A stretch of DNA of 64,000 nucleotides from Podarcis bocagei (taxonomy: Eukaryota), in assembly GCA_964188305.1 (NCBI GenBank), contig OZ076888.1; one strand, written 5' to 3'. Of the stretch, positions 1 to 64,000 are shown one piece after another. The position numbers and the translations under genes were made by a program. Numbering within the stretch: position 1 is the stretch's first letter; each line of letters opens with the position of its first letter. The notes beneath the pieces are model-generated. The model did not search any database. It had not been told where the DNA came from and saw nothing but the letters and a program-made list of their open reading frames with translations.

Positions 1-292
1 AGGTGATGGAAAGTCAACAGTGAGGGTTGGGTGATGAACCTTGTCAGGAACAGTGCTCCCATGGTGTGAGAGGCAGTTCAGAAAAAGCCAACCCTGTATG
101 CAGAGGTGGACTTTGGTAATATGGTGCCCTGACTGAGGACAAAATTTGATGTCTTAAATATTTATTTAGCACCCTCTCTCCTCTCTTGCCTTTTGTTCTG
201 CACATGCTCTCAAGTGAACTACATCATAGTTGCAGCAACTCAATTGCCATATGACCAGGGCCTTACTTTGAGTAGGTACCTATATAAATTAG

Positions 293-294
<2 letters not shown>

Positions 295-351
<57 letters not shown>

Positions 352-370
352 TAATTACTACTACTACTAT
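295..370. repeat. (ATT)n/(ACT)n microsatellite
   Basis: Trinucleotide run visible directly. Confidence 0.95.
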
Positions 371-605
371 TTTCCCTTTAGCTCAGCACCATGTGCAAAA
401 GAACCACCCACACCACCCTAAATCCAGCACGGCTGTGTGTTCACTGCCCTCCCCTCTGAGAAGAAAGGAACATGGGCCAGATCTATCTTGCACTTAAAGA
501 GCGGTGGCACTCTTTAAGCATGTTGTCATGGACAGCACAGGGCCTAGACCAAGGGGGATAAACTTCAGGCCTGGGGTCCAAATCCAAGCCTCTATATCTC
601 CACAC

Positions 606-1281
606 CATGGGTCAGCAAACTTTTTCAGCGGGGGGCTGGTCCACTGTCCCTCAGACCTTGTGGGGAGCCAGACTATATATATATATATTTTTTTGGGGGG
701 GGGATGAACAAATTCCTATGCCCCACAAATTTTCTATCTTACAATACTCAAGGCAGTTTACAAACTGAAGAAACAAAAAACGTACAACTTACAACAATCT
801 AATGCAATACAAAAATGTGATAATAAAGCAAAACTTTAAAATAAGCAACCTACATCAAAAAATAACATTCAACAATTATTAGAAAAGTACAAAATAATAA
901 TATCAACATATAAAAGTTAAACAGAAATCCACTCAACACTTACAATAAATAATTTCTAAACTATAATCAATAAAACAACAAAAAGCCACAGTACATAAAA
1001 TAATACAATACAAATTGAGAAGCAGAAACTAAAGGGTGGAGCAAGGCAGGTGGAAGGAGGCCTTGCCTGATGGAGTCTCTCCCCTCACAGTTCTTCCTCC
1101 AGGCACACATTCTGCTCATGTAAAAACACCAGGCAGGCCCCACAAATAACCCAGAGATGCATTTTAAATAAAAGGAAACATTCTACTCATGTAAAAACAC
1201 ACTGATTCCCAGACCGTCCATGGGCCAGATTGAGGCGATTGGGCCAGATCCAGCCCCTGGGCTTTAGTTTGCCTACCCATG
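606..1281. mobile_element. hAT MITE with an internal A-rich insertion
   Basis: TIRs CATGGGTCAGCAAACT / AGTTTGCCTACCCATG; 8-bp TSD ctccacac (598-605) / ctccatgc (1282-1289). Confidence 0.85.
731..1100 (-). mobile_element. L2-like 3' fragment inserted in the MITE
   Basis: Begins tttctatc...actcaaggcagtttaca, resembling the reverse complement of an L2 3' terminus; interrupts the MITE body. Confidence 0.35.
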
Positions 1282-1323
1282 CTCCATGCCCTTTTGCCTC
1301 ACCCACAACCCCTATCTCTAGGC

Positions 1324-1804
1324 CAGGGGTCTCCGGAGCCGCATGTGGCTCTTTTACACTTTTGCCGCAGCTCCGGGGTTGATACTAGCGAGGGGAGGAG
1401 GCGCATTGTGCGCCCCGACACTCCCCACTGTGGCGGGCGCTGTACTGGCTGTGATGTCACATGGGGGCGGTGCGTGCGTTAGTCACGCACCGTCCCGACG
1501 TCGCCTTCCCGCCCGCCCGCTACATTGTAACGGGCATGTACGCTGGTCACTGCATTGAAAGGGGGCATGTACACTGGTCACTGTTTTGAAGGGGAGTGAA
1601 GAACACACACACACAAAAAGGTAACTTGTTAATTTAACGTTTATTTCTATGAGGAGGAGTAATTCTGAGGGGTCAAACAAAGAAATAATAAAAAAGGTGA
1701 CAAAAAAGTTGTTTTTATAATGACGAGTTTTGCGGCTCCCAGTTTTTTTTCCTTCGGAAACGGGTCCAAGTGGCTCTTTTCATCTTAAAGGTTGCAGACC
1801 CCTG
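1324..1804. mobile_element. Young hAT (Charlie-like) MITE
   Basis: CAGGGGTCT...AGACCCCTG termini; perfect 8-bp TSD CTCTAGGC (1316-1323, 1805-1812); CpG-rich. Confidence 0.9.
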
Positions 1805-2817
1805 CTCTAGGCCATGTCCCTCCCTGACCCTCCTTCAAACACATTTCTGTCTGACTGGAATTTTTCCTTGAACTTTAATAATTCCTCTTCCTTGCCTGGG
1901 TAGAGGATAGAGAGCAGTGTGAGAATGTATGAAGAAACTAGCCCACTGCACCAAGTTAAAATTTACATCTGCTGCCCCACCCACTACTGGCATTTAGCCC
2001 CATATGGTTTCCCAAAGGGGAATGCGGACCTTGGACTCAAAAGGTTTCCCCAGATTATATATAAATGCCATTTTGTACAAAATTCTATATGCACAGGCAG
2101 AGCTAAGGGCAGAGCCAGTTTAATTCTGCACATGTGGTTGACATTTGCCTTTCCAGGACAAGGGGAGAGTGTAGGCTAATAAAAAATAAAAAATTCTAAA
2201 ATGTGTAATCTAACAGAGAGGAGGAGCCATTATAAATGCTGGAGAACAGCTTCCCTGTTAATGCAAATTGTTCCTTCAGAACTACCAACATTTCAGTGGC
2301 ATTAATATTATGCACATGCACCTTTAGCAAATTCAGTTCCACATTTTAAAAATTCTCCTCCCCACTCCATGCTTGCAATACTAATGAATATTTACATGGC
2401 TGCTAATAGGAAATGGCTAAGGAAAGATAAAGAGGGCAATCCTATACTGAAGATATGCTGACTGAGAGGCTACAGGATTCCACAGAAGTCCATGACAGAT
2501 ACACCAGTGGAACACCCCAGATATGACTCAGAAGATTCTATTCAGATTGTGCTATGGCAGATTTCTAGTGTGACACTGTATGCATACTTCTAAATTCTAG
2601 TGGAGCACAGGCTTCTCTGTTATCTTAGAATGTGGTTCAGCATAGGATATCATATCCTTTAATCCAGGACAATGTACTTCTGTTTGTGCATTCCAGACTA
2701 TCTGGGAGTGAATACCTACAATTTATTTTCAGATGTACATTTGGAAAAGTCATTCTGCCTTACATTTTGAAAAATATGTATGAGGACATTGGCTAGAGTG
2801 GCCTGGCAGCAGAAGGC

Positions 2818-2819
<2 letters not shown>

Positions 2820-2894
<75 letters not shown>

Positions 2895-2895
2895 T
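2820..2895. repeat. (TTTC)n microsatellite
   Basis: Visible directly. Confidence 0.95.
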
Positions 2896-2929
2896 TTTGG
2901 TGATCACTCATAGCCAAGTAAGATGGTTT

Positions 2930-3363
2930 TTCATGAAAATGGTGTTAACAGTGAGTCTGTAAGTAACCATGGAGGCCAATTCTGGATCCACACATCCTCT
3001 CACAGTTAGGATAGCTTTCTGGGTGACTTCCTCTTAGCTCTTTTTCCTTTTCATCCTGAGTTCATGGCTGTTCAAAGTCCACAACACCTTTGGTAAAGGC
3101 TGTTCTCCAGTTGGAGTGCTCAGAGGCCAGTGTTTCCCAGTAATAAGTGCTTGTATTGCATTTTTTAAAGATTTGCCTTGAAATTATCTTTAAACCTCTT
3201 TTGTTGTCCACCGACCGGTATTTTGCTTTCCATTCTTAAGTTGGAAATAAAGTAGTTGCTTTGGAAGACGATAATCAGGCATCTGAACAACATGACCAGT
3301 CCAACAAAGTTGATGTCGAAGAATCATTGCTTCAACACTGGTGGTCTTTGCTTCTTCCAGTAC
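2930..3363 (-). mobile_element. RTE-clade LINE 3' fragment
   Basis: Peptide SVEAMILRHQLCWTGHVVQMPDYRLPKQLLY matches the RTE ORF C-terminal W.GHV.RM...RLPK motif. Confidence 0.8.
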
Positions 3364-6300
3364 AGAAGGCATCCAGTGGCATGGAAAGGAGCGCTGGCCC
3401 CATGCAGCTAGATTTACCTCTGTCACCATTTTGATTCTCGCAGGATGCAGTGCTGTGCATATCCCTGATGGGTGTATGTCTTTATAAGGGTTTTAGTGAG
3501 ATCAGTTGATAAGAGAGGACAAAATGTTTTGAATGATTACAAAGAACTGACAGACCTTAGCTAGAGCAGTTGTGTGAATCAAGACAAAGAGTGATGTATA
3601 AAAGGTAACACCCAGCCTCTTGCTGAAAATATAGAATGTTACCAATTGAGACAGAAAGGTGAAGCTGCACATTCACGTCATGCATTTAAAGCACTCCAAA
3701 ATTTTTGGAGATGCCATTTGTTAAGGGTGCTGTCATTTGTAGCTCTGTGCAGTCAGCAGCCTTCAAAATATTACAGTTCCCAGGATTCTTTGGAGGAAGC
3801 CATGCCTGGCAAAGTGGCATAAGAGTTCTTCAAATGTGCAGGGATGTGACTGAGGTGAAAGTGAAGATTTTGCAAAGAAATCTTTACTAAAGTAACTGTT
3901 TAATAGTGTTAAATATCAGTAAGCAGAGAAGAAAAATGGATGGAGCTTGATATTGTTTGCACTGAGTGCTACAAGAAGGGGACAGGAAGCTAAAAAGAAA
4001 GGAAAAATGGAAGATAAAGATATGAGAGGGGACACCCCACTTTCTGCCCTGGCCAGCAAAAGCCCAGCAGAGCTCAGGAAGAGCTGGTTGTCTTTCCTAG
4101 GGTCTGTAAGAGTTTGTGTTTGTATCTCAGCCATAATTGAGACAGACCCATCTCATCTAAGTTCAGATGAAGCATGGGTTGCACAGATGCAGCTATAAGC
4201 TTAACAGTCAAGTAGAAGACAAAATACATGCTCAAAACATCTCTTTTTAGAGAAAGCAAAGACCATATAGTTGTCAGTTGGAAGGAGAATAGTGTGCAAA
4301 CAAATCTTCAGCAACTCTCTGCAATATCCACAGAAACCTGATTCCAGGGGCATTAATGGATACTATATGAGGTGAGGAAGAAACAGGGAGAAAGGAATTA
4401 GTGTACCTATCCTGATGGGGATGGGGATGTCTAGCAAAGCATCTTGAATTGAATGGGCTTTATAGCACAGGGTAGTCCCCCCCCCATTTCAAATTAATGA
4501 CATCTCTGCATTGCGTATGAACTTAACTTAGGCAGTTTTGGAACATCGAGGTTAGGCTAATATATTGGTGTCGTTATTAACAACATTGCCTGAATAAATT
4601 CATTCCCCCCACAATTTCTATTTGCACTTTTTGGTTTATACTTTCATACCTGTTCTTCTGCCTCAAGCATGGTTTGGGTTTGCTGTTACAGATTTTAATT
4701 TTATTTTTAAGGGGGGGGGGAATACCCCTTCACTTGCTGGCTTCCTCAAAAAGAGTTCCACTTGCTGCTCTTTTACTGAGTTTATCAGCAAGGACACTGT
4801 CATACCATAATGGGCTCCTGTTGCTACACAAATGAAAATGTCATGGCAGCGTGTGAGATTTATATTGAATTGATCTTTCCTAGGCTTCTGTCGTGGTGGC
4901 ATTATGTGAGTCATTTGATCTAATAGTTGGCTGTACCCTGGATGGATGGGTAGTTTCCTGTATCAGTACTTGGCCTTAAAGCAGATAGCTAATCAGAGCT
5001 TGGTCGCATACTTGGGTTGGCACCTGGTTGGAGCAGTATTGACCCCATAGTGCAGGTTGAATGGTGCAGGTTTCATTCCAAACTTATTTCTAGCACTTTT
5101 ACTATACCTGTGAAGTTATAATCACCTCCCTCCCCAGCTTCTCCAGGAGGCACCTGTACATAGCTATTTTTGTCTTAAGACTTTTAAAGGTGATCTGTGC
5201 AGTTCCTTTTTGTGTGAGTGTGCATGGAATATCTCTAGTGAGATTTGAGAATAATTGGCCGTGGTGGTAGGAAGAAGCTTGGAGAGCAAGTGCAGGCTTC
5301 AAAAGAACCAACTCATTAACAACCCACAAGTTTCAGAAGGAAGCCAGTTTCAAATAGAGAAGCAATAGTGGACACACGAAACCCACTTCTGCAGGTTTTG
5401 TATGCTACTCATGGCCAACTCCAGGCAGAAGGAGGTCCTGAGGAAAAGGTCCTCTCCGTTGTCAATGGGTTTATATGGCAGTGGTAGGGGCAGCAGCACC
5501 CTAAGCAGCCCCAGGTGGATGCATCTTGCCACCAATAAAATTTCCCACAATACTCCAGAGGTTCAGTCCCCAGAATCTCCAAGGAGGACTGAGAAATAGC
5601 CTGTCTGAAACCCTGGAGAGCAACTGAGGATCCTCCAGTCCATGAACCTTAGATGCTGTTACTAATTAGAGGCTATACTCAGTTGTATGGACCAAGGGTC
5701 TGACATGTTATGAGCCATTGGAATATGAGCCCTGCTGGCTCAGGGCAGATCCTCTTTTCATAGTAGCTGGCCAGGTGCCCATGTGAAGCACACTAGTAAC
5801 TTCATACATTCAATATACAGCATTGTGGGAAATGAAAATGGAGGTTAAAAGTTGCTGCCTGGCACTGCTTGTGGTGGTAGGCTAGGGGGCAGAAATTCAT
5901 GAGCCACACTGGGGTGCTCAGGCTACCCTAGGATGCTGGCTGTGGCCACCAGCCCTGATGTTTCTAACATCTGGAGGAGAATCTTGTGGTTCCCCTATTG
6001 GGAGTATAAAAATGACATCAAAATGTTCTGTTTGCATGAGAGGAAGGAGGCCCATATATTTCTCAAATGCTTTAGTGGCATATATATTTAGTGGCTTGAA
6101 TAATCATTCAAGGTAACCCTGGTAAAATGAATCTGTGTGTTCTGGCTGGACTCTGCAGCTTGTTCTCCGAAATGTGTTTTGTTCCTAGAAGATAGATGCT
6201 GTCATCTCTTCTTGTATTTTTGAAGATTACCCTCTAGTGCACTGATATTTTCATACAAATCACTCAGAGATGGTTCAGATGAGCACCAATAAATGCTCTT

Positions 6301-6798
6301 TGACCCCTTTGATGGAAATGGCTTTGATGCGAACTCCCCTGCTGCATATAAGAACGGGTGCAGCATAGGATCTCACTCTGTATTTCCAGGCTTGCCTGTC
6401 AAGAATTTGAAAAGTTTTGTCATATGAACCAAGTTCATAGCTGTACCAGTTTGTCTGCATTTGATAACCTGTACACTTTACATCCTTGGAGGCCTTTGCT
6501 ATAGTTTTCGTCCTGTAGCTAACCTTTCTGTTGGGTCTCACTTGACATTTGCTGTACTGGATTAGCAGGCGGGGCTGGCTGAGAACAGAATTAGGTTGGT
6601 GGGACAGTGCCTTAGTGGGCCAGCCTGCTCTGGGGAACAACAGTTCTTGTGAACTCCTCAGAAATGGAACGCGTGTTCCAGCAGGACACAGAGACCCCAC
6701 GATATTAGGTACAGACTGTGAAAGCCAATGTAATGGGGAATTTTCAGGGGAGCTGATTTATTTTAAATAAATAACTTACTCAGAAGTACGTTCCACTA

Positions 6799-7138
6799 TG
6801 TCGAGTTGCAGCTCGGCATCCAGGGAAAAATCAGTCTCACACCATGAGGGGTTCCGAAATATGGCTGCTCCTGTATAATGAGAAATAGGTGATTATGATT
6901 TATGGTTTTACTCTGTGGCACAAAAGCCTACAAAGAAATAACCTTTGCCTTTTCTGGAACTTGCATTCTAGGAATACTGATACCCCTGATATATAAAATA
7001 GATAACTCCCAGAGGTTCGTTTGCGTAACAGAAGGGAAGTATAATCACCTATTTCTCATTATACAGGAGCAGCCATATTTCGGAACCCCTCATGGTGTGA
7101 GACTGATTTTTCCCTGGATGCCGAGCACCAACTCGACA
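6799..7138. mobile_element. MITE with 98-bp TIRs, TGT...ACA ends and 5-bp TSD
   Basis: Arms 6799-6896 and 7041-7138 are reverse complements with 2 mismatches; CACTA at 6794-6798 and 7139-7143. Confidence 0.85.
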
Positions 7139-8100
7139 CACTAATGATAAGTGGGAACCTGGGGCTAAAATAGATGTGACATTAAATGTGTATTTGCATT
7201 TAGCACACAGGTTTATTTATATTTTTCATCAATGAAGGATTCACCCCGCTGCAAATACTGGTTTAAGACGTAGGGCTTTCCTCGTGGCCACAGCAGGAGA
7301 GGAAAGAGCTACATTTCTCCTCCAAACTTGCTCCAGTCGTAATAATTATCAAGCCCCTCTCTAAAGTGGGATGCTATTTGCATTTCCCAAAACATCCAGA
7401 TTGCCCATCACTGTTTAGAATTGTTACCTAAATTGGACTATTTGGCTAATGTAGGGGGTTTTTTTAGCCTGTTGTCAAGATTATTCCAAGATTCATGATA
7501 ACCTGGATGAATAATTTTAACAGAAACAAGCTCTTTAAAGTATTTAAGAGATTCTTAAGCCAATGCTTCATAAATATTACCTTTAGCACTTCAGTAGATT
7601 TATATATTTCAAAGTGAAATTAAATGAATTCAGGTTGTCATTTGCAGTACCATTGAATCACTTGGTTTCATTTTTAATAGCTGGATTGTATTGTGTGCAG
7701 AGGCAGCGAACACTGCATTTTTCAACTTCATTTTGCAACCTGAGCTCATTTAAAATAGGCCTTAAAATTCCCACATGGAGCTTGAGATATAATTTGCCAG
7801 ACACCAAGACATAAAGAGTTATGAACGTGCTTTCCCCCAAAGACAATGGATGAATGAATGCACAAGTTAAATGTGATCAAAAATCAGAATGATGTGGACT
7901 ACACTTCTTGTGATATAGGGCTCTGCTCATCCATATGAAATAATGTATTCACTCTCTCAGATGCTTAAGCTGGCTGCTGATATTTATCCCCACAGGAAGA
8001 TCCTGAAAACCAGTTAGAGCAGGTCAGGCACTGCAATATCCTGCAATGGGTGGCTAGGAACATAGGAAGGTGTTTCATACCAGATCATACTATTTGTCCA

Positions 8101-8101
<1 letters not shown>

Positions 8102-8151
<50 letters not shown>

Positions 8152-8565
8152 TTATTTATACCCCGGCCATCTGGCTGGGCTTCCCCAGCCACTCTGGGTG
8201 GCTTCCAACAAAATATTAAAATGCAGCAATGCATCAAACATTAAAAGCTTCCCTAAAGAGGGCTGCCTTCAGATGTCTTCTAAAAGTCTGGTAGTTGTTG
8301 TTCTCTTTGACATCTGCTTGGAGGGTGTTCCACAGGGCAGGTGCCACTACCGAGAAGGCCCTCTGCTTGGCTCCCTGTAACTTGGCTTCTCACAGTGAGG
8401 GAACCACCAGAAGGCCCTCAGTGTCTGGGCGGAACAATGGGGGTGGAGACGCTCCTTCAGATATACTGGACGGAGGCCATTTAGGGCTTTAAAGGTCAGC
8501 ACCAACACTTTGAATTGTGCTTGGAAACATACTAGGAGCCAATGTAGGTCCTTCAAGACCAGTGT
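8102..8565 (-). mobile_element. L2-clade LINE 3' fragment with (TTA)n tail
   Basis: Peptide LHWLLVCFQAQFKVLVLTFKALNGL; 3' stem-loop; microsatellite tail at 8102-8148. Confidence 0.85.
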
Positions 8566-10352
8566 CTTTCAAGACTCTAGTTCAGTATTGCCTTACTGTG
8601 ACTGGCAGTAGGTCTTTCGTGCTTCCTGCTACATAATCTTTTAACCCACAGGTGCTGAACGTTTTACTAGTCATGTGACCCGTGCAAGATTGCAGACCCA
8701 GACAAAATGCCTCTTTTGGGGTGTTGAGTAAAATCGTGGATCCGAAAACCCCCCACTTTTTTCAGGGCAAGATCTTGGCCTGAAATCGTGCAAGAGCAAG
8801 ACACCCAAAATGGCCGCCATATTCTCGCAGGGAAAAGTGGGATGTCCCGGTTTTTCCAAGACAGTTGACAGCTATGCAGTCTACATTAGTAGGACATACA
8901 CATCCTGGTTTGAACAAAACCAGAGAACAAAAATATGGGAGAAGGTTGTGCACTGGAGTTTAAGGAATAAGAAGTTTAAGGTTAATTAATAAGGTTCAGA
9001 TTTTGCCCATGATGACTACTCCTCTTTAGTCTCTGCATATCCTTCGCAGAACTGATCAGGGAGGAAGATGGGGACAAGATTAAAATTAGTTGGCTCTTCC
9101 TGTGATTGGCTCTGGCTCCACTTCCTGTTGCTTTCCCCGCCTTCTGCCCTGTTGGTTCGAATGGGCACCAGTTGCCACTGATTTGGAGACCTGCACAGGG
9201 CAATGGAACTTATACTTCCCTCCATCCTTGTTTGCCCACTAGGCGGTGGCATGTGGTGGGTGTGTGGGCCTTAGTGTCCAAGTGGGTGTCCTTAGGATTG
9301 CAACCTTGAACTCAACAGAAAGTGCCTCGTATTACAGTTAATATTTGCATGCAGATATTATGTACAAAGTGCAAGCACACTGCTTCAGTTTGAAATACAT
9401 GGAAGGCTCTTATGAGGAGGAGGGGAACTCAATCATTTCCTGGTTTCTGCCTCTGTATTTTGAAGGGGGAAAGCATGCAATTTACACACATGGGACCTTT
9501 TTACAACTGCTGAGTAGTCATGTATTTTGGACTCGGAGATATCTGTCATCAAAATGTAGCATGAAAAGCTGCCATTTGGGAGCCTTTTCTGGGCCTTTAC
9601 AGGTGCTGTCCTTCCATTTTATTCTTAATTTATTCCATCTTTTCTTACTGGGGCTAGGGAAGGATGGATCAGTCAATTTCAGTTCTCTCAGTTCCTCGCC
9701 CCCCCCCCCCCTGCCGCCCAATAGGTTCTCTGCATTTATTCAGCAATCTGCAATTCTTTTTTTAAAATCCCTCATAAAAATTCATTAGCATTTATTGCAA
9801 ATTTCTCACAATCAACTCCCCCCCAATTTTGTCTAATAGACACTTTTTTTTTTGCACAACACTTTCCCCAATAAAATGCCTTTTTTGCATGTTATTTTCA
9901 CTAATCTATGCACTCCTATGCACACTTTAGCCTAGTTATGTACATTTTTGTACATATTACTTGGCTGGAGAACCGCACTGGAAAATCTGGAGAGGTGTGA
10001 ATTACAAAGGATGGCTCAGTTCGCATATTGTTTACGAAAGTGTGAATTAAGTGTGAATCATCTTTAAATGCATACTGAATTGAATTCCCTCCCCCTCTCT
10101 ACTTGGGATTTAACTAGACATTATATGTATATACTGTGCTTTTCTTTTTTGGTAAAAAGAAATGATGTGCTGGCACTCTGAGCCAGCTCTGTTTGTCTGT
10201 AGTGGCATCTCACATACCCAGTCTGATTGGCCCATTTCAAAACAGGTGCAGTATATGTGACAGTTGAAATATTAGAAAACATCCATGACAGTGATAAACC
10301 TTGAGCTTTTAAAAATAATACTAATAACAATCATGGGCACCCAATATTACTA

Positions 10353-10793
10353 CAGTGGTGCCCCGCAAGACGAATGCCTCGCAAGACGGAAAACTCGCTA
10401 GACGAAAGAGTTTTCCGTTTTGGAGGTGCTTCGCAAAACGAATCTCCTATGGGCTTGCTTCGCAAGACGACAATGTCTTGCGAGTTCCTGCTGGTTTTCT
10501 TCCCTTCCCCCTTTTTCTAAGCTGCTAAGCCGCTTATCAGCTGATCCGATCAGCAGATAAGCCACTAATAGCGCTAAATGGCTTATCAGCTGATCCGATC
10601 AGCAGATAAGCCGCTAATAGCGCTAATAGCACTAAGCTGCTTATCAGCTGATCCAATCAGCAGATAAGCCGCTAAAAGCCTCTAATAGCGCTAATCCGCT
10701 AATCCTTCAATGGGCTTGCTTCGCAAGACGGAAAAAACCGCTAGACGAAGAGAATCACAGAACGGATTCTTTTCATCTTGCGAGGCACCACTG
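10353..10793. mobile_element. Tc1/mariner (Tigger/pogo-like) MITE, family A
   Basis: TIR CAGTGGTGCCYCGCAAGA; TA TSD on both sides; sibling at 55290-55643. Confidence 0.88.
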
Positions 10794-10810
10794 TATAGGA
10801 TTTCATTGTA

Positions 10811-11017
10811 CAGTCATACCTCGGGTTACAGACGTTGCATTTCTTTGGGTTACGGACCTGCCGAAACCTGGAAGTACCAGAATGGGTTACTTCTGGGTTT
10901 CGGCGGTCGTGCATGTGCAGAAGCGCCAAATCGCAACTCGCGTGTGCGCAGACGCGCTGCTGCAGGTTGCAAACGTGCATCCTGCATGGATCATGTTCGC
11001 AACCTGAGCTTCCGCTG
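10811..11017. mobile_element. Tigger-like MITE
   Basis: TA|CAGTCATACCTCGGGTT ... AACCTGAGCTTCCGCTG|TA imperfect TIRs. Confidence 0.7.
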
Positions 11018-11602
11018 TATTTCAGTTAGGAAACTTACATTGTTTGAAGACTCTGATTTCATCTAAGGATGAGCACAACCTGCTGGATATATCAAATTCA
11101 CCTTCATGGCGTTAGTAGACATCTGAGAAATTATTCCAGAGGTCAAATTAATTACACATTGTCCAAGGCCCTGGTACACTCTGATGACTCATCAGCATCA
11201 GCATCAGCATCACTGGGGCCCCAAAACTAGTCCCCAACCTAGATTCCCTGCACACAAGGTTCCTTGTCAGATCTGAAGGTGCTCACATTTGCCCCAGAAC
11301 CTGGATAATCCTCTGCCTTGCTTTTACTATCACTGGGTATTTGCACACCCCATAGCTGGTCTGAGCACAGATAGTTTGCCATCTGTGAAATGGTGATTAT
11401 TTATTTGCTTGCTCACTCAAATCGCATTCCGCATTTCTGTCTGGCAGATCCACAAGGCAATACGAACAAGATACAACGAAATCAAATTTTAAACAGTTCA
11501 GAGGGTAGAAACTATTGCTATAGTTTTGAAATTCTAGTCCAGGCATGTGGAATCCTTTGTGATCACAGGCAGCCTTTAAGTAAATAAAATGCTAGTCTTG
11601 GA

Positions 11603-11687
11603 TCTCTCTATCTCTCTATCTCTCTATCTGTCTCTCTATTTATCTACCTACCTACCTACCTACCTACCTACCTACCTACCTACCTAT
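11603..11687. repeat. Compound (CT)/(CTAT)/(CTAC)n microsatellite
   Basis: Visible directly. Confidence 0.9.
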
Positions 11688-12346
11688 CGCTTAGGAAAAG
11701 CCCACTGTGATCTCTTCTAAGGATGAGCAGAACCCCTTAAGGTTCAGTTTGCAATTAACTGCAATGCACACAACCCCTTTTGTCCACAGATGCAGCATTT
11801 CTAGAGAGCAACATTTGCAGAGGTTTTCATCAGCACATTCCACTGGGCTGGAATACAAATGTCCATGCCTTGGAATCTGTATAGTAATTGATGCCTGTGC
11901 TCTTTTAAATGTATTAATCATTTGGAGACACTAATACCTCCCCCTGGGCCTCTCTGGAGGTCATTTCCCAGATTGTTCCTATTTTAAAGTTCTTCTCGGG
12001 CATTCCTTTGTTTAGGTCAGTTAAAAATATAACCGCAGCATCGCCGTAAGGGCCTCTTCCGCAGCAGGCTTTGTAAATGGGATTCTACAATGTAGCACGT
12101 TTCATTCAGCGAAAATGTTGCAGTACTGAATCTCCATCACAGTTCTGGAAAGCTGCAAGAATGAGTGTGGCAGAGAAGCCAGGGAGGTTGTAGAGACAGA
12201 ATGCATTTCACGTAAATATTTTGGATCACTGCAACTAAGAGATATTCAGAAGACTCATGTTGAATAAGAATGAGTATTACAATTCATTATTAGGGTTAAT
12301 TGAGGAGTTAATAGTTCTGATTTGACCACCACAGACATGAGAATGT

Positions 12347-12347
<1 letters not shown>

Positions 12348-12389
<42 letters not shown>
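12348..12389. repeat. (TG)n microsatellite
   Basis: Visible directly. Confidence 0.95.
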
Positions 12390-12392
<3 letters not shown>

Positions 12393-12407
12393 ACAAACAC
12401 GCACACA

Positions 12408-12560
12408 CAGTGCTTTTTCTGGGGGGACGCATGGATTTGCATACCCGTAAACATTTTGTGAATCTAAGTTTGGCCTCATTGAGGGGCAGTATTTTAATAT
12501 GAGTAGGAAAATGAGAGTACCCCTAAACATTTTTTAATTTTTTTAAAGAAAAAAGCACTG
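12408..12560. mobile_element. Short hAT-like MITE
   Basis: CAGTGCTTTTT...AAAAAGCACTG TIRs; related to 59199-59686 in opposite orientation. Confidence 0.7.
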
Positions 12561-12803
12561 ATAGTACTTAACAAGTCATGCTAGTTAATTACTAATATCT
12601 CATGCTGACTGTGTCTTCAACAGTTTTGTGCTGGCTATTTCTTTCATAGCAAGTCTCAGAACTGGTCCCAAACTTTTCGGGACCTCGGGCAAGCTTCCCT
12701 TAGAGGACCCCCAGAGCATGCTGCTGCTTGGGTCTTCCAGGAGTAAGCAGCCAGCCTCACCTCCTTGCTTGTGGTGGAGCAGTGGGGAGTACCTCCAGCC
12801 CAT

Positions 12804-13255
12804 GTTGTTGTTGTTTAGTCGTTTAGTCGTGTCCGACTCTTCGTGACCTCATGGACCACAGCACGCCAGGCACTCCTGTCCTCCACTGCCTCCTGCAGTT
12901 TGGTCAAACTCATGCTGGTAGCTTCAAGAACACTGTCCAACCATCTCGTCCTCTGTCATCCCCTTCTCCTTGTGCCCTCCATCTTTCCCAGTATCAGGGT
13001 CTTTTCCAGGGAGTCTTCTCTTCTCATGAGGTGGCCAAAGTCTTGGAGCCTCAGCTTCAGGATCTGTCCTTCCAGTGAGCACTCAGGGCTGATTTCCTTA
13101 AGAATGGATAGGTTTCATCTTCTTGCAGTCCACAGGACTCTCAAGAGTCTCCTCCAGCACCATAATTCAAAAGCATCAATTCTTCAGCAATCAGCCTTCT
13201 TTATGGTCCAGCTCTCACTTCCATACATCACTACTGTGAAAACCATAGCTTTAAC
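12804..13255 (-). mobile_element. BovB (RTE) LINE, 5'-truncated
   Basis: (CAA)n tail; near-identical to the 47233-47809 copy; 12-bp TSD cctcca(g/t)cccat (12792-12803, 13256-13267). Confidence 0.92.
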
Positions 13256-14858
13256 CCTCCATCCCATAGACCTCACTAGACCTACCAGACTTCCCTATAT
13301 GGTCCTTGAGGCCATTTCAGCCATGCCATGTCCTCCTGCCTTACACCTGACATCATATATAAACAAACATGACATCAGGTGTGGGGCAGGTAAAGATGTG
13401 GCTGGTCCCAGCTGACCGGTGGCACTTGCAAAGCCCCTTGCATGTTTTTTTGTTTGCAAGCCTACTTAGTTGATCATTGGGACTTGCGTGGGGCTTTGCA
13501 TGACTCCTTGCAAAGCCTGCCAATCAGGTTTAATAAGCTGCCTGACTCCTGAATCGTTACTGCATCATCACTGAGCAAATTTAAGGGAGTACACAAAGGA
13601 ATGGGATGGCAGCCAGCCTCATCCTCTTGCTTGTGAGTGGCTCTGCCCTATAGAAGCACTATACTAGGGCCAGTAATTGTGTGACCACTCACCTCCCATC
13701 CCATTCTGGCACTGCTGCAGCCTCCCAGTAAGGAGGGAGAGGACTGTCACCACCCCCAGCCAATAGTCAGGGATGACTGGAGTCCTGCAACACCTGGGGA
13801 GCCCACAGTTTCTCCACCCCTGGTATAGAGAGAGCCTTAAAAAGTGCCACATAATTGCTCGAAAAGGAAGGCAAAGTATTATTGTTCCATTTGCCAATAA
13901 TCTATAAACACATCTGCCAGGGGGAAATTGATAAAATTTCATACTGGAAAGCACCTAAATTGCATTTCCTTTGCTTTGCCATTGCTGGAAGAGGAAATCA
14001 TATTTTGTTATTTATTTAAAAAAAAAAGTACATGCGGTGACTTCTTTGCATAAAAACACAAAGCTAAGCAGGGAGTTTGGGAGGCTGCGTGGGAGAGCAA
14101 CAGATTTATTTGTTTACATCTCACTTAGACCATTCTATTTATCTTTTCTTATACAGTGCACATCACAGGCCCGAGCTATTCATTATTCAAGGGGTCCTCT
14201 CCTGGTTCTATTGCCAAGTGAACTTGTCATGTGGAACAGTCTTGCTGAAAAATGAAATGGGACAGAAATTTATTCCCCTCTCCCCACCCCCTTTTGTTTT
14301 TTTGCTGGAAAGTACCTTGCTCTCACAAAAGCAAAAATTTGAGGGGCGTCAGGTGCAGGAAAGGAAGCCGTCTTGGTATCTGCTCACAATGCTTGGCCTT
14401 TGCATGCCTGGCGTATGTTCCTAGATGAAGTGTCAGAATGGCAATGTAATGAATAGAGTGTTATAACTTCTTCCAAGAAAACAATGGATACACTGAGGTG
14501 GAGGTTTGGGCTGACATAGGAATTACTGGAGCTGAGTTATGGCATATTTGGAATGTGGTGCAATAGGCAATGGACATGAAATGCAATTCTCTGCATGCTG
14601 ATGATAGTCATCGTGAAGGAGGCTGAAGGAGTGTGTGGATGTAGGTTTATATTCTTCTGCCATCTGTTCATGTTATATATGATAATAAAAGCCTGCGTGA
14701 TCTCCTGGCTGAGTTCAACCTAAAGCAAGAAGTTTCCTGCTGGAATACTCATGAGATGTTGGAAGTTTCAGTCAACCCGTCAGGGTGTCTTCTCTGCTAC
14801 ATTCCAAATCTGCTTAAATTGGAGGTGCTAGTCCAGATCTTCTGTATGTTTGCCCATA

Positions 14859-15100
14859 CAGTGGTACCTCGGGTTAAGTACTTAATTCATTCCAGAGGTC
14901 CGTTCTTAACCTGAAATTGTTCTTAACCTGAAGCACCACTTTAGCTAATGGGGCCTCCAGCTGCTGCCGTGCCGCCGGAACACGATTTCTGTTCTCATCC
15001 TGAAGCAAAGTTCTTAACCCGAGGTACTATTTCTGGGTTAGCGGAGTCTGTAACCTGAAGTGTCTGTAACCTGAAGCGTATGTAACCCGAGGTACCACTG
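14859..15100 (+). mobile_element. Tigger-like MITE, family B
   Basis: TA|CAGTGGTACCTCGGGTTA...TAACCCGAGGTACCACTG|TA; five copies in the window. Confidence 0.9.
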
Positions 15101-16857
15101 TACTTGTCTCATGGAGTTCAGTGCTGCTTACTGGCCATCCTGTCCACATAGGATTTCAGCCACAGTCTGCTAAGAGAGATCTGTTATTATTAACAATCAA
15201 ATGACCTACAGTGTGACAGTCCTTGTCTGCAGGTTTACAATCTAATGAACATGACAGAAGAGGGAAAAGGAATGAGGAGGGAAGAGGAAAATAGTAAGCA
15301 CCCCTTCTTAAAGTTGCATAGATGCTCTTACAATGGCCGACTAACTTGAACAGAGACAATTCAGAGAGGAGAAGAGTCAAATAGCAAATGATCTTCCCAC
15401 CGAGTCCAGGGAGCTGGCTGCCCCATCTCTCCCTCAGCTGCAGCTATGGGAACCACTTAGGATGCATATTTGCATAAAAATTGTATATGCTAATTTATAT
15501 TAAAATTATAATAGATTTAGGAGTAAAATGCTAAACAATTGCTAAAAATAATGACTGAAGTCTGTAACCAGATGACCTGTATGCCAACTCAGACAGCTGC
15601 CCAGCTGCTGACAGTTCAGTCTTCAAGGACCATCCTGTCCCTCCTTCTGGCTCTTTCTCTTTATCTAGATTAGACAGCTCTTCAGATAGAGGACTGCTTG
15701 AAACAGAGGAGTCTTCCCTGTAAAATAAGACATACGGCTACCCTAGCTGCAGCCAGGAGGAATGACTGCTAATAGCTGACATTTCCAGGATAGGATGAGC
15801 CATAGATGATGCTATGCCTTCCAGGATCAATATTGTCTTGACTGTAGGTGGTGAAATTACTGGTTGAGAAACTAGGACATTTCCTGGGATATATCACCAA
15901 CCTCAGAAGTTGCTACTGATAGGGCTGGATAGGACTGTTACAGAAAGATGCTTCTTGAGTTTTGAACTGTGTTTTAGTGACTTTTTGGCAGCATTTATCT
16001 GTCTCAAAAGACAGTGGGGTTCACCTCTGGAGGTGAAGTCAAAATTGCTGCGTTAGCAGCACCAAAGTGACCTTTCCGGGGCACAAGCCTGGGCATGGGC
16101 AGTGTGTATGGACATTCATCAATTACCCTCACTTGGTTTAGTTGGCCAGTCATAGCAGTTTCCGGGATGGGGCCATTGTCACATACTGACAGCTTCTAGA
16201 AGTCACAGACAAGAGCTGAGTGCAGGATGAGAACCAAAGGTGGACAAACTACCCCAAATGGAACACAATGTGTTCCCCATCAGAGGTGGTACTCCTCCCC
16301 TAACACCCAAATACTCCAAAATCCACTGCAGGGTGGACAACATGGGATATATCCATTTGTTGAGGAAGTGCATGCTCCTCAAAGGTATTTACCAGTAATT
16401 GTTCTGAGTTGTTTCCTGCAACCTGCATGTGTGATTTTAATATGTTACCTGAAAGATGATTAGTGCTCTCCAAGCTGAGATAGAAGCTCATGTCAGAAAC
16501 AAAGTACATTGTGCATTGTTTTTCTCTGTAATGCAACCCTCAGAATACAGCAGGACGTTCTTTATCTGTGCCATCAGCAGTCTCTCTGACTGCCTTCCCA
16601 CCATACATTCAAGGCACATGATTTCCCCCAAAGAATCCTGGGAGCTGAAGTTTGTTAAGGGTGTTGAGAATTCTAGGATTGCAAGGGGCAAACTAGATTT
16701 CCCAGGATTCTTTGGGTGGGGTGGGTGCTTTAAATGTATGGCATAAACACAGCCTCCTCCTCTTCCTATATGTCTACTTGCTCTTTGATATACAGTATAG
16801 GTAATCCTGTGCTCTGAGTCCATCATCTTAGTATCTTTAAAGTATTTTATTTTAAAG

Positions 16858-16980
16858 CAGAGATAGGCAACCTGTGGCCTTCCAGATGCTTTTGGACCAC
16901 AATTCCCATCAGCCTTAGATGGTCAGGGATGATGGGGGTTGTAGTCCAGCAACATCTGGAAGGCCGCAGGTTGCATATCT
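16858..16980. mobile_element. Old palindromic hAT-like MITE (ccagatgttgttggactacaactcccatc family)
   Basis: Self-complementary element; other degraded copies near 22665, 26305, 35805, 48378, 54720 and 62310. Confidence 0.65.
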
Positions 16981-18049
16981 ATAATTTAAAAGAAAACATT
17001 GCTATCCCTTTCTCACAGAGACTCACAAGTAAGAGCATTTCCAGACTGGGTGGGAGTCAATCACATACTGGCAAATTCAGGTTGTGTAATTATAGTGGAT
17101 TGGGAGGTATTAAGCAACAAATCCACCTCCTCAAAAGATCAGGGTTTTTTTGCGATAGGGAAAGTGATGAGAAAATGCACTTGAACATGTGGGATGACAT
17201 TTCCGTGACGCAATGTTATTTGGCCTCCATGCAAACAAATAAGAGTGAATGCTCACTAAACAGTCACTGTCTAATCTCCCTGCAAACAAATGGAGATGAG
17301 AGACAACTCATTTGGAAGCGCTCCAAAATACTTTTTTCAGGATGCCAACATTATTTATCTTCCCTTTCCCCCCTCTTCTCCTCTTTGCTAATAGTCTTAG
17401 CTCCAGCCTTAAGCTCTAACTAGTGGGTGGTACACACAACTCTCTCTTTAACCCCTTTGCCCATACAGGCCCGGTTCACTAAGCCATACTTTAAAATAAA
17501 CTCTCTTTTCATGTACAAGAGTGATTTGCTCCTCCCCTGCTCCAGATTGTGCCACTTGTGGAAGAAAACAAGCCAGAGTCTGGCTTGTTGTGACTCATGA
17601 ACCCAGGCTTGAGGTTTCTCTAAACAAACCATGAGCAGAAGCCAAGTTTGGTTCTTGACTTCCACCTGTGCATTCAGAGGAACCAAACCATGAGCCCAGG
17701 TCTGCACATCACCACAAACCATGCTTCTGTCCCTCATGGCCCAGCCAGGAGGGGGTGAAGGGCAAAGTAATCATGTGCTTATTTTAAACGATAGTTTAAT
17801 GTTGCATGGGAACTATACTGCATAAGGGATGGGGCACTCACAAGCCTGTTTAACTGGAATTCCTCAACTTTCCCCATCCTTATTTTAACCATGCTTAAGC
17901 CATATGTTGGCACAGGCCATAATATTATGATCCATACATCAATTCATGTGGGGCCTGAATAGAGACAATGGTTTCTTATTTCACTGCAAATATTCATTAA
18001 CTCAATATCACCAAGTTGATTGTTTTAGCACCTACCACTTTAGTTGCAA

Positions 18050-18275
18050 AGAGTCACTGTGCTTAGTTTCATACATTCTAGCTCTAATTTAATTTTCCTC
18101 TGTGTACTTCTTGCATTTCATTTTTCTCTGAGCTCAGTGGTTATAATTTCTCCCTGCTGCCAACCTGTAATTGCGAACCGTACCTCATGCACCTGATGAA
18201 GCAAACTCTAGTCCACAAATGTCAAAGCCATAATAAATTAGTTAGTCCTTAAGATGTCACGAGACTCTTTGCTGT
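18050..18275 (+). mobile_element. Degenerate Penelope-like element 3' end
   Basis: CTGATGA at 18193 followed by ...AATAAA-TTAGTTAGTCCTTAAG, as I recall for sauropsid Penelope termini. Confidence 0.55.
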
Positions 18276-19892
18276 TCAATATTAGCTATGTTTTTTGAAA
18301 CCAAGCTCTCAAAGCCATGGTTGAAAGTGGACCTTAGTTCGCACCAACCATGGTTGAAGTCAACATCAGCATAAGCCTTAATCAAGGGTAAGATCAGCAA
18401 GGACAATTTGTACTGAAGTGTGCGAAGCAGAACTCCCAAACTCCCAGGGTAGCCGAAGCTTATATTTTTAAGGAGAGTTTCATGCTTCCCATGAAAACAT
18501 AGAGGAAGTAATTACTGGATCAGCCAGTTTCCTTTTCTGTGTGCTGATTTTTAAAATATAATTTTAAGAAGAGCTTTTTTTATTAATGTAACCTCATGTT
18601 CAACAGACAGTACAACATTTCTTTTGATTTCAAAGAGTTGCATTTCTAAAAAGGCATGTCTCCGTCCTTCAACTCGAGATAGAGACTATTTCAAGAAAAG
18701 AACTCCCTTGACATCACGCACTGTCATGTCATATTATGTTCTAGGGCATCTCATCTCTCTGCCTTACCAATGTTATGAAGCAGATCCACTCTACGTGGAA
18801 ACGGTACAGGCCCCTTTAGCAGAGACAGAAACATCAGGATATTTGCTTGGCTATGTAAATTATTCCACGGGGTTAAGAAGTGCAATTCATAATGCTTTCA
18901 TTGGAAGTGTATATCCTCGACATCTCGACAGGCCCTTGTGCTTTAGCAGGATGGTTGCCATATATGGACTTTGAAAGAAAGGAGTTCAGATGCAATTCCG
19001 TGTTTCAAGGGAGAAGGGAGGAAATTATTTCTCTTTGCCTAAGAAATCGAGAAACTCTTACACTAAAGGAGCAACATCATTCCAAGATGAGAAGTAGCAA
19101 TGAGAACCTTTGCAATTCCTGTCAGTGACTTGTTCATCAAACTTCATAAACTTCAAAGATGTTAGATGAGTTGCAAAGAAACCAAAGCATCTTCCTGCAA
19201 ATGTTTCCACCACTTGTATTGTATTCATAATTAGGTTTGTCACATATTTACTGACAGAATGAAGACAAAAATCACATTACTGATTCCTAGACTATTTCAT
19301 ACTGCTTTACTATTTATTATTAGATCCCCTGATTTCTTCAAACAATTCCTAATAAGAACACTTCCAGCTTGCTATAATGGACCATTTTGGCTCTTGGCTT
19401 ATTGTGGGCCCCTCTAGACTGGTTTGTGTGTGAGAGCGTGTCCTGTAAGATGTCATTGGCACAACAACAGTGCTTTTGCAGTGGATATATAGTTTATCAT
19501 TCACACAACATTCTGCTTTATTAGTTGTTTTTCAAAGCTTCCCCAATGTTACCGCTTTATTGCCATCTGGTAGGGCACTTTTGCACTATAGCACAACATA
19601 GGCAGGACAAACACACACCCCTGGGACATTTGTGGTATAAAAAGTTACTGGATTTCAGCAGGAAGCGATGGGATAAGTCCCAATTGGAAACGAGGCAGTA
19701 TGTCTACACCGAAAGCTTTGTAGGTGTAAACAGCATTGAAAGCAGAATCATGTATAATATTAATGAATGCACTATAAAACAAAGGACATCTGGAGGGATG
19801 CTATGGCTACTTCCAGACTAGGATATTATATGTCAGCAAATGTAGGTGGATTAGGTACTCTTGTGCTCTTTTATCAGGACAGATAAAAAGAA

Positions 19893-20090
19893 GACCCTCC
19901 CAGAACTACAGTTCCTAGAGTGGTTTAACAAGCAATCACTCTCCACAGGGAACTCTGGAAATTGTAACTCTGTGAGGAGATAGGGGTCTCCTAACAACTC
20001 TCAGCACCCTTAACAAACAACAGCTCCCAGAATTCTTTGACTGTTTAAAATGGCATCATACTGCTTTCAATGTATGCTGTGAATGTGGCC
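19893..20090. mobile_element. Old palindromic non-autonomous DNA element
   Basis: ccaaagaatcctgggaactgtag-type family; related copies near 3670-3840, 16600-16745 and 27590-27780. Confidence 0.5.
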
Positions 20091-20399
20091 TGAGTCTATT
20101 TTGTTCTCTTCCCCATTCTTTCTGCCACCTGCTTACTTGCCACGGAGAGCCAACGAGCAGGCAGGCAGTGACATAAATTGCTCCTCCTTTTCAGCACCGC
20201 TGCTGATCTGGGTCAGAGTGTGAGGTGGGTGAGCAGGCCGTCACAGTGATGAAGTGGTGGACAAGCTCCAGGGTTGCTCTCATCAGTAGGGTCTGTGATG
20301 GGTTGTGGACCCCTGGCTGTTTCAAGTTCACTGGCACAAAGACAGAGCAGTGCAAATTACCCTCACGCCATAATATGAAAACACACACATCAGAGTCAG

Positions 20400-21480
20400 T
20401 ATTATAGTAGACAAGCAACTTCTGAACAGCCTCCCACCCCGACCCAGCAAGGGAAAAAAGGAAGGCAATGTTTTCTGGGAAATGCTTATGTGATTAACAA
20501 TACTTCTAAGTGGCCGCCTTTGAAATTCCAACTCCTGGAAAGCAGCTAAGCAGTTTTTCCTGGCAAAGTCGGCCTTGCATAATGCGTTATGTCCGTGGCA
20601 GCTGTTCCTATCTCTTTTGGAAGCCCTTTCACCACTTTCTTTCTTTACAATTTTGTGCTCTGTGGTTCCAGTAAATGCATCAGGAAGGAAAAGCACTTCT
20701 TGGTTATTTGGGGAAATATTCAGTAAAACGTCCTCACTTCACCACCACTCCTCCTTGCCCTCCCTCACTTCATTGTAGCAGCAGCAGTAGACAAACCTCA
20801 TTGGGCGGACACCATCTGCAAAGAAAAAGAGTCAGTGAGGTGCAGGGGGGTGGCGGTGGGGCGGGGGGAAGAGGGAGTGTGTTATGTGCTTCCACTGAAA
20901 TCGGGTTGTTTGGAAAGCACTGAAGTAGGTCGGCTCTAAATACATCCCAACAATCTCACTGACACTTCAGATTTATTCTCAGCGTTACTCAGTGCACTAG
21001 GAAGGAAAATTAAAGGCGCTGTCAGGGGGAAAAGAAATTTAAAGCTATAAAAAAGTTTTAAGGAAATGCTTTAAAATCTCAGTCCCGGCATTTATGGCTC
21101 CAAACTGTTATAAGGATATTTATAGGTTTAGTGGCAATAGGAAACATATGGTGCCCGCCCCCAGAAATATTCTTTCAATTATACCCCCGCGTGGATCTCT
21201 TAAATAGCCTTTTGTTCATCATTTTGTACATTAGGTGAGAAGCACCACTCTGTTTCACAAGGAGATGCTATAAACAAGCATCTTGTCTTAGCAGATGTTA
21301 AAATGTGTTTTAAAGAAGAAGCCTTTTGCTGCTGATTGAAATTTTGACAAACACAGGCTTCCTATGTGTGCGCGTTGGTGTCCGTGAGCGCCTGATTATG
21401 AATACCACAGTTGTTGGGCCACACAGCATGTGTGATTTATTTATGAATACATATTTGGTGCTTTGGAGATTTCTCGGTGT
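20400..21480. promoter_or_regulatory. Candidate conserved non-coding element / enhancer block
   Basis: No recognisable TE; retained CpGs; TTTATGG, TTTATAG and TGTCA homeodomain/TALE-type motifs. Conservation is inferred, not tested. Confidence 0.4.
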
Positions 21481-21998
21481 CTGCCTTCCCCAGCAAACCG
21501 CCCCTCTCCATTTCTAGTAGGTGTCTTTTGTGATAGTTTCACTGATACCCGTGGTGTAATAGCATTTCCTGCTAAGCTCAGGGATCAGATTCCAGTTTTC
21601 TAGAGTTCAGCCAAGGAACTCAGCCATCATAGGGTGAGCCTTTGCTTTATTCCAGTCACTTTTTATGGTGGTGTGAATCAAACTTTCAATGTGGCAAACA
21701 GCAAGACCCAAAAGGAATGTTGGATGTGTTGTAGAATGATCGCACCAGGAAAAGAGGCATGGAGAAGTCTAAAATTAAAATAGGCTTTATTTAAAAAGGA
21801 GTTAGCTGGTCTGCTGACTGTGCTACTGACAGCCGGTCCCATTTACTTGGGGCCTTCCCCAAACCTAAAAGGGAGCTGCTGTACAGTCACACATCCAGTT
21901 AAATCAGGGATGTTGTTGAATTCCATCTCCCCTCAGCCACAGCCAGCACAGCTGATGATCAGGAATGATGGAAGCTGTACACCTGGAGGGCCACAGTT

Positions 21999-22612
21999 TG
22001 TCAGGAGCTGGCATCAGACGTAGGTCTACAATAAAACAATCACCAGATGTCAATGAAGTTAACTCTTTATTCAAAGGAACAAAGCAGCTCAGTCCTAGTG
22101 GTCACAGCAACCCTTCCCAGTTGGTCTTGCCTCAATGAAGCAGTTGTGAGGACTGAAGGTCCCTGCCTTCCCACTGCTCTCTAAGGCTTCTCCCCCTGTT
22201 CCTTCCCCAGCAGCTGCAGGCTTCGTTATCTTGCCTCTTGTTGCTCCACCGTCTTCATTTCTCTGCATCTTCAGGGAGATGGGGGGGGGGAGGAGGAAGA
22301 GGGAGGGAACTGGTTGCAGCAGGAGAGGGAGACTTCCTGGATTCTTCAGCGGCCTGCCTCATCTATGTCTCCTGGCTCCCCTCATCTCCTGCCTCTGAGT
22401 CTGGACTGCTCTCTGTCCCAGCCTCTTCCTGCTGACTAAACCCAGTTGCCTCTTCAGTTTCCGACACTACCTCTTCCCAGTCTGCTCCCTCTTCTCTCTC
22501 TGAGCATGCACCGTCATCCCACCACCAATCCGCTGGCTCCGAGACTGCCTCCCCTGGAGGTTCCGCAGCTGGTGCCTTCTCCCACTCCTCCATATCCAGC
22601 CAGTCCATGACA
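21999..22612 (-). mobile_element. Solo LTR (Gypsy-type features)
   Basis: TGTCA...TGACA termini; 5-bp TSD cagtt/caggt; minus-strand AATAAA near 22066; splits an older MITE. Confidence 0.75.
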
Positions 22613-24266
22613 CAGGTTCATTACCACCATCATTGGAAGCTCCCTTAAAGCATTACTCTACACCAGTCTTCTCTAACCTTTTGCCACCAGTTGTCATTGG
22701 ACTACAACTCCCATTATCCCTGACCATTGCCCAACCTGGCTGAAGAGTTTTAGTCCAACAACATCTGTGGACCCAAGGTTGAAGAACGCTGGTTTACACT
22801 GAATGGCAGCAGCTCTGTAGGATTTCAGATGGGGGGTTTTTCCAGCCCTACCTGGAGCAGAGCTGGCTCTATGGGAACATGACTGGTATGATCACACTGG
22901 GTGCAGAACTTCTGGGACGCTGCAGCAGGTGCCACCACTATTACATCCAATGGAAGGTGAGAGGTGAAGGGGTGCTGAATTTTGGCATCACACAGGGTGC
23001 CACTGAAATTTGAGACACCCAAAGTCTGTCACTGCCTGGAGATGTCATGGATTAAATCTAGAACCTTCTGTCAGCAAAGCAAGTGCTCTATCTCCAAGGC
23101 ATGCCCCTTTCCTGGATCTTTATTTCTGTGGCAGGGCAGCTGGGATTCAATGTCATTACCTCATTTTAAATAAGCAGAGCTGCCAGCTTTGCCATGTGCA
23201 AGGTAGCACTATTCTTTCCAAATATTCCTAGAAATTGACATTTCAGGAATCAAGAAGGAGAAGAGAGAGGAACGAAAGAAAGCAGCAGCGGTGGCCTTGA
23301 TTTCTGTAGAGAAACATGAGATATGGGAGTACCTCACAACATTCCAGACCCAACTCTTCTTCTACTCAGGGGCAAATGAATTGCTGACCAAGGTTTTATA
23401 TCCATCTCCCTTACGGCTGGAATTGTCTGCCCTGTCGCAAGGTGTTCAGATTGTGGGCCCACATGTGTCTTGAACACACCCACACCCATACCCACACCTC
23501 CAATAATGAAGAATGACACATTAATATGTCGTGTTTAGAGTGCTATCCTGAAGAAAAGGCACCGTGAGATATAAAGAAGTCATTAATGCGATTCTAAAGT
23601 AGGCTTCCGTCTGTGAGGTTGTCAGTTCTAAAGGAGCGTTTGAAAGGTTTGCCTCTGAGATTTCTTAATTGCTTTGAACATTCTATGGGAAGACCAGACT
23701 GATAGTTTTTCTTACATCTCATGCTCTTTTGTAGTGCAGCTAAAAAAGGGAGACTTTAAAGATTGTCTTAAAAGGCAGCATTTGAAGGCTCCTGCTTTTA
23801 ACATAGGGCTAAAATTAGATCCTTAGACTATAGCATTCTCAGTTGCTGTGAGGTGCTCTGTAGCCCTACTGTATGATGAAGAAACATAAATCCGCAGCTC
23901 AAGTTACTTCACAACTGGCTTTCCTGTAAACCCTTTTGCTAATCTTTAAGAAATGTTTCCTTACAAATGAGTTTAATAGGAAAGTTTGATATATGTTGTC
24001 CCACCCTTCTGAAAGAAGTCTGTTGTCAAAGTTCTGTCTTCTTAGACACTGGTAGGAGGTAGTAATAATATAACATTCTCCTTTATGTTGGAGTTTGAGT
24101 TCAATAATGTAAGGAGAACAGGAATATAGGAAGCTGTCTTCCTGTGCAGACAATAATAAGTATGAGTCAGAACATGGGTCCATCTAGCTGGATATTGTCT
24201 ACACTGACTGGCAGGAGCTCTACAGAAATTGAGATAGAGGACATTTCCACCTCTACTTTGGAGATA

Positions 24267-24620
24267 AAGGTAAAGGTAAAGGGACCCCTAACCATTAGGT
24301 CCAGTTGTGGCTGACTCTTGGGTTGCGGCACTCATCTCGCTTTCGTGGCTGAGGGAGCCAGCATACAGCTTCCGGGTCATGTGGCCAGCATGACTAAGTC
24401 ACTTCTGGTGAACCAGAGCAGTGCACGGAAACACCGTTTACCTTCCCACTGGAGCGATACCTATTTATCTACTTGCACTTTGACGTGCTTTCGAACTGCT
24501 AGGTTGGCAGGAGCAGGGACCGAACAATGGGAGCTCACCCCGTCACGGGGATTCGAACTGCCGACCTTCTGATAGGCAAGTCCTAGGCTCTGTGGTTTAA
24601 CCCACAGTGCCACCCACGTC
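24267..24620 (-). mobile_element. Sauria SINE, full length
   Basis: (ACCTTT)n tail; tRNA-like head; perfect 11-bp TSD CTTTGGAGATA. Confidence 0.93.
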
Positions 24621-25060
24621 CTTTGGAGATACCAGTGACTGAACCTAGGGCTTTCTGCAAAATGGATGCTGTATTGCTGAGCTATGTTTCTTCCCCAAGG
24701 AAATGAAAGCTTGTGCATGCAGAAGACCTGCATAAGGACATGAAAAACATACTTGCATCCTACACGGAGTATGGACAGTCTCCTTTTAATAACCAGCATG
24801 GTGTAGTGATTTGAAAGTTAGATTAGAGGCCAAGCAACATGTTTTTAAAATACTGTGCTTAAACTGGCTTCTTTGGTGTGGGGGTCTGGTGGCAGTGGCA
24901 GGCGGGTGAGCGAGTGGGCAGAGGGAGATTATGGTATAGTCATAGGGGCCTGATCCCAGCCCGAAAGTGTTCTCAACCTGGATTGGGGCCCTACACCAGT
25001 TTCCTGTCTAAGTTCCTCTTGTTATTTGCTCCCAAAGATGTCATTTGTGGTTTGCAGCAA

Positions 25061-25062
<2 letters not shown>

Positions 25063-25097
<35 letters not shown>
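25063..25097. repeat. (TG)n microsatellite
   Basis: Visible directly. Confidence 0.95.
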
Positions 25098-25099
<2 letters not shown>

Positions 25100-25191
25100 G
25101 GAGGAGAATTATTTTTGGTCAGAAATCAGAAACACATTCCAGACCTGCAACTGCTTTCCCTTCAAATTAAGAGACACCAATTTAAGCACAC

Positions 25192-25192
<1 letters not shown>

Positions 25193-25237
<45 letters not shown>

Positions 25238-25250
25238 TATTATTATTATT
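25193..25250. repeat. (ATT)n microsatellite
   Basis: Visible directly. Confidence 0.95.
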
Positions 25251-25281
25251 TAAAGTGTGTTTATCATGTAGTTGGGCCCTA

Positions 25282-25508
25282 GAAAGCACATCAAAGTGCA
25301 AGTAGATAAATAGGTACCGCTCCGGCAGGAAGGTCAACAGTGTTTCTGTGCGCTGCTCTGGTTCGCCAGAGTCGACTTAGTCATGCTGGCCACATGACCC
25401 GGAAGCTGTATGCCAGCTCCCTCAGCCAATAAAGCAAGATAAGCACCGCAACCCCAGAGTCGGTCACAACTGGACCTAAGGGTCAGGGGTCCCTTTACCT
25501 TTACCTTT
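25282..25508 (+). mobile_element. Sauria SINE, 5'-truncated
   Basis: Matches the 3' part of 60819-61175; ACCTTT tail. Confidence 0.9.
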
Positions 25509-25510
25509 GC

Positions 25511-25840
25511 CAGACCCTCCAAGTGTCCCTATTTTCCAGGGATGTCCCTGAGTCAGAGAAGCCATCCTGGTTTCTGATTTGGTCCTGGAATGTCCCCCTT
25601 TTCCTTCGGATGCCCCTATTTTCATTGGAGAAATGTTGGAGGGTATGAAGTTATCAGACCCCCAAGCCATCTAAAGGCAATCCTGTATAGGGAGGGTTTT
25701 TTCTGTCTAATGTTTAATGTTTTAATATATGTTGCAAGCTGTCCAGAGTAGCAGGTAAGATGTGTGGGGAGATAAACAGTAAAATTATCATTATGGAATG
25801 GGATGTCCCTATTTTAATCGGATAAATGTTGGAGGGTATG
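25511..25840 (+). mobile_element. MITE (CAGACCCTCCAA TIR) carrying an L2 3' fragment
   Basis: TIRs CAGACCCTCCAA / TTGGAGGGTATG; inverted sibling at 26554-26876; partial copies near 27800 and 35370. Confidence 0.7.
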
Positions 25841-26553
25841 TAGTACGAGCAAGACCTGGGTTTAAATCCTCACTCCCCACAAAACTCGCCAGGCGACCTT
25901 GCGCTGGTCAATTTCTTGCTTCACTCCAAACAGGGCAGCGATGGAAAATATATCACGGATTTCATTAGCAGAGCTGCACTGTGGCCCAATCCCCGTCATC
26001 GCCTGGTTCTAAAAATAACTCTTCTCCCCGCTTCCCCGCCTTAACCACCTAAGCCATTTACCATCCAGGTGTGCTGTGCTGTGCTCTTTGCCACAACGTA
26101 TTCACACAGTCTTCTCCTGCTGCCTCTCCTCCACTCTCAGTAAAATTGAGTAACTTGTTGCCCAGCATGAAGCAAGCCCAGTCTGCAGGCTGAAGCACAA
26201 AACTGCATTTTAAAAAGCAGAAAAGGCAGCTGGCTTATTGAGTTTGTGGCAGTTGTAGGCTCTAAACAAAGCAGATCCCACCCTCTTCTTAGGATGCTAG
26301 AGAAGCTTTCACCAGCCTGGTGCCCTTCAGATGTTTTGGACAACAACTCCCATAAGACCCAGCTAGTCCCAACACACCTGGATGGCGCCAGCAGGGTGGA
26401 ATCTATGCTAGAAGTTCATTGCTCTTGTCTGTCCTTATGTCAATGCAAAGCAGACGTCATGGATTTCAGCAGAATTACATAGCAAAAAGCGATTTGAGGA
26501 TTGTGGGTCCAGTTTTGATCTTTTGGGAAGAGTCTGCATATAGCATAGCATTC

Positions 26554-26876
26554 CATGCCCTCCAACATTTCTCCAGTGAAAATAGGCAAATTCTTCTTCT
26601 TCTTCTTCGGATTCCAACATACCGTATATAAAAACATAATACTGTAAAACATTAAACAATTTCCCTATACAGGGCTGCCTTCAGATGTTTTCTAAAGCTC
26701 TTATCTCCTTGGCTCGGGGGGTGTGTGTCACATAACTCCATACCCTTCAACATTTCTCTGATGAAAATAGGGACGTCTTAAGGAGAAGCGGGACATTCTG
26801 GGATCAAATCAGAAACAGGGATGGCTTCTGTAAATCTGGGACTGTCCCTGGAAATTAGGGATACTTGAAGGGTCTG
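26554..26876 (-). mobile_element. Same MITE family, inverted copy
   Basis: CATGCCCTCCAAC...GAAGGGTCTG; flanked by a GCATTC direct repeat. Confidence 0.7.
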
Positions 26877-28644
26877 GCATTCTCTCATTCGTAGATGCTC
26901 TAATCTTTCAAAGATAACAAATATATTTGAGTACCGATCGTGCGAATGACAAAAGAAAGTTTTGTTAGCAACAAGAAAACACAACAGAGAGATAATCTTT
27001 CTCACTTCCTCCATCAGATAACCCTTGCGAGATCGTTCAATTATGAATACAAAAAGGGAAAGAGTTGGTGGCAATAACAACACCCCAATGATGCTAAATT
27101 ACTGCAACAAATTATTCATGCCATCATCCCTTAATTCGTCCTGCTTGACCTTTAAGCCTCATTGTGTGTTTCCATTTTAGAACACTTGCTGCTGAGCTGA
27201 GGCCATGTCCTCTTTGGACGAGCACAGACTTTAACTGGGGAACAGGGGTGCTGAGCATACCAAGTAGGAGAGAGCAATAACAGAGTGCAACTCTTTAGCA
27301 CGGTGCCAGGGCAAAGAGTTCTTCGTAAGGCCTCCCCCTCATATGAAGCCCATTTGAAAAAGTTATGCCAGACAACTGGTTCACACATGCATGTTCCCTA
27401 CTGGGTAGGGATTTGAAGAGAAAGTCAATTCAGTTTGCATTTATAGGCAGATCTATGAAACCCACACTTTCAAAAACTATATGAGAACCAAAACACAGCC
27501 ATTCTTTTGAAAGGTGCACTTATCCGAATTTGCAATGCAATTCTCAAAAAAACAAACCAGTGTTTACAAAAATACACAGGATTCAGAGAAAGCCTGTTCA
27601 CACGCTATAGCTTTAAATCACAGTCAAAGGACCTTCTTTCCCTCGCAGAATTCTGAGCACTGTAGCTTACACCAAAGAAAGTTACAATTCCCACCAAACC
27701 TTAACAAACGACAGTGCCCAGAATTCTTTGTGCAAAAGAATGTGATTCAAAAGTGCTTTAAAGGTATCGTGTGTACTCAGTCTTAGTCTAACGCCTCTCA
27801 CAGACTGAAAGGAAGTATCCCTATTTTCTAAGGACAGTCCCAGATCTACAGAAGCCATCCTAGTTTCTGATTTGATCCTGGAATGTCCTGCTTTTCCTTA
27901 GGATGTCTCTTTTTTCATCAGATAAATGTTGGAGGGGACACCACTGACACCACCTTTTTGTTTGATTTACTCTTGCACTAGTGGAGTTGCCCTGGTGCAA
28001 GGCTATGGCAAAATAACTGTAATATTTAGTTGGCATGGATCCCACATGCAGGAATATCTTAGTGCTCTGCCTCCTATCCTCATCCAACAGCATTAGTGCC
28101 AGACTGGGTGCCATTATCAGAAATTTTATTGGGTTTCTGAACGCCAGAAGTTGGAACACAGAAGGGGAAGTTTCATGTCCTTGCATTGGTGCATTTGAAT
28201 TTTCTCAACTGTATATATTCCACTCTGATTTTAATGGAAGGTGGGTTGTTTTTATTTTTTTTGCATTGAACTGTATGTTTAAAAAGTCCCTGTTTAAATC
28301 CTGTATGCCTCCTTAAAAATGTAGACGTAGCTATTTCACTGTATCCATATTCAAAAACATATAAATTATTCAACTACAATGGTATTTCATTTTTGAAACT
28401 CTGTTGCTTTTTCTTTTGTTGTCTTCTGGTTGTACTATATATTGTTCTAACAATCTGGATATAAATATTTATGTATTCCCATAATACGTAGTTACAGACT
28501 CCGAAAGTCCAATGTAATTTGTAATTATAACAAACATTCAGTATTGAGCATATACATTTACTTCCAATTGTAAAAACTTCCCCAAACTTTCTATTGTTGA
28601 AATATTTAATTTATAAAGTTTATAAAATTATGCATGGAAAAATT

Positions 28645-28790
28645 AAGGAGAAAGTGGATAGAGAGGTTTTCCTCCCTCTCTCCTAACATTAGAACTTGTG
28701 GACATTCAATGAAGCTGAGTGTTCAAAGATTCAGGGCAGATTAAAGAAAGCAATTTAAACTATGACAGTTGCTCCCATAGGAGGCAGAGA
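28645..28790 (+). mobile_element. CR1 LINE ORF2 3' fragment
   Basis: agaacttgtggacattcaatgaagctg resembles the CR1 TRGH..KL motif region. Confidence 0.5.
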
Positions 28791-29208
28791 GTCACAATTT
28801 GTCCAAACGCTCATTTCTTTAAGCATGCACAGATAGTCTCAGAAGAGGCATGTACCCACCTCACATATTGCAAGGTATAGCATGGATGTTGTTGGTGCTC
28901 TTGTTATTTTTTTGCAGGAGGAAAGCACAATGTGTGACCCACCAGGCAGCCTATAGAAAGGCATGTATTTTGTGACCCTGGTGCTCCACCATACATGGCT
29001 GCTGGTGGCCTGCATTTGGCTTTGGACATCAGAAGCTGAGTTGGTCTGACCTAAAGTGTGAAGTTCCTATGATGCTTATTATATTTTTCATTCCAGCTCT
29101 CCAACAGGATCACTAGGCAAAGGAAGAACATTTCACTAGCTTTCATTTTCCTAAAGCATATTGGCTTTTATAAAGCAATGTGAAATTAAACTCCCCTGTT
29201 ACTTACTA

Positions 29209-29450
29209 CAGTGGTACCTCAGGTTAAGAACTTAATTCATTCCGGAGGTCCGTTCTTAACCTGAAACTGTTCTTAAGCTGAGGTACCACTTTAGCTAATG
29301 GGGCCTCCCGCTGCTGCCGGACCGCCGGAGCATGATTTCTGTTCTCATCCTGAAGCAAAGTTCTTAACCTGAGGTACTATTTCTGGGTTAGCGGAGTCTG
29401 GAACCTGAAGCATCTGGAACCTAAAGCGTCTTGAACCCGAGGTACCACTG
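29209..29450 (+). mobile_element. Tigger-like MITE, family B
   Basis: Same TIRs and TA TSD as 14859-15100. Confidence 0.9.
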
Positions 29451-30979
29451 TACCCACTTCTTGCCAGTTTCCTGTGCATTCCCCCCTCACTTTCTTTACC
29501 TACCCTTTCCCCTTTATCTTCCTGGGTGTTTTCCCAGTTCATAGTATAACTCCCAAAGCTACATCTGTCTCTTAGAGTGTGTGGGTTTTTAATCCCAGCC
29601 AAACTGACAGTGGTCCTTTCCCTCCCAGAAGTTAACAGATTTGTTTCCTGAGCACTCAAAATGCCTGTGACACATTCCATGCCATCTCATCACCTCATCC
29701 AATCAAGAGAATAGATTTTACTGCCAGAAGTGCAATATAATATAGATGGAATTGATGGATCTAAGAGAAGCTCAGTATGTTGCCATAGCAATCAACTGTC
29801 AGAGAGGAAGGCAGAAGAACAAAATATTATGTATCAACACAGCTGCCTGCATTTTTTATTTTTTGCTTTCTTTGTGGGTGTGGCTCCTGCACTCCAAAAT
29901 TTACCACAACACCACTGATCAGAGCTCCTTATCAAATACATACTTTCCCCCCGAAGGAAAATGATTTTAGCCCAGTCCTGAAAACAAGCTTCGTAGTAAT
30001 ACTGAGCTATGGATTGACTTCCTGCCCCCATGGACACCTTCCCCTCTAAATAAACACAGTGGTAATTTTCATTAAGGCTGTAGTGAAATTTTCTTTTCTT
30101 GTCTCTGAAAAGGTGGGCAGGTTTTTGACCTTCTTTGCTAAACTTTTCGCATTTGTAAATGAGTTTTAACTATCTCTGTTTTCCTGCCAGCTACTAAGGC
30201 ATGGGGTGATCTAATCAGTGCACTGGATGTGAGGTAAAGAGTGAGGTTTCTAGTAACACCAGCCATGTAATAGCCCCCTAATTCCACCATTTTTCACTTT
30301 ACCAATGAAATCTTGTTACATCCCTTTTCATTCAACATCTTTGTTTAGCCAAACTCAGATGATAAAGACGCTTAGTTTTTGAAGGGTTTGGTTCCTCTCT
30401 ATTCCTTTTGCAATGGTGATGTGACTATTCTCAGTTTCATCATTTCTTCTTCATTTTTCTTTTCTCTGGATTGTGTGCTGCCAGGACTGTGGAGGTGGAA
30501 AAGTATCAGAGGCGCTTGCTTACCTTGGCAGGTGCTGCTGCTGTTTCATGGAAAAAGGAGGGCAAGATGACAGGAAGGGTGGTGCAGTGCAAATACACCA
30601 GCTTTTGGGGGGCAGGGGGGAGAGAGAATAAACCTCCTTTCTCTCTAGCACCGCAGCCCTGATTCCCCCAAAAGCTAGGTTTTTTAAATGTAAAGACATG
30701 GAGCTTGAGTCAAGAGTATGCAAGCAACCCCAGTGGTGTATGTGTGTCATTCTAGGGACACAAATGGAGCAAATGGCAATCTAGGAGGTGTGCTGCTGTG
30801 CTGTAGAGGTTTCTGGGTTGCAATTCATGGACTGTGATGATCCCCATGGTCCGAAAATTGCAGCTGTCTATCCTGCCTTTGACTTTGGGAAATGGGCCTG
30901 GTGGCGCACCTTTTTGGGGAGCCTAAATACTTTGGGGTCTTCTCCTAGTGGCCTCATTATCTGCTGACACTGGCAGGCC

Positions 30980-31355
30980 CCTCTGTTAACATGTAAGCCA
31001 GAATTTTTCCAAATAAAGGGAGCAAGCGTGTTTAAGTTCATGGAATTCTGTTCATAAAATGCCATTTCTATCCATAATTCAGAGCTTTGATGAATTAAAA
31101 AGAATTCAGATAATTGCCAAATTTCCATATTGATAGGAAGATGGGGTGTATGGGAATACAATAACATAAATGGGAATACGAGCTTTCCATTAAAATGGAA
31201 ATTGGGCAATTATCTGAATTATCTTTAATTCATCAAGTTTTGAATTACAGATAGAAATGACTTTTTTTAAAAAAAAGAAAAAAGTATATAAAAACGTTAA
31301 GCTCTTAAATGTACCATTCCTTTTATTTTGAACAAGCTGGCTCACTGTCAAGAGA
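30980..31355. repeat. Ancient degenerate inverted repeat
   Basis: 31061-31140 pairs with 31183-31262; weaker outer complementarity. Confidence 0.75.
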
Positions 31356-31873
31356 CGCTTTAGACCATTTAGCCTTTACTCATTACCAGTCACATTCACC
31401 CACTTTATTCACAGAAGGAGTTGTGCTTTCAAGTGAAGCAGAAAGAAACTAAAACTATCCCTGGTGTAGGTGGCATTACATTAAGGGATCATTCACACAA
31501 GAAATTTTCCATTTAGCAACTCAGCAAGTAACCAGCAATCAAGTAGTGATTGCTTTCCTAGGCTATATTTCGCAAATAACAGGACCGTTTTTCAGGTCAA
31601 TCCTAGCGCTGAGACTGAGGAACCAAGCCAAGTCTGCCTTCACCCTGCCCTGATTGCCTAGGGGCCTAGGAATACCAATATGCGAGACACGATTATTGGG
31701 GGTCAAACAAGAGCTACAAGTTTGCTGATAACACACAGCAACTTACTTGACTCAGGAGTAAGGCCTATTTAATTCAGTGTGGGACTCAACCCACAAAAGG
31801 AGTGGGGAATCCTTTTCACCCTGAAGAGCGCATTGCGTTCTGCGCAAGCTCGATCCAGTGTACCTGAAGTATA

Positions 31874-32288
31874 CCTAAACGGCCTCAGTCCAGTCTACCT
31901 GAAGGAACGTCTCCACTCCCATCATTCTGCCCGGACACTGAGGTCCAGCGCCGAGGGCCTTCTGGCGGTTCCCTCCCTGCGAGAAGCCAAGTTACAGGGA
32001 ACCAGGCAGAAGGCCTTCTCGGTAGTGGCACCCTCCTGTGGAACGCCCTCCTACCAGATGTCAAAGAGAACAACTACCAGATTTTTAGAAGACATCTGAA
32101 GGCAGCCCTCTTTAGGGAAGCTTTTAATGTTTAACAGACTACTGTATTTTAATACTTTTTTGCAAGCCACCCAGAGTGGCTGGGGAAACCCAGCCAGCCA
32201 GATGGACGGGGTATAAATAATAAATTCTATTCTATTCTATTCTATTCTATTCTATTCTATTCTATTCTATTCTATTCTATTCTATTCT
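31874..32288 (+). mobile_element. L2 LINE 3' fragment with (TTCTA)n tail
   Basis: Peptide LNGLSPVYLKERLHSHHSARTLRSS; same family as 8102-8565. Confidence 0.88.
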
Positions 32289-32368
32289 GAGGGCCACGTT
32301 GCCAGTGATGGGCGTGGCCAGAGGCAAAAGGGTAGAGCAATGAATGTATATTTTATCTTTGTACAGTA

Positions 32369-32758
32369 AAGGTAAAAAGAAAAGAGTAAAGGACCCCTGG
32401 ATGGTTAAGTCCAGTCAAAGGCGACTATGGGTTTGTGGCATTCATCTCGCTTTCAGGCCAAGAGAGCTGACGTTTGTCCACAGACAGCTTTCCGGGTCAT
32501 GTGGCCAGCATGACTAAACCACTTCTGGTGCAACGGAGCACTGTGACAGAAACCAGAGTGCATGGAAACGTTGTTTACCTTTCTTCCCACCACAGCAGAA
32601 CCTATTTATCTACATGCACTGGTGTGCTTTCGAACTGCTAGGTTGGCAGGAGCTAGAACAGAGTAATGGGAGCTCACCCTGTTGTGGGGATTTGAACCAC
32701 CAAACTTCTGATCGGCAAGCACAAGAGGCTCAGTGGTTTACACCACAGTGCCACACAC
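32369..32758 (-). mobile_element. Sauria SINE (diverged subfamily)
   Basis: Core shared with the other copies; 8-bp TSD GTACAGTA. Confidence 0.85.
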
Positions 32759-35089
32759 GTACAGTAGCCTAATATCTGCAGATGCACACACTCCCTTCTC
32801 CATGCTCCATCCAGGCAAGCAAGAGGCGTTCACAGAGGTCAAGGACAACAACACTTCAGGAGGATCTGAAGCTGTGGCCTGGGGGTGGGGAAGAGTATGA
32901 CTGAGGAGGGAGAGAGGATGTGGCCTGGAGAGAGTAGTAAAGGTCAGTTAGAGAGGCCTGGAGGGACGCATTTCCCCCCTGCGTGAGAGTCCCCACCCTG
33001 GAGGTTTAGGATTGAATTCTTTAAAGCAGGGGCAGACTTTGGTCTTCAAATTTCAGCTGCACCCTGTATGAGACCAAAATTTGGCATGCCCTCCCACTTC
33101 TGCTCTGCTCAATTCACTGTGTCATAGTTGCGGTGATCCACAGCACCCCTTAGGCTCAGTTCCCAGTACGGCAAAATTGGTCACGCTGCCCTAAATCCTC
33201 CTCTGCTTAAAGGTTATCCCGTATGCTGATTTTTATGATCTTAACTGTTAGCTCTCAAATTCCCAGTGTCAGATGCCTTCTCACTGCCTCTCTCCAACTT
33301 AGCTTAGCGTGAATTCAGCCCAACTCAGAGTCCAGTATCAGTGCAAGACCTGATTCTGACTCATCTGAGTGACAGCATGAGATATATTATTTAGTGAATC
33401 ATCCATCCGGTGGACCTTCACTCATTGGTCTTCCAACATCTGCTGAGTCACCAGTTTGCCCAGTTCCCACACTCATTTTTGGTTCCCATACATTTCGTAC
33501 TCTCAGGGGCTGTGGTGGAGTATCCTAAAAACCGTCACTAGCTCATGAATGCAGGTCAGGTTGCAACAGCAGCAGCAACAGTTTAAAATGTTGGCTATTA
33601 CAATTTTGAATTATGACATTTTTGCCAGATTTTCAGTGTGCATTCAGTTTGTTTCCAGCTGTACTGTATCCTTTCTGAGAGAGAGTCTCAGGGTGTATAT
33701 GCACTAACGACTTAACTAATTTCACAGCCACTTTCAACTCCGACAGCTTGCATCAAGGACTGATTTTCGCAAGGGAGCTGCTCTGCCATGTACAAAACAG
33801 GGGTGTGCTTTTTAAAATGGAATTTTATTTTGAAATAAAGGTCAGAATACAGGAAACAAAAGGGAAGTATATACACCACCCTTGTAGGACTGCTCTAAGA
33901 CTGACAGAGCCAAACAAGGCCAGGGAATTGATCTGCAGAGGCTTTCCTCTGCTTCTCTTTAATGCCACCTGAAAGGATATTCCCAGCACAAAACCTTAGG
34001 TGAAGAGCAGGCATAAATAACATAGGTCCAGTAACACAGGCGTAAGTAACACTAAAGTAAAGTTTAATTAGAGCTGACCTGATTGCTCTTAATCCTGGGT
34101 TCCATGGGGTATTGCTTGTAAAAATGGGCTTATTTGTAGGCAATATTGCAACCAGAATTCTGTGCATTAGGAGAAATGCCCTCCAAAATGTTCATGAGGA
34201 CTTTTTGTAAAACAAGTAAATCACAAAGTATATGCAAGAATGTGGAAAACTGAACTTAATATTGGAAAAATGAAAAATGGAGAAAGTGAAATTAACAGAT
34301 TCATCCATCCCTGTCTAGGATTCTTGAAGAGAAAGCAAGGCAATTAGAGTGGTATAAAACAGAGTTTATAACGTAGATAGTTATGTTGTCCTTGTTAAAA
34401 TTTGATCTTCAGAATCAAAGTGACATTGTTCATGCTGTTTGATGATCTTATATTTCCTGCCTCTGACCTGCCAAAAGATGCCAACAGATGGTGAAAAATT
34501 AATGGAATAAAGCATCTGTTTCACTCTTTAATATGCTCTAGTCTTGATGGTAGTTAAGTGCTTTGTTCCTCTTCCGCTTTTCTCTTCTTGTCCCTCATTC
34601 CTGCTAATGACACCTAAAGAGAATAACGTGGAACTAACACTGGGATACCCTTGCAGCAGCATCCAAGCCGTTGATCAGCTAATCCCTATGAATTCCTCAG
34701 GTCAGTCAAAGACGAGACCTGAGAAGCTGAATTACTATGCTGGGAATCCTATTGTGCTAACTTAATTTATGTCTTGATTTTTGCACAATTTCCCCAAAAC
34801 TACAGGGGGTGAAATAGCAGGTCTGGAGAAAAGTAGCTTTCACAAGTTAGAAAAGAAAAAAGCATTGAGATGCCAGACAGCTGGGCTTATGTGAATTAGG
34901 GTGAATTGATCTATCCTTCTCTCCCTGCCTAATTCTCAGAAACTAGAACCATCATGGGATTCTAAAAAGAAGAGTCAAAAGCATCGCAAGAAATGGATGT
35001 GTAACAGGCAATTCAGTTCAGTTTTCATCACCATATAAGCCTTGATTTTTGCAGCATGATCCCCATGGAGCTAAGCTGTTGGAAGGAGC

Positions 35090-35090
35090 T

Positions 35091-35121
<31 letters not shown>

Positions 35122-35126
35122 CGCGC
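35090..35126. repeat. (TG)n(CG)n alternating purine-pyrimidine tract
   Basis: Visible directly. Confidence 0.9.
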
Positions 35127-38005
35127 TTACCATGCCCAGAAAGCTGACTTCCTTGAAAGCTTGCAGTACAATCCAGTGGGGAGTTCTCCTGTAAAAACCA
35201 AATGAATGCAAGAGAATCGCTGTGCACTTCTGCTGCCCCCATCCATTTCCCTGGACCTTGCGCAGGAAAACCTCCCAGCAGATTGTGCTGATGTTGGTTT
35301 CTTCTCATGATCAGTTTCCACAGGGAATGGGATCTAGTGCTTAGGGAATGCAAAAGTCAGGGAGTGATTCGCATCCTCCAAGTGTCCTGATTTTCCAGGG
35401 ACAGTCCCAGAATTACAGAAGCTGTCCTGGTTTCTGATTTGATCCTGGAATGTCCCGCTTTTCACTGGAGGAATGTTGGAGAGTATGGCATAGGGTGTCC
35501 CTATTTTCATTGGAGTAATGTTGGAGATGATGGTAATGAGGGGGGCCAGACAGAATCCACAATTGCTTTCTTAGAGCCAAACTGTATATGCACTTAAATA
35601 TTAGCTATCCATCTTTTTTCCCTTAACTAATTGCAGGGGGGAACCTGTTCTCACTTTAAGACAAAGAACAAAGCAGAGCCCTTCCAGTGAATCATCCAGC
35701 CCAGTATACTGGTGTGGTGCATACTTCTGAGGAAGTATACAACAGTCAGCTAGTGGTAGGACCCCGAAGAAGACTCCAAGGAAAAGATGCTTTAGATCAG
35801 CCTTTGTTACCTGCTGCCCTCCAGATACTTTAGACCATAACTCCCATTTTTCTAGAAAAAAAAGCACTGGTTGTAGTCCAAAACATCTGGAGGGCATCTA
35901 GTTGGCAAAGGCTGTTTTAAACTCTAGGAGTGTGTAACAGAGCTAACAGGGCAGTCTGCCTCCTGTAAATATTTCTTAACTTCTGGAAGTCAACTCTCAT
36001 TAGAGCAACTGATAGATTTTTCTTATAAGGAACATCATTGCAGGGAGAAGGCAAAGCAAACTTAAGAATTAATTGAGGTTGAAGGGACAAGTCTGCAATA
36101 TGTTGGAGAGTTTAGCAAACATGGTTTCCCAAGAGCACAGATCTCCCACAACCTTATGGAAATTGCAAGGTATTTGTTTTTTGTTTCTTTAAAAAAACAT
36201 ATATAGGCCAGCCTTTTCAAGCTGTTTCCCCACATTCCTCCTGAGAGTGTTCTTCAGGATTTAGCTGGGCATTCATTAAACAAAATTCTGAGGAAATGAA
36301 TGGGGATTGGGAGAAACCCACGGGATTAAGGCAAATAGACATTTTGCATCAATTATGACACTCCCCCCCCCCACCTGCAAAGGCCTGGGGTGCTGACAGG
36401 AATGGCAAGAATGGTGGTTAGAGTTGAGATGTTGGCTAATGCTGAGACTTCACATTTAGTCACATAAAACCATAAGTGTTCTAACATGCACTATTGGTAA
36501 GGTATTGTGTATAGGACAATGATGTTTTTCTAGCATTTATTGAACCCAAAGAAATAGCCAGCCTTCTGTGGAGGGCAGACTTTTGCAGAGTAAATAAGCA
36601 GAGCATATAACCAGGTGGTGAAAAGCCATTGATGCTATGCCACAGTGGAGGCAATCAGGCTCACAAAGTTATATTTGGTATGAGAAGAAGGATGTTACAA
36701 GCTTATCCCTATTCTCATCTGTGAAATATTCAATAGTTTGCTATTCTGGACGCTGCCTTAAGGCTGGCGGTTTACCTGACCAGCATTCCAGATTTGTCTC
36801 TTGTTGCTGCTGCAATTGACTGATTTGAGGACATAATTTGGTGATTTAAATAAGGACTTTCGGATGACTCCAGCTGAACATTCTAATAAGAACATATAAA
36901 AATTAATGTGCAAAATAACCAAATCCATCAAAAACCCGCTGCTCTAATTTTGAATGTAAATGAGTTTGGAAGATGAAAGACTGAAGGGTGCCGTCATCAA
37001 CATCTCCACTCCTCCATGCTCATTTGCACACTCTGATATAGTCGTGTTCATGGTAATTTGCATATCCTTCTATATAACATGCTTGGGTGAAACTAACAGA
37101 GTGCATGAAATCAAGCTTCAAAGATCCCATCCTCAGTGCAAGGGCCCTTGGAAGTTGCCCCCAGCCCCTCTGGCAGTATTTGTCAGCACCATTACTCACG
37201 CTTCTCGGAGCTAAATTAAATGCTGACCTGAAATTTATATGCTCAGGTTCTGCTGCAGCTAACGGAGCCATCAGATCCGGCTGTCCATCAACATATGTCA
37301 GAGGATGCCATCTTTAGGAAAGGACACAGGAAGCTGTCTTATAATGAGTCTGACCATTGGTGCCTCTAGCTTAGTACTGTCCACAGTGATTTGGAGTGGC
37401 TCTCTGCGGTTTCATGAAGGAGTCTCTTCCAGCTCTACCTGGAAGGTTTGGAAGGTTGCCAGGTTAACTGGGTGTGAGGTGACAGGAAAACAGAGTTTTT
37501 AGTTGGTTGGAAAATCTGGGATCCATCTTGGGCAGGCTGGCTAAGGTGCCTTGGACTCAAGGGCTGTACTGCTGTCGGGGGCAAGGCCCTCTTGAAATGA
37601 CCATTCTGCCAGATCTGGACTCCTTCCATGTAGACTGAAGGTGTAAATAGGTGAATAAACCATATTTCTTAAAGCTACAACAACCTCCACTCTGTCTCAG
37701 TTCTCCAAAGGAACACAGACCCCAGGTAAGTGCCTGGAACCCGCAGGAGTCTTGCAGAGAGTGGGGGTGGTACACAGCTTTTGTAATTGCATGTTTGTAT
37801 GCACTGGTTGGAGAATTGCATCAGACATTTCAAAGCACTGTGACTTTTGAAGGATAGGTGTGTTTGAGCTTGTGCATTGGTTCAAGAAGTAGGAATTGGG
37901 TGGTTACTCATTAAAACTCAAATGAAATTGCATTTCTTGCCCGTCTGTAATCTGGAGTGAGCTGTTTGCTTTGTATTAGAAAAGGACCCATAGAGAGGAC
38001 TGGAC

Positions 38006-38280
38006 TTTTCCTAACATGCTTACCAAACACCACTGCTTATGAATAATATTCCAGCCTGAAAATACCAAACCTAGCCTGAAATCCTATGCCTGCTTGACTC
38101 TGGGAGTAAGGCCTACTGAGCACAATGAAACCCGTTGCAAACCTTTGCTTGTTGATAACAGACCTTTTCCTAACACACTTACCAAATGTTGCTGCTTGGT
38201 AATAATATTCTAGCCTGAAAATACTGAACTAAGGCTGCAATCTTATTCACACTTTCCTCTGGGAAGAAGGTCTGACTTCT
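38006..38280. repeat. Diverged local tandem duplication (~160-bp period)
   Basis: ttttcctaaca..cttaccaaa..aataatatt(c/t).agcctgaaaatac occurs at 38006 and 38165. Confidence 0.7.
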
Positions 38281-38923
38281 AAATAACATGCATAGTACTG
38301 GGATGTGCTTTAAATATCTATTTTTACAAAGGTGGGAGCAATGGACACTATTGGCTTTAATAGAACTTGCAGCCCAATATTGAATATGTTTACATGGAAG
38401 TTGGTATCCTAACGACTGCAGTTTTTTCTGGAATGAAGAAAAATGGTAATATTGTGGCTGGGAACATTTAATCCGACTGGCAATGTGCTGCTTGGAGTCA
38501 ATGGAATTGTATTTCTTGAAATGGCTGACCATTCAACAAGGTTGAACCGGAAGAAGAGAAGGAAAAACAAGGAAAAATAGTTTGCTGCAAAGCTATCAGT
38601 AAAAGCTGGCAACAAGAAGATAAGTGTCAACTTTTATGCAATGAGACATGGTTGTTAAGGGATGGCTAAGCAAGAGCTTTTATTCTGCGTCACCATCATT
38701 ATTTCAAACATACGGGTGGCAGTTTAGCGTATAATTATTTGCATTTGAGTCCTACTGAGATGGAGGACATTGCATGGGCAAGGCTGAAACCTTATGCACG
38801 TGGATTATAGATTAAATCCCAATGAAGTTACTAGGATATATGCCTTAGTAAACATGCTGCACTTGTTCCAGACTGTAGCCGTGGCATTTCTCTAGGAATG
38901 AGCCCTGTTTTGAGCATAAGTTG

Positions 38924-38979
38924 CCATATGAAAAAAGGAGTGTTGCAAATCAATTTGAAACACTCCTTTTTTCATATGG
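38924..38979. repeat. 56-bp near-perfect palindrome
   Basis: CCATATGAAAAAAGGAGTGTT-g-CAAAT-ca-ATTTG-a-AACACTCCTTTTTTCATATGG. Confidence 0.9.
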
Positions 38980-39077
38980 AACAGATCATACATCCTGATG
39001 AGGATTGACATATCCACTGTTGCCAATATGTCCACCCCATAATAAGCACATGATCTTTGGAAGCACGTCATCTAATG

Positions 39078-39215
39078 CTTTTAGAAGACATCTGAAGGCA
39101 GCCCTGTTTAGGGAAGCTTTTAATGTTTAATAGACTTGCATTTTAATATTCCACCCAGAGTGGCTGGGGAAACCCAGCCAGATGGGCGTGGTATTATTAT
39201 TATTATTATTATTAT

Positions 39216-39255
<40 letters not shown>
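39078..39255 (+). mobile_element. L2 3' terminus with (ATT)n(AGT)n tail
   Basis: Matches the 3' end of 31874-32288. Confidence 0.85.
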
Positions 39256-39256
<1 letters not shown>

Positions 39257-42200
39257 ATTATATTGCAAGAATGTGGAACAGGATCCAGCCAGTGAGCTGC
39301 GCTCCCTCATGGGCCACTTTGACAATCACCAGATGACATCAAGGATCCTAGCTTCAAAGGAAAGAATCAGGAACCCACAATGCACACTGAGTGTGTTCAA
39401 GATTCTTTTCTTCTTTTCTTTACAGCAAGGCTGCAAAGAAAGATCCCTGCCCAACCTGGGATTTGCACTTGGTGCCAATCAGGGTGGTCTTGGGAACACC
39501 CAAATGTAGCCGATGTCAGTGGGGTCTGCAACCACCACGGGAATTCTCAAGTGGAAGCAATCCAGTGGGGCTTGCATTTGATGCCAAATTTAAGAGGTGC
39601 CAAATACAAGCCCCAGTTGCCAAGGAATAATTGGGAATGCACTTCAAGGTTTCTGATTGTTCCTTTGCAGGCTCTGTAGGAGGTTCATGTGTGTTACCTT
39701 TCCACTGTTGCTACTTGTTACTGCTTTCTTAATTGCAAAGCAATTGCACTGCTGTACAAACATAATTGTTGACATTCCATAATCCAGAGTCCACATGCAT
39801 TTCAATTTCTCAAGGCATGTAAGTACTTGACCAATCTACGCTGTAGTATATTGTTCTGGAAAGCTACCCTGAGGCCATCCAAAGTGATTTTAAAGGTTGC
39901 AATTGGTCTGCACTTATTGATTTCCCACCCCCACTTCTTTCTGTCTTACGGGATCCTGGCAGAGGCGCGAAGTATTACGCATGCTTGCTAGAGACCAGCT
40001 GTTCACTGGGTACAGTGCGACTGCATTAGCTGAACCATCATACTGGTGGTAGGCCAGCTAAATGGGGAGCCCAACTTTATTTTTAGATCTCATTTCATCC
40101 AACCAAAGCAGTAAAGTTCACTGTTTTGCTCATTGCATTTCTTTATTTGCAACTTGAATCACCTTGCTCCCAGCATTTTATTGCAGGGAGAATGGGGAGC
40201 AAGCTTTTATTGAAGGTTTTTAAGAGGCTGGGGGGGGGGTGTTATCAGCACTTAAAGCATTATCATAAGGTATATTGACCAAAGTGAAGAGGTGATAGAG
40301 GTTTCTGCCTATATTGGGTTAATATTTGGTGAAGTAGCTACACAACATTCAAGGTCTCCTCACCACTACCTTACAAAGAATATAGGACTGAGCAAAAATG
40401 CACCTCAGTTAAGTGCTCTGTTTACAGATGGCAAACTGGAGAGACCATTTCAGCACTTTGGGTGACTGCAGTTGTGGAAATGTTCATGGGGTGGAGCTTA
40501 TAAATTGGGGGGCACCCTTTCTGTGGCACCCACTTTTTTACCCAGAATGTCCTGGAACATCCATGGCATTCAGTGGAGTGGAGATTTTGGCTGCCACCTG
40601 TTGTGGTGGAACGAAAACAAAAGCATATAAGACACCCTCCCCCCCCCCATACACACACTATTTAGCCTGACAGCAATGAAATACTTTTTCACAAGTTATA
40701 CTGAAGAAACTGACTCTACCCATGTATAAGTGTTTGTGTAAAGAGTGTATGCCTCTAGATTTGTTCAGCCTAGCTATTGTGTTCAACAGACTATACACTT
40801 GCTGAACATTATATGTACAGCTTAACTATACAGGTACTCAGATGTAATGTGTGAACACCACTTCTGCAAGCTGTTTTGTGATAAGAATTGGTGACTAACT
40901 GCATTATCACCCAGAACATTTTGTGGCTGGGTGGAGATCTGTACGCAGATCCCTCTTACCTAACATTTCTAATTGGGTTCTTGCTCTTTAAAATGTCCCA
41001 CAGTCTATTTATTAGAACATTTGCCTGTGCACACAAAACCTGCATCTTTGTGGACTCCGTTCTAAGAATTGCTATTGGTTCTATTCCTTCTTAGGGTTTG
41101 AAACATCTCTGCTGATCCCTCATTGCAGACTCATCACTTCCTCACCATCTTTCACAGTACTGGCTGTGCCACCTGGACCATAGTGATGCCAAAGACTGGC
41201 CCAAAAACTAAGGTATGTAAGAGAGCAGAAATAGCTCCTGCTTGTCTATCTTAAAGATCTGGTGTGGTTTACTCTGCATCTTTTTGATGATGAATAAATT
41301 GCTGGTATGGTGGAGTGGCCAAACCCTTGCTTCCATTGGAAAGGACTCTTTATCATATTGCACATGCTGGTATGATATCTCCAGCCTTTATCCTCACATC
41401 AACAGGTCTTGTTTCTACTAGAGATCCAGCTTGTGTGCCTTCAGATAGCTAAGCTTGTGATAGCTCCTGAAACTGCCTATTCCTCTTATTATTGGCTGTT
41501 TGAAGATGCTGGAATCTGGAAGTCCCCTGCTTTTCCTCTGCAGACATTGAGGCCCCTGAATTCTGCCATTTCCCAAAACCGATAATACTGGAAAGATCAC
41601 ATAAGGACATGTACCTCATTCTTGTTTCCAAGAAATGTTCCCCTGAGGCCTCCTTCAGTTCAGTCTGTTTTATAATTGGTGGGAATTTCCCCAGCACTGT
41701 CATTGGACTTTCCATGACTTCCTGGGCTTGAGTGTGAAATCTGATAATGCTGGCTCTGAGTCTTCTGTTCTTGCCTGGGAGTATTGGTGCCTCTGTCAGG
41801 GAGACATGAAAAATTCCTACTGCATTGCACTCTACAACACAGTGCTCTCTGGATGAAGAATAAAAGGTGGCTTGCATACCTGTAAATAAACTCTCATGGG
41901 GCCCAAATAAAACAAATAATTGTGTAAACACTGAAACGGATAGCTCCTTCCTCCCAGGCACAATTCAGAAGTCTTGCAGAGTTGGCCTAAGGGGGATACC
42001 AGAGCTTTGCAGATCCATTTGATCAGTGGAGCACAGACTGCTTCCTATATATTTTCATTTCATATTGAAAACTGCTGGTGAAGATGAAGTATTCCCTACT
42101 ATACATTTCCATTACTCGGTGACTCTCACCTGGTTCAGAGTCAAGCAAAAATATGTTGTGTAGCTGTGTGTAAAGCTCATGGGAAATTTTCAGTTACTTT

Positions 42201-42287
42201 GAATATAAGACCTATTCTGGACCAGGTGCACTGGTTGCGTGTTGAGTCCCACAGTGCCACCCACCAAAAATTCACACTTCACACGTG

Positions 42288-43018
42288 ATTTTTTGTTTAA
42301 GGTTTTTGGCATAATTTTGGCCACAACTTTATTAAAATACAAAAAATGTGAGTGGTTGCTTAGGCATTGGTTCCGACTATCTGTCCTTGCCCTCTAGGAC
42401 AGAGCTGGCCCTTCCGGACACCAGCGGAAGCTAGCAATGGGAAACAAGTATTGGGTGAGAAAATGAAGCTGGGTAACAGTTCCTCTCTTCTCACCCTCAT
42501 GTTCCGGTGGGGCTTGCACGGCCCAGGTCCGACTCCGGGGACAAGGACGAAAAGAATGGCAAGCCCCTGGATTCCTTTAACGGAATTCCCTTCGCATCAT
42601 TTGGAGGGATAGGCACTTACCCCTCCAAGCACCAATTTAACCAATGCCTAACCGCCAACCTTACAAGTTGTGACGATTTGCTACGCAGTAGGCAAAAACC
42701 AAATGGCACCAGCCAATCAGCCAGATGGCAAAATTCCTACCAGGCCCCCGCACCAAGGCGGACGACCCCATGACAGGCATAGCAAGGTCAATTGAGCAAA
42801 ACAAAAAACCACCCTATAAAAGGGAGGGAGGGCGGGTGATCCGGTGCAAAACGGCCAAGAGAACGTCCAACGTCTGGCCCCTGTATTTAAAGACTCTGAC
42901 CCCTCCTCCGAATTGGCAACAATCAAAACTCCCCAGCAACCCAATTTAACCACTTAAAGGCTTGGGTTCCTCCAAATTTGCCTAGTCACTACAGGGTGGC
43001 CTGTTTTTCCCAACCGCA
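42288..43018 (-). mobile_element. CpG-rich LTR-like element, possibly a DIRS/Ngaro-type solo repeat
   Basis: 7-bp direct repeat ACACGTG (42281-42287, 43019-43025); minus-strand TTTAAATA then AATAAAGTTGTGGCC near the end. The family call is recalled and uncertain. Confidence 0.55.
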
Positions 43019-43094
43019 ACACGTGCTCTCTGTTATGGAGAACACGCTTTGTCAGGGAATTTCCAGACCCAGTTTAAAGTGCTGGTTTTATCTT

Positions 43095-43300
43095 TACAGT
43101 GTAGATCTAACTGGCTTGGGACCAGGCAGTTTGAAGGACTGCCTGCACCTGCATGAGATTGCCTGGCCCTTAAGATTATCCACAGGGGGCCCACTGGTCA
43201 ACTCCATCAAATTGGCGGGGAGAAAAGACAGAGCCTTTTCAGACATTGCCCCTTCCACTGTGGAATGCCCCTCCCACATGGAGGGTGATTTGTGTCCTTA
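43095..43300 (+). mobile_element. Old L2 3' fragment
   Basis: Peptide LTGLGPGSLKDCL...DRAFS.IAP. Confidence 0.65.
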
Positions 43301-44631
43301 TTAGCTGCTTTCTAAAATGGCTCTCAAAAGACCCAATCAGCTTATTTGCCTTTACAGAAACCTGACTGGGAGCTCTGTCACACAGCTGATTCTACCAGTC
43401 AGCTGATTGCCACTGACAGAACATCTCAATTGCAGGGAGCAATTGGGCACATACCATTTTGTTCCTTAAGATCCATGTCTCTACCTGACCCACACCTGAT
43501 GGTGGGCATGGCTTAGGGGAAATAGCCTCATCAGCTGAGCTGGGACCAATGTTGGCCTGTGGGCCAGAGCTTCCCCACCCCTACTTTAACACACTGATAT
43601 TCCCCTTTTGTTTCTCAACAGCCTCATTTGGGCTGCATCGTTGTCATAAAAAGAGCACCTGAGTTTGTGATTGGTATATAGAAGTGGGCTAAGAATAACA
43701 AGAGCTTTCAGGATTCCATCTACTCCATTCCATCTGCCCCATACCCCAGTTTTCTGCCCCCTCCCAACAGTCAATCATCATTCTGTACCCACTGAGCATT
43801 CTTAGCTCTGATTGGTCTGTCTTGTTTTCTTTTTTTTAATGTGTTGGGTTGGGATGGACATACTTATGCCCAATGCTAGCTACATTAGCAAAATGGATTT
43901 GTCTATTGATTTATATGGGCAGCTCTTACTTCTGTTTCTTGGGGCATAAAATAGTGAACCAGGAAATGCCCTATGCAGACAATGAGATGGTTCTGTCTAA
44001 CCTTTTTATATCCATATGCCTCCTCTTCCATCTTCCTTTCTCAGCCAGTCCATCCCCCTGCCCCACCCAGTTTCATCTCAGCATCCTGTGCTATTAAGCA
44101 TGTTGAGTCCCAATTGGGCTAGAGTGTGTGGGTTGGGTGGTTTCTGTTTTGGCTACAGAGTGAGAGCACTTGGAGAGTTGAAGCAGAACTAGAATAAAGG
44201 ACATAAGGTCATATGATGATTTAAACTGATGGTTAGGAGAGTTAGACAGTTGATGGGGGTTATGCAGGAGAGCTGGGGAAGAGACATGGATGAGTAGGGG
44301 CAGAGGCATTTATGTTTTATAGAAAGGTTGTCATAGCTAAAATGTATACCACTGCATAGCAAATCTACCTATAGGCAAGAGTTTGGGACTCAGGAAAAGA
44401 TGTATTTTTAATCAGCTGCATAAATTCCCAAAGCTGATGTTACAAAAATAGATTATCCATTTGGGTGTTGTGAATCTGTATTTGTTTTTCTTATTGAGGA
44501 ACCAGTTTGAGTAACTTGATAACCTCTCATGCATAACTACCACCTGGCAAGGAAGTAGAAGCAAGTGAGAACGGAGCTCTATGGCAAACACGTTGCGTCC
44601 CGCTTGAATGTAAGCACTAAACCATAAATTA

Positions 44632-44807
44632 GAGGGCACAAGGAGAAGGGGACGACAGAGGACGAGATGGTTGGACAGTGTTCTCGAAGCTACAAACATG
44701 AGCCTAACCAAACTGCGGGAGACAGTGGAAGACAGAAGTGCCTGGCGTGCTCTGGTCTATGGGGTCATGAAGAGTCGGACACGACTAAACGACTAAACAA
44801 CAACAAC
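44632..44807 (+). mobile_element. BovB 3' terminus
   Basis: Reverse complement of the other BovB copies; (AAC)n tail. Confidence 0.9.
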
Positions 44808-47159
44808 ACAACGTGAATGATCTTGTTTGATCAGAACATGGCTTATTATCCTGGGTTGTTAACCAGCATTAACCCAGAATTCCCTGGTTTGGATATAATT
44901 CCGCTTACCTTTTTCATGGCGCCAGCCTCATTGCCACTGACACTAAATTCCTCCTGCTGAACTTCTGGCCAGTGGGAGACAAAACAACCTCTCATGCAAA
45001 CCAGGGGATTTGAATCTGGTCCACCTTTCATTGGGGTTGTAGGTTCACAGTGCCTGGGCATGCCATGGGAAACTCTGGCTTGACAAAAGGCAAGATCTTT
45101 CAGCTGAAACTAGTGCACCTGGGGAGGAGGAACACACATCCACAGTGTTCCTCCATGACTTCAGAAACCATGGTTAACAATGGTATGAATGAACATCTGA
45201 ATGTAGCTATTAAAACTATGTTTTTGCATGTACAAGCAGCTCAGTTGGTGGCATTCTCAGATAGGGTTGAGAAATCCTAGAGAGATCCCCCCCCAATAAT
45301 TTTTCATTTACATACAAGAGCATCATACAACACCAGTAGCTTGTCCAGTGGTACATACCATACAATCAGTAGGTTTATTTATGTATTCTTAGTTCAGATA
45401 TCGTCTGCATAGAGACTCCTGTACTGAGGGTGGAATAAAAATATTTTCCATCTTGTTTATAAAGGAAAAGAAAGGAAGCCAGGTCTCACCAAAAGTGACT
45501 TGAATCGAATTCCTGGACTAGCATGGTCAGGGAAGCAGGTTTTACATCATGGCCTTAGAGAAACGATGCCAGTCAATGCAGATGAGCTTTCACCACTTTG
45601 GCACCCTCCTGATATTTTGGACCCCAACTCCCATCAGTCCCAGGCAGCAGAGCCTGATGTGGACAATACTCAGTAAGATAGGCTAACAACCTGTCTCAGT
45701 AAAGTTGAGTTCCCTATGGCCAATAAACTGTGACTTGTAAGGTAATTGTTGACATGCTATGAGGCACCGACAAATGAGAGAGACAAAAACAGGAAAGAAT
45801 CACGCCACATTCATGAGCTTGCACTCCATGACTGAAAGTCAAGGATCCTTTAATAACCCTTTTGATGGAACTGAAATGTGATTTGTGACTGAAGGCTTCC
45901 CAAATCCACATTACTACCACCATGTCAGTTTTATATCAGTGGAATGTAAATAGACTAATAAGATATCCCATTGTGTTAGCCTGGAGGTAAGTTAAACGTG
46001 CCCTTGAAACCAAAGACAAACTAACACATAATTAAAACTCTCATAGTGAAATCACCCTTGTGGCAGAACTGTGGGTCCTTGTAATGCAAAGGGAAGAGTT
46101 CAGATTAATACCTGGTGCTGCTTGCCATCAGAAAGCCTGGAGCATCTTTGACTGTTACCTCTAGGAACCCATGGAAATCCTGGTCTGATCTGGGATGGGG
46201 TTGGAGGCAGTGAGGAGTTGAAAAGAAACATTACAGAAGGGAAGAAAACCCCTGGAGCTCCCTGTTCCTAAAGGTCAGAAAGGCTATTGACAAGATCACC
46301 AAATCTATTCCCAAATTAGACTTCCATCATTCCATAGAAAGGATGGACTGTGACCTCATGTCAGTACTGTGGTCCATGTGCACAGGTAAAAGAGTGCAGA
46401 GGGTCACCTTCAGCAGCACCTTCCATGCCTCTTCAACCCCTTCATTCACATATGTTCTGCAGACGTGGAGAAAGCTCTTGCAATTTCACAGAATGCAGAA
46501 CTGTACCAGGTGCAGCTTTCCCCACTGCAGTGGGGAACCCCATTGGAACTGATGGAATCTCCCCCCCCCTTCTATTCAACTCTTAAAAGATACCAGTGTC
46601 CTCTCAGGAGCTTCTCTTAGCAAACTGCAACCCTAGATGTGCAACTTGCCACATGCAAAGCTGATCTGTGATCCTACAAATCAGAAATAGTCTTTACCTG
46701 CCCATAAGAATTCCAATGCATTTATCCAGATGTTCTCCACAAAGAGGTCCACACACAAACACCACTTGAGGTCAGGGGTATTTTTTGTTTGACCTATAGC
46801 AAACTTGAATCCCTCCTATGTAGCTCACAGTTACTTCTCTTGAAGCAGTTAATCTCCTTTAGTCCCTGCTCTTCAAACACCAGTAATGTCTGCATTGGAT
46901 TCTGGATCCTACTTTTCTCTCCTGGGAAGACAATCCTCCTGGGAAGACAATTCTGTATTTGCAAAATACTGTGTTGCTGTTTGGCCTGGCTGGCTGAGGA
47001 TGAAGATGCCTTTCCCTTTGGTGCCTATATGCAGTAATCACCATCATCATCTCCTCTGCAAACTGGCTTTCTGTGACCCTGAAGGGACAGGGTCTACAAT
47101 CCCTTCAGACTGAGTCATTCCACAGGCACCAGTCTTCCACAACTTGGTGCTGCCTTTGA

Positions 47160-48365
47160 AAAAGCTTTGGAAGCTTCAGCTTGCCCAGAATGCTGTGGCC
47201 AAACTGCTGACTGAGGCTACTTATAGGGAGCATGTTTGTTGTTGTTGTTTAGTCGTTTAGTCGTTTCCGACTCTGTGACCCCATGGACCAGAGCATGCCA
47301 GGCACTTCTGTCTTCGACTGCCTCCCACAGTTTAGTCAAACTCATGCTGGTAGCTTCAAGAACACTATCCAACCATCTCGTCCTCTGTCGTCCCCTTCTC
47401 CTTGTGCCCTCCATCTTTCCCAACATCTTTTCCAGGGAGTCTTCTCTTCTCATGAGGTGGCCAAAGTATTGGAGCCTCAGCTTCACAATCTGTCCTTCCA
47501 GTGAGCACTCAGGGCTGATTTCCTTAAGAATGGAGAGGTTTGATCTTCTTGCAGTCCATGGGACTCTCCAGCACCATAATTCAAAAGCATCAATTCTTCG
47601 GCGATCAGCCTTCTTTATGGTCCAGCTCTCACTTCCATACATCACTACTGGGAAAACCATAGCTTTAACTATACGGACCTTTGTTGGCAAGGTGATGTCT
47701 CTGCTTCTTAAGATGCTGTCTAGGTTTGACATTTCTTTTCTCCCAAGAAGCAGGTGTCTTTTAATTTCATGAGTGCTGTCACCATCTGCAGTGATCATGG
47801 AGCCCAAGACCCTTTTAAAACAACCTTCCGGGCTACCAGTCCGTTTCCAGGCAGAATTCACAGCGCTGGTTATGACCTATAAAGCACTACTGTATCTGGC
47901 TTGGGCCTAGACTACCTGAAATATATCTCCCCATGTAAACCTGCCCAGGTGCTAAGCTCCTCAGGTGAGCACCAGCCCTCAGTCCCTTCAACAATAGAAG
48001 CATGATTGACGGTGACATGAGAGAGCACTTTTTCTGTGGCTGCTCCCATCTTGCAAAATTCTTTCCCAAGAGAGGTTAGATTGGCTCCCTGTTTGTTATC
48101 CTTCCACCAGCAGGCTAAGTCCAATTCAGACACACCTTACAAAACTAAGGTACAGATGATGCTGATCACTGGGGTGCTATTGGAGCAAACTGTATTTTAA
48201 TTACTGGTTTGAAATGTCTTTTGATGTATTTTAACTATTGTTTTTAACTAATTTGGTTTTGTTACTTTGCATTTTATAATGTTTTAAATGTTGTAAGCCT
48301 CCTTTAGTCCCAGTTTTGGAGAAAGGTGGGATATAAATATATTAAATTAAATTATTATTATTATT
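47160..48365 (+). mobile_element. Old L2 fragment interrupted by BovB
   Basis: ggaagcttcagcttgcccagaatgctgtggcc (KLQLAQNA) upstream; L2 C-terminal region and AT-rich tail downstream. Confidence 0.7.
47233..47809 (-). mobile_element. BovB (RTE) LINE, 5'-truncated, RT C-terminal remnant
   Basis: Peptide LGSMITADGDS.HEIKR.LLLGRK...DITLPTKVRIVKAMVFPVVMYGSESWT is characteristic of BovB. Confidence 0.95.
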
Positions 48366-49196
48366 TTTAAAAAGTGCTCTCCAGATGTTGTTGGACTACA
48401 GTTCCCATTATCTCTGACCATTGGCTGGGGCTAATGGGACCTGAATGAAGCAACATCTGGAAGGCCACAACTTAGCCACCTCTGCTATGCACTCCACCAG
48501 GGATGGGAAACCTCTGGCCTTCTCCAGCTTCCATCAGCCCTAGCCAGCATGGCCAACAAGGAGGGATAATGGGACTTGTAGTCCAGAGGTTTCCCACCAC
48601 AGCGTTATGCTGTGTGGGATTTCATCAAGGGCACTGCTGATTCACTACATGCTTTCCATCTTATGTGATCTGTCACATGTTAGAAGCTGTCCCCTGAACA
48701 GTGGGACGCAGTCAGCTGCAGAGCTTTTCCAAAGCTGTCAGTCGCTGAAAACTCTCCACTCCACATCATCTCTCCGTTTCTGAATTGCATTCTGCCCGGT
48801 GATATTGCTGTGTGGCAAACCATTTCAAAGATGCATACCTGTCAACAGTCCTCAGAAATGTTCCATTTGCTGCCTGCTGTGCAACATCTTAGCTAATGGA
48901 CTGCTATACAAAAGAATTTAAAGACATCTTAAGTAGCTTTTGAAACATTCATTAAGGAAAATGACAAATGGATGCATTTTAGTAGCCAATGAGCAATATT
49001 TTGACGTTTGTACAAATTCAAACATGCAGCAATAGAAGCACACGGCAATAAAACAGAAGGCCTTTACAGCTTTTTGGAAGAAATTGTACTTGGCATTGGA
49101 ATTACCTTGCTGAGTCAGGCCAAAGAACCACCCTTTCTATCACTCCCTTTGGTCATATGGACGAGCCTGGGAAACCAACAAGTAGTTGGTTGGGAG

Positions 49197-49265
49197 CAGC
49201 CCAGAGTGGTTGGGGAAGCCCAGCCCGATGGGCGGGGTATAAATAATAAAATTATTATTATTTAC
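49197..49265 (+). mobile_element. L2 3' stem-loop remnant
   Basis: cccagagtggttggggaagcccagcccgatgggcggggtataaataataaa. Confidence 0.75.
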
Positions 49266-49334
49266 CGTAAATTATTATAGTGCATAATGGAGAGAGCCAA
49301 ACTCTGCTGTTTGCCCTCAGCATCTGTGCAAAGG

Positions 49335-49470
49335 TCATAGCTCAGTGGTAGAGCATCTGTTTGCATACCAAAGGTCCCAGGTCCCATCCCAGGTAGAGGA
49401 ATTGCCATTAAGTATCAACAGTACTGATCTATATGGACCAATGGTATGATTTGATCTAAGTAGCTTCCTA
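49335..49470 (+). mobile_element. Old tRNA-derived SINE (Squam3-like)
   Basis: tagctcagtggtagagcat A-box head; degraded body. Confidence 0.55.
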
Positions 49471-49795
49471 TATTTCTCTATAGTTCTCCAAGTTAGACTG
49501 CCTTTGGACACAGAAGGTCTGTTCTTCTTGCTCTTACGGTTAATTTTGCAATTAGCAGATATGTCATCCATGAATTTAGTGAGTCCTTTTTATAGCCAGT
49601 GACCATAACAGCACCTCATGGCAACAATTAATGAATCCCATAATTATGCTTTGCATTAAGAAATGTTTCCTTGTGTTTGTCTTGAACCTCCTGTTAATCA
49701 GTTTCAATTAGTTTGCGATCCAGGATCAACATTCTGACCAGATGTGATGAATAATGCTGAATGTGAAATTGCTTGGAAACATGTGTATGCGAGTT

Positions 49796-49985
49796 ATAGA
49801 ATCACAGAATTGTAGCGCTGGAAAGGACCACGAGGGTCATCTAGTCCAGCCCCCTGCAATGCAGGGATCTTTTGCCCAACATGAGGTTCAAACCCATGTA
49901 TCGAACTCTTGTACTTTAATATTCTGTTGGAAGCCACCCAGAGTGACTGGGGAAACCCAGCCAGATGGGCGGGGTATAAATAAAT

Positions 49986-50026
<41 letters not shown>

Positions 50027-50055
50027 TTACCCTGAGATTAAGAGTCTCATGCTCT
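49796..50055 (-). mobile_element. tRNA-Lys/CR1 SINE interrupted by an L2 3' end (49899-50028)
   Basis: Both halves match 52948-53098; the insert has the L2 stem-loop and (AGT)n. Confidence 0.8.
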
Positions 50056-51039
50056 CTAAAGTGTTGAAGAATTTTCAGGATGATTTAAAAATTCAAAAAT
50101 TGCTGCAAAATGTGGAGCACTGAATTTAATATTTGGAAGAATATAAACTGAGAGAACCCCCTGGAGCCAATCTCGTGCAGGGGAGAAGAAAGAAGGGGAA
50201 AGTTCCATTCTACTAGCACACATCCCTTGCAGACTGCCCAGAGTCTTTTGTGTGGTCACTCACAATTCCAGTACAGAGTCATCTCTGAGTTGCCACAGCG
50301 TCACATCTGACATCACAGTATTTTAGTTGGGCAGCAAACACTGTCAAGCATACTGATAACAGCCCAAACATGTATAAATAATGAAGAACTGAGTTGAGGG
50401 TGTGCACCCCAACCTTAGCTTTGGGCTACCCCAAATTATATATTTAAACCTCCAGGAGAGTGGCTTCTACCTGGGAGCATGATATGCTTCAGCATAGTTC
50501 CCCAATGCAGGAAAACCTTAATGTATGTAAAAATAAATAAAGTATGGGGGCAAGTGCACCTCGCTGAAAGCTAGCCTGCAGTTGAGCCACAAAGTGTGAG
50601 CTGCCAACAATGTGTCTGCTTGAAAAATCGGCTCTCGCGCACTGATATATGCAAACTCCAAAAATCTGGAAACCAGACATTAAGTTCAGAGAAGAGTTGA
50701 CATTTCACTGAGGAAGAGTTGGATGATTATTGCGATGACTAATTTGTAAGGCGAATGTAAGAACAGATGTGATCAGAACAAGGTAACCATGTTGTTCCAC
50801 AACAAAAATGTAAAGGTTTCTACATTTGAAATCAATTACAGGGTGAAATCAATGCAGTTAATATGCTGGGAGAGAACAAGCCTATGGCGCAGAGGTAGAA
50901 CTCTTAATTAATGTTTGACCTGTAGGGCAACTTAGGAGAACAGAGCCCAGCAGCCACCACTGCAGGGGGTATGAAAAATGTGCTGCACCACTAGACCAGA
51001 ACAAGTATTATGTGGCAGCTGTAACACTGCCAGATCCAC

Positions 51040-51665
51040 AGATTTGAAGTGGATAAGCAAGTATACATGGGATAAGGCAAGTAAACTGGTCTCAAGCCAT
51101 TAAGGGTTTTATTTACTAATAGTAGCACCTTGAACTTGGTCTGGAGTTCAGATCTCTGTGCAAAGGTCTTGTATGCTGATCAGCTCTCCTTCCTGCCAGC
51201 AACAATACTGCAGCATTCTGCACTAACTGCAGCTTCTGGATCAAGCGCAAGGGAAGCCCCACATTGAGTGCATTGCAGTGATCCAACTTTGAAGTCACCA
51301 ATTCCCGAACTACTGTGCTCAAGATCATCTGGTCTAAGAACAGCCCTAGCTGTTGTACCTGTGGAAACTAGTAAAAGGTCCTTCTAGCTCCCTGGGCCTC
51401 CACGGACACGGCTGGATCCACAACCACCCCAAACCTGCTCCTTCAGGGGGAGCGCAACGCTGTCCAGAACAGGGTATCTGGACACTCGCCCACAGTGCTT
51501 CAATCTCGTCAGGATACAAGATCAGCTTATTTTCCCTCATCTACCTCATCACTGCATGCAGGCACCAGTTCAGGACTACCATGACTTCTGATTCAGATCC
51601 TATGGAAAAATGGAGCTGAGTGTCATCAGCATACTGATGGCTCTTAGCACCACGATTCATAATGA
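51040..51665 (-). pseudogene. Degraded L2 reverse transcriptase fragment
   Basis: HQYADDTQL catalytic motif; LVTSKLDHCNAL...LQLVQNAA; frameshifted. Confidence 0.85.
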
Positions 51666-51789
51666 CTACCCTCTTTACTTGACGGGAAAGTAATCTTGAA
51701 TCACTTCTTTTTGTGAGGGGTGGAGGGGAGCTGCTGACTTTGCTGTCCAACTATAGCATTTACATTGTTTACTGTCTTGGATACCATTA

Positions 51790-52004
51790 CAGTGGTACCT
51801 CGGGTTACATACGCTTCAGGTTACGCACTCCCCTAACCCAGAAATAGTGCTTCAAGTTAAGAACTTTGCTTCAGGATGAGAACAGAAATTGTGCTCTGGC
51901 GGCAGGAGGCGCCATTAACTAAAGTGGTGCTTCAGGTTAAGAACAGTTTCAGGTTAAGTACGGACCTCCGGAACGAATTAAGTACTTAACCCGAGGTACC
52001 ACTG
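51790..52004 (-). mobile_element. Tigger-like MITE, family B (inverted)
   Basis: Same TIRs; TA TSD. Confidence 0.9.
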
Positions 52005-52947
52005 TATATTCTTTTATTGCACAAAGTGCTTTTTCCCCTAGGGCTCCTCAAGGCACCTTTCCTTTTTCAAATGTTAAAAGTGTGGCACTTGCTTTAACAG
52101 CTTCATGGTGAGTACTGGCACCTTTCTTTCTAAAAGGAGGGGGGAGGGAGCTCACTAATTGCACATATGCAGTATATGAACAATCTTGAATTTGGGAAAG
52201 ACAATATGGACACAAATGAATAAAGCCACAAGGCATACAAACCCATTGCCAACGACACGCATTGTCTGAAAGCTCACATTTTCTTTCTCGCCATGTCAAT
52301 TAATTCATTTAATAGGATTTCAAGTTTGCTGTGAATATCCAGGTTTTTAGTTGTAATCACAGAGAGTGAGTTCAATTCAGTCTTTGGTCTGCCACACAGG
52401 TGAGGCTGTTTATAACTTGATGTTTTCATTAACACTAAGAAACACCCCTGTAAAATCAGAAAGACATTTTCATCTTAACAATTCCTGATTGAATTGATCA
52501 AACTGGTAATGAAATCTTATCCTGTATGAATGAAAAACAGGAAGAGCAAGAGGAAAATATAGGCTTAATCAGTTCCATGTGCCCTAGGAGGTCTTTGGGT
52601 TTGTATGTCTTGGACAACAGTTCTCTAAGCCAATAGCAAACAACTTTTGAAATGGAGGGAACTTTCAAAAGCAGTTAATGATATTACACAGGGGTCTGTG
52701 GACTTGGGACTGAGCGAATCTATCTATTTCAGTTTCTTTCTCTGTTTTTGTCTTTATTTAGATTAGTTTCTTTTAGCTTGTGAAAAATATTTAATAAAAT
52801 CTTGGTTTGTTTTTATAAAAGAATCACTTCCCCAGTCTTAAGCTGTTCTCCAAATCTGAATCATTTCACATTAAAAATAAATAAATCTTTATGGAAATTC
52901 ACCAGCAATTTCATGCACATTTCCCCTAATGCAATGGAGTTCTGTAT

Positions 52948-53098
52948 GCTGGTATAGCTCAGTCAGTAGAGCATGAGACTCTCAATCTCAGGGTCATGGG
53001 TTTGAGCCCTAACTTGGGCAAAATAAATTTCTGCATTGTAAGGGTTTGGACTAGATGACCCTTGTGACCCCTTCCAGCTCTACAGTACTATGACTCTG
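52948..53098 (+). mobile_element. tRNA-Lys(CTT)-derived SINE with CR1 3' tail
   Basis: Head resembles tRNA-Lys-CTT (tagctcagtcagtagagcatgagactctcaatctcagggtc); tail ggactagatgacc...ccttccagctct is CR1-like. Confidence 0.85.
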
Positions 53099-53104
53099 TT
53101 ATTA

Positions 53105-53319
53105 TAGTGGTACCTCTGGTTAAGAACTTATTTCATTCTGGAGGTCAGTTCTTAACCTGAAACTGTTCTTAACCCGAGGTACCACTTTAGCTAATGGGGT
53201 CTCCCCCCGCCGCCGCACGATTTCTGTTCTGATCCTGAAGCAAAGTTCTTAACCCGAGGTACTATTTCTGGGTTAGCGGAGTTTGTAACCTGAAGCATCT
53301 GTAACCCGAGGTAGCACTG
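53105..53319 (+). mobile_element. Tigger-like MITE, family B
   Basis: TIRs with point changes; TA flanks. Confidence 0.88.
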
Positions 53320-53369
53320 TATTTTTTTTAGTAACGTATGCATTTTCATCAACACTTTTCAATAATATA

Positions 53370-53640
53370 CAGTGGTACCTTGGGTACCTCGGGTACCACT
53401 CGGGTACCTCAGGTTAAGTATTTAATTCGTTCCGGAAGTCCGTTCTTAACCTGAAACTGTTCTTAACCTGAAGCACCACTTTAGCTAATGGGGCCTCCCG
53501 CTGCCGCCGCACCGCCGGAGCACAATTTCTGTTCTGATCCTGAAGCAAAGATCTTAACCTGAAGCACTATTTCTGGGTTAGCGGAGTCGGTAACCTGAAG
53601 CGTATGTAACCTGAAGCGTATGTAACCCGAGGTACCACTC
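53370..53640 (+). mobile_element. Tigger-like MITE, family B, with reiterated left terminus
   Basis: GGTACC unit repeated four times at 53374-53408. Confidence 0.88.
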
Positions 53641-55072
53641 TATGCATTTTTGTCCACATTAATTGGTCAAAGAACTGCATTGCAAACTTTGCAGAAGTCT
53701 GGATTTCGAAGGACAGCTGAGTTTCAGTTTGCATATTGTTTCAGAAAGTGTAAATTAGGTAGTTTCACATTAAAATGGCAAGCCAGTCAAATTTCTCCCA
53801 ATCCCCACCTGTGATTCAAAAGGAGGGAGGAGTCATAGATCTCACTGGCCATGCCCAGTTCTTTTGTTGCAAGCATCCATTTGGATTTGGGAAATGCATT
53901 TCACACACACCCAGTATGAAATGTTCATCCAGCTTTTGCTCTAGCCGAGAAGGTCAGGAGCCTATTGTGATCTGGAGGCTGGGAGGAGAGCTGTGTTGGA
54001 GATTTTTATTTTATCTTGGGAACTGGCAGGGTGTAAAAGATGAAACATTAAGTGCACTGGATGCATTGGTTTTGTTGTCTCCAATTCAGCCTAATTATTA
54101 ATATGCTATGCGGACAGCAATGCTTTATTAATTGTATCAGTAGCTGGTGATCAATGTGACAAGTCAAGTAAAAGAGCACTGTTATTCATCAGAGTTGTCA
54201 ACAGATAATTGTCCTCATATGCATTTGAATAAGACAGAGGAAGAAGCAGAATGAATGTGCTCCTCTTATCACATTTAAGTTTAGCTCTGTAAGTGTCAAC
54301 ACAATTAAAGCTAGGAAGGGCACAAGGCAACACAGAAAGATTCATATTCTGCTATGTTCTGTAATATTCTGGAATGTACATTCCAAAGGGGTCTAAGCCC
54401 CTTCAACTAATCTATAATTCCTAGTGAGTCATACCACTGTTGAAACCCAGCACAAAAGGAAATACTCAACGAACAAGGAGAAAAATCTCCAGACATCTTG
54501 CTGCAATATGTATAATTTAAAGGCTACTTGGACAGAAACAGTAAAGTACTGCATGCAATTGACCATTAAACAATCTGCCATGACATTTTTTGAGCTTTCA
54601 CAAGCAAACAAACGAAAAGAAACCCACAGCAAAACATTTACACGATCCTCAACACAGTGACACAATAGCATGAATTCCAGGATTGTGCTGACGTATACTG
54701 GAAACCATGGGTGGGGGACCAGTGAACCCCTCCAGACATTTTTGGACTACAACTCCCATAATTCCTGACCATCGGCCATGCTGGATGGGGCTGGTGGCAA
54801 TTGGAGTCCCAGCAACATCTGGGGAATCACAGGTTCCCCATCCCTGCTGGAAACCAATGTAGAGATCCTTTACAGTGTCTCTGTGAGTTTCCATTCAAAA
54901 AAATGTCATGTCTTACACAAAGAGAACCACATGATGGAAGTAAGGTGGGATATAAATGTGGGTTATAAATGTACCCATTTAAAAACACCAACTCCTGAAA
55001 GTACATTGAAAAACAGAAGGTGGCCTAATATGAAGAGGAAGCAAAAATAAAACAGAAAAATAAATAAACATA

Positions 55073-55246
55073 CCATATTTTTCCATGTATAAGACTAGGT
55101 TTCACCCCCTAAAAAGTAATGTCAAAAATTAGGGGGCATCTTATACATGGCTACATCTCTCCCCCCCCCCCATTTTTTAAAATCTGAGTCCCCAAAAATA
55201 GAGGGCATCTTATACATAGGGGTGTCTTATAGACGGAAAAATACGG
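55073..55246. mobile_element. Tc1/mariner (Tc2/pogo-like) MITE
   Basis: TA|CCATATTTTTCCATGTATAAGAC...GTCTTATAGACGGAAAAATACGG|TA. Confidence 0.8.
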
Positions 55247-55289
55247 TATACATACATACACACATACATACATTATTTATATATACATA

Positions 55290-55643
55290 CAGTGGTGCCC
55301 CACAAGACGAATGCCTCGCAAGATGAAAAACTCGCTAGACGAAAGGGTTTTGCGGTTTTTGAGCTGCTTCGCAAGACGAATTTCCCTATGGGCTTGCTTC
55401 GCAAGACGAAAACATCTTGCGTTTTTTGCAAGTTTGTTTCCTTTTTCTTAACACCGTAAGTACAGTTGCGACTTGACTTCGAGGAGCAACTCATAGAACG
55501 CGGTGTGGTAGCCTTTTTTGAGGTTTTTGGTGATTTTTGAAGCTTTTCCAAAACTTTTCCGACACCGTGCTTCGCAAGACAAAAAATTCGCTAGACGAAA
55601 AAACTCATGGAACGAATTAATTTCGTCTTGCGAGGCACCACTG
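55290..55643. mobile_element. Tigger-like MITE, family A
   Basis: Same TIRs as 10353-10793, different interior; TA TSD. Confidence 0.88.
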
Positions 55644-55659
55644 TATAGAGAGAGAGAGA

Positions 55660-55760
55660 GGTTCTGGCACCTCTCAGGTGGTCATCATTGCCATTATAAG
55701 AGAAGAAGGGAGGTGTTCATGGTGAATTCCTGCACCTCTTTTTCTAGAAAAATAGCACTG
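55660..55760 (-). mobile_element. hAT-like MITE fragment
   Basis: Reverse complement of most of 61979-62114. Confidence 0.7.
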
Positions 55761-58700
55761 ATAATAGCTATAATTACTAAATAACGTGTACAATGGATTT
55801 TGGTTGATGACAGCCTTCCTTGGGGCATGTCAGACATGTTGCCTTGAAAGGGGAACTTTTGTGCCACCAGTGAAGGTTGTCACTGATGTGTTGAGCGTTT
55901 TACTTTTTCATTGGGGCTGTTAATGAAGGTATTCTTTCAGTGTGGTCTTGAGGGTTTGCTTCCTTTCATTTTTAGTGCTCTATTTTCAAGTGCAACCCAA
56001 CAGAATTAGGTGTGATTAAAACTTTTTAATTGGAGGGGAAGGTCTTACAGCGAGGGTGGATAGAGACAAAAATCTATTGGGGCTAGATGTGACCTGTGGG
56101 CTGGAGATTAGCCACCCCTGCCCTAGGTAAAGTCTATTGATCTCGATAGGTTTAATTCGTTGGATTCTGCTCATAACCTTGCTTCACACTCACAGGGAAA
56201 AATTAGCAGCTACTGTATTATTTACAAGCTATTTTACTGCATATTTTATTTCCCCTTATTTCTTATTCTGTGTGGATTTTCTCTATGGATTTAAAAAGAA
56301 AATTATCAAACAGATGTGCTTTAGAGATGTCATCCTCACGTGAAAAATTTCCAGGGCATAGACAAAGCGAAACGTGAGTTCTGGATTGTTAATTGATCGT
56401 GTTGCAAAGCAGTGAGATTTTATGAACAATCTCTGGGGGAATCTGTCGAATATACTTCAGTGTGCAATAAATTTACTAAACGATGAAAAGACCAATAGGC
56501 TAGGAAAGCTATTGGATGAAGTAGGATTTATTTATTTATTTATGTAAACTGTTTTGTGAGTTATGAAGTTCATGAGGCAAAATGGCCAGTTGAAGTATGC
56601 ACTGCTTTAAAATGAGGTGAATTAAATACGTTTTCCCCAGCATAAAATACCTAATTATACAAAAGGACTTTAATATAACCATAACAAGACAATGCACAAC
56701 AATATACACTTGTTAAAAAAGAAAATTCAGAAACACACTAAATACATCCACTTAGCAACCGCCACCAGGGACTATTTAGCCAAGGAGGTATTTCAGCAAT
56801 AAATCTAATAAACTACCATACAAAATATTCTGGAGAGGGAATTTTTGTATCACACCTCTCTGACCAGCCACTTATTTTTACTTACTTATTTATTAAATTC
56901 TCACCCAAACATCACAGGTTGGTTCGCAACATAAAAATACGAAATGAGAACACAACATATATAATCAAAAAACCAAACAAATTGCCCACAATAACATAAT
57001 GCAAGAAGGGGTCCCACATATCTGCAAACTTGTCTCTCCTGCATTCATCCCTCATTAGCCTACGTCTTTGTGTAAGTTTTTCAACCAGGGCAAGAGGCCA
57101 GATTTTGGACTACCATCCCTGAACTGCATTTAATACTTCCAGTGGTGGCCTATCTCTGGACAAGCAAGAGCTATTGAATGCAAACTTAGGTCTTTGTACA
57201 ATAAGCCATAGTGAAGCAATAAACATAGTAATTGGTTGCATTTTTTTTATTAGGACTGGATGTTAAAAAATTTTAAAAAAATATTCTTACTTTCATGACG
57301 GGGTTTTTGAATTAGTTGGCAGGTTCATTAGCTTGCCCTTCGCTAAAATTCACTAACCAGACTAAGGAATCACGACAATTCACTCTTTCCTCTGTGTATT
57401 TTGTTTTACGGAAGAAACTTGCTCTATAAACTTAAATGTTAGGGTCCCCCCTTCCCTGCAAGCAATATGCTTAGGATGTGTTCTGAGCAAAATGGTGAGT
57501 GAAGCAGAAGAAAGCTCTTTCTGTGACAGCTTATTTGTTCATAAATCTTTTTTCTATTAAGCAAAAGCAGAGAAATCCTCCGAACCATAATTATTTACCT
57601 TCTCCTGGAAATTGGGGAATCACAAAGTGTACTTTACACATCTTTGAGCCCCTGAAAAACATCAGAAGAAATTCAGAACAGGCCCAGGGGGCAAACTCCA
57701 AGAGGCAACGTTTAGAAAAATTTAAACCTCTGAACCTCACTCTGTGGGTATGTGTGTCTGTGTGTGTGTGGACCTTGCTTTTGAAGTCTGATCTGCTGTG
57801 GAAGGTCAAAGCCCTGAGAATCACAGCTATATTTTGCATTCGTTCCATTCCTCACAGGTCATAGTCACTTCACTTTGGAATACTATGCCTGACGATTACA
57901 GGGCTTGACAATATGTGACCTTCAAACCCAGCTTGGAAATACATACTTTTAATGGCATTTCCCATTGCTAGACAGGCATAACTCTGGTTGGCTGCTAGCT
58001 TATCTCTAGGAGAGAGTGCTTCAGTTAGAGTATCTATAATCTCAGGACTTACTTTTCGATCTATGAACTGAGCATCAGAATGTAAAAAAAAATTAGAGCC
58101 TCTTGTAGCTGCTTAATTCATCTACCTTTCCTCACAGGAAACATTTAATTTAGCAGAAATGTTTAGACTGTGGTGTGTGTTTTGTGCACGATGTAAATGC
58201 TTTAAAAAGGGAAGGGAAGAACCCCACACCCCAGTGTTTTTAATAAGATGTGTAGATCTGAAACTGCTGGGAAAATGGGTCTGATATCCAGATAGAAAAC
58301 AGCAGGACCACCAATAACTCTGCAGAGTACTGACGGGACATCACAGCATGATTTAAAAATCTATGGAGGCCAAGAACTATGATTTGACATGTGTCTCATT
58401 ACATATATCACAGAAAGAACCACTAGAGCTACTGTGACTGCTGGGGGAGGGGAAGCTATTAATTGTCCATTCCACACTGGTTTCCAGGTTCAAATAGAAT
58501 GTCTTTAACTACTTCTGTTCTTTATTGCTTGGTTCATTTCCCATGCAATAAATCTGACAGGAGAGTTGCTCAGCAAAGGTTTGGAAGAAGACATGGATGC
58601 TTTACAACAGGAACATTAAACTATATCTCATCTTCAAATTCAAGTACTAGTCTACAAGTGTTCGTGTCATAACCATTTTTTATTTTATTTTATTTTTTTA

Positions 58701-59198
58701 CTATTGGGACATGCAATTTGCATCTTAAATTTTTTCTCCTTAACCCATGGTTGGGGGATGAAATACAACCACATTATATCCTCCCCCCCCTCAGCCAATA
58801 CATTTTGCTTCTGTTGAAGGTGTGTGTGTGGTGGTGGGGAATCTGAATTGTTCCATAAATTAAAATGTTGGAAATATATTCTAAAAAGGGTGAAGATATA
58901 CTTTCCCCTCCCCTTTTTAGTAAAGAAGTGTTTCATCTAATACAAAGGTAAGGAACCTGTTAAGCCCAAGGGCTCCACTCCATCATGAGCAACCATCTGG
59001 GAGGGACGGCATGCCACTGGTGGGCGGGGCCAGAGACAAAAGAAGGTGGAACAACAGGTGTGACTCTTACCTTTGCACCAGAGGCTGCCTTCAGTTTATA
59101 TGTAGACATTTTTCCATCCAAGCAAGGAAAAGGCATTAGTAGAGCTCAAGAATACACAAAAACACCTGAGGAGTGCGTGGAGCAGGGTGTCTGAGAGG

Positions 59199-59686
59199 CA
59201 GTCCTTTTTTTTCTAAACAAAATGTTTAGGGTTACTCTCATTTTGACTCAAGAAAACCACCATTTTATAGTTCAAATTGGGGAAAACAATACAGTAAATG
59301 GACAAAAGTACAAAGAACACACATTACCTCATATTACACAGCTGACAGCTCACAGCAACTTCCACACATCCTCATTCCACACTGCTTCACACATTAAATG
59401 CTCGCTTCCGTCTGAGACTCAGGAAACACAGGGAAAGGAAATGAAGCCACCATCAGGGGTGGTAACAACGAAACTAGATTCCAACTCTTACTTCACACAT
59501 TAAACACCCGCTTCTGTCTGAGACTCAGGAAACACCGTGACAGGAAATGAGGCTGCCATTGGGAGTAGCAACGGAACTGACAATTCACCATGCTAGAGAA
59601 GAAACTAAAAAAGTTTCTTCTCCCGTTAGATTCATGAAATGTTTAGGGCTGCACATCCTCCTGTGTCCCCCCAGAAAAAAGCACTG
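59199..59686. mobile_element. hAT MITE nested in an older hAT-like element
   Basis: CAGTCCTTTTT...AAAAAGCACTG; perfect 8-bp TSD CTGAGAGG; internal ~106-bp tandem duplication. Confidence 0.88.
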
Positions 59687-60818
59687 CTGAGAGGTATGGC
59701 CTAAGCAGGGTCTGTTTTGGTGCAGAGTCGCAAGTGCCAGATAGAAAGATGTGGAGGGCCACATTCAGCTCCCAGGCCTGAGGTTTCTCTACCCCTAATC
59801 TAATATGAAGAGTAAACTAGTGTTAGAGTGGTGGACGTGGCAATAGAAAATCCAGACTCAGTCATGAAACTTACTAGGAAGCTGGTATAAGATGGCGCCC
59901 CCTCCCAGAGCCACATACAGAAGCCAGCCAGAATGGCTTCCTTCAGCGCTGGAAAGAGGACAGCATTCTCCACCACATCTGAAGCAACAGACTAGCTTAG
60001 GGGGCTCAGAAAAGGCTGTACATGGCACACACAGCATTGCCCCTATTTCCCATCAGTCAGCACCTGCCACCCGAGGCAGATGCCACAGTCTGCACAATAG
60101 TAGGGACAGAAAAACACTCTCTCTACAAAAAAAAGCACTACAGTCACTAGGAATAAAGCTTCGTTGGGCGTTCAAATAGTTTTCAAGTAGTTGCATTTTT
60201 CAATAGATGCTTCTGCTGGCTGAGGAAGGAAAGTGGGAATACTTTGACTATCTATGCTGTGTGTTTATCAAGTGTGAAGGGAACCCAAACCTCTTCCCAC
60301 AAGTTAATGTTTTTCAGGTTAATATAGATGCAATTGCTGGATGTGCTCTCATGTAAAAACATTTCCCCAATATGAATCTATCTACCACCCTGCATATGAA
60401 AAATGGCATTCCTCCTCCCATCAAAAAAGGGATAGATTCAATCTATTATCCTCAGGAGTCATTACGGAGCTAATACCTGTGATTGTGACATGTGAGTTCA
60501 TAAGGTTTGATAAACTCTTCTGAGATGCATCTCCTCTTGAAACATATTGCAGTTTGTGGAAAGATCTTATTATTCTCAAGGAGCACTTCAGGCTTCAGAG
60601 AAGTAATCCTATGTAGATAAAAGGCTGAGCCTCTCTTACCAATTATTTCAAGGGTTGACTGTCATTTGTTCCATAACCAGGAGACGGCAAGAATTCTAGT
60701 GATGTAGTTTATGATGTCACATTTGCTATAATCCTGCCTCTGAAACAAATCACTATAAAAGGGAATGAAAACATGACTGAAAATGTCAATTTATTAGCAA
60801 TATGCTATGTACATGATA

Positions 60819-61175
60819 GGGACGCGGGTGGCGCTGTGGGTTAAACCACAGAGCCTAGGGCTTGCCGATCGGAAGGTCAGCGGTTCGAATCCCCGCAACG
60901 GGGTGAGCTCCCGCTGCTCGGTCCCTGCTCCTGCCAACCTAGCAGTTCGAAAGCACGTCAAAGTGCAAGTAGATAAATAGGTACCGCTCTGGCGGGAAGG
61001 TAAACGGCGGTTCTGTGCACTGCTCTGGTTCGCCAGAAGCAACTTAGTCATGCTGGCCACATGACCCGGAAGCTGTATGCCGGCTCCCTCGGCCAATAAA
61101 GTGAGATGAGCGCTGCAACCCCAGAGCCGGTTACGACTGGACCTAATGGTCAGGGGTCCCTTTACCTTTACCTTT
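60819..61175 (+). mobile_element. Sauria SINE, full length, young
   Basis: GGGACGCGGGTGGCGCTGTGG head; B-box GGTTCGAATCC; (ACCTTT)n tail; ACATGATA TSD core. Confidence 0.95.
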
Positions 61176-61548
61176 ATACACATGATATTTCAGAATATTT
61201 ATTTATGTTTATTTTTAAAAAATCTGTCCTGTGTATTTCTCCAAAGAGAATCTAAGCGACTAACAAACTGTAAGAAAAACAGAATGAAATAAACAAAAAT
61301 ATCTAAACACCTCCATTCATTCAGATTAATAAATTAACAATATCTGACCCATTGAAGAAATCCCAGCAGCAGAAATACAGTTAACCAAATATCTTTTCAC
61401 TATTTATTTCTTAAAACTGAAGAAGAAGATGATGTAAACAACCTATGTTCTTCATTCAGTCACAGTCACTGTCGCAGTCATGTTTGGTTTTTTTTTTAAT
61501 CCATTGATTGATTTGTACATCTTACCTACTTTTTGCAGTTGTTATCTC

Positions 61549-61551
<3 letters not shown>

Positions 61552-61612
<61 letters not shown>

Positions 61613-61876
61613 GTGTCTTCGGGTGTCTTCCCGTGTAAGAGTTGGGGTGTCTAGGCGACGTTTCGACGAGGTCTCACTCGTCATCTTCAGGCTGGTGCTT
61701 TCGGCTTCTTGTTACTAGAACAGAGGTCTGTTCTAGTAACAAGAAGCCGAAAGCACCAGCCTGAAGATGACGAGTGAGACCTCGTCGAAACGTCGCCTAG
61801 ACACCCCAACTCTTACACGGGAAGACACCCGAAGACACCAAAACCTACATTCCTGTACCCGTGAAAATCTACGAAA

Positions 61877-61936
<60 letters not shown>
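61552..61936. mobile_element. Penelope-like element inverted remnant within (TA)n
   Basis: 117-bp arms 61608-61724 / 61727-61843, a 35-bp extension, and (TA)n on both sides. Confidence 0.8.
61756..61800 (+). ncRNA. Minimal type I hammerhead ribozyme motif (PLE-type); mirror copy on the minus strand at ~61651-61695
   Basis: CTGAAGA-T-GACGAG-tgagac-CTCGTC-GAAACGTC: both core boxes, 6-bp stem II, palindromic ACGT stem III and GUC triplet; helix I is weak. Confidence 0.65.
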
Positions 61937-61939
<3 letters not shown>

Positions 61940-61978
61940 TGGTTTTCGACAATGGTCTGCAGCAGAATAGCAATGGTA

Positions 61979-62114
61979 CAGTGCTATTTTTCTAGAAAAA
62001 GAGGTGCCAGAACTCATGATAAACACCTCCCTTATTCTCTTAAAATGGCAATGACAGCTACCTGAGAGGTGCCATAACTGAGTTCCTGTGAGTTTCCCCT
62101 GAAAAACAGTCCTG
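61979..62114 (+). mobile_element. hAT-like MITE
   Basis: CAGTGCTATTTTTC...GAAAAACAGTCCTG TIRs. Confidence 0.7.
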
Positions 62115-62397
62115 GGTAGGTACCACAACAGAAATGGTCCCACCCCCTCACTTTCTGAGGATGAGGGATTTGGAGCAGATGACAATCAGAGTTTGCAGTG
62201 GGGAACATATGGAAGAAGGGGACCCATTCTAAAAATATAGGCTGAACAACATTGTTTCTTGATTCACATTTGTGCAAATATTAGGAACAATTGACTACTA
62301 CAGAATCAGCCTTCTGCCCTTCAGTTGTATCTGGACTACAACTCCCATCAGCCCAACTAGCCCAGTCATTGGTAAGGGGTGATGGACATTGTAGTCA

Positions 62398-62555
62398 CAG
62401 AATCATAAAACTGTAGATTGTTGAAAGGGACCACAAAGGTTCAGCCGTATGCGATGCAGGAATATCAGCTAGAACATCCATGACAGATGGCCACCCAATC
62501 TCTGCTTAAAAACCTTAAAAGCCTCCAAGGAAGGAGAGTCCACAACCTCCTGAGG
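62398..62555 (-). mobile_element. CR1 LINE 3' fragment
   Basis: cagaatcat...gaaagggacc...tccaaggaaggagagtccacaacctcc is typical reverse-strand CR1 3' sequence. Confidence 0.65.
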
Positions 62556-62619
62556 GACACCACTGCAAGGTACCAGGTTGGGGAAGCCTGGTATAAAATG
62601 TGTTTGCTGCAACCAGGCA

Positions 62620-64000
62620 ATCTGCAACACTCACTTTTCAGAATTGTCCTCTTTGGTCACTGTAGAACATGAGTACACATAGAGTTGTTTGCAGAACTTT
62701 CCCGAGGTTCATTGCTACAGAAAGAGAGATGCAAAGGTTCTTAAGGAACTTGTTAACAAGCTTGTTTGGACAACAGAAGGGAAACAGATCACAAGGCTGT
62801 ATACAGCAATCATTTTAAGTTGGCCAGAGTCACTCCACTTACTTCTTAGGGAGTTTGCGTAATGGATACATGTCTGAACTCTCAAGTGGAATTTCTTAAC
62901 AGAACTCTGTTGACAGGCTGTGAAAAATATGAAACTGAACTTCCATTAAGCACTTAACTTCAAAGGAGAACAGAAATGTTGCTAAAGCTTTCACACAAAG
63001 CAGAATGTATTTTATCTATTCCTGAAAGGTGTGGACATTGTTGTAAGTCACTGAAGGACTGTGATCCGATATTTGTTGAGAGTAAAAGATGTCAAGCTTT
63101 ATGCCTCCTGGGTGTCTTTGCCATCAACATACCCACCAGCGTAACTCACCGTACTGAAGGCTTCTCGCTTATCGTCTTAGAAGCGTGAATTAGAAGCAGG
63201 CTGAAGATGAGTCTACTCAGCAGCCCCAAAACTGGAAAGGCATGAAGGACAGTGATTCTTAGAAGACAGATTCTGACACTCAAAGAAAGAGTCCATTTAT
63301 TTCATTTAAGTTTTAATCTTGCAGCTGTTCAAAGGAGTAAAGTAGATCGTCCCCCAGGATAACCTGAACAAACTGCACAGTCAAGAAAAGTACTTGGCCC
63401 CTTTGTACCAGAGTTTCTTGTAGAATGATGGCAAATTTCTTACCAAGGCTGCAATTCAGTGCCCTCTTACCTGGGAGAAGAAATGAACAAAGGTGTCGGT
63501 TTCGGTTTCTCATTTTTCTCAGTTCGCCCCATTGACTCACCAGTTTGAGATTTTGTTTCTTTCGTCCTCTCCCTTTAGATCTTATTTTAAATTTCAAATA
63601 TATGCATAACAGCGAATTTTTTGTTCTTTATATATATAAAACAAAAAGAAAGTAGTACCAAAGCATTACAATTAATATGTTTCAAGCAAAAAAATATGGT
63701 CCATCTGATAGTTCATTCTTCCCCCTGAGTCCCATTAGGGAAAAGTCGGGGTATATCTAAAGAAATAATACTAATACTAATACTTTTTTTTTAAGTACAA
63801 GTTGTAACCTAGAAAGACAGTTATGTACATTTATTATCTTAAAGTGTTGTTACTTATCCAGTAAAAATTAACCATTTACTCATCTAATTTTGTACAAGCA
63901 ACAACCAATTTGCACACGTTCAAAGCATGCGTGACCATACATGTGCTCAACGGCACAAACACAAAAGTGGCTGGGAAAGGGGGCGTAATGGGGGTAGGGT
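62620..64000 (-). other. Possible 3' UTR of a minus-strand gene
   Basis: TE-free and U-rich on the minus strand; AATAAA next to TGTACATA (63822-63835); second AATAAA near 63296. Confidence 0.35.

Follow-up and report, generated by a model that had tools for sequence, protein, structure and literature searches.

A putative solo Ngaro-type terminal-repeat unit with a six-hairpin domain in a lacertid lizard

Full-length Ngaro elements encode a reverse transcriptase with RNase H and a tyrosine recombinase, without a methyltransferase, and a solo A-B unit of such an element is the counterpart of a solo LTR. In retroviruses, structured RNA is found near the 3' repeats or the poly(A) signal, as in the HTLV-1 Rex-responsive element, the TAR and poly(A) hairpins of HIV-1, and the constitutive transport element of MPMV. 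The terminal repeats of Ngaro are split direct repeats in the layout A1-ORFs-B1A2B2 (PMC9210276, PMC4157794), and isolated AB repeats have been reported from Cafeteria burkhardae, where they were likened to solo LTRs (Hackl et al. 2021, PMC8547959). Elements of the DIRS order integrate by recombining a 3-bp junction with an identical trinucleotide in the target, which leaves no duplication (PMC3266345, PMC7192593). The path of DIRS-1 from RNA to an integrated copy is understood only in part; its cDNA occurs as single-stranded intermediates, most of them linear (PMC7192593). Stringent-type LINEs and their SINEs carry 3' stem-loops which are recognised by the reverse transcriptase (PMC5135761). 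The replication of tyrosine-recombinase retrotransposons is little known, and in the literature searched no cis-acting RNA element has been described for Ngaro.

The window analysed here is a stretch of 64,000 nucleotides from Podarcis bocagei. It holds an insertion at 42235-43048 which is probably a young solo A-B terminal-repeat unit of a Ngaro-type tyrosine-recombinase retrotransposon, from a lacertid lizard and lying on the minus strand. The link to Ngaro is suggested by the anatomy of the junction between the end of the unit and its start. Within the unit is a cluster of six hairpins, and the reading favoured here, at a probability of roughly 0.55, is that a solo Ngaro-type A-B unit carries this fold as a cis-acting 3' domain.

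The inserted unit and its family

The stretch 42100-43200 was compared with four public sequencing runs. In a related species (organism E, run X9), a 1465-nt contig links 42234 directly to 43049 at the depth of the flanks; it spans 42100-42234 and then 43049-43200, with 3 letters ambiguous at the joint. Comparison with this empty site gives a unit of 814 bp at 42235-43048, counting one copy of a 3-nt core. In other copies, flanking DNA begins at 42234/42235 and the ends fall at 42235 and 43048, and the jump in depth and the CpG content mark out the same unit. The sequence-only reading had placed the element at 42288-43018. Those limits were wrong, as the empty-site joint puts the ACACGTG repeat that had suggested them inside the unit.

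A run from organism A, whose flanks are identical to those of the window, holds one contig with the same empty joint, 42234/43049, and an empty allele is present at the insertion site in this organism. A heterozygous individual is hinted at by the left contig, which ends exactly k-1 letters into the joint as at a branch, but the right contig continues across it. The sister species lacks the insertion, and so does one allele or more in the species of the window. The observed/expected ratio of CpG is 0.54 in the unit versus 0.12 in the flanks. Because the empty joint occurs in a run with window-identical flanks and the CpG content has barely decayed, the insertion is recent, and it is probably polymorphic.

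The host flanks within 40001-45000, outside the unit, are strongly CpG-depleted (o/e 0.12), and CpG content is a possible quick age marker for copies of this family. A stretch of about 35 nt in the right flank, 43060-43094, stands out in another way. About 17 RNA read pairs map to it, always with the first mate on the minus strand, and they carry two fixed differences (43067 A>G and 43075 T>C) and run into unlike sequence on either side; the DNA depth is 5,000-10,000. This stretch is probably a piece of another expressed repeat, which was the target of the unit's insertion.

Sequencing depth is about 20-40 in the single-copy flanks versus 10^4-10^6 inside the unit. The unit was matched by 3449 and 7844 contigs, about a quarter of them at least 99% alike, and it belongs to a very abundant, young family with thousands of copies. 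A search of the 64-kb window gave no second copy, even at a word size of 7. The unit is gene-less, and none of its ORFs belongs to a known family; for the ORFs of the unit and window together, the searches gave no Pfam family, no exact product on record and no homologue sharing words. The most abundant 22-mer of the family is absent from public metagenome and viral contigs.

Two kinds of joint recur among the copies. Some contigs run head to tail, from 43030 through 22 nt to 42235, or from 43051 to 42315. Others break at 42791|42792, the centre of a CAATTG (42789-42794), where records 3, 4, 19 and 20 stop fitting; a joint from 42791 to 43009 occurs in two runs, and the depth to the right of the breakpoint is about 5-15-fold lower. 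The CAATTG is therefore listed as a candidate A/B boundary on the strength of the recurrent breakpoint, the joint and the drop in depth. The head-to-tail joints and the 42791|42792 breakpoint are what was seen when the split-repeat layout was checked, and tandem copies would look alike.

The interior at 42396-42543 is about 20-fold rarer than its shoulders. Other subfamilies have an unlike interior between conserved outer arms, as seen from joints of 42371 to 42640 and 42386 to 42545 and from loose ends at 42383 and 42639. One contig of run X16 joins the 5' arm of the outer stem of the hairpin domain to the 3' arm (42371-42640) and skips a 268-nt interior. Copy choice at the stem base while the element was being copied could explain this joint, as could a subfamily with a different interior.

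Several other repeats were observed in the window. A near-perfect palindrome lies at 61552-61936 (arms 61601-61724 and 61727-61850, 98%); an earlier reading had taken it for a Penelope palindrome with hammerheads, and the Rfam gathering scan of the whole window gave no hammerhead there. An Rfam tRNA match of 38.7 bits at 52948-53020 lies just upstream of 53099-53656, which consists of two tandem copies of a repeat of about 260-300 nt, with further copies at 14853-15116 and 29203-29466 and an inverted one at 51788-52007. This repeat is possibly a tRNA-derived SINE family. Three copies of a repeat of at least 400 bp, 92-97% alike and one of them inverted, lie at 12803-13255, 44632-44808 and 47275-47669, with long ORFs on both strands (12843-13415 on plus, 47217-47861 on minus and 47236-47772 on plus) that match no Pfam family. 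Finally, 98-nt inverted arms at 6799-6896 and 7041-7138, 98% complementary and 144 nt apart, form a MITE.

The hairpin domain and its strand

The sequence-only reading had described an outer stem enclosing six hairpins, and all the inverted repeats it listed were found in their places. The domain at 42360-42651 is closed by a perfect 13-bp stem, 42360-42372 with 42639-42651, which is complementary at 13 of 13 positions. The stem pairs verified inside the unit are TCTGTCCT/AGGACAGA, GGGTGAGAA/TTCTCACCC, GGGGCTTGC/GCAAGCCCC and TTGGAGGG/CCCTCCAA, along with a two-step hairpin and the pair ATTCC/GGAAT.

Hairpin 1 (42380-42403) has an 8-bp stem and an 8-nt loop, and its pair probability is 0.97-0.98 on both strands. 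Hairpin 2 (42404-42435), the two-step one, has 6+5 bp with a 2-nt bulge and a G-T pair at 42407/42432; it forms on the plus strand and is lost on the minus strand in the window copy only. Hairpins 3 (42453-42496) and 4 (42509-42567), supported by both repeats and folds, each have a 9-bp stem under a variable top, with variant letters at 42474-42486 in the one and 42526-42540 in the other. In the minimum free energy (MFE) structure, hairpin 5 (42569-42588) consists of the five Watson-Crick pairs of ATTCC/GGAAT and, on the plus strand, of two further pairs that include a G-U; GGGAATTCC lies on the minus strand at 42590-42582. Hairpin 6 (42601-42628), again found by repeats and folds, has an 8-bp stem, and most copies have a G at 42609, just beyond this stem, which would pair with C42620.

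For the energy comparison, 42340-42670 (331 nt) was folded against dinucleotide shuffles, 100 of them on the plus strand. The plus strand folds at -132.3 kcal/mol against -101.4 +/- 5.3 for the shuffles (z -5.84, with 0/100 as good), so that the expectation of a fold better than shuffled sequence was borne out. The minus strand folds at -133.1 kcal/mol (z -5.08). The domain holds 4 perfect hairpins of at least 8 bp where 0.29 are expected, and 0 of 2000 shuffles reach 4. Without the outer stem the interior still has z-scores of -3.3 on plus and -3.6 on minus, and the helices persist, with pair probabilities of 0.94-1.00, when all 814 nt of the unit are folded. Sliding windows of 150 nt gave no strong z-scores because their edges cut the hairpins; the signal belongs to the entire domain. 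The hairpin cluster at 42360-42651 is real and far beyond chance.

A further 9-bp stem, 42288-42296 with 42339-47, which would have enclosed an AATAAA, was dropped, as its pair probability in the ensemble folds is 0. The scan of the whole window at Rfam gathering thresholds gave one tRNA elsewhere and nothing at the hairpin domain. With permissive thresholds, Rfam 15 gave over 41500-43800 only SCARNA21, at 18.2 bits against a threshold of 60 and with an E-value of 0.58, which is chance.

The fold had been described as strand-asymmetric, and this did not hold: the energies are equal (-132.3 on plus and -133.1 on minus), with 8 G-U pairs for the plus strand versus 6 for the minus strand. Of the plus-strand G-T wobbles which had been pointed out, the one at 42407/42432 is present but private to the window copy, since other copies read C at 42432 (16/16 RNA reads and about 95% of DNA contig depth). 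The core stems of the family are mostly Watson-Crick and are uninformative about which strand is in use, because the energies are equal and the variants at 42432 and 42609 restore Watson-Crick pairs elsewhere in the family.

Variation among the copies avoids the stems. Within 42360-42651, 2 of the 18 variant places listed fall in stems, which make up about 130 letters and where about 45% were expected (p ~0.003, a binomial estimate); this count rests on the best 40 of 143 differences, in copies which share descent. One of the two stem variants, 42432, is a Watson-Crick pair in the other copies, and the second, 42397 G>A in a single contig, still pairs on the minus strand only. Free variation is seen at the top of hairpin 3 and of hairpin 4, in the hairpin 2 bulge and in the linkers. 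This pattern seems to fit conserved stems, without being evidence of covariation.

Signals on the minus strand had been put forward as well, and they are present: AATAAA at 42333-42328, which in the minus sense is 14 nt downstream of the extended fold, and the TATA-like TTTAAATA at 42891-42884, with CCAAT upstream at 42916-42912, which by its letters is a candidate promoter in the A part. They are not the only ones, however, as the plus strand has a better TATAAAA at 42815-42821, a strong CCAAT at 42713, and ATTAAA at 42331-42336. There is no poly(A) signal near the 3' end of the plus strand.

RNA data came from one 2026 run of organism E, in which 140 reads fit and for which the library type is not on record. 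Over the subfamily-specific interior, 42396-42506, the first mates are all on plus (17-23 versus 0-0.5), and the mixed variant letters indicate that this RNA comes from at least two source copies. The abundant shoulders have RNA reads in both directions. No pile-ups of RNA starts or ends were listed among the 140 reads of this run. The RNA over 42396-42506 is minus-strand sense RNA if the library is of the usual stranded type, and the sense strand of the unit is probably the minus strand.

It is also possible, though on balance unlikely, that the hairpins have no RNA role and are palindromes at the DNA level, either protein-binding sites like those of a U3 or by-products of fold-back or template switching by reverse transcriptase, carried along in a young family that copies itself fast. 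Binding sites in a row would need no perfect 13-bp stem closing six hairpins, and neutral palindromes would not be expected to show variants that avoid stems (2 of 18 listed against about 45%) or RNA from the sense strand only over the domain. Several observations nonetheless suit palindromes. The stems are mostly Watson-Crick and lack a strand signature, the energies on the two strands are equal, and the interior at 42396-42543 is not only about 20-fold rarer than its shoulders but is replaced by unlike sequence in other subfamilies. In a young family, conservation of the stems may moreover mean shared descent alone.

The sequence-only reading had taken the plus-strand wobbles to mean that the fold may form on cDNA or on an antisense RNA, and that argument lapsed with the equal energies and the private wobble of hairpin 2. 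The idea itself, that the fold is used on single-stranded first-strand cDNA (plus) or on antisense RNA, for example in second-strand priming or in protection of cDNA ends, now seems improbable. All six hairpins form on plus in the window copy and hairpin 2 is lost on minus, but this asymmetry is the private C>T of that copy. Hairpin 2 and the outer-stem extension fold better on plus (slightly so for the extension, at -8.8 versus -7.3), whereas hairpins 3, 4 and 6 fold better on minus. Parameters for DNA favour plus, at -61.0 (z -4.7) versus -57.8 (z -3.3) on minus, but the overall RNA energies are equal, and the stem variant 42397 G>A pairs on minus only. The single-stranded cDNA of DIRS-1 (PMC7192593) would be a precedent for such a use.

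Ends, core and junction

The filled site reads ...ACTGG TTG CGTGTT ... AACACGCT TTG TCAG... and the empty site reads ...ACTGG TTG TCAG.... The TTG (CAA on the minus strand) stands on each side of the unit, at 42235-42237 and at 43049-43051, as placed by the joint with its 3 ambiguous letters and by the flank sequences; it occurs once in the empty site and once in the head-to-tail junction. On the right side, two other copies have TTA in place of TTG (their loose ends are at 43046 and 43050), and the true core may therefore be no longer than TT.

When the end of the unit is joined to its start, the result is AACACGC-TTT-GCGTGTT, a 7-bp inverted repeat around TTT whose arms are AACACGC at 43041-43047 and GCGTGTT at 42237-42243. 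Four ACACG sites lie in the unit (42238, 42281, 43019 and 43042), each of them no more than 55 nt from an end, with the inner ~730 nt free of the motif; the average across the window is about 1 per 1.9 kb. Two of these sites belong to a subterminal ACACGTG, an ACACG overlapping the palindrome CACGTG, at 42281-42287 and with a twin at 43019-43025 at the right end. A scan with the 17-nt junction palindrome gave at least 120 matches, all of them chance matches of 17-26 nt and mostly in bacterial metagenome contigs.

Judged from its letters, the junction resembles the site at which a recombinase would act where B meets A in a circle or a tandem array. The core is common to the flanks, the empty site and the junction, with no duplication of the integrase type, although at a single locus this is indistinguishable from a 3-bp duplication. 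A single core, no target duplication and a palindromic junction together fit integration by a recombinase and not an LTR inserted by an integrase. The proposal of a tyrosine-recombinase retroelement thus stands as far as the behaviour of the terminal repeat goes, with its 3-nt shared core, palindromic junction and lack of integrase-type duplication. A coding partner (reverse transcriptase, RNase H or recombinase) was found for the repeat neither within the window nor via homologues of the ORFs.

The same ends could belong to a non-autonomous cut-and-paste DNA transposon of the MITE type, with 7-bp terminal inverted repeats, GCGTGTT and AACACGC, and a target duplication of 2-3 bp; the hairpins would then be internal palindromes unrelated to any retroelement function. 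TT(G) does stand on both sides, one locus cannot separate a 2-3-bp duplication from a shared core, and two copies have TTA on the right; yet the flanks leave one T beyond a clean TT duplication around the 7-bp arms, and a single core lies where the end of the unit meets its start, as is more readily explained by a B|A junction. The subterminal ACACG repeats are of the kind bound by transposases, and the unit has no ORF and a very high copy number. Against this are the promoter-like and poly(A) signals in an LTR-like arrangement and the strand-specific RNA over the unit, and altogether a transposon of this type has only a slim chance of being correct.

A classical solo LTR of an integrase-type LTR retrotransposon or endogenous retrovirus, which would run from TG at 42286 to CA at 43018 inside a 5-bp ACACG duplication, is very improbable and was rejected, for although TG..CA and the ACACG(TG) repeat stand at exactly those positions and the signals are LTR-like, the empty-site contig puts 42235-42287 and 43019-43048, both of them multi-copy, within the insertion and gives true ends of TTGCG.. 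and ..ACGCT.

Helitrons and Helentrons have a 5'-TC and a CTRR-3' end with a subterminal hairpin at the 3' side, and they insert into AT or TT without duplication. This class was rejected as well: the ends here are TTGCGTG.. and ..AACACGCT on plus, or AGCGTGTT.. and ..ACACGCAA on minus, and only the T-rich target fits.

A Ngaro-type reading and its closest relatives

If the unit is a solo A-B repeat of a Ngaro-type element, the sense RNA would start on the minus strand in the A part, 43048-42792, which holds the TATA-like box, and the B part, 42791-42235, would supply the AATAAA after which it terminates. The transcript would then run from A1 to B2 without both ends of the element, and under the split-repeat model the internal B1|A2 junction would carry those ends. 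That would place the fold in B, with the AATAAA 14 nt beyond it, and each genomic RNA would hold two copies, one in B1 and the other in B2. Its most plausible role in this position would be a cis-acting one, as a compact domain which is recognised at packaging or at the start of reverse transcription, or which stabilises or exports the unspliced RNA. A cis-acting 3' RNA domain of this kind is the preferred functional reading of the fold, a tentative one held at just short of even odds.

A bolder version, which we consider unlikely, is that the domain of about 290 nt is a new, selected family of cis-acting RNA in squamate Ngaro-type elements, and that the 0.8-kb unit moves alone as a small circle. 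The domain might, for example, mark the template for the element's own reverse transcriptase or Gag. The circle would carry the palindromic B|A recombination site, and many solo units would be direct insertions by the recombinase, not remnants of deletion.

The family appears to have been active recently, and it combines a junction resembling a recombination site with a large stable fold beside a poly(A) signal. It offers a natural setting for asking whether the signals that direct copying and integration reside in RNA, in single-stranded cDNA or in a circle. Should the hairpins prove to be neutral palindromes, the unit would be unremarkable, a well-delimited solo repeat of a lizard transposon with many copies.

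Among known systems, the 3' stem-loops of LINEs and SINEs are similar in being a structured 3' element that may mark the template for the element's own reverse transcriptase. They are single short hairpins at the extreme 3' end, whereas the domain here has 290 nt and six hairpins and appears to belong to a recombinase-type element. The structured RNAs near retroviral 3' ends share with it a large, stable, multi-branch fold in a terminal repeat, placed shortly before AAUAAA on the RNA presumed to be sense. They differ in that the domain here has no match in sequence or in Rfam, and its stems are mostly Watson-Crick palindromes without a strand signature.

DIRS1-like elements (Piednoel et al. 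2011, PMC3266345; Malicki et al. 2020, PMC7192593) show the same flanking trinucleotide, absence of duplication and self-complementary junction. They have inverted terminal repeats with an internal complementary region and mostly NTT termini, whereas the unit here seems to be of the direct-repeat type, with TTG/CAA and, in two other copies, TTA on one side.

The unit also resembles the solo AB repeats of Ngaro (PMC8547959, PMC9210276, PMC4157794). The present element differs in being known from its repeat alone, with an A/B boundary at 42791|42792 that is deduced here, and no structured domain has been described for Ngaro repeats in the literature searched. Both are gene-less units of a few hundred base pairs with many scattered copies and LTR-like signals, and in some contigs the end of the unit here meets its start, as would be expected of a B1|A2 junction.
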